Notes under the pieces: generated by a model
The model's input: only the letters and a program-made list of their open reading frames with translations
Told to the model about the DNA's origin: nothing
Databases searched by the model: none
Part shown: piece after piece, positions 1-64,000 of the stretch
How the letters are laid out: every line of letters begins with the position of its first letter
Position numbering within the stretch: position 1 is the stretch's first letter
Position numbers and translations under genes: made by a program
Assembly: GCF_964188315.1 (NCBI RefSeq)
Contig: NC_135667.1
Span: forward strand, 6,944,001 to 7,008,000
Reading direction: 5' to 3'
Origin: Podarcis muralis
Taxonomy: Eukaryota
Length of the DNA stretch: 64,000 nucleotides

Positions 1-331
1 TACCCCTAAACATCTTTTTAGAAAAAAAAGCACTGATTTTACTTATAGAAAGTTACACATAGGGTTGGTTCAGCTGTAACTCCAAACTGTGATTTATACC
101 ATCATTTACACTCCAAACCTGCATTCTAGGTTTACAGGCAAAATGGCTGTTTGTGCAGTTTCTTTCTTCTTTGAGAATCTCCTTACTCTATCCTAAACAG
201 TGACCTCCAAGGGCAGGAGGAGCACTATTCCAAATCTCATTTTGTAAACTCAGATGTAATCCCAAGACACAGCCTGCCCAAAGTGCGGTTTGCAAACCAG
301 CTTCAAAACTTGATTTCGGATCCTGGTTTAG

Positions 332-652
<321 letters not shown>

Positions 653-684
653 TAGGTCAAATTACAGCGCCTTCCACAGCGCCT

Positions 685-1212
685 GGGATGCGGGTGGCGC
701 TGTGGGTTAAACCACAGAGCCTAGGACTTGCCAATCAGAAGGTCGGCAGTTCGAATCCCCGCGACGGGGTGAGCTCCCGTTGCTCGGTCCCTGCTCCTGC
801 CAACCTAGGACTTCCAAAGCACATCAAAGTGCAAGTAGATAAATAGGTACCCCTCCTGTGGGAAGGTAAACCGCGTTTCCGTGCGCTGCTGTGGTTCGCC
901 AGAAGCAGCTTAGTCATGCTGGCCACATGACCCGGAAGCAGTGGCGTAGCGTGGGTTGTCAGCACCCGGGGCAAGGCAAGTAATTTGCGCCCCCTAACCC
1001 GTAGATTTGCGCCCCCTAACCCGTGGATTTGCGCCCCCTAACCTGTGGATTTGCCCTAACCCCAGATGTTGCACCCGGTGCGGCCAGCCCCCCCTGCACC
1101 CCCCATGCTACGCCACTGCCCGGAAGTTGTACGCCGGCTCCCTCGGCCAATAAAGCGAGATGAGGGCCGCAACCCCAGAGTCGGTCACGTCTGGACCTAA
1201 TGGTCAGGGGTC
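685..1212 (+). mobile_element. Sauria SINE with a nested hAT MITE
   Basis: Sauria SINE sequence; 11-bp TSD ccacagcgcct at 674-684 and 1213-1223. Confidence 0.85.
939..1118. mobile_element. Non-autonomous hAT MITE
   Basis: TIRs cagtggcgtagc/gctacgccactg; 8-bp TSD cccggaag. Confidence 0.9.
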
Positions 1213-1587
1213 CCACAGCGCCTACTCCTTGGCAAATCAAGAAAAGCTTTGCTAAACCTGAGCTGCCAGGATGCTTAGATTGAACTAAGGTTGCCTGATG
1301 CTTTGCGAGATACAGTTTTCTAGACTGTATAAACAGCAGGCCTTATGGTGCTTGAGCTCCTTTGCAGAATAAAACTTCCCTAAACCTGAGCAACTAGTGG
1401 TTCTCATTTTAAGTCTTCTGAACAAACTTTGCAAGACCTCAGCTGGCTTTTCATGATCAGGTTCTACAGGTCAGGTCGGGTGGAAGGTGATGAAATGATG
1501 CAGGTTGCAGTATTTCGGCGGAGGTAAAGGACGCACGCGGTTAATCTGGAAACCCTTGGCTGAAATCTCAGACAGTGTGGTGAATTA

Positions 1588-2090
1588 CCGTATTTTTTGC
1601 TCCATAAGACGCACTTTTTCCCTCCTAAAAAGTAAGGGGAAATGTGTGTGCGTCTTATGGAGCAAATGCAGGCGGGAGGCTCTGCTCAGCGCTCCCTTTA
1701 AAGAGCCGTGCGGAGCATGTGTGCAGCTCTTGGGGGCTTTTCCGCGAGATGGGAGAAGGGACTGACGGGCTGCCCTCTGTCCCTTCCTACACCTCCCGGA
1801 AAAGCCAGCAAGAGCCGCTCCCAGGCTCTGCTCAGCGCTCCCTTGTAAGGGCTCCCTTTCGTCTCTCATCCCGCTTTGCTGGGAAGCCAGCAGAAGAAGA
1901 GGCGCTGCGCAGCTATCGCTCTTGCTCTGCTGGCTTCTCAGCGAAGTGGGAGGTGGGACGGGAGGGTTTAAAGCAAGAAAACCGAGAGCCGCTTACATGC
2001 TCTGCGCAAAATATTTTTTTTCTTGCTTTCCCCCTCTAAAAACTAGGTGCATCTTATCGTCAGGTGCGTCTTATGGAGCGAAAAATACGG
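1588..2090. mobile_element. TcMar (Tc2/pogo-like) non-autonomous element
   Basis: TIR ccgtattttt...aaaaatacgg flanked by TA. Confidence 0.8.
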
Positions 2091-2548
2091 TAACCACATG
2101 CCTTTTTCCCAGTTCCATCTCTCTTACAAGTGGATCAGTAAATACCTTCCGTTCTCCTCCCCAATCCTTGCAGTGGGTCGCGCAGGTCTGGTGAACACCA
2201 CCCACCGTGGTGTCCTTAAGAACATAAGGAGATCCTGCTGGATCCTACTGGATCCGCAACTGGCACTCAGAAGCATTACTGCCTATGACTTTATTGCCCT
2301 CCCCTCCTTCAATTTGCCTAATCCTCTTTCAAAGCCATCGAAGCCGGCGGCCATCGCTGCCTACCCTTTCTCCTTGCCAGGCAAAATTTCATAAGCTTCT
2401 ATGTCAGCTCTTCCCAATGTGCTTTCTCCAAAGTGTGGCCCGAGGGCTGCATGTGGCCCTCGAAGCCTTTTTTTTTGGGCACAGCTGACACCCAGCCCTC
2501 GTGCTGCCTTCCCAAAGCCACTGCAACCTTCCCTTATCAAGGAGTCTG

Positions 2549-2787
2549 TGTTAAGTTGTGGGTAAACATATCAGACGACACAGCGATTCTTCAAACAGCT
2601 CTTGTTTATTCAGAGGCCAGAACAGAACTGAACTGAAGGGTTCAGTCAGCCTGCTTATATAGAGCTCCACTACAATGCAACTGTAACAACTTTCTAAAAC
2701 TATCCAATCACTGAATGTCACTTTTGATCCCTTATTTGCATAAGTACCCCTCCTGCTGGCCCAGGGTGAGAACTTCAGTACATAACA
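2549..2787 (-). mobile_element. Solo LTR in a myosin intron
   Basis: TGTTA...TAACA termini; 5-bp TSD gtctg; TATA-like and AATAAA motifs on the minus strand. Confidence 0.75.
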
Positions 2788-2862
2788 GTCTGGATCATTC
2801 TGCCTGCCCTTTTCTGAGCTTTCCCACCTTCTCTTCCCCTCCACCCCCTGGCCCACCCGCAG

Positions 2863-2997
2863 GAAGAACAGGCCAACAGCAACCTGGCCAAGTTCCGGAA
2901 GGTTCAGCACGAGCTGGATGAGGCCGAGGAGCGGGCGGACATCGCCGAGTCCCAAGTCAACAAGCTGAAGGCCAAGACCCGCGATGTGGGAGGGAAG
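2863..2997 (+). CDS. MYH6: Myosin heavy chain penultimate coding exon ([45 protein letters not shown])
   Basis: Near-identical to the MYH6/MYH7 penultimate exon; cgcag| and |gtgagt; 135 bp. Confidence 0.93.
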
Positions 2998-3952
2998 GTG
3001 AGTGTTGTGGCCGGCTGAGGGGGGCAGGGGGGCTCTGGGGAGAGACCCCAGCTTGCCCTTTGTCCTGTTCACACATTACGTTCAGCCAGGCCGCAATCTG
3101 TGTACACAAACAACTGAGCTGTGCACGTGACGTGCAATGCATGTACAGTCTGTGTACACAATTTATTATCATTTCATTATTAATTGCCTTTATACCCCGC
3201 CTTGGAGCTCAAGGTGGTCTACGCAGCTCTTCTCCCCCTCGTTTAATCTCCAACAACAGCCCTGTGAGGTAGGTTAGGCTGAGGGGCAGAGACTGACCCA
3301 AAGTCACCCAGTGAGCTTCATGGTTGAGCGGGGATTTCGAACCCTCATCTTCCAGGGCCTAGTCTGATGCTCTAACCTCCACAGCTCACAGCGCTGCACA
3401 AATCAACGAGTGTACACCCTTTCACACAAACACTTGTGCATGTGTAGAGGCAGCTTGTACCTGGGTTCAGCATATTGTGTGAACAAGCCTTTGGCGTTTC
3501 TTTTCCATTCCAGTGAATCAGGCTGCGCATTTGCCCTTAAGCTCCACCCCCTGCACATTCACCCCCATCCCTCCCTCCCAAAATTCACAAAGGTAAAGTA
3601 ACTTTTACGCAGAGTAGATCCACTGAAATTAATAGTCATGGTAATTCATTTCAACGGGTCTTCTCCGAGTCAAAAATGCTAACATATTGGAGAGCTGCTC
3701 CAAAATGTTGAGGTAGTTTTTGGTATGTTGGTGACGGCACTGGCATGAGCCAATAGACCCCCTTCCTTAAAGCTAGCTATTCTCCAATACAATGAAAAGT
3801 TCCAGAATTGTTTAGGAGGTTTTTCCCTAGGACAGGAATACACATGCACGTTTTCATGGCAACAAAGGTGATTTCAGAGCACATCTCCTACCCTTTTAAA
3901 TGTTGCATCCTGCTCATGTCTCCCTTGTTTTATTTCTGTGCTCATCATACTC

Positions 3953-4109
3953 CAGTGGCGTAGCGTGGGTTGTCAGCACCCGGGGCAAGGCAAGTAATTT
4001 GTGCCCCCTAACCCGTGGATTTTAGCACTCGAGTCTCTTCTGCGCGCCCCCCCCAGATGTTGCGCCCGGTGCGGCCGGCCCCCCCTGCACCCCCCACGCT
4101 ATGCCACTG
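3953..4109. mobile_element. hAT MITE of the same family, in the last myosin intron
   Basis: Same TIRs; 8-bp TSD tcatactc. Confidence 0.9.
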
Positions 4110-4175
4110 TCATACTCTCCTCCTTTTAATTCCCCCCCCCCTTTCATCCTTTCCTTCTGTGCTTCTCTCTTCCAG

Positions 4176-4196
4176 AAACTTCATGATGAAGAGTGA
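4176..4196 (+). CDS. MYH6: Myosin heavy chain last coding exon (KLHDEE*)
   Basis: Pyrimidine tract + ttccag|AAA CTT CAT GAT GAA GAG TGA; resembles MYH6 end QKMHDEE rather than MYH7 GLNEE; adjacent to CMTM5 as MYH6 is in human. Confidence 0.85.
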   Translation, partial: KLHDEE

Positions 4197-4283
4197 GGAG
4201 GTTTTCAGATCCTCGGTTGAACTGAAGGGCTTTATCTCCAGCCCCTTTCACTGAATAAGATGTAGCATTAATATAATCCAATT

Positions 4284-4289
4284 AATAAA
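4284..4289 (+). terminator. Probable polyadenylation signal of the myosin gene
   Basis: AATAAA about 90 nt after the stop codon. Confidence 0.7.
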
Positions 4290-4769
4290 GTTGAACAGCA
4301 AATTTAATCCTGACATTGCCGTCCTCATCATGTGCTGCCCAGCTGCTGAACAGAGAGAATAGGGTTGCTGCGCTGTGCCACTGACAGCCTGGCAACAGGC
4401 AGGAATTAAACATGAATAGATTTTTAACATCACCTGTTGAATGCCTGCCTGCCATGGAGCTATTGAAAAAGCACAAGACCCTTCCCAGGGGAAAAAAAAG
4501 AGGACAACTCTTAACACAAAGCTGCCCCCCCCCTCTCTCTCTGCTTCTTATGTTGCTGTTTAAAGAAGACTTTCATTATTCTATTAATGTGAAAATCTGG
4601 TTTTCCAAACAACTGTGATAGCTTGAAGTTTTCTCAACAGCTTTCTCTGGCTCGTACTGGTGTCCATTGTTCCCTCTTGTGGTCAAACTGAACATTGACA
4701 GGGGAGGTCCCTGCCAGGGTTTCTCTGAGACTGATTTCCCCCTTCCTCCCACGCTCAGAAGTTAGAGTA

Positions 4770-5020
4770 GGGGTCAGCAAACTTTTTCAGTAGGGGGCCG
4801 GTCCACTGTCCCTCAGACCTTGTGGGGAGCTGGACTATATTTTGAAGAACCCAAAAAACAAACGAATTCCTATGCCCCACAAATAACCCAGAGATGCATT
4901 CTGAATAAAAGGGCACATTCTACTCATGTAAAAACACGCTGATTCCTGGACCGTCTGCAGGCCGGATTGAGAAGGCGACTGGGCCGGATCCGGTCCCCGG
5001 GCCTTAGTTTGCCTACCCAT
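4770..5020. mobile_element. hAT-Charlie-type MITE
   Basis: Ends gggtcagcaaact...agtttgcctaccc; subterminal sequence shared with 14150-14256. Confidence 0.6.
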
Positions 5021-6243
5021 GAGTTAGAGTGTGAACATTATGTGGGGCCTCCTACAGACAATGGTTTCCAGCTTAATACACGGACCTGTCCGCCTTTTCA
5101 TCCTGCCTTCGCATTGTCTCATTTCATCTCTACCAAGAAACTATCCCCTCTGCAACATTCTGTTTTACTTTTTCCTAGCCGTCACCCTCCTTCCACGCCT
5201 CTTTCTCAGCTCACACTTTTGGCACACTCCCTCAGATCCGCACATCTCCGAGCCTCCCTGTGTGCCACCCGCAAATCCAGGCGCTTGCGAGCAGAAACAA
5301 AAGCCCAAGATTTTTTGTGCACCCACACTCGTGGGACGTGCTCCTTGCGCAGTCGTAAGAGCATCCGAAGAGTCCCGCCGCAGGATCGGGCCTGCGACCC
5401 ATCCAGCCCGAAATCCTGTTCTCACAGCAGCGACCAGAAGCCCACAAACGGGACCTGAGCGCAGCGGTTGTACATTCATGCGCTCACACTCACCCATGCG
5501 CATCCCCCACTCGTGCATGCGTGGGCACATAAGAGGCCAGCGTACCATATTAAAAGCACCTTTTAATTTCGTCTCCTCGTCAAGTTAAATACAAAAGGGA
5601 AGGGGGGGGGAACACCCAGGAGCTCAGCCACCCAGGATCCACGTTCCAGTTTGATGGGGGGTGGGATTCAGCAAAGTGGGTCTGTTGTGGGGTGGGGTCT
5701 TTGCTCCCACAGAAGCAGTGAGCAGCAGCCCACTGGCCCCTGGTGGGAAGAGGACAGAAGCATCGTCTTCAGAGCCGAGGAAGAAGGGGTCAAGGAAGCT
5801 GCAGAAAGGCTGTGGGGCAGGGAGCGAGGGATGTAGGGCAGCAGCAGCAGCTGTGTGTTGATCGCAGGGACCCTCAGCCCAGATCTGGGTCTACAAGAGA
5901 GAAAGAGCGTTCACAAGGTCAGTTGCCTCTCTGGGTCAGAGGAGAGTCAACCCTGCCGTGGGGACGGCAAGTTGTACATTGTTTTCTTCGTCATCTGTGG
6001 GTCGGCCTTTCCTCTCTGTCCCTCCCTCGGCCAAAGCTCAATGCTGCTAGCCCTACTCAGAGTAAACCCGGTGAAGGAAGGGTGAAGCACCTGGGGGCTT
6101 TTTAAGTTCTGAGAAAAGGAGAGTAGGAGGCAACATGGTGGAAGTTTAGCAGAAATTGTTGCATTGCAGGTGCCGAGAGAGAGAGAGAAAGAAAGAACAA
6201 GAACGCAGGCATGCACACTCTGCTTTTCCAAATGATCTAGCTA

Positions 6244-6501
6244 CCGTATTTTTTGCTCTCTAAGACTCACTTTTCCCCTCCTAAAAAGTAAGGGGAAATG
6301 TGTGTGCGTCTTATGGAGCGAATGCAGGCTGCGCAGCTATCACAGAAGCCAGAACAGAAAGAGGGATTGCTGCTTTCACTGCGCAGCGATCCCTCTTGCT
6401 GTTCTGGCTTCTGAGATTCAGAATATTTTTTTCTTGTTTTCCTCCTCCAAAAACTAGGTGCGTCTTGTGGTCTGGTGTGTCTTATAGAGCGAAATATACG
6501 A
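6244..6501. mobile_element. Shorter copy of the same TcMar MITE family
   Basis: Same TIR and internal sequence as 1588-2090. Confidence 0.75.
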
Positions 6502-7137
6502 TAAATGTTGCATCAGGTAGGACTGACATGAGCCTTAAAAGCACATAGAGCTGAAAGAGGAAATGGGACAGAACGTCACTCTTCCAACTTCCTCCTTCAA
6601 CTCTGTGTAGCTCTAGGTAACCACCACCACCATGAGCAAGCGGGCAGCGAGGGAGGGCTCAGGGGTGTCGTAGGCACCAGGGGAAGAACTCAAGAGCACC
6701 ACTGAGCTCACGAGCACACTGTTGGAGACCCCTGACATGCTGCCTCTCGGTTGATCCACTCGCTCCACTTCCCTCCCACTCCCCTGTTTCCGCTGTGTCA
6801 AATTTTAGACTGTAGGCTCCTTATTTCACAAGCCTTCAGTTCGAAAAAATGAACCACAACTAGTAGATCTGATACATTATAATAAGTAAAAATTAACGTG
6901 ATTTATAAAGGAGAAAAAACTTTGTACGAAAACATTAAAAATCCAACAGACTGTAGGCTCAGCGGGGCAGGGACCTGCCGTCTTAAATTTTGTATAAAAT
7001 GCCAGGCACGTTGAGGATCGTTCCGTTCACCGCTGCAGGGAGGCCCCCGTTTTTCTGCCCCAGACTTTCACCCATGCCACCATTGCACCCACCCCTTGGC
7101 AGCGCCAGGATCCCACCCTCTCCCCGGCGCCACTCAC

Positions 7138-7216
7138 CCTGGTCCGCCCCCATTTCTGCCCTGTACGTTTTGTAGGCGTCGAAACAGAAGACGGCAATGA
7201 GAATCAGGCTGAAGAC
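7138..7216 (-). CDS. CMTM5: CMTM5 coding exon 4 (VFSLILIAVFCFDAYKTYRAEMGADQ + 1 nt)
   Basis: Matches human VFGIILVSIFAYDAFKIYRTEM; cgcag| and |gtgagt; ends in phase 1, so a short terminal exon must lie further left (not resolved). Confidence 0.9.
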
Positions 7217-7492
7217 CTGCGGAGGGACCAAGAATTGTGAGTGAATGGCAGGAGGCAGGAGGGGAGGGAACGATAACAGATTGGGGGAAGGTGGAATTTT
7301 TTTGGGGGTGGTACCCCTCAAGCACCCCACATTTGGAAGGATATCTTAGGTCGAGCCAGGTCTCTGACAGAACCCACACAGTCCTGCCTTGCAGCGGGTT
7401 GGCTGTCTATATGCCACGCCCCTTGGGGAGGGGCTCCGATAAGGGGCGTGGCCATAAAAGGGGAGTTTCTAGGGAGAGGGTTGATAACTCAC

Positions 7493-7588
7493 AAAGGCAG
7501 ACACGGCTGATCCCTCGTGGCTGGCAGCAATGACGGCAAAGGCCACTACCGTGAAGACTATTGCGGCGCTGATGCAGCGAAGGAAATC
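7493..7588 (-). CDS. CMTM5: CMTM5 coding exon 3 (DFLRCISAAIVFTVVAFAVIAASHEGSAVSAF)
   Basis: Matches human DFLRCVSAIIIFLVVSF...AIAAF; cacag| and |gtgagt; 96 bp. Confidence 0.93.
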
Positions 7589-7658
7589 CTGTGGCAGGAG
7601 GAGAGAGGAGGGTCATCGAGGGCTGAGCTGCAGGCGGGAAGACCAGTTGAAACCAGTA

Positions 7659-7873
7659 CAGTAGTACCTCAGGTTACAGACACTTCAGGTTACAGACTTT
7701 GCTAACCCAGAAATAGTACCTTGGGTTAAGAACTTTGCTTCAGGATGAGAACAGAAATCGTGCAGCGGCAGCAGGAAGCCCCATCAGCTAAAGTGGTGCT
7801 TCAGGTTAAGAACAGTTTCAGGTTAAGAACGAACCTCCGGAATGAATTAAGTACTTAACCTGAGGTACCACTG
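7659..7873. mobile_element. Tigger/mariner-like MITE in CMTM5 intron 2
   Basis: TA|cagt(a/g)gtacctc...gaggtaccactg|TA. Confidence 0.8.
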
Positions 7874-8091
7874 TATCAGAAAGCGTGCAAATGGCAAAAT
7901 CCAATCCAGGGAGGCAGACAAAGCTACAGTCCCACCGCAGCACGAGAAGGAAATCTGGCACAGGGGAAGGCGTGTCAATGCACTTTGGTGTTGCTCAGTC
8001 GACTCCAATGCCTCTTTCGGCAAGACATTGGCCACGGGGAGCACGACCAAGCGCTGCAAAAGGAGATTATGGGGAAAGCATGGCTACCCAC

Positions 8092-8244
8092 CAGGCAGGG
8101 CCAGTTGACGCGAGTCAGGCGCTCGTAGTAGTGCGTGGCCCGCAGTCCCAAGAACGCCAGTGTCACCAGCACTTCCAGGAGAGCTGCACCCATGTAGGCG
8201 GAAATGGAAGCTGTGAGCAGCAGGAAGACCAGGAAGCTGAGGCC
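8092..8244 (-). CDS. CMTM5: CMTM5 coding exon 2 (GLSFLVFLLLTASISAYMGAALLEVLVTLAFLGLRATHYYERLTRVNWPCL)
   Basis: MARVEL-domain match to human TASISAYMAAALLEF...RINWPCL; ctccag| and |gtgggt; 153 bp. Confidence 0.95.
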
Positions 8245-8354
8245 CTGGAGGAAGGGGGCAAGCGGGAGGCAAAAGGAGAAGTGTGAAGTGCATTCCCAAA
8301 TGTGGCGCACTTTCATATATATAAAATATAATCCTACTCTTTTGAGATGGACTC

Positions 8355-8387
<33 letters not shown>

Positions 8388-10239
8388 CTTCCCAGCAATT
8401 CATGATCCCAGATGGCATAATTCGTAGCCTGATTTCATCCTCACACACACAAAAATCCCACACTCTGGATTTACAATCTCTCCTCTTAGCTCTGCGCTCA
8501 GTGTTGCAGATTTGGAACTTTTCCTTTGGGGAAAAAACCCAGCAGAAACTGCTCCCACCACTTCCATCCTTCTAAAATACCTTTCAAGTGAAACGCTCCC
8601 CCCCCCCCCTGCTTTGAGTGACATCTCCCCCATGAAGATTTCTGGAGAACTCAAAAGCGGACCCCGCTGCCATGGTCTCCACTCCATTGGAGGTTTTTAA
8701 GCAGAGGTTGGTTGGGTGGCTCTCTGTCAGGGATGTTTTAGCTGAGATCCCTGTACTGCAAGGGGGTTAGGCTAGATGGCCCCTGGGGTCCCTTCCAACT
8801 CTGCCAATTCTATGATTCTACATTTTGGCTGCTCTCCCCTCACCCACAAGTCCCCCCCCCCAAATATTTGGTTTCCACACACACACCCCAAATATTTGAA
8901 TTGAAATTTAATACCTGTAACAGCAAACGAGTTTTAGAGAAAAGAATTTGGTTTCCACACCCCCCCCAAATATTTGAATTGAAATTTAATACCTGTAACA
9001 GCAAACGAGTTTTAGAGAAAAGAAACGAAAGAAAAAATGTGGTGTTTTTTTTTTAAAAAAAGAAAAGTTGTCGTAATTGTCAATAAGAAGTATTGGAACT
9101 AGCTATGTGATTTACGGAGCTGATAATAAAATATATCAAGAAGGAATGGGAGTGTGGTCCATAATTAGAAAGGGGACCATGATCAAAATCAAAGCAATTT
9201 GATTTTTTTAAAGAGGATTAAAAAAAAGAAACTTTGAATGTATGGGATCCAGACACTCGCACGGACCTGTGCTTTCGTTTTTTGGATTCTATAGATCAAT
9301 ATATATAATAATGATAATCATGTGTATATGATGTATACACAAAGATAACCAACCTGTGCTCAGGGCCAGTGGAAAATTAGTGGTTTTGTTCAAAGCAAAA
9401 ACTTATTCTCCTCTCATTTCTCCATCTACCCCACGGCACAGACTTTTGGAATAAAATTTCCCATAAGCCCTTTCCCCCCACAGTCCCTGCCTTAAAACCA
9501 CTGTCTTCCCTACCCCGGCTATACATTTTGGATAAAGAAGTGGACCCCCACCCACCCAAGCCTCCATCAGAGAGGAGAACCCCCTCCCAAAGAATGGAGA
9601 GGGAGCAAAAAAAGGCATTCACAGGAATTAGCAGGGAGGGAATGAAAATTAAGCCAGCCAAATGGAAGGATTGAAAGACAAACAGAGGAAAAAGGAAGAA
9701 GGGAAAGGTCTGCGAAGGAGGAATTAAGAAAAGCAGAGGTTTCTGCACTGCAACGGGTTGCACTAGACGAGACTTCTAACTCTCCAATTCTTTAGTTTTA
9801 TGCAAAAAAAAAAAAGAGGGGAACGATTAGGGGGAAAAGGGGAAGAAAAAAATGGCAAAGTCCTTAAAAGGAAGGGATGAATCAAATGAATGAATTAATG
9901 AAGAAAGGCGGAAGGAAAGCAAGGAGAGAGGGGCCACCAGGATAGGGCCCCACTCAAAAGAACGAGCCGGACCATACCCCACCCCCCACAAATAAAACCC
10001 CCCAGCAGGATTGGCTGACCCACTTCTGAATTAGCTAAGTGAAACATGATCCCTGAGCAGCTCAGAGAGGGCTTCCCCAAAATCCAGACTCCGGAGTTTA
10101 AAACATATTAGTTCATGGCACCACCGACTTAGAGGATGGAGAGAAAGTGTTGGGTGAAAAGAGGGAGGGGGAGAAGCGGGGGGGGGGCAGGGAAGGAGGA
10201 GGAGGAGGGTGCGGTGGGTGGGTGGGGGTCTTCCGTTAC

Positions 10240-10338
10240 CAGCTCTGCCTCCATCACCACCCCCTTGGGGGAGCGCAGGAATTCCTTGTCGAGGGAGAAA
10301 CCCCGCAGCCCCCCAGGTCCCTCCTGGGGCTCGCCCAT
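10240..10338 (-). CDS. CMTM5: CMTM5 coding exon 1 (MGEPQEGPGGLRGFSLDKEFLRSPKGVVMEAEL)
   Basis: Matches human LQGFAVDKAFLTSHKGILLETEL; 99 bp; |gtaacg donor, phase 0. Confidence 0.88.
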
Positions 10339-11060
10339 CCTGCTGGCTGCCTCTGGCCGGAGGGAGGGCGCTGCTGGGGGAAGAGGGTCGAGGGGGGGGG
10401 GAAAGACCCAAGGAAAAAAAGGGGGGGGGAGATGAAAGACGGAGCCTGTTTCTCTCCACCTGGCACCCAGCCGGATTTCCACGGCGGGGAGGCGGGGAGG
10501 AAGCCCGAAGAAAGGGGGCTGGAGGGAGAAGAGGAGGAAAAATGAAATGAAGGGAGAGGGATGGAGAGAGACGAAAGGGTCCGCCCCGTCCAGGCTCCAG
10601 AAGGGAGACTCTGCCTCCTGGCCCCCGAGTGCCTCTCCGGCCCCCAGGACCACCAGGGGTGGCCGTGGCGCGGGTGAGGGGTCTCTGGGCCCACCTGCCC
10701 ACTCAGCCCCCCCACCCCACCCCATGGCAGGACAAGGAAGGGGATTGTCTCTCGAGGGCCAGGAACGGGCTGCCCCGGGGAGAACAAGGGCCGCATTGTC
10801 TGGGGGGACGGGAGGCCGGAGGGCAGAAGTGAATGGGCCGCATTCTCTCCGCCGCGACCCGTTCAGATGCTTTGCAAGAGCGTGGGAGGAAAAGAAAGAA
10901 GTGTGGGGCGCGGGGGGGGGGGGGCGTGGACGGGCCCGGGGGCTGCAGTGACGAGAAAAGGCCGCCAGGGGGCGGTAGAGAGCAGGGGAGGCGCCTCGGG
11001 CACTGGGGAAAGGGACTTGCGCTTTTCCGCCAGTAGGGGTCGCTGGGTGAAGAGGGCAGG
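10280..11060. promoter_or_regulatory. GC/CpG-rich region over the CMTM5 5' end
   Basis: High GC and CpG density immediately upstream of the CMTM5 ATG. Confidence 0.55.
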
Positions 11061-11099
11061 GCGCGTCCCGCTCTCTTGGAAAGGTTTCCTTGGGAGTTG

Positions 11100-11755
11100 C
11101 GGAAAACCAATGATGTCTCCTGGCAAATAGAAGGGGAAGAAATGGAGGCAGTGAGAGGTTTTACTTTCTTGGGCTCCATGATCACTGCAGATGGTGACAG
11201 CAGTCACGAAATTAAAAGACACCTCCTTCTTGGGAGAAAAGTGATGACAAACCTAGACAGTATCTTAAAAAGCAGAGCCATCCGCTTGCCAACAAAGGTC
11301 CGTATAGTTAAAGCTCTGGTTTTCCCAGTAGTGATGTATGGAAGTGAGAGCTGGACCATAAAGAAGGCTGATCGCCGAAGAATGGATGCTTTTGAATTCT
11401 GGTGCTGGAGGAGACTCTGGAGAGTCCCATGGACTGCAAGAAGATCAAACGCATCCATTCTGAAGGAAATCAGCTCTGAGTGCTCACTGGAAGGACAGAT
11501 CCTGAAGCTGAGGCTCCAATACTTTGGCCACCTCATGAGAAGAGAAGACTCCCTGGAAGAGACCCTGATGCTGGGAAAGATGGAGGGCACAAGGAGAAGG
11601 GGATGACAGAGGACGAGATGGTGGGACAGTGTTCTCGAAGCTATGAACATGAGTTTGACCAAACTGCGGGAGGCAGTGGAAGACAGGAGTGCCTGGCGTG
11701 CTCTGGTCCAGGGGGTCACGAAGAGTGGGGCATGACTAAATGACTAAACAACAAT
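11100..11755 (+). mobile_element. BovB/RTE LINE 3' fragment
   Basis: RTE C-terminal peptide (FTFLGSMITADGDSSHEIKRHLLLGR...FWCWRRLWRVPWTARRSN) and gactaaacaaca tail. Confidence 0.9.
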
Positions 11756-12019
11756 GCTGTCTTTAAGGTTCTCTGATTCAGAAAGCCAGGCGCAGTGGAT
11801 CGGGGGCAAGGGCACAAATGGGGCAGGAGTGATCAAGAAGAATCACAGAACTGTTGGAAGGGGCCCGACTCTAATCCAGCTGTCCCATCCGGGATTCGAA
11901 CCTGCAACCCTGGTATTATCAGCACCATGCTCTAACTAACTTGAGCCATCCAGGCAAATGTAAGTGTTGGGAGGCATGGACTCAAAAAGGTTGAAAATCA
12001 CTGCCTTACTGTTTTCTTT

Positions 12020-12900
12020 CTCCAGGATTCCCTTCGCTCTGATGTGTCATGGAGGTGTTCCTGGGTGGGGCAGGTGGGGCAGAGCCCCCTTCACCCCCCC
12101 CCCCACTTGCCAGAGGTTTTTCTCCTGTCTCCCAGGGACACCCGTGTCACTTTGTTTCGGAAGGAAATCCCAGCCGGCTTTCCATGGCTACTGCAGGAGA
12201 TTTGCATCTCACTCCGCGGTTTAGACGGGCAGGAAAATACCTGCGATAATACGCTGGGTAACCATGGCAAAGTAAACAGAGTGGGAATCCCAAGAACGGG
12301 AATGCTATGGATGTGAATTATGGGGCACTGGGGGATAGTGAGCTCTCCTTTTCCCTGGGCCCAAGCAGCCTCCGATTCCACCTTCCAAAATCTCAATCCC
12401 AGAAGTCAAAATTCCATCTGAGAATATGTACAGTAACCAACACAGGCAAGGCCTCTTTGAGCATGTGCAGAGGGCCACCACCCCATCACTGTGTAGCTGC
12501 AACTCACACACAAAGGGAGGAAGTACCAGGAAGGTTCTCACACCTTTTCTTGACTGGAAAATGTTGGCACTAATACGGGGGAGTTTGGTGTTTGTAATAT
12601 CCAACTCACCAGATAAGCCACACGGACCTTGGGAGGTAGCATTGCCCAGTGGTTACAGAGCGGGATACCATCTCCCGCCGCCCTGGCTGGACTTCTGAGC
12701 CTGGATCTTGTGTGCAGCAGGAGGAAATGCAACAGGTGATGTGTTTTCTTTCCTGTGTGTTGTCTTGCATCACCTGTGACATCTCTGTCTGTTTGACAGC
12801 TGCTCCCTGCACCAGAATCTTGCCCTAATCAAAGCTGAGTGACATTGAAACCTGGCAAATTCACGGCACAAGCTGGTTCTCTGTGCCCTTGGGTGGTGGC
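12020..12900 (+). pseudogene. ITPRIPL2-like (Mab-21 family) fragment 1
   Basis: Frameshifted motifs PEVFLLSPR (~PPLVALEPR) and QPAFHGYC (~APAFRGCF); stops in every frame. Confidence 0.5.
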
Positions 12901-13207
12901 AAGTATGATGACATCACGCGGCAGGCACCATGACATCATCGTTGCAGGTAGCAGTGTGGCTCCATTAAGCCTTAAGTATATTCCCAAAGGAAAAGTAGTG
13001 TAACAGCGTCATTCGGGAATCATGCAAAAAATCTAAGGCAGGAGCAGTCAGCACACTTTGGCGAGAGAGGAAAGCGGAGGGAGAGGAAAATATATTCCTC
13101 AGGATAAGTCTGGGGCTCTCACGGAAAGGCCATCGACGTATCAGCCGCAGGGAATCACAGAATCGTAGAAGGGCTGAGTTGGAAGGGACCCAGTGGATCA
13201 TCGAGCC

Positions 13208-14256
13208 CAGGGGTCCTCAAACTATGGTCTGAGGGCTGCATCCGGCCCACAAGGGCCCTGAACCCGGCCCTCTAACACAGCCTTTCTCAACCTGTGGGTC
13301 CCCAGATGTTGTTGAACTACAACTCCCATCACCCCTAGCTAGCAAGGCCAGAGCTCAGGGATGATGGGAGTTGTAGTCCAACAACATCTGGGGACCCACA
13401 AGTTGAGAACCGCTGCTAACGGGTCTACGCGTGTTTCCATCCTCCCTCCCCACACTGCGTGGAGGAGACTAGAGGATGGAGGCAGAAAGGAAAGGAAAGG
13501 AAGGATGAAGCCAGTCAGCGATGTCACAGGCGCCGTCGCGAGGAGCCCTTCTCTGCCGTTCGGAGAAGGAAGAGAGGCAGCTGCGAGGCCTGAGATCAAA
13601 AGGCGCACCCACGTTCACCCACCCGTTCTTTTGCCTCAGAGGAGCACTTGGCTGGGCTTGTGGTGGCCGCACTCCCAGGGTGAGGGAGACTGGGGGCGCC
13701 TAGCCTAGCCTGTGCTGGGAGGGACAGCTTTTACTTTTACCTCAGTCGAGGCTACATTCTCATTTCTCTCTCTTTTTTCCTCTCTCTCTCTCTGTGCAGC
13801 GGTTTATTAGTATTTTGCAAAGTAGCAAACCAGATGACTGAATATCGCAAGAAATCAAACAAGGTTATACTCAAGCATAGACAATTTTCTCCTCATTGAC
13901 ATTGTGAGGTATTTCCCCCTTCTTCATGCAGCTGAGAAAGACCAGGGGAGACTCTTTGGTCATCTTGCACCACTTGCTACGACTAGCAGTGACAAATATG
14001 GAACCGGATATTGACCATCTCATTAGCCAAAAGCAGGCCCATACTCCCCATTGAAATACTTCTAAGTTTATGTTGATTCAAACCGTTCTCCGTTTTAAAT
14101 ATTGTATTGTTTTTCCTGTTTTTGGTGCACCACAAATAAAATATGTGCAGTGTGCATAGGAATTCGTTCATATTTTTTTCAAACTGTAGTCCGGCCCCCA
14201 ACGGTGTCTGAGGGACAGTGAACTGGCCCCCTGTTTAAAAAGTTTGAGGACCCCTG
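13208..14256. mobile_element. hAT-Charlie (URR1/OC1-like) non-autonomous element, arm A only
   Basis: TIR caggggtcctcaaact/agtttgaggacccctg; 8-bp TSD atcgagcc/atctagcc; empty site in arm B near 31995. Confidence 0.9.
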
Positions 14257-14573
14257 ATCTAGCCCAACCGCCCGCAAAGGGAGGGGGAATCCTGTTTCCT
14301 CTGGATGAAGAAGGCAAGACACATTCTGCTTTCTTTGGAATGTTTTATTGAATTTAAAAAAAAAAAAAAAGGCAAGATGGTTAAGTTTCTTTGAGACAGC
14401 AGACAAGAGACAGCGGATTTTAGTGCAAGCGTACAAATAGTTGAGAAATGATCCTGACCTATAAATGTGGGCATTGCTGGCTATAGGGATGAGCAGAGGG
14501 TCACAAGCCAGGATAGGGGATGGCAAGGCTTATCAGGGGATATTCTTCTGTAACAAATTGCTCCTGCAACAAT

Positions 14574-14828
14574 GAGAGCCAGTGTGGTGTAGTGGTTAAG
14601 AGCGGTAGTCTTGTAATCTGGGGAACCCGGTTCGCATCTCTGCTCCTCCACCTGCAGCTGCTGGGCGACCTTGGGCTGGTCACACTTCTCTGAAGTCTCT
14701 CAGCCCCACTCACCTCACAGAGTGTTTGTTGTGGGGGAGGAAGGGAAAAGGAGATTGTGAGCCGCTTTGAGACTCCTGAAGGGGAGTGAAAGGCGGGATA
14801 TAAAATCCAAACTCTCCTTCTTCTTCTT
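14574..14828 (+). mobile_element. tRNA-derived SINE, arm A only
   Basis: A/B-box head ccagtgtggtgtagtggttaagagc; absent at the mirror site near 31675; sibling at 22346-22595. Confidence 0.75.
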
Positions 14829-15629
14829 CATGCACAAACATTTCTCCCGTGGCCATTTCCTTTGCCTCTCGCTAACTTTACTCTCTAATGTCACTTAGAG
14901 TTGCCAGCTTTTTCTGTGGACCCAGCTCCCTATGTCTTTAGAAGTATCCGGCCAGATGTAGCGATATTTAGTGGGTGGCCAACTTTTTTCCTTGCGAATG
15001 CTCCTCTACTTCTAATAGAAAATTCACAGCTAAGCACACATTAGAAGGCAGAGGAGCGTTTGCAAGAGAAAAAGTTGACTCCCAACTTTAGGCAGAGTGG
15101 GCAAACTGCAGTAAGAGAGAGAAAAGGATTTACATAATCTGTTTTTATCGGTAATAGAATCCAATAGCCCCCAATTGATATATTTGAGTGTGTTAGAACA
15201 AGCCCTTTCGCTTTCTCCCAGCATGGTCTACACTACAAAGCCCAACCATCTCTAGGATACGCCGTCCTGACAGCCCCCCAAAGGGCCCAGAGGGGGCTGG
15301 GATTCTGCAACAGCACAAGAAACGCCATCCCCGATCCCTGTTCCTTATTGATGCTCTTCCAGCTGGTCCTCAGCGACCTTTGGGGGAAGCCAAAGATTTG
15401 AATCCGATTTCAACCGGTCAGTTGAGGGAGCTTTTCCTTTTCACTGCAATTAATTCTGAAGTTAGAATTGAGCAAAGAGACAGTGAGGTTCTGGTGTACC
15501 CAGGTCCTGTGGGTGGACATGCGTGGGGCAGCCTGTGAGGGAAATGGACTCTGCACATGTTCAGAGGCTCCCTCCCTCTGAATCCCTTCCACGGTTTTGC
15601 TCTGGGGATCCCCTTCCCGCTTCGAAGCC

Positions 15630-15897
15630 TCACGGTACGGCCACACAGGTGCAGGCCACAGGCAAAGGATATTTCTGCCGCTCAAGGTAGAAGGACTTGT
15701 TGACATTCGCACAAGGCTTCCGATAGTAGACGGTCGTGTCGGCAAAGATTTGGACAGACACCCCGTTTCCCTCCTTATGGACGAAGCTCTTTTGGGTGGC
15801 ATTTTCCACAGGGTGCCTCAAGGAGACGCAGGAATCTTGGCAGATACACTGAGCTTTCCAGAGGAGTCGAGGGTAGCGGGAGTCCTGGATGTCTTCC
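15630..15897 (-). CDS. IL25: IL25 copy A, coding exon 3 (EDIQDSRYPRLLWKAQCICQDSCVSL...TTVYYRKPC...YLER...VACTCVAVP*)
   Basis: IL-17 cystine-knot motifs matching human IL25 ARCLCPHCVSL, TVFYRRPC, CLERRLYRVSLACVCV; 268 bp; spliced CDS 528 nt = 175 aa, no internal stop. Confidence 0.93.
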
Positions 15898-16540
15898 CTG
15901 GGGGAGGCAAGAGAAAGGACAGGTCTGTCTTTGAGCCATTATGACTGGATGGTGGTCTGATGGGGGAAGGCACTGGGATGCTGGTTGTGGAGTGAAAGGG
16001 AAAATAAAATAAAATAAAATAAAATGTGTGGGATGAGGAGCTTTGGAGGACTAATTCTGGGTTAGATTATCCTTCCCCAACCTGGTGCCCTCCAGATATC
16101 TTGGAAAGGAACTCCAGTCACCCCTGACACTGGTCTGACTGGAAGGGACCCTGAGGAGCAACCAGTCCCTGCAAGGCAGGAATATGCAGTTGTCCTATTC
16201 AGAGATCGAAGCTGCAGCCTCGGCCCCCTCAGCCCCCTGCTCTAACCAGCTGAGCTCTCTGGGAAATCTAGAGGGCATTGTTGGTGGTGCCTGGCAGGGC
16301 CAAAGGGTTGTCTCTTTATTTCCAGTCGGTGGTGCAGCAATAAAAGTGCAAGCAGATTTGGAAAGCTAAGCAGGGTCCGGTATGGTTTCAGATTGGATGG
16401 GAGACCACACTTGGAGATTCCTGCATTGCAGGGAGGGGGTGGACTAGAGGACCCTGGGGGTCCCTTCCAACTCTACAATTCTATGAAAATGGGACGGATG
16501 AGGGGGCAGAGGAATAAAAGGTACGATTCTTCTCTCTTAC

Positions 16541-16782
16541 ACATATCGCCAAGGAGAACTGGAGGCCATGTTCTTTACACCAGGAATCGAGCGGCAGTCG
16601 TCAGAGGAAGACACAGACCGGGAGGAACGGGCAGACTGGGTGGACTGGGAGGAATGGGAGGAATGGGCGGTGAGCTTCTTCACGACTTCATTGAGTGTCG
16701 TCTCTTCACAACAGTTCAAGGAGGACATGCATTGGAAGGCCTGGCTGGCCACAAACGTCGAGAGCAGGAAGCACATCGCAGC
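16541..16782 (-). CDS. IL25: IL25 copy A, coding exon 2 (AAMCFLL...LNCCEE...SSSPWRY)
   Basis: ttctag| acceptor; CC motif and SPWRY as in human IL25 (SCC..., ISPWRYE); phase-2 |gtaaga donor; 242 bp. Confidence 0.9.
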
Positions 16783-16786
16783 CTAG

Positions 16787-16848
16787 AAGAAGGAAGGAAG
16801 GAAGGAAGGAAGGAAGGAAGGAAGGAAGGAAGGAAGGAAGGAAGGAAA
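16787..16848. repeat. (GGAA)n microsatellite, about 15 units
   Basis: Read directly; abuts the IL25-A exon 2 acceptor. Confidence 0.95.
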
Positions 16849-16988
16849 GGCAAGAGGGGGCAGCGGTCACAACTGGTCATGGTGGAACAGCCCAAACAGG
16901 ACTGTTCAAAGCATTCATTTGCCTTACAGAGAAATCTAGTAGCTCATTTCCCACTCCCTTTTCCTCGCAGCCTTCCTAAGTTGGAGTA

Positions 16989-17206
16989 CAGTGGTACCTC
17001 GGGTTAAGAACTTAATTCGTTCCAGAGGTCCGTTCTTAACCTGAAACTGTTCTTAACCTGAAGCACCACTTTAGCTAATGGGGCCTCCTGCTGCTGCTGG
17101 AGCAAGATTTCTGTTCCCATCCTGAAGCAAAGTTCTTAACCCAAGGTACTATTTCTGGGTTAGCGGAGTCTGTAACCTGAAGCGTATGTAACCTGAGGTA
17201 CCACTG
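16989..17206. mobile_element. Tigger/mariner-like MITE in IL25-A intron 1
   Basis: TIR cagtggtacctc with TA flanks; also present at the mirror site in arm B, so it predates the duplication. Confidence 0.85.
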
Positions 17207-18408
17207 TATTCTATTCCCAGAATGACGTGGGCAGGGATCTCTCCAAAAACCTGCCTGCAAAATTGGCAGAATCAAGTGGTACAGCCTTTCCTGGACTGTG
17301 TCATTTCAACCATTTTTGTAAAATAAAATAATTTTAAACACTTACCATATATGCTCTAATGATAAGTATATTATATAGTAAATGATATATTTTATATATA
17401 GCAATGCAATATATCTATACAGATATAGATACACACTTAAAATTTAAGCTGTGTTTTATGTGCATTCCCCCCCACACACCACTTGGAGCTCTTTGACGAA
17501 GCTGCTTGTCAATCTTGCTAAGTAAATGGATGAGGAAACTTGGAATCCTCCCCGTCAGAGGGATGGAAGGAAGAAGGCAACAGCTGCAACTTCCTTGCAC
17601 ATCAAAATCTAGCATACCAGGAACAAGGCTGGCTTAGTCCCATTTCCCTGACATGCTTCTTTTTTTACATTTCGGGTGCTCACCCCTTAGTGTGGGGGGG
17701 GGGGGATTCAGACTCACAGCCCAGCCATTCGTCCCCCAGTTGGAAATCTCATGTGCCAAAGTCAGGACAATGCTTGCCCTTCGGACAAAGTGGCCTTTGC
17801 TCTCCCCCCTCTTTTTCTTGCTCACCTCAATGAGCCAGGGAGCAAAGTGGGGCAGCCCCACACAGTCGCTAGACCGAGTGAACGGAGGGTGGAAATTCAT
17901 TCCCGTCTCCAAAATACAGGGATCAATATGGCTGCCGTGTCCCTAGTCCCACCTCACGCCTACCAAGTTTCCAGACGGACAGAAATTAAACAGATGAGGA
18001 GTCAATGAATAATACAGAGCACAACGAAGGATCAATAATCAAATTCCATTTAGATCGGGTGGGGGAGACCCAGTTCGTGCGGCTAGACTACAACACCCAT
18101 CATCCCTGACCACTGGTCCTGCTTCCTAGGGATGATGGGAGTTGTAGTCCAACAACACTGGAGACCCAAGTTTGAGAAACACTAGACTGGGAGTCATCGC
18201 AGAAAGGAAACTTGAGAAAGGTGGGCAAGATGATAAATCAAGGGGTTGCCCTCCGGTTATATTTACAGCTACAGTCAACAGCACAATTCATAGCCCCCCC
18301 CCCCCCAACATCCCTTGGAACAGCAGCAGAACCCAAAGGGCCTCGCTATGGACCCTGCTCCAGCCTCCCCCCTTCCCTCCGTGTAAGGAGCAGGATTGGT
18401 GCACTTAC

Positions 18409-18426
18409 CAGCTGAGTCTTCTCCAT
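18409..18426 (-). CDS. IL25: IL25 copy A, coding exon 1 (MEKTQL)
   Basis: ATG GAG AAG ACT CAG CTG|gtaagt, phase 0; analogous to the mammalian MYQ micro-exon; joins AAMCFLLSTFVASQA to form a signal peptide. Confidence 0.75.
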
Positions 18427-18784
18427 GTCAGATCTCTGGGAGCAGGACCTCGTAGACGGCTCAGGGAACTGCTGTCACTCCCAGCCTCGGGATCCCTATT
18501 TTATCGCCTGCAAGATTCCATTCATTTATTCCATGCAAATTTTGGAATAATAAAAAAAGAACTGAGCGCCTATTTCCTGAACGTATAATCAATGTCTCTT
18601 TTGTGTACCTTATGCTGGATGGGTAATAGAAGGAGCCCCCCAGGATCAAGGGACTCAGGCCCAGTGAGATATTAGCACCTGAGAAAATTGAATTTGCCTG
18701 CCTGCCTTCCTTTCTTCCTTTCTTCCTTCCAAGATGGGATCAGCTTTTAAATAGCAAGACTTTCCCACCTATTCATAACTTGCT

Positions 18785-21050
18785 TTGACTTTTTACAGAT
18801 TAAATCTTCTGGTCCAGACATTTGACCCACAAGCACCCAGGAGTTTTTGCCATGAACTAGATAAGGATGGAGAAATTCTCGCTTGGAGCATCATCTCTAG
18901 AACAAACGCACCTTGCACTTTCTCTGAGAAGATCAGAGGAGCCGTCTTGGATCAGGACCGATTGCCCAGCGTCCGTCTGTTGTGCTCAGGTCCTGTTTTC
19001 CTGCTTCCCTCTGGGGCATCTGACTGCCCAGTGTGAGAACAGGATGCTGCAGCCAACATGCTATTGGCCTCATCCAGATGGACTTGTCTTATTGAACTCT
19101 GAATCCAGAGTCCTTCTCCTGAGAGTGGACACTACCACAGGAGATCCCAAAATAAGCCATAAGAGTGTGAGATCTCCTCTGCCGGCTCCTCCCTGCTACC
19201 TGGTATTCAGAAAAGATAGACTGCCCCTGACCATGGAGGTTCTCTCTGGTGCTCCACAGCTTGCTGCAAGGCTCTCCCTCAAAGGGCTGTTGCACTAGCA
19301 CTGAGCAATGGGGGCTGAGAACGTTTAATGCCCCCTCTCTTCTTGGAAGCGCATGGAGTCATGGACTGGGGAATAGCTTCATGGGTCAAGAGCGAGCCAG
19401 CAGTAGATCACAGCCTGCACGTTGCAGTTCACTCTTCATTAGCAAAACTATGCTCTGCAGAGGGGGGTCAGGCCTCGTGAGCACAGCGACTCCTCTCTGG
19501 CAGGTCTTGCCTCCATGAAGCAGTGCTGAGACTGAGGGCTCCTGCCTCCCCACAGCTGCCCCTCCTCTCCAGTGTTGCCTCCAAGCAATCAGAGACTGCA
19601 CCAGCGTGAAGCCAACCTCTGCTCCGCCCTTTTCATGCCTCTGCCGGCTCCTGGAGACCAGGTGGAGTTTGTTGCAGGAGGCGGAGGAGACATCCAGGAC
19701 TCTGTACCAGTCTGACCCCTCTCTGCCTCTTGGCCTCCCTCCTCTCCTGCTTCAGTTTCTGCCAGACTCTCCCCACTCGCTAAACCCTGTTGCCTCTTCC
19801 GTCCCTGACACCTCCCCCCCCCCCCGTCTTCTCCCTCTGACCACCTGATCCTCAGGCTCTGAGCCGTCTTGCCTTGGGGGTCCCCTGGCTGGTCCCTCCC
19901 ACCATTCCTCTGGGGCCACCAGTCCATGACAATGGGGCTGGCCCCCCACCTGGGCCAGAGGAGGATGCCCTGCAACCTGGAAATGTGTGGCTAGCCTTGA
20001 CCTTCACCCAGGCCCTCTGGGTCCCTGGCATCTCAGTTCCCAGGGGTGGCAGCACACCAGCCAGACCCCACGGCCTCCAGAAAGATCTAGATGCTGAGCT
20101 CAGGACCTGAGCTGCCCCCCGTCCACCTGCTCGGTCCAGAGTCCACCCCCCTCCTGGTTCTGGCAGAGAGCCCAGGCCGTGTGGTCCAGGTGTGGTCCTG
20201 GCGGAGGGATGTCCCCTGAGGCATGCAGTTTGATGTGTGGGCAGCCATGTTGATCTTTGGCCTGGGCTCTCCTGGTGGTTATGAAAATTCGGAAAGCTCT
20301 TTTGTTTTTCTAGGATTCCCTCCGCCAAAGGTGCTTCTCATAAAGCTGCTGGCCCTTCCCTGAAAGATAAGGCGGCTGTGCCTGAGTCACTCAGTCAAAT
20401 GAGGAGCTGTGGCAGGGAGGGTTGACCCCCGTGAGACACCATCACTGCACATGACCCCAAAGTGGCTACAATCAGGGGGTACCATCTTTCTACACCACAG
20501 CTGAACCCCAGGACCTCCCATTTCTGATCTCCAGGGCTCAGCGGCGACTCCTTTTTTCCTCTGCCCTCAGTGAGGCTTTTCCTCTACTGCCTTTCTCCTT
20601 TGCTCAAAGCCACGAGAGGCTGCAAAACACAGAGGAACCTTCCTCAGTCAGAAGAGGCTGCATCGCTCGTTGCATATTAAAATGCCGTCATGTTGGAAAC
20701 GTATAGAAATATTAGTAAATTTCCGTGGTGTGCAGGAATCGTGAATGGCTTGGCGGCAGCAGAAGGACAGAGAGCGTGCAGACATCCAGGCCCTGCAGGG
20801 ATAGCGTGCAATGTTGGAAACACCCCCTCCCCGACACTTCTGGGGCCCAGCAAGTGGGGCTCACACAGGAGGGATGCAGGAGAAGGGTTCAGCTATTCTG
20901 GAGGACCAGGAACGCCATCAGGGACACAGCGCAACATCCCTGCCACGCGAGGGCGAAAGCATCTTACAAGGGAAGCAGATCTGCTGGGAGAAACACAGTA
21001 AGAGGGAACTGGGGGAGGGGGGGGTTAAGCCCCGGGAACCAGAGAGGGCT
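18785..21050 (+). pseudogene. ITPRIPL2-like pseudogene 2, most complete copy, interrupted by an LTR
   Basis: Ordered motifs FYRLNLLV, AVALAL, LLGSAW, ELPPVHLLGPES, ETPSLHMTPK, RCILKCRH, GLAAAEGQ, CRRRVQLFWRT parallel human ITPRIPL2 HYTLNLRV, ALALAF, QVGSAY, RLPPLVALEPRS, QPPTLHILPC, ACYLKCLQ, GLDSAAATQ, CLEELVQFLRD; many stops and frameshifts. Confidence 0.65.
19357..19931. mobile_element. Solo-LTR-like insertion (Gypsy-like) inside ITPRIPL2-like pseudogene 2
   Basis: 13-bp inverted termini (a/t)gtcatggactgg / ccagtccatgaca; 4-bp TSD atgg; purine-biased interior similar to 23283-23895. Confidence 0.7.
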
Positions 21051-21429
21051 TCTAAAAGGCAAAGCTGGCTTTCAGGGGGAGGGCGGGTTGTCTGCCAATG
21101 ACAACGATGTTGCTTCTTGCTCTGCTAATGCACAGAGCCATTTCCTTTGTTCCCTTGAGGATCTGTACTTAGGCTATTTCCTCACCTGGAAGGTAGCCTG
21201 GCTATTCCGGGAATTGAACCTGTGCAGGACCCTGGAATTAGCAGAAGGTTCAGGCACACAGCCTACCCCTGCCCTGCCCAAACTCACAATAATACGTACT
21301 GCCCAGTCCCCTGTCTCTCTGCCTCCTCCTCACCACCCCATAATTCCTCTCTGTCCAGCCCTCATTCAAATTATGTCCTAGTCGAAGCTGGAGGAAAATA
21401 TTTACGTTAACAACCACACGACCCATTTT

Positions 21430-22300
21430 TTAGTGTCACCAAGGCATTTCTGCAGAAAGGGTGGATCAGGTGAGGGGGAGACCTTTCCCCCAGGTACACC
21501 TACTTGCCAGAGGTTTCCCTCCTGTCTCCCAGGGACACCTGTCTCGCTTTGTTTCGGAGATAAATCCCAGCTGGCTTTCCATGGCTATTGCAGGAGATTT
21601 GCATCCCTGAGGTTTTGACCGGCAGGAAAATGCCTGCGATAATACGATGGGTAACCATGGCAAAGTAAACAGAGTGGGAATCCCAAGAAGAGGGATATCA
21701 GGGATGGGTGGATCACGGGGAATGAAGCTGGGGGAGCAGTGATCTCTAATTCTCTTCGGGTTTAAGCATCCTCAAGTCTCACCCCCCCGGATCTCTGTAA
21801 ATCTCCGCCCTGGAATGTGTGCATCAATACCCGAGGTAAGGCCTCAATGGACATGTGCAGAGTGCCACCCCCTTCACTCATAACCCCCCCCCCCCCAAAA
21901 TGAAGGTTTTTCCAGGAAGGATCTGATGCCCTTCCTTACTTTGCATGCACAACCACTGATTCTGGAGAACTCGGGGTGAGAATGACCCAAATCAGCCCCC
22001 GGCTCCGTGGCACTGAGGTTTCCCAAAGATGCCGCCTGTACCTCGAGGGTTAGAGAGCAGGGTAACACCTTTCCCCCTTTGCCAGGCCTCTGCCACTCGA
22101 TCTGCTCAGCAGCAGGCAGAAATCCAACAGGTAATTTGCTTTTTGGCACAGATAGGATGCCCAGAACAGCTGCCCTGCAGAAATATCGTAAGAAATGGTG
22201 TTCAGCAAGGCAGTGGCAGCCAAACACTTCACCTGTTGAATTTCTTCCTGCTCACAGTTGACCGGGGCACAAAGGCCTTGAAACGGGTTTGTGTGTGGAA
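21430..22300 (+). pseudogene. ITPRIPL2-like fragment 3 (in spacer)
   Basis: Diverged DNA paralog of 12100-12900; QLAFHGYC and SQTLHLL motifs. Confidence 0.5.
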
Positions 22301-22345
22301 TGTGGTGCCACGCTCTCTTGCCACTAGGCCAGGCTATTCCTTTAG

Positions 22346-22595
22346 GGAGCCAGTGTGGTGTACTGGTTAAGAGCAGTAGACTCCTAATCTGGGGAACCGG
22401 GTTCACGTCTCCGCTCCTCCACGTGCAGCTGCTGGGTGACCTTGGGCCAGTCACACTTCTTTGAAGTCTCTCAGCCCCACTCACCTCACAGAGTGTTTGT
22501 TGGGGGGGAGGAAGGGAAAGGAGATTGTTAGCCGCTTTGAGACTCCTTCGGGTAGTGATAAAGCGGGACATCAAATCCAAACTCTTCTTCTTCTT
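22346..22595 (+). mobile_element. tRNA-derived SINE
   Basis: Same family as 14574-14828. Confidence 0.75.
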
Positions 22596-23282
22596 AGGTA
22601 TCTTCGGCTGTGGGAGCACACACTTGGCAATGCCAAGCCTGGAGTTGTTTTCCAAAATCGGTGGTTATATTTGAAATGTAGGTATAGGTATAGAATCCTT
22701 CCTGGAGCTGCCGACCCTTGTTTGTGGGTCATGTGACTACTCAGTGCTGTGGGGTGTGTGTGTGTGGTTCACTGCACATGCTCTTGAAGACTCTGCCTGT
22801 GTCACAACTGTACATATTATAAGGATGGACATTTGACTTCGAAACAGATTCCTGTGGTGGGGTTTGGTAGGTTGAACCAAGAGGCTGTTGAGACCCAGAG
22901 AAAATGAGAACATACCTTCCAAGCGCCCCCCCCCCCCACAAAAAACAGGACAACTTGTTTTTTCGTGCCACATCTCGGTGGGGAAGACTGCTTCTGGGGG
23001 TTCAAGTATGGAGGCTCATCTCAGATTCCCAATCGGCCAGAATTTACTCACGGATGCATTATAGGATAGCCCAAGAGTCTGTGAGACAAACACTATAGGC
23101 AAACATATGTCATCTTATGGCTCATTTATGCCCCTCTGCTTTGCCCCAAGGAAAAGCGCTCTTCAGCACTCAATCAGAGCAAACAGTAATTTGGGTTTTG
23201 TCCGAATTGACGTTTGCTCCGAATTAGCACTAAAGAGTGGATTTTCCCTGGGAAAGGAGCGGGACAAGGGCGAAAGCAGAAG

Positions 23283-23895
23283 TGTAGGTAGCTGAGCCCT
23301 TAGCTGTTCAGCTTCTACCCAAAATCATGGAGCGGTGGCAGGGACCGGCTGCAGGAACCCCCAGGGGAAGGCAGAGCCAGGGGGTTGACGGTGTTGGGAT
23401 GACGATGAGCGGCCAGAGGGCGAAGAGGGAGCAGACTGGGAGGAAGAGGTAACAACAGGGTTTCGTGAGCAGGAAGAGTCGGTGGCAGAAAGCAGTCCAG
23501 AAAGAGAAGAGGAGGCTGGAGAGGAGCAAGGCCCAAGAGGCAGAGATGCTGAAGGAACCAGGGCGACCAGCTCCCCTCCCTCCTGGTCTCCCAGAACCAG
23601 GAGAGACATGAAGAGGGCGAAGCAGAGCCAGACCCCTTGAAGGAGTCTCAGATTGCTTGGGAAGGACTCAGGAGAGGAGGAGGGAAGGCGGAGACTTTCA
23701 GCCCTTGCAACTGCATCATTGGGGCAAGATCTACTGGGAAGAGAAGCTGAGCTCACCAGGCCTGGCCTCCTGAGATTTTTATTTCTTCGAATAAAGAGTT
23801 CACTAAGGCCATGTGTGTTACCCCTGACCTGCTTCTGGCACCCAAACACCCCAGCACCTCACCATCTCTCCGCCGGCCACGACCCATGAGGTACA
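23283..23895 (+). mobile_element. LTR-like element in the spacer
   Basis: TG...CA ends, internal AATAAA, purine-rich body; no TSD found. Confidence 0.45.
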
Positions 23896-23899
23896 GTTT

Positions 23900-24390
23900 G
23901 CTCAACCTGTTTTTTACTACTTCTTCATGTATGCGGCAACGGCCGCGAGAGTTTTAATAGCACAAGGATGGAAGACTGAAGAAACCCCAACTAAAGAATC
24001 ATGGCAAGAAAAATTGATGGACTGTGCAGAACTGGCAAAACTGAGCTACGGGACAAGGATAACTGTGACTTTAAAGATGAATGGGAACCCTTTACAAAGT
24101 ATTTGAAGACGCAACAAAGCGAACTGGACTCCTTGGCTCGTTTTGAAGAAACATTCAAAACCATAATTATCAGCTAAATAGTTTGAGGATCTATACAACT
24201 GTGTAACATGCAGAAAACAGCATTTTTAGAGAAATCAAAGACTGGAACTGAGGGAAATAGGGGTGGGGTGGGGGTGGGTGGGTTCTGTGGGGGGAGGGAG
24301 GAAAAATGGGGGGAAATAAGGATGATATGTTTTTGGATAATATGTTTTGTTTTCATTTTGAATAAAAAAGTAATCTAAAAAAAAAAAAAA
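23900..24390 (+). mobile_element. L1/Tx1 LINE 3' fragment
   Basis: Degenerate MYAATAAR...AQGWK...AELAKL ORF2 end followed by poly(A). Confidence 0.65.
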
Positions 24391-24489
24391 AAACCCTGTT
24401 TTTTGCTGTACGTGTCTGGACTCTCCTTGAACCTTAAACGGAGTCGTTTTCCACCAAAGCTGGTCAGTTCTTAGTTCTTACCAGCCTTG

Positions 24490-25120
24490 TGGTCGGGTCG
24501 CATCCCTGCCTACGTGACCCAGTCCTCACTCGCCAATAACGGGCCTAAAGGTGATTCCACCTTAACTCTGGGACGGGCCTTTGGCCGAGGGAATCCCGGA
24601 AAAAGGAAGCAGCGTGCAGGATTTCCATAACCACAAGGAACCCCTTTCCCCAAAATCCATGTGACAATGAGGAGCGATACGCCCACCCCAGACCGCCACC
24701 CACCCACCGGTTCCTGGGATCCCCACTCTGCTTACTTCGCCATGGTTACCCAGCGCATTATCAAGCAACCGCACAGGTATTTTCCTGCCCAGCTCAACTC
24801 CAGAGTGAGATGCAAATCGGCAGTAGCCGTGGAAAGCTGGCTGGGATTTCTCTCCGAAACAAAGCAATCGGGCGACGTGTCCCTGGGAGACAGGAGGGAA
24901 GCCTCCATCAGGGGGGGTAAAGGGGAGGGAAAGTTTCTTCCCCGAAAAGCTCGCGCCACCCTTTCTCCAGAAACACCTTGGCGAGGCAGAAGACAATGGC
25001 AAGGACAAGTGTTCAGCAGCAGCTTTCCGACTGCGACCTAATTTGACTGCGGATTGAACCCCAGAGATGGACGGATAAGGGTTACGTGGCGTTGGTGAGG
25101 AGCGACAGGGTTGAAAAAAT
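24490..25120 (-). pseudogene. ITPRIPL2-like fragment 4 (in spacer)
   Basis: ORF 24562-25008 contains QPAFHGYC...DNALGNHG; homologous to 21430-21700 and to 20270-20340. Confidence 0.5.
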
Positions 25121-26049
25121 TCTTGCTCCTATCCTCACACCCGCAATAGAAATATTATATAACCTGATGTTGGCTTTGACAGGAAATATAATGCGCACAA
25201 ATGCATCTATGAGTGTACAATCTGGATAATGTCAGAAATGTGGTGATTGTTGACATTTACCAGTGTTTAGACTGTTGCACGTGGGTGTGGGTGGGTGTGC
25301 CCCCGCAGATCCTCCAAGTGTCCCTATTTTCCAGGGTCAGTCCCAGATTTACAGAAGCCATCCCAGTTTCCAGTTTGATCCCAGTACATCCCGCTTTTCC
25401 TTCAGACGTCGCTATTTTCATTGGATAAACGTTGCAGGGTATGGAATTAAACAACCAGCGAGCCAAGGAAATCAGTAACTATACAACCTTTAGAAGACAA
25501 CTGAAGGCAGCCCTGCATAGGGGAGTTTCTTTAATGTTTAATGTTTTATTAGGTTTTTATTTTTTGACATATGTTCAAAGCCGCCCAGAGTGGCTGGAAC
25601 TATTATTCCATTATGGAATAGGACATACCTATTTTCATCAGAGAAATGTTGGAGGTTATGTTCCTGTGCATGGTACCCTCATTTGGAAATACCCATCCCA
25701 ACCTTTTTTCCAAGGGGTCCCAAAAGCAGGAAAGCAGCTCATCTTATTCTAGACTCCTTTTGTGAAGACCAAGGAATGCTGGCTCTCCACTCAACTACAA
25801 GACTCTTCCAGCATTCTGCATTTTCTCACCCCATCCTTCACCATCAGCAAGCTCTGCTTATGCAAGTCACGTTGCAGAGGAGCCTGCGAGCACAGAAACG
25901 TTGGCAACCTTATTTTCCTCAAAGACCAAACTCCACCACTCAGCCCTTTCCATGCACGTGGTGACGCCGAAGGCCTCACTTCAGGGGAGCGTTAGCAGAA
26001 CAAGAAGCAAAATCATTGTCGCTGGCAGAGTCCCCCGCCCCCCCAAAAA

Positions 26050-27360
26050 TGAGCTCTGCCTTTTAGCAGCCCTCTCCGCTTCCTGGGGCTTAACCCCCCC
26101 CCCCAGTTCCCTCTTACTGTGTTTCTCCCAGCAGATCTGCTTCCCTTGTAAGATGCTTTCGCCCCTGGCGTGGCAGGGATATTGTGCTGTGTCCCTGATG
26201 GCGTTCCTGGTCCTCCAGAATAGCTGAACCCTTCTCCTGCATCCCTCCTGTGTGAGCCCCACTTGCTGGGCCCCAGAAGTGTTAGGGGATCATTTCCAAA
26301 CATTGCACGCCATCCCTGCAGGGCCTGGATGTCTGCACGCTCTCTGTCCTTCTGCTGCTGCCAAGCCACTCACGATTCCTGCATGCCACTGAAATTTACT
26401 AATATTACTATAGGTTTCCAACATGACGGCATTTTAATATGCAACGAGCAATGTAGCCCTGTCCTGCCTGTGTTTTGCAGCCTCTTGTGGCTTTGAGCAA
26501 AGGAGAAAGGCAGCAAAGGAAAAGCCTCACTGAGGGCAGAGGAAAAAAGGAGTCGCCGCTGAGCCCTGGAGATCAGAAAAGGGAGGTCCTGCGGTTCAGC
26601 TGTGGTGTAGAAAGATGGTACCCCCCCGATTGTAGCCGCTTTGGGGTGATGTGCAGCGACGGTGTCTCACGGGGGTCAACCCTCCCTGCCGCAGCTCCTC
26701 ATTTGACTGAGTGACTCAGGGACAGCCGCCTTATCTTTCAGGGAAGGGCCAGCAGCTTTATGAGAAGCAGCTTTGGCGGAGGGAATCCTAGAAAAACAAA
26801 AGAGCTTTCCGAATTTTCATAACCACCAGGAGAGCCCAGGCCAAAGATCAACATGGCTGCCCACGCATCAAACTGCATGCCTCAGGGGACATCCCTCCGC
26901 CAGGACCACACCTGGACCACACGGCCTGGGCTCTCTGTCAGAACCAGGAGGGGGGTGGACTCTGGACCGAGCAGGTGGACGGGGGGCAGCTCGGCTCCTG
27001 AGCTCAGCATCTCGATCTTTCCGGAGGCCGTGGAGTCTGGCTGGTGTGCTGCCACCCCTGGGAACTGAGATGCCGATGACCTGTCTGCTCCATCATCCTG
27101 TTCTCACACTGGCCCATCAGATGCCCCAGAGGGAAGCAGGCAAACAGGACCTGAGCACAACAGACGGACGCTGGGCAATCGGTCCTGATCCAAGAGGGCT
27201 CCTCTGGTCTTCTCAGAGAAATTGCAAGGTGCGTTCGTCCTAGAGATGATGCTCCAAGCGAGAATTTCTCCATCCTTATCTAGTTCATGGCACAAACTCC
27301 TGGGTGCTTGTGGTCAAATGGCTGGACCAGAAGATTTAATCTGTAAAAAGTCAAAGCACG
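26050..27360 (-). pseudogene. ITPRIPL2-like fragment 5 (arm B copy of pseudogene 2, with a ~1 kb internal deletion)
   Basis: Reverse complement of 18785-19060 joined directly to 20025-21050. Confidence 0.6.
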
Positions 27361-27408
27361 TTATGAATAGGTGGGAAAGTCCTGCTATTTAAAAGCTAAT
27401 CCCATCTT

Positions 27409-27466
27409 GGAAGGAAGGAAGGAAGGAAGGAAGGAAGGAAGGAAGGAAGGAAGGAAGGAAGGAAGG
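27409..27466. repeat. (GGAA)n microsatellite, about 14 units
   Basis: Read directly; upstream of IL25-B exon 1. Confidence 0.95.
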
Positions 27467-27736
27467 CAAATTCAATTTTCTCAGGTGCTAATATCACACT
27501 GGGCCTGAGTCCCTTGATCCTGGGGGGCACCTTCTGTTACCCATCCAGCATAAGGTACACAAAAGAGACATTGATTATACGTTCAGGAAATAGGCGCTCA
27601 GTTCTTTTTTTATTATTCCAAAATTTGCATGGAATAAATGAATGGAATCTTGCAGGCGATAAAATAGGGATCCCGAGGCTCAGAGTGACAGCAGTTCCCT
27701 GAGCCGTCTACAAGGTCCTGCTCCCGGTAATCTAAC

Positions 27737-27754
27737 ATGGAGAAGACTCAGCTG
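27737..27754 (+). CDS. IL25: IL25 copy B, coding exon 1 (MEKTQL)
   Basis: Identical to the copy A micro-exon; |gtaagt donor. Confidence 0.75.
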
Positions 27755-29328
27755 GTAAGTGCACCAATCCTGCTCCTTACACGGAGGGAAGGGGCAGGGG
27801 GGGAGGCTGGAGCAGGGTCCACAGGGAAGCCCTTTGGGCTCTGCTGCTAGTTCCCAGAGATGTTTGGGGGGCTAGGAATTGTGCTGTTGACTTCCAAGCA
27901 TGATAACAGATGAATAGCCCCCATCCTCAAAACCTTCAACCCTCTCTCATAAGGACCTAAGAAGGGTCTTCTGGGATCCAAGCGGAGATCCGTTCGGCTT
28001 CTGAGAGGGGGCAACCAGATGATTTTTCTGAGGCACTCGGAGGCCCAGCCCCCTCCTGCTCTTCCTTGCTAGTAACTGCTATTCAGAGGTAGAGTGCTGC
28101 GGTCCCTGGAGGCTCCATTTTTGTCCTTAAGGCTGAGACCTGTCCAAGGGCCTTCCCTCCTCCGCCACTGCTTCGCCTGATCCCCCTGTCAAAGCCACGT
28201 CAGACCATGGCTTTGACCATCTTGTGGAGTGCGGGGAATTATTTTTAATGCCTCCTCCCCATCATTCCTCATATGAGCCAAGCTGGGTGGAACGGGTGAG
28301 AGTGGTAGCTTTAAATATACCCGGAGGGCAACCCCTTGATTTATCATCTTGCCCACCTTTCTCAAGTTTCCTTTCTGCGATGACTCCCAGGCTAGCGTTT
28401 CTCAAACTTGGGTCTCCACTGTTGTTGGACTACAACTCCCATCATCCCTAGGAAGCAGGACCAGTGGTCAGGGATGATGGGTGTTGTAGTCTAGCCGCAC
28501 GAACTGGGTCTCCCCCACCCGATCTAAATGGAATCTGATTATTGATCCTTCGTTGTGCTCTATATTATTCATTGACTCCTCATCTGTTTAATTTCTGTCC
28601 GTTTGGAAACTTGGTAGGCGTGAGGTGGGACTAGGGACACGGCAGCCATATTGATCCCTGTATTTTGGAGACGGGAATGAATTTCCACCCTCCGTTCACT
28701 CGGTCTAGCGACTGTGTGGGGCGGCCACACTTTGCTCCATGGCTCATTGAGGTGAGCAAGAAAAAGAGGGGGGAGAGCAAAGGCCACGTTGTCCGAAGGG
28801 CAAGCATTGTCCTGACTTTGGCACATGAGATTTCCAACTGGGGGACGAATGGCTGGGCTGTGAGTCTGAATCCCCCCCCCCACTAAGGGGTGAGCACCCT
28901 AAATGTAAAAAAAGAAGCATGTCAGGGAAATGGGACTAAGCCAGCCTTGTTCCTGGTATGCTAGATTTTGATGTGCAAGGAAGTTGCGGCTGTTGTCTTC
29001 TTCCTTCCATCCCTCTGACGGGGAGGATTCCAATTTTGCTTACGCATTTCTTCAGAAAGATTGACAAGCAGCTTCGTCAAAGAGCTCCAAGTGGTGTGGG
29101 GGGGGGGGGAAATGCACATAAAACACAGCTTAAATTTTAAGTGTGTATCTATATCTGTATAGATATATTGCATTGCTATATATAAAATATATCATTTACT
29201 ATATAATATACTTATCATTAGAGCATATATGGTAAGTGTTTAAAATTATTTTATTTTACAAAAATGGTTGAAATGACACAGTCATTTTTTGGAGAGATCC
29301 CTGCCCACGTCATTCTGGGAATAGAATA

Positions 29329-29546
29329 CAGTGGTACCTCAGGTTACATACGCTTCAAGTTACAGACTCCGCTAACCCAGAAATAGTACCTTGGGTTAAG
29401 AACTTTGCTTCAGGATGGGAACAGAAATCTTGCTCCAGCAGCAGCAGGAGGCCCCATTAGCTAAAGTGGTGCTTCAGGTTAAGAACAGTTTCAGGTTAAG
29501 AACGGACCTCCGGAACAAATCAAGTTCTTAACCTGAGGTGCCACTG
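29329..29546. mobile_element. Tigger/mariner-like MITE in IL25-B intron 1
   Basis: Mirror copy of 16989-17206. Confidence 0.85.
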
Positions 29547-29712
29547 TACTCCAACTTAGGAAGGCTGCGAGGAAAAGGGAGTGGGAAATGGGCTACTAGA
29601 TTTCTCTGTAAGGCAAATGAATGCTTTGAACAGTCCTGTTTGGGCTGTTCCACCATGACCAGTTGTGACGGCTGCCCCCTCTTGCCTTTCCTTCCTTCCT
29701 TCCTTCTCCTAG

Positions 29713-29963
29713 GCTGCGATGTGCTTCCTGCTCTCGACGTTTGTGGCCAGCCAGGCCTTCCAATGCATGTCCTCCTTGAACTGTTGTGAAGAGACGACAC
29801 TCAATGAAGTCGTGAAGCAGCTCACCGCCCATTCCTCCCATTCCTCCCAGTCCACCCAGTCCACCCAGTCTGCCCGTTCCTCCCGGTCTGTGTCTTCCTC
29901 TGACGACTGCCGCTCGATTCCTGGTGTAAAGAACATGGCCTCCAGTTCTCCTTGGCGATATGT
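29713..29963 (+). CDS. IL25: IL25 copy B, coding exon 2
   Basis: cctag| and |gtaaga; 251 bp; differs from A by K>Q and one extra 9-nt STQ unit. Confidence 0.9.
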
Positions 29964-30604
29964 GTAAGAGAGAAGAATCGTACCTTTTATTCCTCTGCCC
30001 CCTCATCCGTCCCATTTTCATAGAATCCTAGAGTTGGAAGGGACCCCAGGGTCCTCTAGTCCACCCCCTCCCTGCAATGCAGGAATCTCCAAGTGTGGTC
30101 TCCCATCCAATTTGAAACCATACTGGACCCTGCTTAGCTTTATGAATGTGCTTGCACTTTTATTGCTGCACCACCGACTGGAAATAAAGAGACAACCCTT
30201 TGGCCCTGCCAGGCACCACCAACAATGCCCTCTAGATTTCCCAGAGAGCTCAGCTGGTTAGAGCAGGGGGCTGAGGGGGCCGAGGCTGCAGCTTCGATCT
30301 CTGAATAGGACAACTGCATATTCCTGCCTTGCAGGGACTGGTTGCTCCTCAGGGTCCCTTCCAGTCAGACCAGTGTCAGGGGTGACTGGAGTTCCTTTCC
30401 AAGATATCTGGAGGGCACCGTGTTGGGGAAGGCTAATCTAACCTAGCATTAGTCCTCCAAAGCTCCTCATCCCACACATTTTATTTTATTTTATTTATTT
30501 TCCCTTTCACTCCACAACCAGCATCCCAGTGCCTTCCCCCATCAGACCACCATCCAGTTATCATGGCTCAAAGACAGACCTGTCCTTTCTCTTGCCTCCC
30601 CCAG

Positions 30605-30872
30605 GGAAGACATCCAGGAGTCCCGCTACCCTCGACTCCTCTGGAAAGCTCAGTGTATCTGCCAAAATTCCTGCGTCTCCTTGAGGCACCCTGTGGAAAA
30701 TGCCACCCAAAAGAGCTTCGTCCATAAGGAGGGAAACGGGGTGTCCGTCCCAATCTTTGCCGACACGACCGTCTATTATCGGAAGCCTTGTGTGAATGTC
30801 AACAAGTCCTTCTACCTTGAGCGGCGGAAATATCCTTTGCCTGTGGCCTGCACCTGTGTGGCTATACCGTGA
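30605..30872 (+). CDS. IL25: IL25 copy B, coding exon 3
   Basis: cccag| acceptor; all cysteines retained; spliced CDS 537 nt = 178 aa, no internal stop. Confidence 0.93.
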
Positions 30873-32225
30873 GGCTTCGAAGCGGGAAGGGGATCCCCAG
30901 AGCAAGACCGTGGATGGGATTCAGAGGGAGGGAGCCTCTGAACATGTGCAGAGTTCATTTCCCTCACAGGCTGCCACCCGCATGTCCACCCACAGGACCT
31001 GGGTACACCAGAAACTCACTGTCTCTTTGCTCAATTCTAACTTCAGAATTAATTGCAGTGAAAAGGGAAAGCACCCAAAACTGACTGGTTGAAATCGGAT
31101 TCAAATCTTTGGCTTCCCCTAAAGGTCACTGAGGAGCAGCTGGAAGAGCATCAATAAGGAACAGGGATCGGGGATGGCGTTTCTTGCGCTGTTGCGGAAT
31201 CCCAGCCCCCTCTGGGCCCTTTGGGGGGCTGTCAGGGGGGGCGTATCCTAGAGATGGTTGGGCTTTGTAGTGTAGACCATGCTGGGAGAAAGCGAAAGGG
31301 CTTGTTCTAACACACTCAAATATATCAATTGGGGAATATTGGATTCTATTACCGATAAACACAGATTAAGTAAATCCTTTTCTCTCTCTTACTGCAGTTC
31401 GCCCACCCTGCCAAAAGTTGGGAGTCAACTTTTTCTCCTGCAAACGCTCCTCTGCCTTCTAACGTGTGCTTAGCTGCGAATTTTCTGTTAGAAGTAGAGG
31501 AGCATTCGCAAGGGAAAAAAAGTTGGCCACCCACTAAATATCGCTACATCTGGCCGGATACTTCTAAAGACATAGGAGCTGAGTTCACAGAAAAAGCTGG
31601 CAACTCTAAGTGACATTAGAGAGTAAAGTTAGCGAGAGGCAAAGGAAATGGCAAGGGGGGAAATGTTCAGGCATGAATTGTTGCAGGAGGAACTTCTTAC
31701 AGAAGAGTATTCCCTGATGAGCCTTGCCATTCCCTATTCTGGCTTGTGTGTGTGACCCCCTGCTCATCCCTATAGCCAGCAACGCCCACATTTATAGGTC
31801 AGGATCATTTCTCAACTATTTGAATGCTTGCACTAAAATCCGCTGTCTCTTGTCTGCTGTCTCAAAGAAACTTAACCACCTTGCCTTGGTTTTTTTAAAA
31901 AAAAATCAATAAAACATTCTAAAGAAAGCAGAATGTGTCTTGCCTTCTTCACCCAGAGGAAACAGGGCTGTCCCTCCCTTTGCGGGCGGTTGGGCTCGAT
32001 GATCCACTGGGTCCCTTCCAACTCAGCCCTTCTACGATTCTGTGATTCCCTGCGGCTGATACGTCGATGGCCTTTCCGTGAGAGTCCCAGACTTATCCTG
32101 AGGAATATATTTTCCTCTCCCTCTGTTTTCCTCTCTCGCCAAAGTGTGCTGACTGCTCCCACCTTAGATTTTTTGCATGATTCCCGAATGACGCTGTTAC
32201 ACTACTTTTCCTTTGGGAATATTGT

Positions 32226-32666
32226 TGTTGTTGTTGTTTAGTCGTTTAGTTGTGTCCGACTCTTCGCGACCCCATGGACCAGAGCACGCCAGGCACCTCT
32301 GTCCTCCACTACCTCCCGCAGTTTGGTCAAACTCATGCTGGTAACCTCGAAAACACTATCCAACCATCTCGTCCTCTGTCGTCCCCTTCTCCTTGTGCCC
32401 TCCATCTTTTCTAGCATCAGTGTCTTCTCCAGGGAGTCTTCTCTTCTCATGAGGTGGCCAAAGTACTGGAGCCTCAGCTTCAGGATCTGTCCTTCCAGTG
32501 AGCACTCAGGGCTGATTTCCTTCAGAATGGAGAGGTTTGATCTTCTTGCAGTCCATGGGACTCTCAAGAGTCTTTTCCAGCACCATAATTCAAAAGCATC
32601 AATTCTTCGGCAATCAGCCTTCTTTATGGTCCAGCTCTCACTTCCATACATCACTACTAGGAAAAC
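32226..32666 (-). mobile_element. BovB/RTE LINE 3' fragment, arm B only
   Basis: ORF 32238-32669 (FELWCWKRLLRVPWTARRSN); (CAA)n tail; absent at the mirror site near 12970. Confidence 0.9.
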
Positions 32667-32699
32667 CATGGAGCCACACTGCTACCTGCAACGATGATG

Positions 32700-33990
32700 T
32701 CATGGTGACTGCCGCGTGATGTCATCATACTTGCCACCACCCAAGAGCACAGAGAACCAGCTTGTGCCGTGAATTTGCCAGGTTTCAATGTCACTCAGCT
32801 TCATTTGGGGCAAGATTCTGGTGCAGGGAGCAGCTGTCAAACAGCGATGTCACAGGTGATGCAAGACAGTACACAGGAAAGAGAACGCATCACCTGTTGC
32901 ATTTCCTCCTGCTGCACACAAGATCCAGGCTCAGACGTCCAGCCAGGGTGGCGGGAGATGGTATCCCGCTCTGTAACCACTGGGCAATGCTACCTCCCAA
33001 GGTCAGTGTGACTTATCTGGCTTCAATGAGAGAGATGGTGAGCTGGATATTACAGACACCAAACTCCCCTGTATTAGTGCCAACATTTTCCAGGCAAGAA
33101 AAGGTGTGAGAACCTTCCTGGGACTTCCTCCCTTTGTGTGTGAGTTGCAGCTACACAGTGATGGGGTGGTGGCCCTCTGCACATGCTCAAAGAGGCCTTG
33201 CCTGTGTTGGTTACTGTACATATTCTCAGATGGAATTTTGACTTCTGGGATTGAGATTTTGGAAGGTGGAATCGGAGGCTGCTTGGGCCCAGGGAAAAGG
33301 AGAGCTCACTATCCCCCAGTGCCCCATAATTCACATCCATAGCATTCCCGTTCTTGGGATTCCCACTCTGTTTACTTTGCCATGGTTACCCAGCGTATTA
33401 TCGCAGGTATTTTCCTGCCCGTCTAAACCGCGGAGTGAGATGCAAATCTCCTGCAGTAGCCATGGAAAGCCGGCTGGGATTTCCTTCCGAAACAAAGTGA
33501 CACGGGTGTCCCTGGGAGGCAGGAGAAAAACCTCTGGCAAGTGGGGGGGGGGTGAAGGGGGCTCTGCCCCACCTGCCCCACCCAGGAAGGCCTCCATCAC
33601 ACATCAGAGCGAAGGGAATCCTGGAGAAAGAAAACAGCGACCATAAGGACAAAAGAAGACTCTGTCTCTCTGCATGTCTTTTCTGCTATTTGTATTTTTA
33701 TAAATGTCTGTCACTCTGACCACATTGCCTGCCAGTCTGCCAGAATCAGATCCAGGGGGTGGGTTTGGGACACAGCAGGAGAGTTCGGGGAAGCCTGGAA
33801 GATCAGGAATGGGAGTTCTCTGCCAGAACCAGGTGGAGTGTGGACTCTGGACCGAGCAGGTGGACGGAGGGGGGGGCAGCTGGGCTCCTGAGCTCACCAT
33901 CTAGATATTTCTGGATTCTGTGGGATCTCACTGGTGTGGTTGGGGGGGGATGCCTGCCCATGATTTGTGACTTGTATCAATATATTGAAT
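32700..33990 (-). pseudogene. ITPRIPL2-like fragments 6/7 at the outer end of arm B
   Basis: 32700-33637 mirrors fragment 1; 33780-33990 matches 20040-20170 (VHLLGPEST). Confidence 0.5.
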
Positions 33991-34060
33991 ATATTTTTGA
34001 GCTCTTGGGTGTAAAATGCAGTCAAAACAAAATTTAAAAATTCCTTCCAGTAGCACCTTA

Positions 34061-34417
34061 AAAGGTAAAGGTAAAGGGACCCCTGACCATTAGGTCCAGT
34101 TGTGGACAACTCTGGGGTTGCAGTGCTCATCTCGCTTTATTGGCCGAGGGAGCCAGCATACAGCTTCCGGGTCCTGTGGCCAGCATGACTAAGCCGCTTC
34201 TGGCGAACCAGAGCAGCGCACGGAAACGCCGTTTACCTTCCCGCCGGAGCGGTATCTATTTATCTACTTGCACTTTGAGGTGCTTTCGAACTGCTAGGTT
34301 GGCAGGAGCAGGGACCGAGCAACAGGAGCTCACCCTGTCGCGGGGATTTGAACCACCGACCTTCTGATCAGCAAGTCCTAGGCTCTGTGGTTTAACCCAC
34401 AGCGCCACCCGCGTCCC
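34061..34417 (-). mobile_element. Sauria SINE
   Basis: Full-length reverse copy with (ACCTTT)n tail. Confidence 0.85.
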
Positions 34418-35772
34418 AAGTAGTACCTTAGAGACCAACTAAGTTTGATATTTGTATGAGCTTTCGTATGCATGCACACTGAAACAGAAGTCACCAGACC
34501 CTTATATATAGTGAGAAGTTGGGGAGGGGTATTACTCAGAAGGGTGGTGGGAATGGGTGATTGGCTGATAGGTGTGGTAAACCTGTTGACGACTGTTAAG
34601 GACTGCAATTGGTCTTACAGGAAAAAGCAAAGGGTGAAATGGCTAAAAATAGCTTATCATGTATAATGAGATAAGAATCCAATTTCTCTATTCTAATCAC
34701 CCATTCCTACCACCCTTCTGAGTAATACCTCTCCCCACCTTCTCACTACAAATAAGGGTCTGGTGACTTCTCTTTCAGTGTATCTGAAGAAGTGTTCATG
34801 CACACGAAAGCTCATACCAAGAACTAACTTAGTTGGGCTCTAAGGTGCTATTGGAAGGAATTTTTAAATTTTCTTTTGACTACGACAGACCAACACGGCT
34901 ACCTACCTGTAACTAAAAATGCAGTTTATGAACAAACAAACAAACAAACAAACAACACTTATAATCATCTTTGGTACCTTTGAGGCAACCCACTGCCATT
35001 ATTATTCCATTATTATTTATTAAATTTATATCCTGCTCTTCCTTTCAAAGGAGTCCAGAGCGGCCGACACACAAAGCGATTACAACATCTAAAAGTGATT
35101 CCAAGACAGATGCAGACTTGGGAAAGGTTGGTAATAAAAAGGATGGTTGGGAGCTCAAATCTAAACCAGATAAGCATAGAGGCCACGTTGAGCAAGAGCA
35201 CGGGTCTCAGGATAGCCAAAAATGCCCGGCTGCCCTTGAGAGTGAGTGATCATAGTGTGTTTATCTCACAGGCATTGTAGCTCTGTAGAGAAATGTCCCC
35301 AGACTGGATCTCATGCAAATCTCGTCTCTTTTGAACTCACTGTTTACAATTCTGGCCCCCACCCCCTCCCGTCGGTGTGCCTGCGCTCACGTGTTTGCAT
35401 GTGCCAGTCAAGGATAACAGTTCACATTGTGGGCTTCAGTCTGTGAAACAGGGCCGGCCCTGCCGTTTGGCAAGAGGGTCGGGTGGGGAACGGGCCGTAG
35501 CTCAGGGGCGCGGCATCTGCTCTGCGGGCAGAAGGTCCCAGGTTCAGTCCCTGGGATCTCAAGGCAGGGGCCTGGATCCTTGGAAAGCGTAGGCAATACT
35601 GAGCTAAATGGATGAATAGTTGACTCACAAGAAGGCTCCTGTGTATGGAGTGAATGGGCTGCCTCAGGCGGCAGATTCTGAGGAGTGCTGGATAGTGGTG
35701 TGGGCCACATGGCCTGGCCTGGCCTGGCCTGCCTTCCCTAGGCTAGCCTCCTGCTGACCACAGATATTTGTG

Positions 35773-35987
35773 CAGTGGTACCTCGGGTTACAGACGCTTC
35801 AGGTTACAGACTCCGCTAACCCAGAAATAGTGCTTCAGGTTAAGAACTTTGCTTCAGGATGAGAACAGAAATTGTGCTCCGGCGGCACGGCAGCAGCAGG
35901 AGGCCCCATTAGCTAAAGTGGTTCTTCAGGTTAAGAACAGTTTCAGCTTAAGAACGGACCTCCGGAACTTAACCCGAGGTACCACTG
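35773..35987. mobile_element. Tigger/mariner-like MITE
   Basis: Same family as 16989-17206. Confidence 0.8.
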
Positions 35988-36479
35988 TACTTGGAATGTG
36001 GAAATCTCGGCCCATTGCTTCAGGCAGCAGAAAGTCTGCATGTGCAACTGTAGATTTATTATTTTGTGTTTTTATCTTGTACTTTTATGTTGCAAACTAG
36101 ATGAAGGGCAGTATACGAATTTAAATAGATAAATACATTTAAAGTACACAAAGAGAGAGAGAGAGAGAGAGAATGAATCCTGCAGTTTGTTAGTGGAACT
36201 GTGAACTGTGAGGCAGCGGTGGTGTAGTGGTTAGAGTGCTGGACTAAGACTTGGGAGACTAGGGTTCAAATCCCCACGGCCATGAAGCTCACTAGGTAAC
36301 TTCCTCTCAGCCTGACCTACCTCACAGGGGTGTTGTGGAGATTAAAACGAGGAGAGGAAGAACCATATAAGTTGCCATGAATTCCTTAGAGGAAAAAGAT
36401 GGGATATAAATGCGGTTGTTTTCATCTGTCTTTCTTGGGAAATAATGGAAGAATGCGCCTTTGGGGGAAATGTCAAACC

Positions 36480-37745
36480 GTTGGAGAGTTATGAGAGAGA
36501 CTTTGTTTTATATTTAAAAAGTATTTATACTTTTCAGGTTTATACATTTATACATTTTTTACAATTTTCAATCATTTTAACATTTCAAAACTTGACTTCC
36601 TTCCCCCTCATTCTGTGCTTCCTTAAAATTTATTTTTAATATCTTCTGCATATCCAAATTAACTTAATTAATTTGTTCATTTATTCATCTGCTTTAAATA
36701 TATACTCTGATCAAACTGAAGGTTAATACAATAGTCTTGCCAATATTTTTATCTGTTTACAATTTACCTGTAAATATTCAATAAACCATTTCCATTCTTT
36801 TATAAAAAGTTTGTAATCTTGATTTCTTATTCTTCCGGTAAATTTTGCCATTTCTGCATATTCATAAGTTTTTGTATCCATTCTCACTGGCGAAGGGGCA
36901 GGGGGAGTGCATGCAGCTTCGCCACTTTCCATTCTTCTTTTGCTGGGACTTTTGCTTCTTTCCATTTTTGGGCGAGTAGCATTCTTGCCGCTGTAGTCGC
37001 GTACATGAATAAGTTTCTATACAGTTCCGGTAGTTCTGTCCCTATAATTCCCAAAAGAAAAGCTTCTGGGTTTTTTGTTTTGTTTTATTTTTTGTTTTAC
37101 AAACATTATTTTAAACATCCTTTTCAATTCATTATACAGTGGTACCTCGGTTTAAGAACAGTCCAGTTTAAGAATGATTCGGTTTACAAACTCTGCAAAA
37201 CCGGAAATAGTGTCCCTGTTTGAGAACTTTACCTTGATGTAGGAACGGAATCCGAACAGTGGAAGGGCACCGGCGTCGGGAGGCCTCATTAGGGAAAGTG
37301 TGCCTCGATTTAAGAACAGTTTTGGTTTAAGAACGGAGTTCCGGAACGGATTAAGTTCGTAAACCGAGGTACCACTGTATATCATTTCCCAGTAAGCTTT
37401 AACCTTACTACAAGATGATAAAAAGAACCTTCTTTCTCTTTACATTTCCAACACTTATTTGATTTTGATTTATACATTTTTGCCAATTTGCTCGGTGTTA
37501 GATACCATCAATTTATCATTTTCATATAATTTTCTCTTAGACCATAAGATGCTGTAAATTTTATATCCCTATTCCACCATCGTTCCCATGCTTCCATGTC
37601 TATATTATGCCAAATATCTATTGCCAATGTATCACTGAGGATTTTACTTGCTCATCTTTTGTCTCCCATTCCAATCATATTTTATACATTTCAGACAGCA
37701 CTTTTACATTACCTTCCAACAGTTCTCTCTCCAGTTGTGATATAA
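36480..37745 (-). mobile_element. L1/Tx1 LINE 3' fragments, split by the MITE at 37137-37377
   Basis: TAARMLLAQKWK and YAEMAKFTGRIR ORF2 C-terminal motifs. Confidence 0.7.
37137..37377. mobile_element. Tigger/mariner-like MITE inserted in an L1 fragment
   Basis: cagtggtacctcgg...ccgaggtaccactg with TA flanks. Confidence 0.8.
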
Positions 37746-38149
37746 TAATAAGCTGCAGGTCTGTGATGCTTCAGTTCCCAGGATGTGTGTGTGTGTTAAA
37801 AATGTATGGTGCATGCAGCCATTTTGTGCAAAGGACCAGAATTATACAAAAGCCTTCCACACCAGCTTTTAAATCTTTCTTCAGTATCACTGGGTAGCAG
37901 ACAGGGAACTGTAGCACGATGAGGGGTGAACTACAGTTCCCATGAATCTTTCGGAGGGAGGGGGTGTGCTTTAACGGCATAGTGCGTAAACAGCCGAGGC
38001 TTTGGGTCAGCTTCTGCCAAATGGGCTGCTGTAGTCCTCAAGATTCCATAGGATTCTTTCTTTTCTGTTCCCATCCTTCTGGGGGGAAATGTAGCTCTAC
38101 GAGGGGCAAACTACAGTTCCCAGGATGCTTTGGGCAGATGTGTTTGCTT

Positions 38150-40735
38150 TAATAATAATAATAATTTATTATTTGTACCCTGCCCATCTGGCTGGGTTTC
38201 CCCAGCCACTCTGGGCGGCTTCCACAAAGACCAAAAATGCACTAATATGTCATACATTAAAAACTTCCCTGAACAAGGCTGCCTTAAGATGTCTTCTGAA
38301 TGTCAGGTAGTTGTTTATCTCTTTGATGTCTGATGGGAGGGCGTTCCACAGGGCGGGTGCCACTACCGAGAAGACCCTCTGCCTGGTTCCCTGCAGCTTT
38401 GCTTCTCGCAATGAGGGAACCGCCAGAAGGTCTTTGGCGCTGGACCTCAGTGTCCGGGCTGAACGATGGGGGTGGAGACGCTCCTTTGGATATACTGGGC
38501 CGAGGCTGTTTAGGGCAGTGTTTCCCAACCACTGTTCCGCGGCACACTAGTGTGCCGCGAGATGTTGCCTGGTGTGCCGCGGGGAAAATTAAAAAATTGA
38601 AAGATTATTTTTTTTTAAAGTCAAATTTTCGATTGGGGCGCCGTCACTAGATGACCCCTGGGGTTCCCTCCCTCCCTCCCGCTCTGCGCCTCCCTCCTCC
38701 TCCTCCTCCTCCTCCGGGGAGGCCCTTCCTGGCTCTCGGCCAAGGCTTGGCGGCTGCCACTCACTCACTCGCTCGCCCACCCGTCCCTCCATCCCTGCAC
38801 CCGGCCTCTCCCCCTCCGTCCCCGGCGCGGGGGCTGCCGGGATCCGTAGTCCCCTCGCCCTTGGGCTCCGCGCCCGCGCGGGGTGCGCGAACTACGTTTC
38901 CCAGCGTGGCCTGGTGGGCCGGGCGTTTTGTTTGAAGCGCTCTTCTCCCGGCCATGGAATGAGCGTGGCGGCGGCGTCCGGGCGGGCAGGGGCTCTTCCG
39001 CGCAGACCCCGCGCAGCCTGCCTGCGCCCCCGCGGAGATCGGGCGGCAGGATGGAGGACGGGGATCCCCGCGGAGGCGGAGCGGCGGAGGCTGCCCCCCA
39101 GGTAGGGCTGCGTCGGGGGGGGTTATTTTTGCAATGCTGCATCCGCGCCGGAGGGGACGCATCGGACCGCAGGGAGACCCCTTGGCGGGCGTGCAAGGCA
39201 ATGCATGCGTGCAGGCGTTGCATGGAGTGCAGTGCAATGCAATGGCAACGCGGCACCCTGCATGCATGCATGCAACTTCCACCGGCGCTCCGGACTTGGC
39301 AGGTGAGGGGGGTCCCCAGTGGGCAGCAGAGAGAGCCGGGAGGGCGAAGGGGAGCCGGGGGGGAGCAGCGCTGCTCCCCGAGCCGAGCCCGGGGGGAAAC
39401 TTTGGCGTCGTTGCGCCGGGTGTTGGAAGCGGAGGCTGGCGGGGGCCCCTCACCTGCAAAACCTGGTCGCCTCTCATATATTTCGTGCATTGCATTCATC
39501 ACCCGCTTTCTCCTCCAAGGAGCTCCCGGGGGCGCGCGTGGTTCTCCCCGTGTTATCCTCGCAACAACAGCCCTGCGAGGTGGGTCAGGCGAGTGGCCCA
39601 AGGGAGCACCCAGGGATTGTCCTGGCCAGGTGGGGTGATTTGAACCCTGCTCTCTGCCCGGTCTTTGTCCTCATTTAGCCCCCACATGTGCATGACTGTG
39701 CATGACTGAGGTTTTCCCCCCTCGTCTTGGCTATGGTGTGAGTCTGTGCTGTTAATTAATGGGGTTCTGCCTTCGGAGAAGATGAGCCAGCCCTCAAGGA
39801 GGTGATTATGTAATTTGCTAGCAATTCATGTCCCTCCCGGCGTGACGCTGCGCGCTGACGTCACGGGGCTGTAATGGTGGTGTGCCTCGAGATTTTTTTC
39901 ATGAAACAAGTGTGCCTTTGCCCAAAAAAGGTTGGGAAACACTGTTTTAGGGCTTTAAAGGTCAACACCAGCACTTTGAATTGTGCTTGGAAACGTACAG
40001 GGAGCCAATGCAGATCTCTCAGGACTGGTGTTATGTGGTCTCTGCGGCCGCTCCCAGTCACCAGTCTAGCTGCCGCATTCTGGATTAGTTGTAGTTTCCG
40101 GGCCACCTTCAAAGGTAGCCCCACGTAGAGTGCATTGCAGTAGTCCAAGCGAGAGATAACCAGAGCATGCACCACTCTAGCAAGACAGTCTGCAGGCAGG
40201 TAGGGTCTCATCCTGCATATCAGGTGGAGCTGGTAGACAGCTGCCCTGGACGCAGAATTGAACTGCGCCTCCATGGACAGCTGTGAGTCCAAAATGACTC
40301 CCAGGCTGCGCACCGGGTCCTTCAGGGGCACAGTTACCCCATTCAGGACCAGGGAGTCCTCCACACCAACCTGCCCCCTGTCCCCTTAAAACAGTACTTC
40401 TGTCTTGTCAGGATTCAACCTCAATCCGTTAGCCACCATCCTTTCTCTAACCTCCTCCAGGCACTCACATAGGACCTTCACTGCCTTCACTGGTTCTGAT
40501 TTGAAAGAGAGGTAGAGCTGGGTGTCATCCGCATATTGATGGACACCCAGTCCAAACCCCCTGATGATCTCTCCCAGCGGCTTCATACAGATGTTAAAAA
40601 GCATGGGGGAGAGGACGGAACCCTGAGGCACCCCACAAGTGAGGGTCCAGGGGTCTGAACACTCATCCCCCCCCCCCCACTTTCTGAACACGGCCCAGGA
40701 GGAAGGAGCGGAACCACTGTATGACAGTGCCCCCA
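38150..40735 (-). mobile_element. L2 LINE fragment interrupted by a hAT element
   Basis: RT motifs GVPQGSVLSPMLFN, QYADDTQLY, SRLDYCN; sequence resumes exactly after the 38516-39944 insert. Confidence 0.88.
38516..39944. mobile_element. hAT non-autonomous element with GC/CpG-rich cargo
   Basis: 15-bp TIR cagtgtttcccaacc/ggttgggaaacactg; 8-bp TSD gtttaggg/ttttaggg; splits an L2 copy. Confidence 0.88.
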
Positions 40736-40759
40736 GGTAGAGGGCCAATGTTTTGAGCT

Positions 40760-41800
40760 GCCGGCTTCTTCCAACCATGCCGCTAGTCCTTAAGATTTTG
40801 CAAGATCTTCTTCTTCCTTTCTTTCTTTCCGGGGAGGATGGAGCCTCTAGGACCCGGGACTTGGAGGCAGGAGAGAGGGTGGGGTCTGGAGAAGGAATAG
40901 ACGCGAGTGTGAGCCCGGGGAGGGGAGGGAGCTGGGCTGGGAGCCAAATCCAGCTGCCTGCCTTTTTTTCTCCCTCCTTCGCCCTTTCTCCCCTCCCCTC
41001 TCTCCCTTTTTCTAAAGGTCTCTCTCGCGCGCTCAGCACGTTTTGGTGGCAAAGAAAAGGAGGAAGGAGCCGATCGCAAGAGGAGGAGAACAGAAAAGAA
41101 AGAAGAGAAAGGAAAGGACGGGCGAGAGAAAGGGAGGAGGAGATTCTCCCGGCAGCCGCGGGAAGGAGGAAAGAGAGAAAGAGAAAGAAAGAAAGAGTGG
41201 CAAAAGCTGAAAGGAGGAGAAGTAGCACATCCGGCATACCGGAGCCGGAGAGGGGGCGGGAGGCGAGACTTTTGCAGGGAGAAAGAAGGGAAGAGGACAA
41301 AATGGGAGAGGGAGGAGGAGGCGAGGGCGCCGCTCGCCCTCCGACAGATGGGAGCGAGAAGAAGTAATCCCTTCGCCCAAACTGGGAGGGAGGGAAAGAG
41401 AAAGGAGAGACGCGCGAGGAGAGAAGGAAGGAAGCCAAAGAAAGAAAGAAGGAAGGAGACAATGATGGAGAAGGCGCTTTGAAGTCCTCGAGGAGCCTCC
41501 GCTCTGCTTCCACCTCCTGCCCTCTTTCTGCTTTTCTTCCCCAACTCTCATTCATTCCTTTCTTTCCCCACGACCTCCTTTCCCCGGGTCGCTTTGCGCA
41601 CCAGGATTGCGCGCCAGGATCGCCCGTTTCCCTCCCTTCCACCTGATCCCTGCTTTCTCCTCCTTGTCCCCTCTTTCGCCTCCCCTTCTTTTCCTCTTCG
41701 TCGCCTACTTTCTGCCTCCCAGCCAGCTGTAATTTTCCTTTTCTCGACTGGCTTCCTTTCTTTCCCCATTACCCAGTTTCCATCCAGCAACTTGGTTTCT
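40760..41800. promoter_or_regulatory. GC/GA-rich unique region, possible EFS promoter or 5' UTR exon
   Basis: CpG-rich and purine-biased, not a recognisable repeat, upstream of the candidate EFS ATG. Confidence 0.35.
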
Positions 41801-43916
41801 GACTTGGGACGCTCCCTGAGCCAGATAAATTGCTACCTTGCGAGGAAGGAGCGGGCTGGACCCTTCTATTATTGGCTTGAGTGGGAGCCAGGATCCCAGC
41901 CGAAGGGAAAAAAGGCCAAAACCCTAAATTTGTGGGTGTGGGTGTGGGAGAGTTCCCCCCAAAATTAAGCCTGCAGCAAACCCAGGCTGCCTGCCTCAGC
42001 ATAAAATAGATTTGTGTAGGAAAGAGCCAATAATATTTTTTTTCCCCAAAAAAGAAAGGAAAAATGATGGACCTGCGACCTTTCCAGAGAACTGGTCTCC
42101 CTCCAAAATGCAGAGCATCTGGAAAGCAAACCGCCAATCCCTCATTTTAAACCCACAGAAGAGGGAAAACATAACTTGGGAGTCTTGAGAGAGAAAATTG
42201 CTACTTTAGGTTAATATGGAAAGCCGGAGTCTAGTTTATCCAAGCTGACTGTTTGGACTTTGCTTATGGCAAATGACAGAGAGGGGTACAGTTGGTTTGG
42301 ATCCGCTGCTTTTTCATCTGGATTGTGCAGTCTTTTTCTGGATGCTGAAGATTAATTCAACTTCTAAGGTCCACCTGTGTCCACTTGGGTTGGGGTTGCA
42401 GCACGTATACATTTTCTGGATGTTGGACTCTGTACTTTGTCAACACTGATTCTGGATTTGGGCTGGATTGAGTATTTGTGCTAACAAGTATATTTTTCTA
42501 GATTTTGGCAGCCCTCCAAATTACTTTTTTATTCTTGGAAAAACACTGCTTTTTCTGGATTATAAAGGGTGCGGAAACAGCCTCATGTGGAATTCCTCAA
42601 AGTTTACAAATGATTTTGGGGGTTTTCTGCAGAGCCTCAAGTTTCCCATGCTTTGAAAAAGTTAAAATTATGATGTGTCATCTCCCCCATCACCAAATCT
42701 TACATCTCCCCTGTTAGTTTGAGGGAGAAATCATGGGTCTTTCTTAGGCAACGAGCTTACATTAATGTGCATTGTGATTTTTGAAGTTTGATTTTTGTCA
42801 GTATTAGCATTTTCAAGCTTCCCGGCTCCTGAAGATTTGGAGCTTTCTGCAAAGCAGGCTGGATTTGTACACAGACATTATTATTATTATTATTATTATT
42901 TGGGAGAAAAACTGGATCAAACCTCAGGATTTAATGAAGAACTTAGTGTCCTGGGGCCTGGAGAAAGTTTGCAAAACATCTGGAAATTTCAAGACGTGGT
43001 AAATACTGCCTGCATTCTCAGGAAAAAACTGACCTGCTGGATGTGTGTGTGTGTGCTTTTTAAATCTATTTCGGATATGGTATTTTGGATAAGTAGGAAA
43101 GTTTGTTAGCATCTGTTGATCTACAGACTCTCTGCTGGCAAGCCTTTTGGCTTGAAAGGAATAGCTCAGGCTTTCTGGATTTCATGACGATGCAAAAATC
43201 CCTGGTCGTTCTTCTGAGCGTGCCAGGTTTTTTTTAAACAAGGACCTTTGGAGAGAAGTACAGTATTGCAAATGCCTCTGTTTTGGGTTGCAATTCCACT
43301 CTGTGGTTGCAACACAAGCCCATGTTCCAACTTGTTACTCTTTCGCCTCGCCTGCCTCATCAATCCATGCAGCCTGCACGGCCTGGAAGCAGCCAGGCCT
43401 ACTCAGATGGTTTTTCTGGGAAGCTTTTGCTGACCAAGAGGTTTGGGAAGGCTTACAAAAACTTCTGGGGTGTGGGGGAAAGAGAATTGCAAATTGAAAG
43501 TGGCTGGACTTCTGAGAAACCAGACTCTTAGCAATCAAAGGACAGGGAGTGTTTGAGTTCGGTTGGAAATTACCTCTCCCTCCCACTTTGCATTGGGATA
43601 GTGTTTTGCAACAAATTTGCCAACTTTTTTTTTTTTTTTTTTTTTTTTTGAGAAACTCTTGTTTTGGATCTGTTCTCGCTTCTTCCATCCCCAAAGCATT
43701 GGATATATATTTTTCAAGGATATAAGAAATTTCTCAGGAATCTCTTCTTCGTTTCGGAACAACCAAGTGCACGGACAAATAATGTACCTAGAGGCAGGGA
43801 TATTGTTTTCTGAAGCCGGCGGAACAGAGGTGTAATCTTCGTTCACAATCTCCTGGGTCTGCGGTTGTTCCTTTTCCACTTCTCCGTTTTCGACACCCTG
43901 CCTTTTGCGAAGCAAC

Positions 43917-43922
43917 ATGTCT
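43917..43922 (+). CDS. EFS: Candidate EFS first coding exon (MS)
   Basis: gcaac ATG TCT|GTAAGT: consensus donor, phase 0, in frame with the SH3 exon; Cas-family genes have very short first coding exons. Confidence 0.55.
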
Positions 43923-45372
43923 GTAAGTATGCTCAGCTAGGAAAGAGAGCCAGATATTTTGCTAGCCCTGAGAGCAAAGTCTAGAGTTGAATCAGGAATC
44001 GAGAGCTCTTTTGACCTTGGACAAAAGATTTGTTTCGGGGTCACTGGGCCACAGCAGGTTCCAGGTGTACAAACAGTGAAGACTAGGGAAAGAAGTACAA
44101 AGCTATAAAAAACCTCTGCTGGGAACGTTTGCCAATTGAAAACCATTTTTAATTTCCCTCACAATTCCCTGCAGATGTTTAATCTGTGTGTGTGGGTCCC
44201 AAATTCACCTGAGATTTTACTTCAGGTGAAATTGGATGGCGTTGCTCAGCTCGTTTGGTTGAAGGAGGTTTGTGGCTTTCACTGGGCCTTGGGCCCCAGC
44301 ACCTGTTTGAATGGTGAAGCTCAGAATAGCCAAGTGTCCCCAACTATATTCAGTAGGTCTTTGCTTAATAATGTGACTTAATACATTCGGGGGCAGAGAA
44401 TCTGGCTGCTTTTGTAGGTTTGAGCCCCTGGGTCTTTCAACTTTCTCAAATCAAGGCATGTCTCAGTTTATTTTATCTTACTTTCTGCAGCTTTACCAAA
44501 GAAAGAGAGAGAGAAGGACAGGGATCCCTCAGCAGGGACCCTCCCCCTATAGAGAAACACATGTTAACTTCTTGAACATTGCCCTCATTTCAGAGCAGTC
44601 ATGCACCCAACTCCCTAATGAGATCATCCCTGGCAAAGCATTATCTGTCAGCACCCAAATTGGCTCTTTCCCTCCCTCCCTCCCTCCCCCCACCCCTCGA
44701 TTGCCAAACACTCTGAATTTCTCCTCCAATACTGGAAGAACAAGGAGCATATCCTATTAGTGGCCAAGATCTGCATTATATTTTAATCTGATTATTTTTA
44801 TTGTCGTAGGCCACTTTCGGAACTGGTTTGACTGGAAAGCAAGTTAGCAGTAGCGACAGGGATCTGGCGCCCTAAGGGCTATTTTATCTGCCACCGCCCC
44901 CCAGAAACTCTTCCTAAATTTTAATCAAGGGATCAGCAACACAATTAAATGCCCCCTCTTTTTGCACATAATGTGTAGGTCACTGGGTTGTAGTCAACGC
45001 TAACCTTACACAGAGGTGACCCATTGAAATGAATGGACCTAAGTTAGTCATGGCCATTAACTTCAGTGGGTCTTCTTTTGAGTATTGGATACAACCCATT
45101 GCTTTTCAAAGCTGTGGGAGTGAGGGATTTCCAGATGAGTCAGTCAAAGTCTCGAAGATTTCACCGATTCAATGTCACATCTATCCTTCGGGATTTGAAT
45201 GTTCACATTTGCAAGTCATTCGGAGTGTGAATATGCATGTTCCGTAGCATCTCTTACTAATGTGCTCTGACTGATAGATGAGGCAACTTTACTGCGGAGC
45301 CTGGCTGCCGATTTGTGTTGCGAAATGCAACTGCCATCTGGAAAATGGGTATATATATATCTCTGAGCAGTG

Positions 45373-45612
45373 CAGTCGTACCTTGGAAGTTGAACGGAAC
45401 CCGTTCCAGAAGTCCGTTCGACTTCCAAAACGTTCGAAAACCAAAGCGCGGCTTCTGATTGGCTGCAGGAAGCTCCTGCGGCCATTCGGAAGCCGCGCCA
45501 GACGTTGGCTTCCGAAAATCATTCGAAAACCGGAACACTCACTTCCGGGTTTCGATTGTTCAGGAGCTGCTTTGTTCGGGAGCCAAGGCGTTCAAGATCC
45601 AAGGTACGACTG
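45373..45612. mobile_element. Tigger-like MITE
   Basis: TIR cagtcgtaccttgg/ccaaggtacgactg. Confidence 0.7.
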
Positions 45613-47660
45613 GATAAAATCCCCCTCTTAGGAAGGCATCTGTTGAGCTCTTCCACCCCAGGAAGAATTTCAAGTGGGCAATATTAAAAAGGGAAGGCAG
45701 ATGCATGCATCCAAAAATAAATAAATCATGGTACAGGCTTCCTTGGACTATACCACTTCAGAATATGGGGAGGGGGGGTTGAATCCTGCTCTGCAATTCT
45801 CTGCTGTTTAAAGTGGCTGTTCCAAAAGGCAGGGAGGGTTGTACCTGTTTTGTGTGTCTCTTTGTGTCTCTTTGTGTCTGCATGCACTTCCGCTTAGCCG
45901 GTCGCCCCGTCCAGGCGTCCCTGCCACAGTTGGACTTTTGCCTGCCTGTGCGGGTGGCCGTGAATTATAAGCTACGACTTGGGAGAAACAGATGGCAGCC
46001 TGGGATTTAGGGGGATTTGGGTGGCGAAAGCGAGAGTGTTGGAGAGAATGCTTTGCTCCGCACCGGGTAGGGGTCTCGCCCTGAGCTCATTTATCGCTTC
46101 CTGGGCTGCATCTAACTAACTGGGTTACCGGCATCTGGGATCTTCGCTATCCAGGGTTAACGCAACAGTGTGAACATCTGCATTCGGAGCAGCTCTGTCT
46201 GGGAAACACCCTGGATTGAGGGACAACCCTTGTGATGCAATATATCCCATGTGGCAAACGGGTGGGTCCTCCAGCTCCCAGCCAAGGAGTATAGAACCAC
46301 AAAGTGTAGAATCACAGGACTGTAGAGTTGGAAGGGACCCCAAAGGTCATTCAGTCCAACCCCCCGCAATGCAGGAATCTCTTGCCCAACATGGGGCTCG
46401 GCCAGCACAACAAAGGGCCAAGGAGGATGGGTATTATGGTCCAGAAGGACACAGGCATCGCACCATTGCAGATTGCAAAGGCAGAGCAGCTTGCGTCCTC
46501 TTTCGGGGGAATGATCTGTCTCCAGGCGGGTGAATCCTGAGTCATTTTTAGGGTTGTGCGGAGTCAGGAAGAGGGGGTACAGACTCTTTGTGTTGCTGTT
46601 GATCCGTAGGTGAAGGTTCGAGCGCCTGTCTTGGACACAGGGTTGTACGCTAAGGGTTTGTTTCCTGCTGAGTCTCGCTGTGTCTGAGCATCTCAAAAAA
46701 AGGACAGCGTGTGCCCATCTGGCTGTGGGGTAGCCTGTCCTTACGGCTGCGTGTTACGTCCTTAAAACTACCACCGACCAGGCAAGTCTGGGCGTTTGCC
46801 TCTCCTGGGTACGCTCAAGTGCCTGGGGCCAAATCCAGAACTGACCCACCCTCCCGAAGGCATCTCGCTGGTGCCGATCAAACTTTATGGCGCTTAAGCA
46901 AGCGAGGTCTTTTGTTTGAGGCAGCGACCCCTTCCCACCTTTCTGTTGACGCTGCCTTATCAAAGGCCTTGGAGCTAAATGCAACCTCCCTGCGTCAGGG
47001 CAGACAGGGACAAACAGCGTGGAAGGGGGCGTGTGGTCTTTGTGGCTTCCCCATGTGCTTCCTGGTAGCATCTGATGGTGGTATTAAATGCAGGGTGTTT
47101 CTGAAAGCTGGGATCCTAGCTGCCGTTGGAACTACAGCTCCCATCATCCCTAGCTAGCAGGACCAGTGGACAGGGATGATGGGAGTTGTAGTCCAACAGC
47201 AGCTTGGGACCCAAGTTTGAGAAACACACTGGCTAGGCAGACCCTCAAGAACCTCTCAGGTTCTTTGTGTGTTCGATTTGCACATCCCTGGGAGAAGACT
47301 GCAGTCTGTACTGGGATATCATTTCACCTTTTTGTTTCTTTAAATTTATACACTGCCTGATTGGGAAGGGGTGGACTACAAAGCAGTTAGCAAAAAGAGT
47401 GAAGAACAGCGATTCGAAAAATAATTAAAAACAACAGAAAGCTAAAAGCATATCAAAACACACGCCAGCGTTCCACATATCTGGGTAGGCTCGCCTAGAC
47501 GAAAATGTTTTCAGCAGGCGCCCAAAAGAGTGCAGCGAAGGCATCTTCCTGATGATGTCAAGAGGCAGGGAGTTCCAAAGTCTAGGCACTGCCACACAAA
47601 CGGAACAAGGATTCAATGCAGAGCAAGTATTAGAGGGCATCCAGAGCAAGTTGGGCGGAT

Positions 47661-47674
<14 letters not shown>

Positions 47675-47708
<34 letters not shown>

Positions 47709-48455
47709 TATTATTTGTACCCCGCCCATCTGGCTGGGTTTCCCCAGCCACTCTGGGCAGCTTCCACAAAGACCCAAAATACACTAATATGTCATACATT
47801 AAAAACTTCCCTAAACAGGGCTGCCTTAAGATGTCTTTTGAATGTCAGGTAGTTGTTTATCTCTTTGACATCTGCTGGAAGGGCGTTCCACAGGGCAGGC
47901 GCCACTACCGAGAAGGCCCTCTGCCTGGTTCCCTGTAGCTTTGCTTCTCGCAATGAGGGAACTGCCAGAAGGCCCTTGGTGCTGGACCTCAGCGTCCGGG
48001 CAGAACGATGGGGGGTGGAGACGCTCCTTCAGGTATACTGGGCCGAGGCCGTTTAGGGCTTTAAAGGTCAACACCAACACTTGGAATTGTGCTCGGAAAC
48101 GTACTGGGAGCCAATGTAGGTCTTTTCAAGAACGGTGTTATGTGGTCTCGGCAGCCGCCCCCAATCACCAGTCTGGCTGCCACATTCTGGATTAGTTGTA
48201 GTTTCTGGGTCACCTTCAAAGGTAGTCCCACGTAGAGCGCATTGCAGTAGTCCAAGCGGGAGATAACCAGAGCATGCACCACTCTGGCGAGACAGTCCGC
48301 GGGCAGATAGGGTCTCAGCCTGCGCACCAGGTGGAGCTGGTAGACAGCTGCCCTGGATACAGAATTGACCTGCGCCTCCATGGACAGCGGTGAGTCCAAA
48401 ATGGCTCCCAGGCTGCGCACCTGGTCCTTCAGGGGGCACAGTTACCCCATTCAGG
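47675..48455 (-). mobile_element. L2 LINE 3' fragment with (ATT)n tail
   Basis: ORF 48061-48420 (LSMEAQVNSVSRAAVYQL...SRLDYCN). Confidence 0.85.
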
Positions 48456-48496
48456 ACCAGCAGTCAAGTTGGCATACGTGGAGTTTTGTGAAGAAG

Positions 48497-48632
48497 ATAC
48501 AGCTCAGTTGGCAAAGCAGGAGACTCTTAACCTCAGGGTTGTGGGTTCGAGCCCCACGTTGGGCGAAAGATTCCTATTTCAGGGGGTGGGGCTAGATGAC
48601 ACCCGTGGTCCCTTCCAGCTCTGTGATTCTGT
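48497..48632 (+). mobile_element. SINE with a tRNA-Lys-derived head and CR1-like tail
   Basis: Degenerate tRNA-Lys(CTT) body (gactcttaacctcagggttgtgggttcgagccccacgttgggcg) followed by ctagatgac...cccttccagctctgtgattct. Confidence 0.7.
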
Positions 48633-48705
48633 GAGCTCATATAGAGATGTAGTGACTTTGTCAGCATTTTGAGGGATGCCTGACCTGCCCTCCGCTTCCC
48701 GCCAG

Positions 48706-49044
48706 GCCCAGCTCTGCCGCGCCCTGTACGACAACGCCGCCGAGTGCCCGGACGAGCTCTCCTTCCGCAAGGGCGACTTGATGGTCCTGCTGCAGCCCGA
48801 AGCCCCGGGCCTGGAGGGCTGGCACCTCTGCTCCTTGCACGGGCAGCAGGGGATTGTGCCAGCCAACCGGGTCAGAGTACTCCCCGAGCCAGGGTCTCCA
48901 GGGCCCACCCCTCGCCGGAACCACGTCCCAGCGGACGTCTACCAAGTGCCCAGGAAGGAGGCGGCGGCGGCGGCGGCCGGGACGGCCTACGAAGCGCCCC
49001 AAGATGAGCGGAGGAGGAGGGGGCGCAGGAAGGAGGAGCAGGAG
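48706..49044 (+). CDS. EFS: EFS SH3-domain exon (AQLCRALYDNAAECPDELSFRKGD...GIVPANRV)
   Basis: Matches human EFS AQLARALYDNTAESPQELSFRRGD...LHGQQGIVPANRV; gccag| and |gtgagg; 339 bp. Confidence 0.95.
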
Positions 49045-62958: not shown

Positions 62959-63288
62959 ATGGATACCAGCCCCCCGACTCCGGACCCCGGGGGCCCGCGG
63001 AGGGACTTTGCGGTTTCTGATCAAGGACCCCCGTCTTTTGAGGGGCTTCTGGGGCGGCTGGGGGCTGGGGGGCGAAGGCAGCGCCTCCTCCTGGCCCTGA
63101 CCTGCCTGCCATGCCTCCTCCTGGGGCTCGGAGCCGGCTCAGACGCCCTCTTCACTCTGACGCCTCCACGCCACTGCCGGGATCCCAACAGCACCCAGTT
63201 CCCGGAGAACGCAACCTGCTGGGACCCCCGCTGCCACAGCTGGGAATACGGGGGCCTCCCGGCCCTCACCAACAATCCGGTGACCGAG
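62959..63288 (+). CDS. SLC22A17: SLC22A17 first coding exon (MDTSPP...PPSFEGLLGRLG...SDALFTLTPPRHC...WEYGGLPALTNNPVTE); gene continues beyond the window
   Basis: Matches human SFEGLLAQVG..., SDPIFTLAPPLHC, WDYNGLPVLTTNAIGQ; acceptor at 62948, |gtgaga donor. Confidence 0.9.
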
Positions 63289-63660
63289 GTGAGAGCCCCA
63301 AATCCCCTCTCGACGTTGCCACCCAGGTCCATTTCCTGGCCCCCCCCACCCTCGCTGTACCCAGGAGAGGCAGAAGGGTGCAGTGGTTCTCGTGCTAGAC
63401 CAAGGAGACCCGAGTTCGAATCCCCAGGAAGTTAACTGAGTGTGCTCTTGGGCCAGGCTACCTTACATGGAGGTTGTGTCTATAAAATGGACGGAGTAGG
63501 AATAACCAGTTATGCCTGTTCTTAGCTCTTTAAAGGAGGCAGACACACACATATATATAGTGCCAGAAACTTTCTTACAGAACATGTTCCTTCACTCCTA
63601 CACAAATTGGAGCCAATCCCCAAACTGGCTTTCAACGCTTGGCTCAACCTGAGTCACATG

Positions 63661-63707
<47 letters not shown>

Positions 63708-64000
63708 GGGAGATTGCATCTGAGCCGTAGTGACAGGAGTGCTCCTGAGCATGTATGGGGTATTATTCTCCCTGTTCCCGTCCCACTGGCAGATCCTGAA
63801 ACCAGGATCGGGGAACATGGGGGTCACACTTGCAGGTCACACTTGCCCCATCCTCCCTTCCAGCTCTTTGCCGTCTGCTGCCGCAATAATGCATCCATTC
63901 GGGGCTAATTTGACCCCGGACTTCTGGGATCTCAAATTTAGATCCTTGTTCATTTGGGGGTTATTGGTAACTTTTGCAACCCGTTTTTACATGCGAGCCA

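What the first reader, a model, noticed from the sequence alone, without database searches (positions are those of the whole stretch)
15630..30872. Two intact IL25 (IL-17E) paralogs in head-to-head orientation
Seen: two complete three-exon genes, A on the minus strand (18426 to 15630, 175 aa) and B on the plus strand (27737 to 30872, 178 aa). Both have GT-AG sites, a signal peptide, all cysteines and no stops. Established: mammals have one IL25 between CMTM5 and EFS, oriented like copy A relative to its neighbours. Inference: B is a lineage-specific duplicate, giving this lizard two type-2 alarmin cytokines that could differ in expression or IL17RB/IL17RA binding. I do not know of a description of this but cannot check the literature.
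Basis: partly seen in the sequence, partly recalled or inferred. Interest (0 to 1): 0.85.

Follow-up and report, generated by a model that had tools for sequence, protein, structure and literature searches.

The report
Old inverted IL25 gene pair, lacertids
The wall lizard really has two intact, head-to-head copies of the cytokine gene IL25, but the pair is an old inverted duplication shared by lacertid lizards whose two arms keep overwriting each other, and public gene catalogues already list it.

Summary
Copy A (minus strand, 18426-15630, 175 aa) and copy B (plus strand, 27737-30872, 178 aa) are complete three-exon GT-AG genes. Each has an IL-17 domain, and human IL-25 is the best sequence and fold match among solved structures. 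The order CMTM5(-), A(-), B(+), EFS(+) fits IL25 orthology.

The window is Podarcis muralis (GCA_964188315.1). Copy A is RefSeq "interleukin-25".

The genes lie in the arms (about 9.1 and 7.6 kb) of an inverted duplication around a 4.9-kb spacer. The same pair, all eight copies intact, is in P. raffonei, P. lilfordi and Zootoca vivipara. The outer breakpoint is identical to the base in the three species aligned there, so the duplication arose once, before the Podarcis-Zootoca split (Lacertini crown, about 38 Ma in one study). Pogona, Anolis and Rhineura showed one copy in the DNA held.

Copies nevertheless group by species, not by position (AU p = 4e-41), which points to arm-to-arm gene conversion. 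The spacer is flipped in P. lilfordi and Zootoca.

Paralog differences show constraint (40 nonsynonymous to 25 synonymous, p = 0.004; no frameshifts). Expression and receptor binding are untested, and stable A-versus-B specialisation is not supported.

RefSeq and Ensembl already list two genes; I found no paper. Interest is modest.

The parts
12009..21131 (.). Left (CMTM5-side) arm of the inverted duplication. It carries IL25 copy A with about 2.7 kb upstream and about 3.6 kb downstream.
   Evidence: Self-BLAST blocks at 90-98% identity to the right arm, in inverted orientation. The outer breakpoint is at about 12009 and sits at the same base as in P. raffonei and Zootoca. It contains lineage-specific insertions at 19054-20026, 14574-14826 and 13210-14256.
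21132..25988 (.). Single-copy spacer between the arms, about 4.9 kb.
   Evidence: It has no arm-to-arm match apart from short dispersed repeats. It is orthologous and colinear in P. raffonei, but lies in the opposite orientation in P. lilfordi and Zootoca while the unique flanks stay colinear.
25989..33637 (.). Right (EFS-side) arm of the inverted duplication, carrying IL25 copy B.
   Evidence: The outer breakpoint at about 33637 is shared with P. raffonei and Zootoca. There is a 412-bp insertion in intron 1 at 27893-28304.
18409..18426 (-). IL25-A exon 1 (MEKTQL, phase 0).
   Evidence: ATG at 18426, GT donor at 18408.
16541..16782 (-). IL25-A exon 2: the rest of the signal peptide and the Ser-rich N-terminal region.
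   Evidence: with AG/GT flanks. tblastn is 100% to P0001.
15630..15897 (-). IL25-A exon 3: IL-17 cystine-knot domain and stop codon.
   Evidence: Pfam IL17 PF06083, E = 3e-9. Human IL-25 7uwj is the best solved relative, 1.2e-6. The whole protein is identical to P0001, XP_028560732.2 interleukin-25 of Podarcis muralis.
27737..27754 (+). IL25-B exon 1.
29713..29963 (+). IL25-B exon 2, with one extra 9-nt Ser-Thr-Gln repeat unit.
30605..30872 (+). IL25-B exon 3: IL-17 domain and stop codon.
   Evidence: Pfam IL17, E = 4.2e-10. All cysteines are kept.
18495..18540 (-). Proximal promoter motifs of A: TATA-like GATAAAATAGG (18495-18505) and octamer-like ATTTGCAT (18533-18540).
   Evidence: Identical motifs sit at the same distance from the ATG in both copies. 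This is a motif match only; function was not tested.
27623..27668 (+). Proximal promoter motifs of B: ATTTGCAT (27623-27630) and GATAAAATAGG (27658-27668).
7139..10338 (-). CMTM5, the neighbour downstream of copy A. Four coding blocks were found.
   Evidence: tblastn with the lacertid CMTM5 P0028 gives 78-100% identity. A gene is called at this place in the source assembly. The orthologous gene in P. raffonei, Pogona and Anolis carries a MARVEL domain.
48673..57835 (+). EFS, the neighbour on the copy-B side. It comprises an SH3 exon at 48673-49146, a substrate-domain exon at 52777-53607 and a CAS_C exon at 57425-57835.
   Evidence: Pfam SH3_9 1.9e-11 and CAS_C 8.7e-53. YDVP motifs and RPLPPPP...YDYVHL are present. 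In Zootoca a called gene with SH3 and CAS_C hits (539-aa product) runs off the locus end in the same place.

Best explanation
The region is an old inverted (palindrome-like) segmental duplication of the whole IL25 transcription unit.

**Shown:**
- It has two arms, about 9.1 and 7.6 kb in Podarcis muralis, around a 4.9-kb spacer, lying between CMTM5 and EFS.
- Each arm carries a complete IL25 gene with the same proximal promoter motifs.
- The same structure is present in P. raffonei, P. lilfordi and Zootoca vivipara.
- The outer breakpoint is identical in the three species aligned there (P. muralis, P. raffonei, Zootoca), so the duplication happened once, before the Podarcis-Zootoca split.
- In P. 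muralis, P. raffonei and Zootoca the two copies are much more alike than either is to its positional counterpart in another species. In P. lilfordi the two copies are not sisters in the tree.
- The spacer orientation differs among species.

**Inferred:**
- The arms recombine with each other. Non-crossover events (gene conversion) keep homogenising the two genes, and crossovers flip the spacer.
- Both copies are kept as working genes for a secreted IL-17-fold cytokine. This rests on all eight copies in four species being intact, on paralog differences being biased against amino-acid changes, and on no frameshift being tolerated.
- The likely consequence is two near-identical IL25 loci, giving higher or more robust dose and a repair template for each other, rather than two cytokines with stably different receptor specificities.
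For: **Identity**
- Pfam IL17 on exon 3 of both copies.
- Human IL-25 is the best solved relative by sequence: 1.2e-6 against 0.09 for IL-17A.
- It is also the best by fold: 7uwk_A, target-normalised TM-score 0.74, rmsd 2.3.
- All named relatives are interleukin-25, and copy A equals XP_028560732.2.
- Synteny is CMTM5(-), A(-), B(+), EFS(+). Pogona and Anolis show IL25 followed by CMTM5.

**Real duplication**
- Arm identity is 90-98%, with private insertions of 253-1047 bp.
- The same head-to-head pair is in three other independent assemblies.
- Two further P. muralis gene products are on record: P0017/P0027 and P0018/P0026.

**Single origin**
- The arm/flank junction is at the same base in P. 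muralis, P. raffonei and Zootoca on both sides.

**Concerted evolution**
- Divergence between A and B within a species is mostly 1-6%. Between Podarcis species it is about 5-8%, and between Podarcis and Zootoca about 9-14%. Cross-species A-to-A and A-to-B distances are equal.
- The ML tree pairs A with B at 100/100 support in P. muralis, P. raffonei and Zootoca. The positional topology is rejected (AU p = 3.8e-41).
- No site supports an A|B split, while 96 sites unite the two Zootoca copies against all six Podarcis copies.

**Recombination between arms**
- The spacer is inverted in P. lilfordi and Zootoca relative to P. muralis and P. raffonei, with colinear unique flanks.

**Constraint**
- All 8 copies have three exons, GT-AG introns, an open frame and no stop.
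- Between-species dN/dS is about 0.45.
- Pooled paralog differences are 40 nonsynonymous to 25 synonymous, binomial p = 0.004 against neutrality.
- There are 58 indels between paralogs in introns, 45 of them not a multiple of 3. The exons have 4 indels, all in frame.

**Lineage limits and age**
- Rhineura, Pogona and Anolis show a single copy and no inverted promoter repeat in about 25 kb.
- Podarcis is sister to all other Lacertini, whose crown is dated 37.6 Ma, with published estimates of 15-47 Ma (PMC6733905).
Against: - No transcript evidence for either copy could be obtained. The one Logan contig found (L005) is unspliced genomic DNA.
- Copy B has no protein of its own in the 90%-identity cluster of copy A. 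No gene is called in the 10 kb upstream of copy A held as L001, which reaches B's first exon only. B may therefore be unannotated in this assembly.
- The P. muralis pair alone gives dN/dS of 0.70 from only 10 substitutions, which is not distinguishable from neutrality.
- Gene conversion can itself rescue a decaying copy, so an intact reading frame is weaker proof of function than it is for ordinary paralogs.
- In P. lilfordi the two copies are not sisters in the tree, and copy A has a 12-nt in-frame deletion in the cystine-knot exon. Homogenisation is therefore uneven.
- Spacer orientation inside an inverted repeat is something assemblers can get wrong. I could not check reads.
- Only four lacertid species were sampled, all of the tribe Lacertini.
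Confidence: 0.8

Rival explanations
1. Assembly artefact: there is a single IL25 gene, and the second copy is a falsely duplicated haplotype or a fold-back chimera.
For: Inverted false duplications do occur in long-read assemblies (general knowledge). Copy B has no separate protein entry for this assembly in the collection.
Against: The arms differ by 2-10%, with private insertions of 253, 412, 973 and 1047 bp. A fold-back chimera would be close to identical. The same pair with the same breakpoint is present in three other species' assemblies. Two further P. muralis gene products are also on record.
Confidence: 0.02
2. Independent, recent duplications in each species: the copies look alike within a species because each pair is young, not because of gene conversion.
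For: The tree groups copies by species, and within-species divergence is low.
Against: The arm/flank junctions are identical to the base in Podarcis and Zootoca on both the CMTM5 and the EFS side. The head-to-head layout and a spacer of about 4-6 kb of orthologous sequence are shared. Hitting the same two breakpoints independently three or four times is not credible.
Confidence: 0.03
3. The duplication is real, but only one copy works. The other is silent or redundant and is kept looking intact only by repeated conversion from the working copy.
For: The P. muralis pair has dN/dS of 0.70. P. lilfordi copy A has lost 4 residues in the cystine-knot exon. Annotation pipelines missed one copy in Zootoca and apparently in this assembly, which would fit low or absent RNA support. 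There are no transcript data.
Against: Both copies keep identical proximal promoter motifs, splice sites and the shared AATAAA. Pooled paralog differences are biased against replacements (p = 0.004), and there are no frameshifts although about 9 would be expected from intron indel density. Without selection, conversion would spread disabling changes as often as it removes them. Which copy is missed by annotation differs by species.
Confidence: 0.15
4. The two genes are stably sub- or neofunctionalised alarmins with different receptor binding.
For: Six of the seven replacements between A and B in P. muralis lie in the cystine-knot exon. Regulatory surroundings beyond the arms differ, with CMTM5 on one side and EFS on the other.
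Against: No nucleotide site separates A from B across the four species. The replacements in P. muralis are not the ones seen in P. raffonei, P. lilfordi or Zootoca. The other P. muralis proteins on record carry mosaics of the A and B states. Concerted evolution erases long-term protein divergence.
Confidence: 0.05

Closest known systems
Mammalian IL25 / IL-17E (human IL-25, PDB 7UWJ, 7UWK, 7UWL)
   Same: Three coding exons, a signal peptide, a poorly ordered N-terminal region, and a C-terminal IL-17 cystine-knot domain. It is the best sequence and fold match. The genomic neighbourhood is the same, with CMTM5 downstream and EFS on the other side (the human gene order is from general knowledge).
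   Different: Only about 35% identity in the knot domain. It is single-copy in mammals (general knowledge), whereas there are two inverted copies here. Receptor use in lizards is untested.
Single-copy IL25 of other squamates (Pogona vitticeps XP_020665418, Anolis carolinensis XP_008120552, Rhineura floridana XP_061446320)
   Same: Orthologous gene with the same 10 invariant cysteines. Pogona and Anolis show the same order, IL25 then CMTM5 (then MYH in Pogona).
   Different: No second copy and no inverted promoter repeat within 10 kb on either side. Identity to the lacertid proteins is 34-43%.
RefSeq 'interleukin-25-like' pair of Podarcis raffonei (XP_053218896.1, XP_053218898.1), and the P. 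muralis entries (XP_028560732.1 with a partial 'interleukin-25-like'; UniProt A0A670K4D0 and A0A670KA03)
   Same: The same duplicated locus, already recorded by annotation pipelines.
   Different: These are database entries only. The UniProt entries are named 'Interleukin 17C'. I found no account of the palindrome, its age, the concerted evolution or the spacer flips.
Palindromic or inverted gene pairs kept alike by arm-to-arm gene conversion, such as primate sex-chromosome palindromes and the inverted Hsp70 pair of Drosophila (general knowledge, not tested here)
   Same: Inverted arms around a unique spacer, paralogs more alike within a species than orthologs between species, and spacer inversion by recombination between arms.
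   Different: This one is small (arms about 8-9 kb), autosomal as far as one can tell, and carries one immune cytokine gene per arm. Arm identity is 90-98%, lower than the figures above 99.9% I recall for Y-chromosome palindromes, so conversion is patchy and slower.

Membership tests
IL-17 cytokine family (Pfam PF06083) | IL17 domain scoring above Pfam's gathering threshold | tested here: met
   Exon 3 of A scores 37.6 bits and exon 3 of B 40.3 bits, against a cutoff of 24.
IL-17 cytokine family (Pfam PF06083) | Cystine-knot beta-strand fold with the conserved C-terminal cysteines | tested here: met
   In the AF2 model the knot region has pLDDT 80-93. All top PDB fold matches are IL-17 family chains. 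C104, C106, C110, C149, C169 and C171 are invariant and present in both copies.
IL-17 cytokine family (Pfam PF06083) | Secreted, with an N-terminal signal peptide | tested here: inconclusive
   A hydrophobic N-terminus ending in ASQA, modelled as helix 4-22. No signal-peptide predictor was available.
IL25 (IL-17E) orthologue | Closer to IL-25 than to IL-17A-D or IL-17F | tested here: met
   Against the PDB, IL-25 scores 1.2e-6 and IL-17A 0.09. The best fold match is IL-25. All 14 hits among 1.84 billion representatives that were looked up are named interleukin-25, or are IL25-CMTM5 fusion models. Limit: no IL-17B, C or D chain appeared among the structure hits, and I did not build a tree with those members.
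IL25 (IL-17E) orthologue | Conserved position between CMTM5 and EFS | tested here: met
   CMTM5 exons at 7139-10338 (-), EFS at 48673-57835 (+). The same neighbours appear in Zootoca, P. raffonei, Pogona and Anolis.
IL25 (IL-17E) orthologue | Signals through IL-17RB with IL-17RA and drives type-2 responses | not testable with these tools
   This needs binding and cell assays with lizard receptors.
Palindrome / inverted repeat evolving in concert | Two inverted arms around a unique spacer | tested here: met
   Arms 12009-21131 and 25989-33637, spacer 21132-25988. The same layout is found in three other species.
Palindrome / inverted repeat evolving in concert | Single origin older than the species compared | tested here: met
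   Identical outer junctions in P. muralis, P. raffonei and Zootoca.
Palindrome / inverted repeat evolving in concert | Arms more alike within a species than positional orthologues between species | tested here: met
   Distances, ML tree and AU test with p = 3.8e-41, and site patterns of 0 against 96. P. lilfordi is a partial exception.
Palindrome / inverted repeat evolving in concert | Evidence of crossing-over between arms (spacer inversion) | tested here: met
   The spacer is reversed in P. lilfordi and Zootoca with colinear unique flanks. This rests on the assemblies being correct.
Functional (retained) paralogue pair | Both reading frames intact and under purifying selection | tested here: met
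   All 8 copies are intact. Pooled differences are 40 nonsynonymous to 25 synonymous, p = 0.004. There are 0 frameshifting indels in exons against 45 indels not a multiple of 3 in introns.
Functional (retained) paralogue pair | Both copies transcribed | not testable with these tools
   No RNA-seq access. The only Logan contig found is genomic.

The most novel reading that the evidence does not exclude
The IL25 palindrome is an autosomal inverted repeat that has been kept for tens of millions of years because selection favours two IL25 loci in lacertids. The benefit could be dose, or two regulatory settings, one open to the CMTM5 side and one to the EFS side. Arm-to-arm conversion would act as a proofreading device for a fast-evolving alarmin, and recurrent spacer flips would be a by-product or even a regulatory switch.
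Probability: 0.2. Interest if true: 0.55.

Novelty: new member of a known kind. Interest (0 to 1): 0.33.

Why it matters
IL25 is single-copy in mammals (general knowledge) and, in the DNA I could read, in Pogona, Anolis and Rhineura. A clade with two intact copies is a small natural experiment on alarmin gene dose.

The locus is also a compact, well-bounded example of concerted evolution and inversion in an inverted repeat, available in several chromosome-scale lizard assemblies. It could be used to measure conversion tract lengths and rates in a reptile.

There is a practical point for annotation and expression work. The second copy is missed or misnamed in several annotations: unannotated in Zootoca, apparently unannotated in this P. 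muralis assembly, and named "Interleukin 17C" in UniProt. Short reads will multi-map between the copies.

It does not change what is known about how IL-25 works.

Tried and rejected
- **Whole spliced proteins as queries.** There is no reference for a spliced sequence and I did not type long sequences. I used exon references instead, and then P0001, which turned out to be copy A exactly. Copy B could therefore not be looked up by exact sequence.
- **Word-indexed protein searches for more lacertids.** Searches with P0001 and with the 12-sequence alignment A1 returned only 5 and 9 proteins, and no further lacertids such as Lacerta, Takydromus, Eremias or Gallotia. The duplication could not be dated more deeply than the Lacertini crown.
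- **Logan contig L005.** I hoped it was a transcript. It is unspliced genomic DNA about 95.5% identical to both copies, so probably from another Podarcis lineage.
- **Hemicordylus IL-25 (P0010).** It has no gene on record for locus retrieval.
- **Pfam scan of the ten longest prokaryote-style ORFs.** It found only a LINE reverse transcriptase. EFS and CMTM5 had to be found through motifs, tblastn and targeted ORFs.
- **Pfam scan of plus-strand ORFs at 353-4251 for myosin exons.** It found nothing. A myosin heavy-chain 3' end there is inferred only from Zootoca synteny.
- **Block at 11317-11754 / 32231-32668.** It first looked like part of the arms. It lies in the spacer in Zootoca and elsewhere in P. 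lilfordi, so I treat it as a separate moved or repeated piece and set the outer arm ends at 12009 and 33637.
- **Mapping A/B replacements onto the IL-25/IL-17RB interface.** Not attempted. The replacements are not conserved between species, so the result would not bear on the main conclusion.

Full report
**1. The observation**

| Copy | Strand | Exon 1 | Exon 2 | Exon 3 | Protein |
|---|---|---|---|---|---|
| A | minus | 18426-18409 | 16782-16541 | 15897-15630 | 175 aa |
| B | plus | 27737-27754 | 29713-29963 | 30605-30872 | 178 aa |

- All introns are GT-AG and there are no internal stops.
- The two proteins differ by seven replacements (K42Q, D92E, D108N, Q136P, A150V, Q161R, V174I in copy-A numbering) and one Ser-Thr-Gln repeat unit.
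- There are also three synonymous differences, giving dN/dS of about 0.70.
- The window contains no N.

**2. Identity**

- Exon 3 of each copy matches Pfam IL17 above the curated threshold.
- Among solved structures, human IL-25 is the best sequence relative at 1.2e-6. The next best, IL-17A, scores 0.09.
- An AlphaFold2 model was built on 12 reptile sequences (mean pLDDT 69.7; knot region 80-93). It finds IL-25 chains 7uwk, 7uwl and 7uwj among its top five fold matches, with 7uwk_A first.
- A full HMMER scan of 1.84 billion representative proteins with exon 3 gave only 14 hits.
  - The top hit, P0001, is copy A residue for residue. It is XP_028560732.2, "interleukin-25 [Podarcis muralis]".
  - Of the ten hits whose names I looked up, seven are called interleukin-25. 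They come from lizards, an amphisbaenian, turtles and alligators.
  - One is an unnamed fragment whose cluster partner is a P. muralis entry called "Interleukin 17C".
  - One is a fused IL25-CMTM5 model from Phrynocephalus. A later search named an eleventh hit, P0011, as Python IL-25.
- The window is therefore Podarcis muralis, assembly GCA_964188315.1, record OZ076966.1 at about 6.95 Mb.

**3. Neighbours**

- CMTM5 coding blocks lie at 10338-7139 on the minus strand, downstream of copy A.
- EFS lies on the plus strand beyond copy B:
  - SH3 exon at 48673-49146.
  - Substrate-domain exon at 52777-53607, with YDVP motifs and RPLPPPP...YDYVHL.
  - CAS_C exon at 57425-57835.
- The order is therefore CMTM5(-), A(-), B(+), EFS(+).
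- In Pogona and Anolis the single IL25 is followed on the same strand by CMTM5, and in Pogona by a myosin heavy-chain gene after that.

**4. What the two genes sit in**

- Self-comparison shows that the genes are only the centre of a larger inverted duplication. The left arm is about 12009-21131, the right arm about 25989-33637, and the spacer 21132-25988.
- Block identities range from 90 to 98%.
- The arms carry private insertions: 973 bp at 19054-20026, 253 bp at 14574-14826 and 1047 bp at 13210-14256 in the left arm, and 412 bp at 27893-28304 in intron 1 of B.
- That amount of difference rules out a fold-back or haplotype artefact.

**5. Other species**

I fetched the locus from P. raffonei (L002+L003), P. 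lilfordi (L007) and Zootoca vivipara (L004+L006).

- Each has two IL25 copies head to head, in inverted arms around a 4-6 kb spacer.
- Projecting the exon boundaries gives eight intact three-exon genes. The only oddity is a 12-nt in-frame deletion in exon 3 of the CMTM5-side copy of P. lilfordi.
- In P. raffonei both copies are already annotated as "interleukin-25-like". In Zootoca only the EFS-side copy is annotated.
- Other entries under P. muralis already give two genes:
  - RefSeq XP_028560732.1 plus a partial "interleukin-25-like".
  - Two UniProt entries called "Interleukin 17C".
- Rhineura, Pogona and Anolis have one copy and no inverted repeat of the promoter in the roughly 25 kb available.

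**6. One origin**

A six-way alignment of the outer arm ends shows where arm-to-arm homology starts. It compares the left and right arms of P. muralis, P. raffonei and Zootoca.

- Homology starts at the same base in all six sequences.
- The three left flanks are alike, and the three right flanks are alike.
- The duplication therefore happened once, before Podarcis and Zootoca split.
- Podarcis is reported as sister to all other Lacertini, so this node is the Lacertini crown. It is dated 37.6 Ma in that study, with earlier estimates of 15-47 Ma (PMC6733905).

**7. Concerted evolution**

Despite that age, the copies are most alike within species.

| Comparison | Divergence (gene and flanks) |
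|---|---|
| A vs B within a species | mostly 1-6% |
| Between Podarcis species | about 5-8% |
| Podarcis vs Zootoca | about 9-14% |

- Cross-species A-to-A distances equal A-to-B distances.
- An ML tree of 1810 gap-free columns of the gene body pairs A with B at 100/100 support in P. muralis, P. raffonei and Zootoca.
- The AU test rejects a clade of the four A copies (p = 3.8e-41), and also clades of Podarcis A or Podarcis B copies.
- No biallelic site supports an A|B split. Ninety-six sites unite the two Zootoca copies against all six Podarcis copies.
- With a single origin established, this pattern means gene conversion between the arms.
- Conversion is patchy.
  - In P. muralis the gene body is the most homogenised part (about 1-4%) and the upstream kilobases the least (about 4-10%).
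  - In P. raffonei it is the reverse.
  - In P. lilfordi the two copies are not sisters.
- The other P. muralis proteins on record carry mosaics of the A and B states seen here. That fits ongoing exchange within the species.

**8. Spacer flips**

- With the unique flanks colinear, the spacer of P. raffonei has the P. muralis orientation. The spacers of P. lilfordi and Zootoca are reversed. In P. lilfordi this shows as an 8.2-kb reverse match running through the spacer.
- Since P. lilfordi differs from its congeners, at least two inversions occurred, or the orientation is polymorphic. This is what crossing-over between inverted arms produces.
- The inference depends on the assemblies having the orientation right.

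**9. Are both genes working?**

Shown:
- All eight copies are intact.
- Both P. muralis copies share an identical TATA-like GATAAAATAGG and an ATTTGCAT motif at the same distance from the ATG. They also share an AATAAA about 1.0-1.3 kb past the stop.
- Between-species dN/dS is about 0.45.
- Pooled over the four species, paralog differences are 40 nonsynonymous to 25 synonymous. About 50 to 15 would be expected under neutrality (binomial p = 0.004).
- Between paralogs there are 58 indels in the introns, 45 of them not a multiple of three. The exons have four, all in frame. By intron density I would expect about nine frameshifts in the exons.

Inferred:
- Selection keeps both reading frames open.

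Not shown:
- Transcription of either copy. The single Logan contig I recovered is genomic.
- Receptor binding.

**10. Mechanism and meaning**

- The best-supported picture is a long-lived small palindrome whose arms exchange sequence. Lacertids thereby get two nearly identical IL25 genes.
The replacements that distinguish A from B in P. muralis are not those that distinguish the copies in the other three species, and conversion will tend to erase them.
- Differences in regulation remain possible. Sequence outside the arms differs, with the CMTM5 side on one flank and the EFS side on the other.

**11. Novelty**

- Four full-text searches found no paper on IL25 copy number in lizards.
- A 2026 preprint on IL-17 evolution deals with mammals only. 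It reports rapid evolution of the disordered N-terminal region of IL-17E (10.64898/2026.04.13.718218). That is the region where the lacertid copies vary by 9-nt repeat units.
- The gene pair itself is already in RefSeq, and in UniProt under an inconsistent name.
- What appears to be new is the palindrome, its age, the concerted evolution and the spacer flips. All of these are known kinds of genome behaviour.
- I rate it a new member of a known kind, of modest interest.

Noticed in passing
window 21132-25988, compared with L007 8739-13631 and with the merged Zootoca locus (L004+L006, oriented like the window) at its own positions about 23544-27756: The unique spacer between the IL25 arms is inverted in P. 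lilfordi and Zootoca relative to P. muralis and P. raffonei, while the outer flanks stay colinear. This implies at least two inversion events or a polymorphism.
   Followed up: partly
window 16790-16845 (A) and 29690-29705 (B): A (CCTT)n tract lies immediately upstream of the exon-2 acceptor. It has 14 units in copy A and 4 in copy B, so the polypyrimidine tract length at this splice site differs between the copies.
   Followed up: no
window exon 2 of both copies (about 16600-16680 and 29820-29900), and the other lacertid copies: The Ser/Thr/Gln-rich N-terminal region changes length in 9-nt steps. It differs between the two copies in each of the three Podarcis species, and is longest, and equal in both copies, in Zootoca. 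This is the part of IL-17E reported as fast-evolving in primates.
   Followed up: partly
window 11317-11754 and 32231-32668: A block of about 440 bp sits just outside or at the arm ends in P. muralis (91.6% identity between its two copies). It lies inside the spacer in Zootoca and about 7 kb further out in P. lilfordi, so it is a moved or repeated element rather than part of the original arms.
   Followed up: partly
window 40386-41642 (-): A 418-aa open frame with a reverse-transcriptase domain (RVT_1, 1.1e-16): a LINE-type retroelement between IL25-B and EFS.
   Followed up: no
window 7657-7875, 16987-17208, 29327-29548, 35770-35968: Copies of a dispersed repeat of about 220 bp (SINE-like, 86-92% alike). 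One sits in intron 1 of each IL25 copy at the same place, so that insertion predates the last homogenisation of the arms.
   Followed up: no
window 14574-14826 and 22347-22595: A 253-bp element is inserted about 0.8 kb past the stop codon of copy A only, between the stop and the shared AATAAA. A 90%-identical copy lies in the spacer, and further copies are in the Zootoca locus.
   Followed up: no
window 5874-10725 (-): The gene call for CMTM5 in this assembly gives a 217-aa product starting at 10725, with a Pro/Gly-rich N-terminal extension and no Pfam hit on record. The lacertid CMTM5 protein on record elsewhere is 147 aa and starts near 10338, so the long model looks over-extended.
   Followed up: partly
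window 1-4500 (+): By alignment to the Zootoca locus, this stretch corresponds to the 3' end of a myosin heavy-chain gene (1938-aa product with Myosin_tail in Zootoca and Pogona). My Pfam scan of eight ORFs here found nothing, so the exons are unverified.
   Followed up: partly
L005 (Logan ERR14041979, 1393 bp): A genomic contig covering intron 2 and exon 3 of an IL25 copy, about 95.5% identical to both window copies. Its protein is a mosaic of A and B states, so it probably comes from another Podarcis lineage or species.
   Followed up: partly
window 47657-48113, 60182-60640, 38150-38516, 39946-40352, 50522-50896: Another dispersed repeat family of about 370-460 bp (80-93% alike), with internal AAT/ATT microsatellites, scattered through and around EFS.
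   Followed up: no
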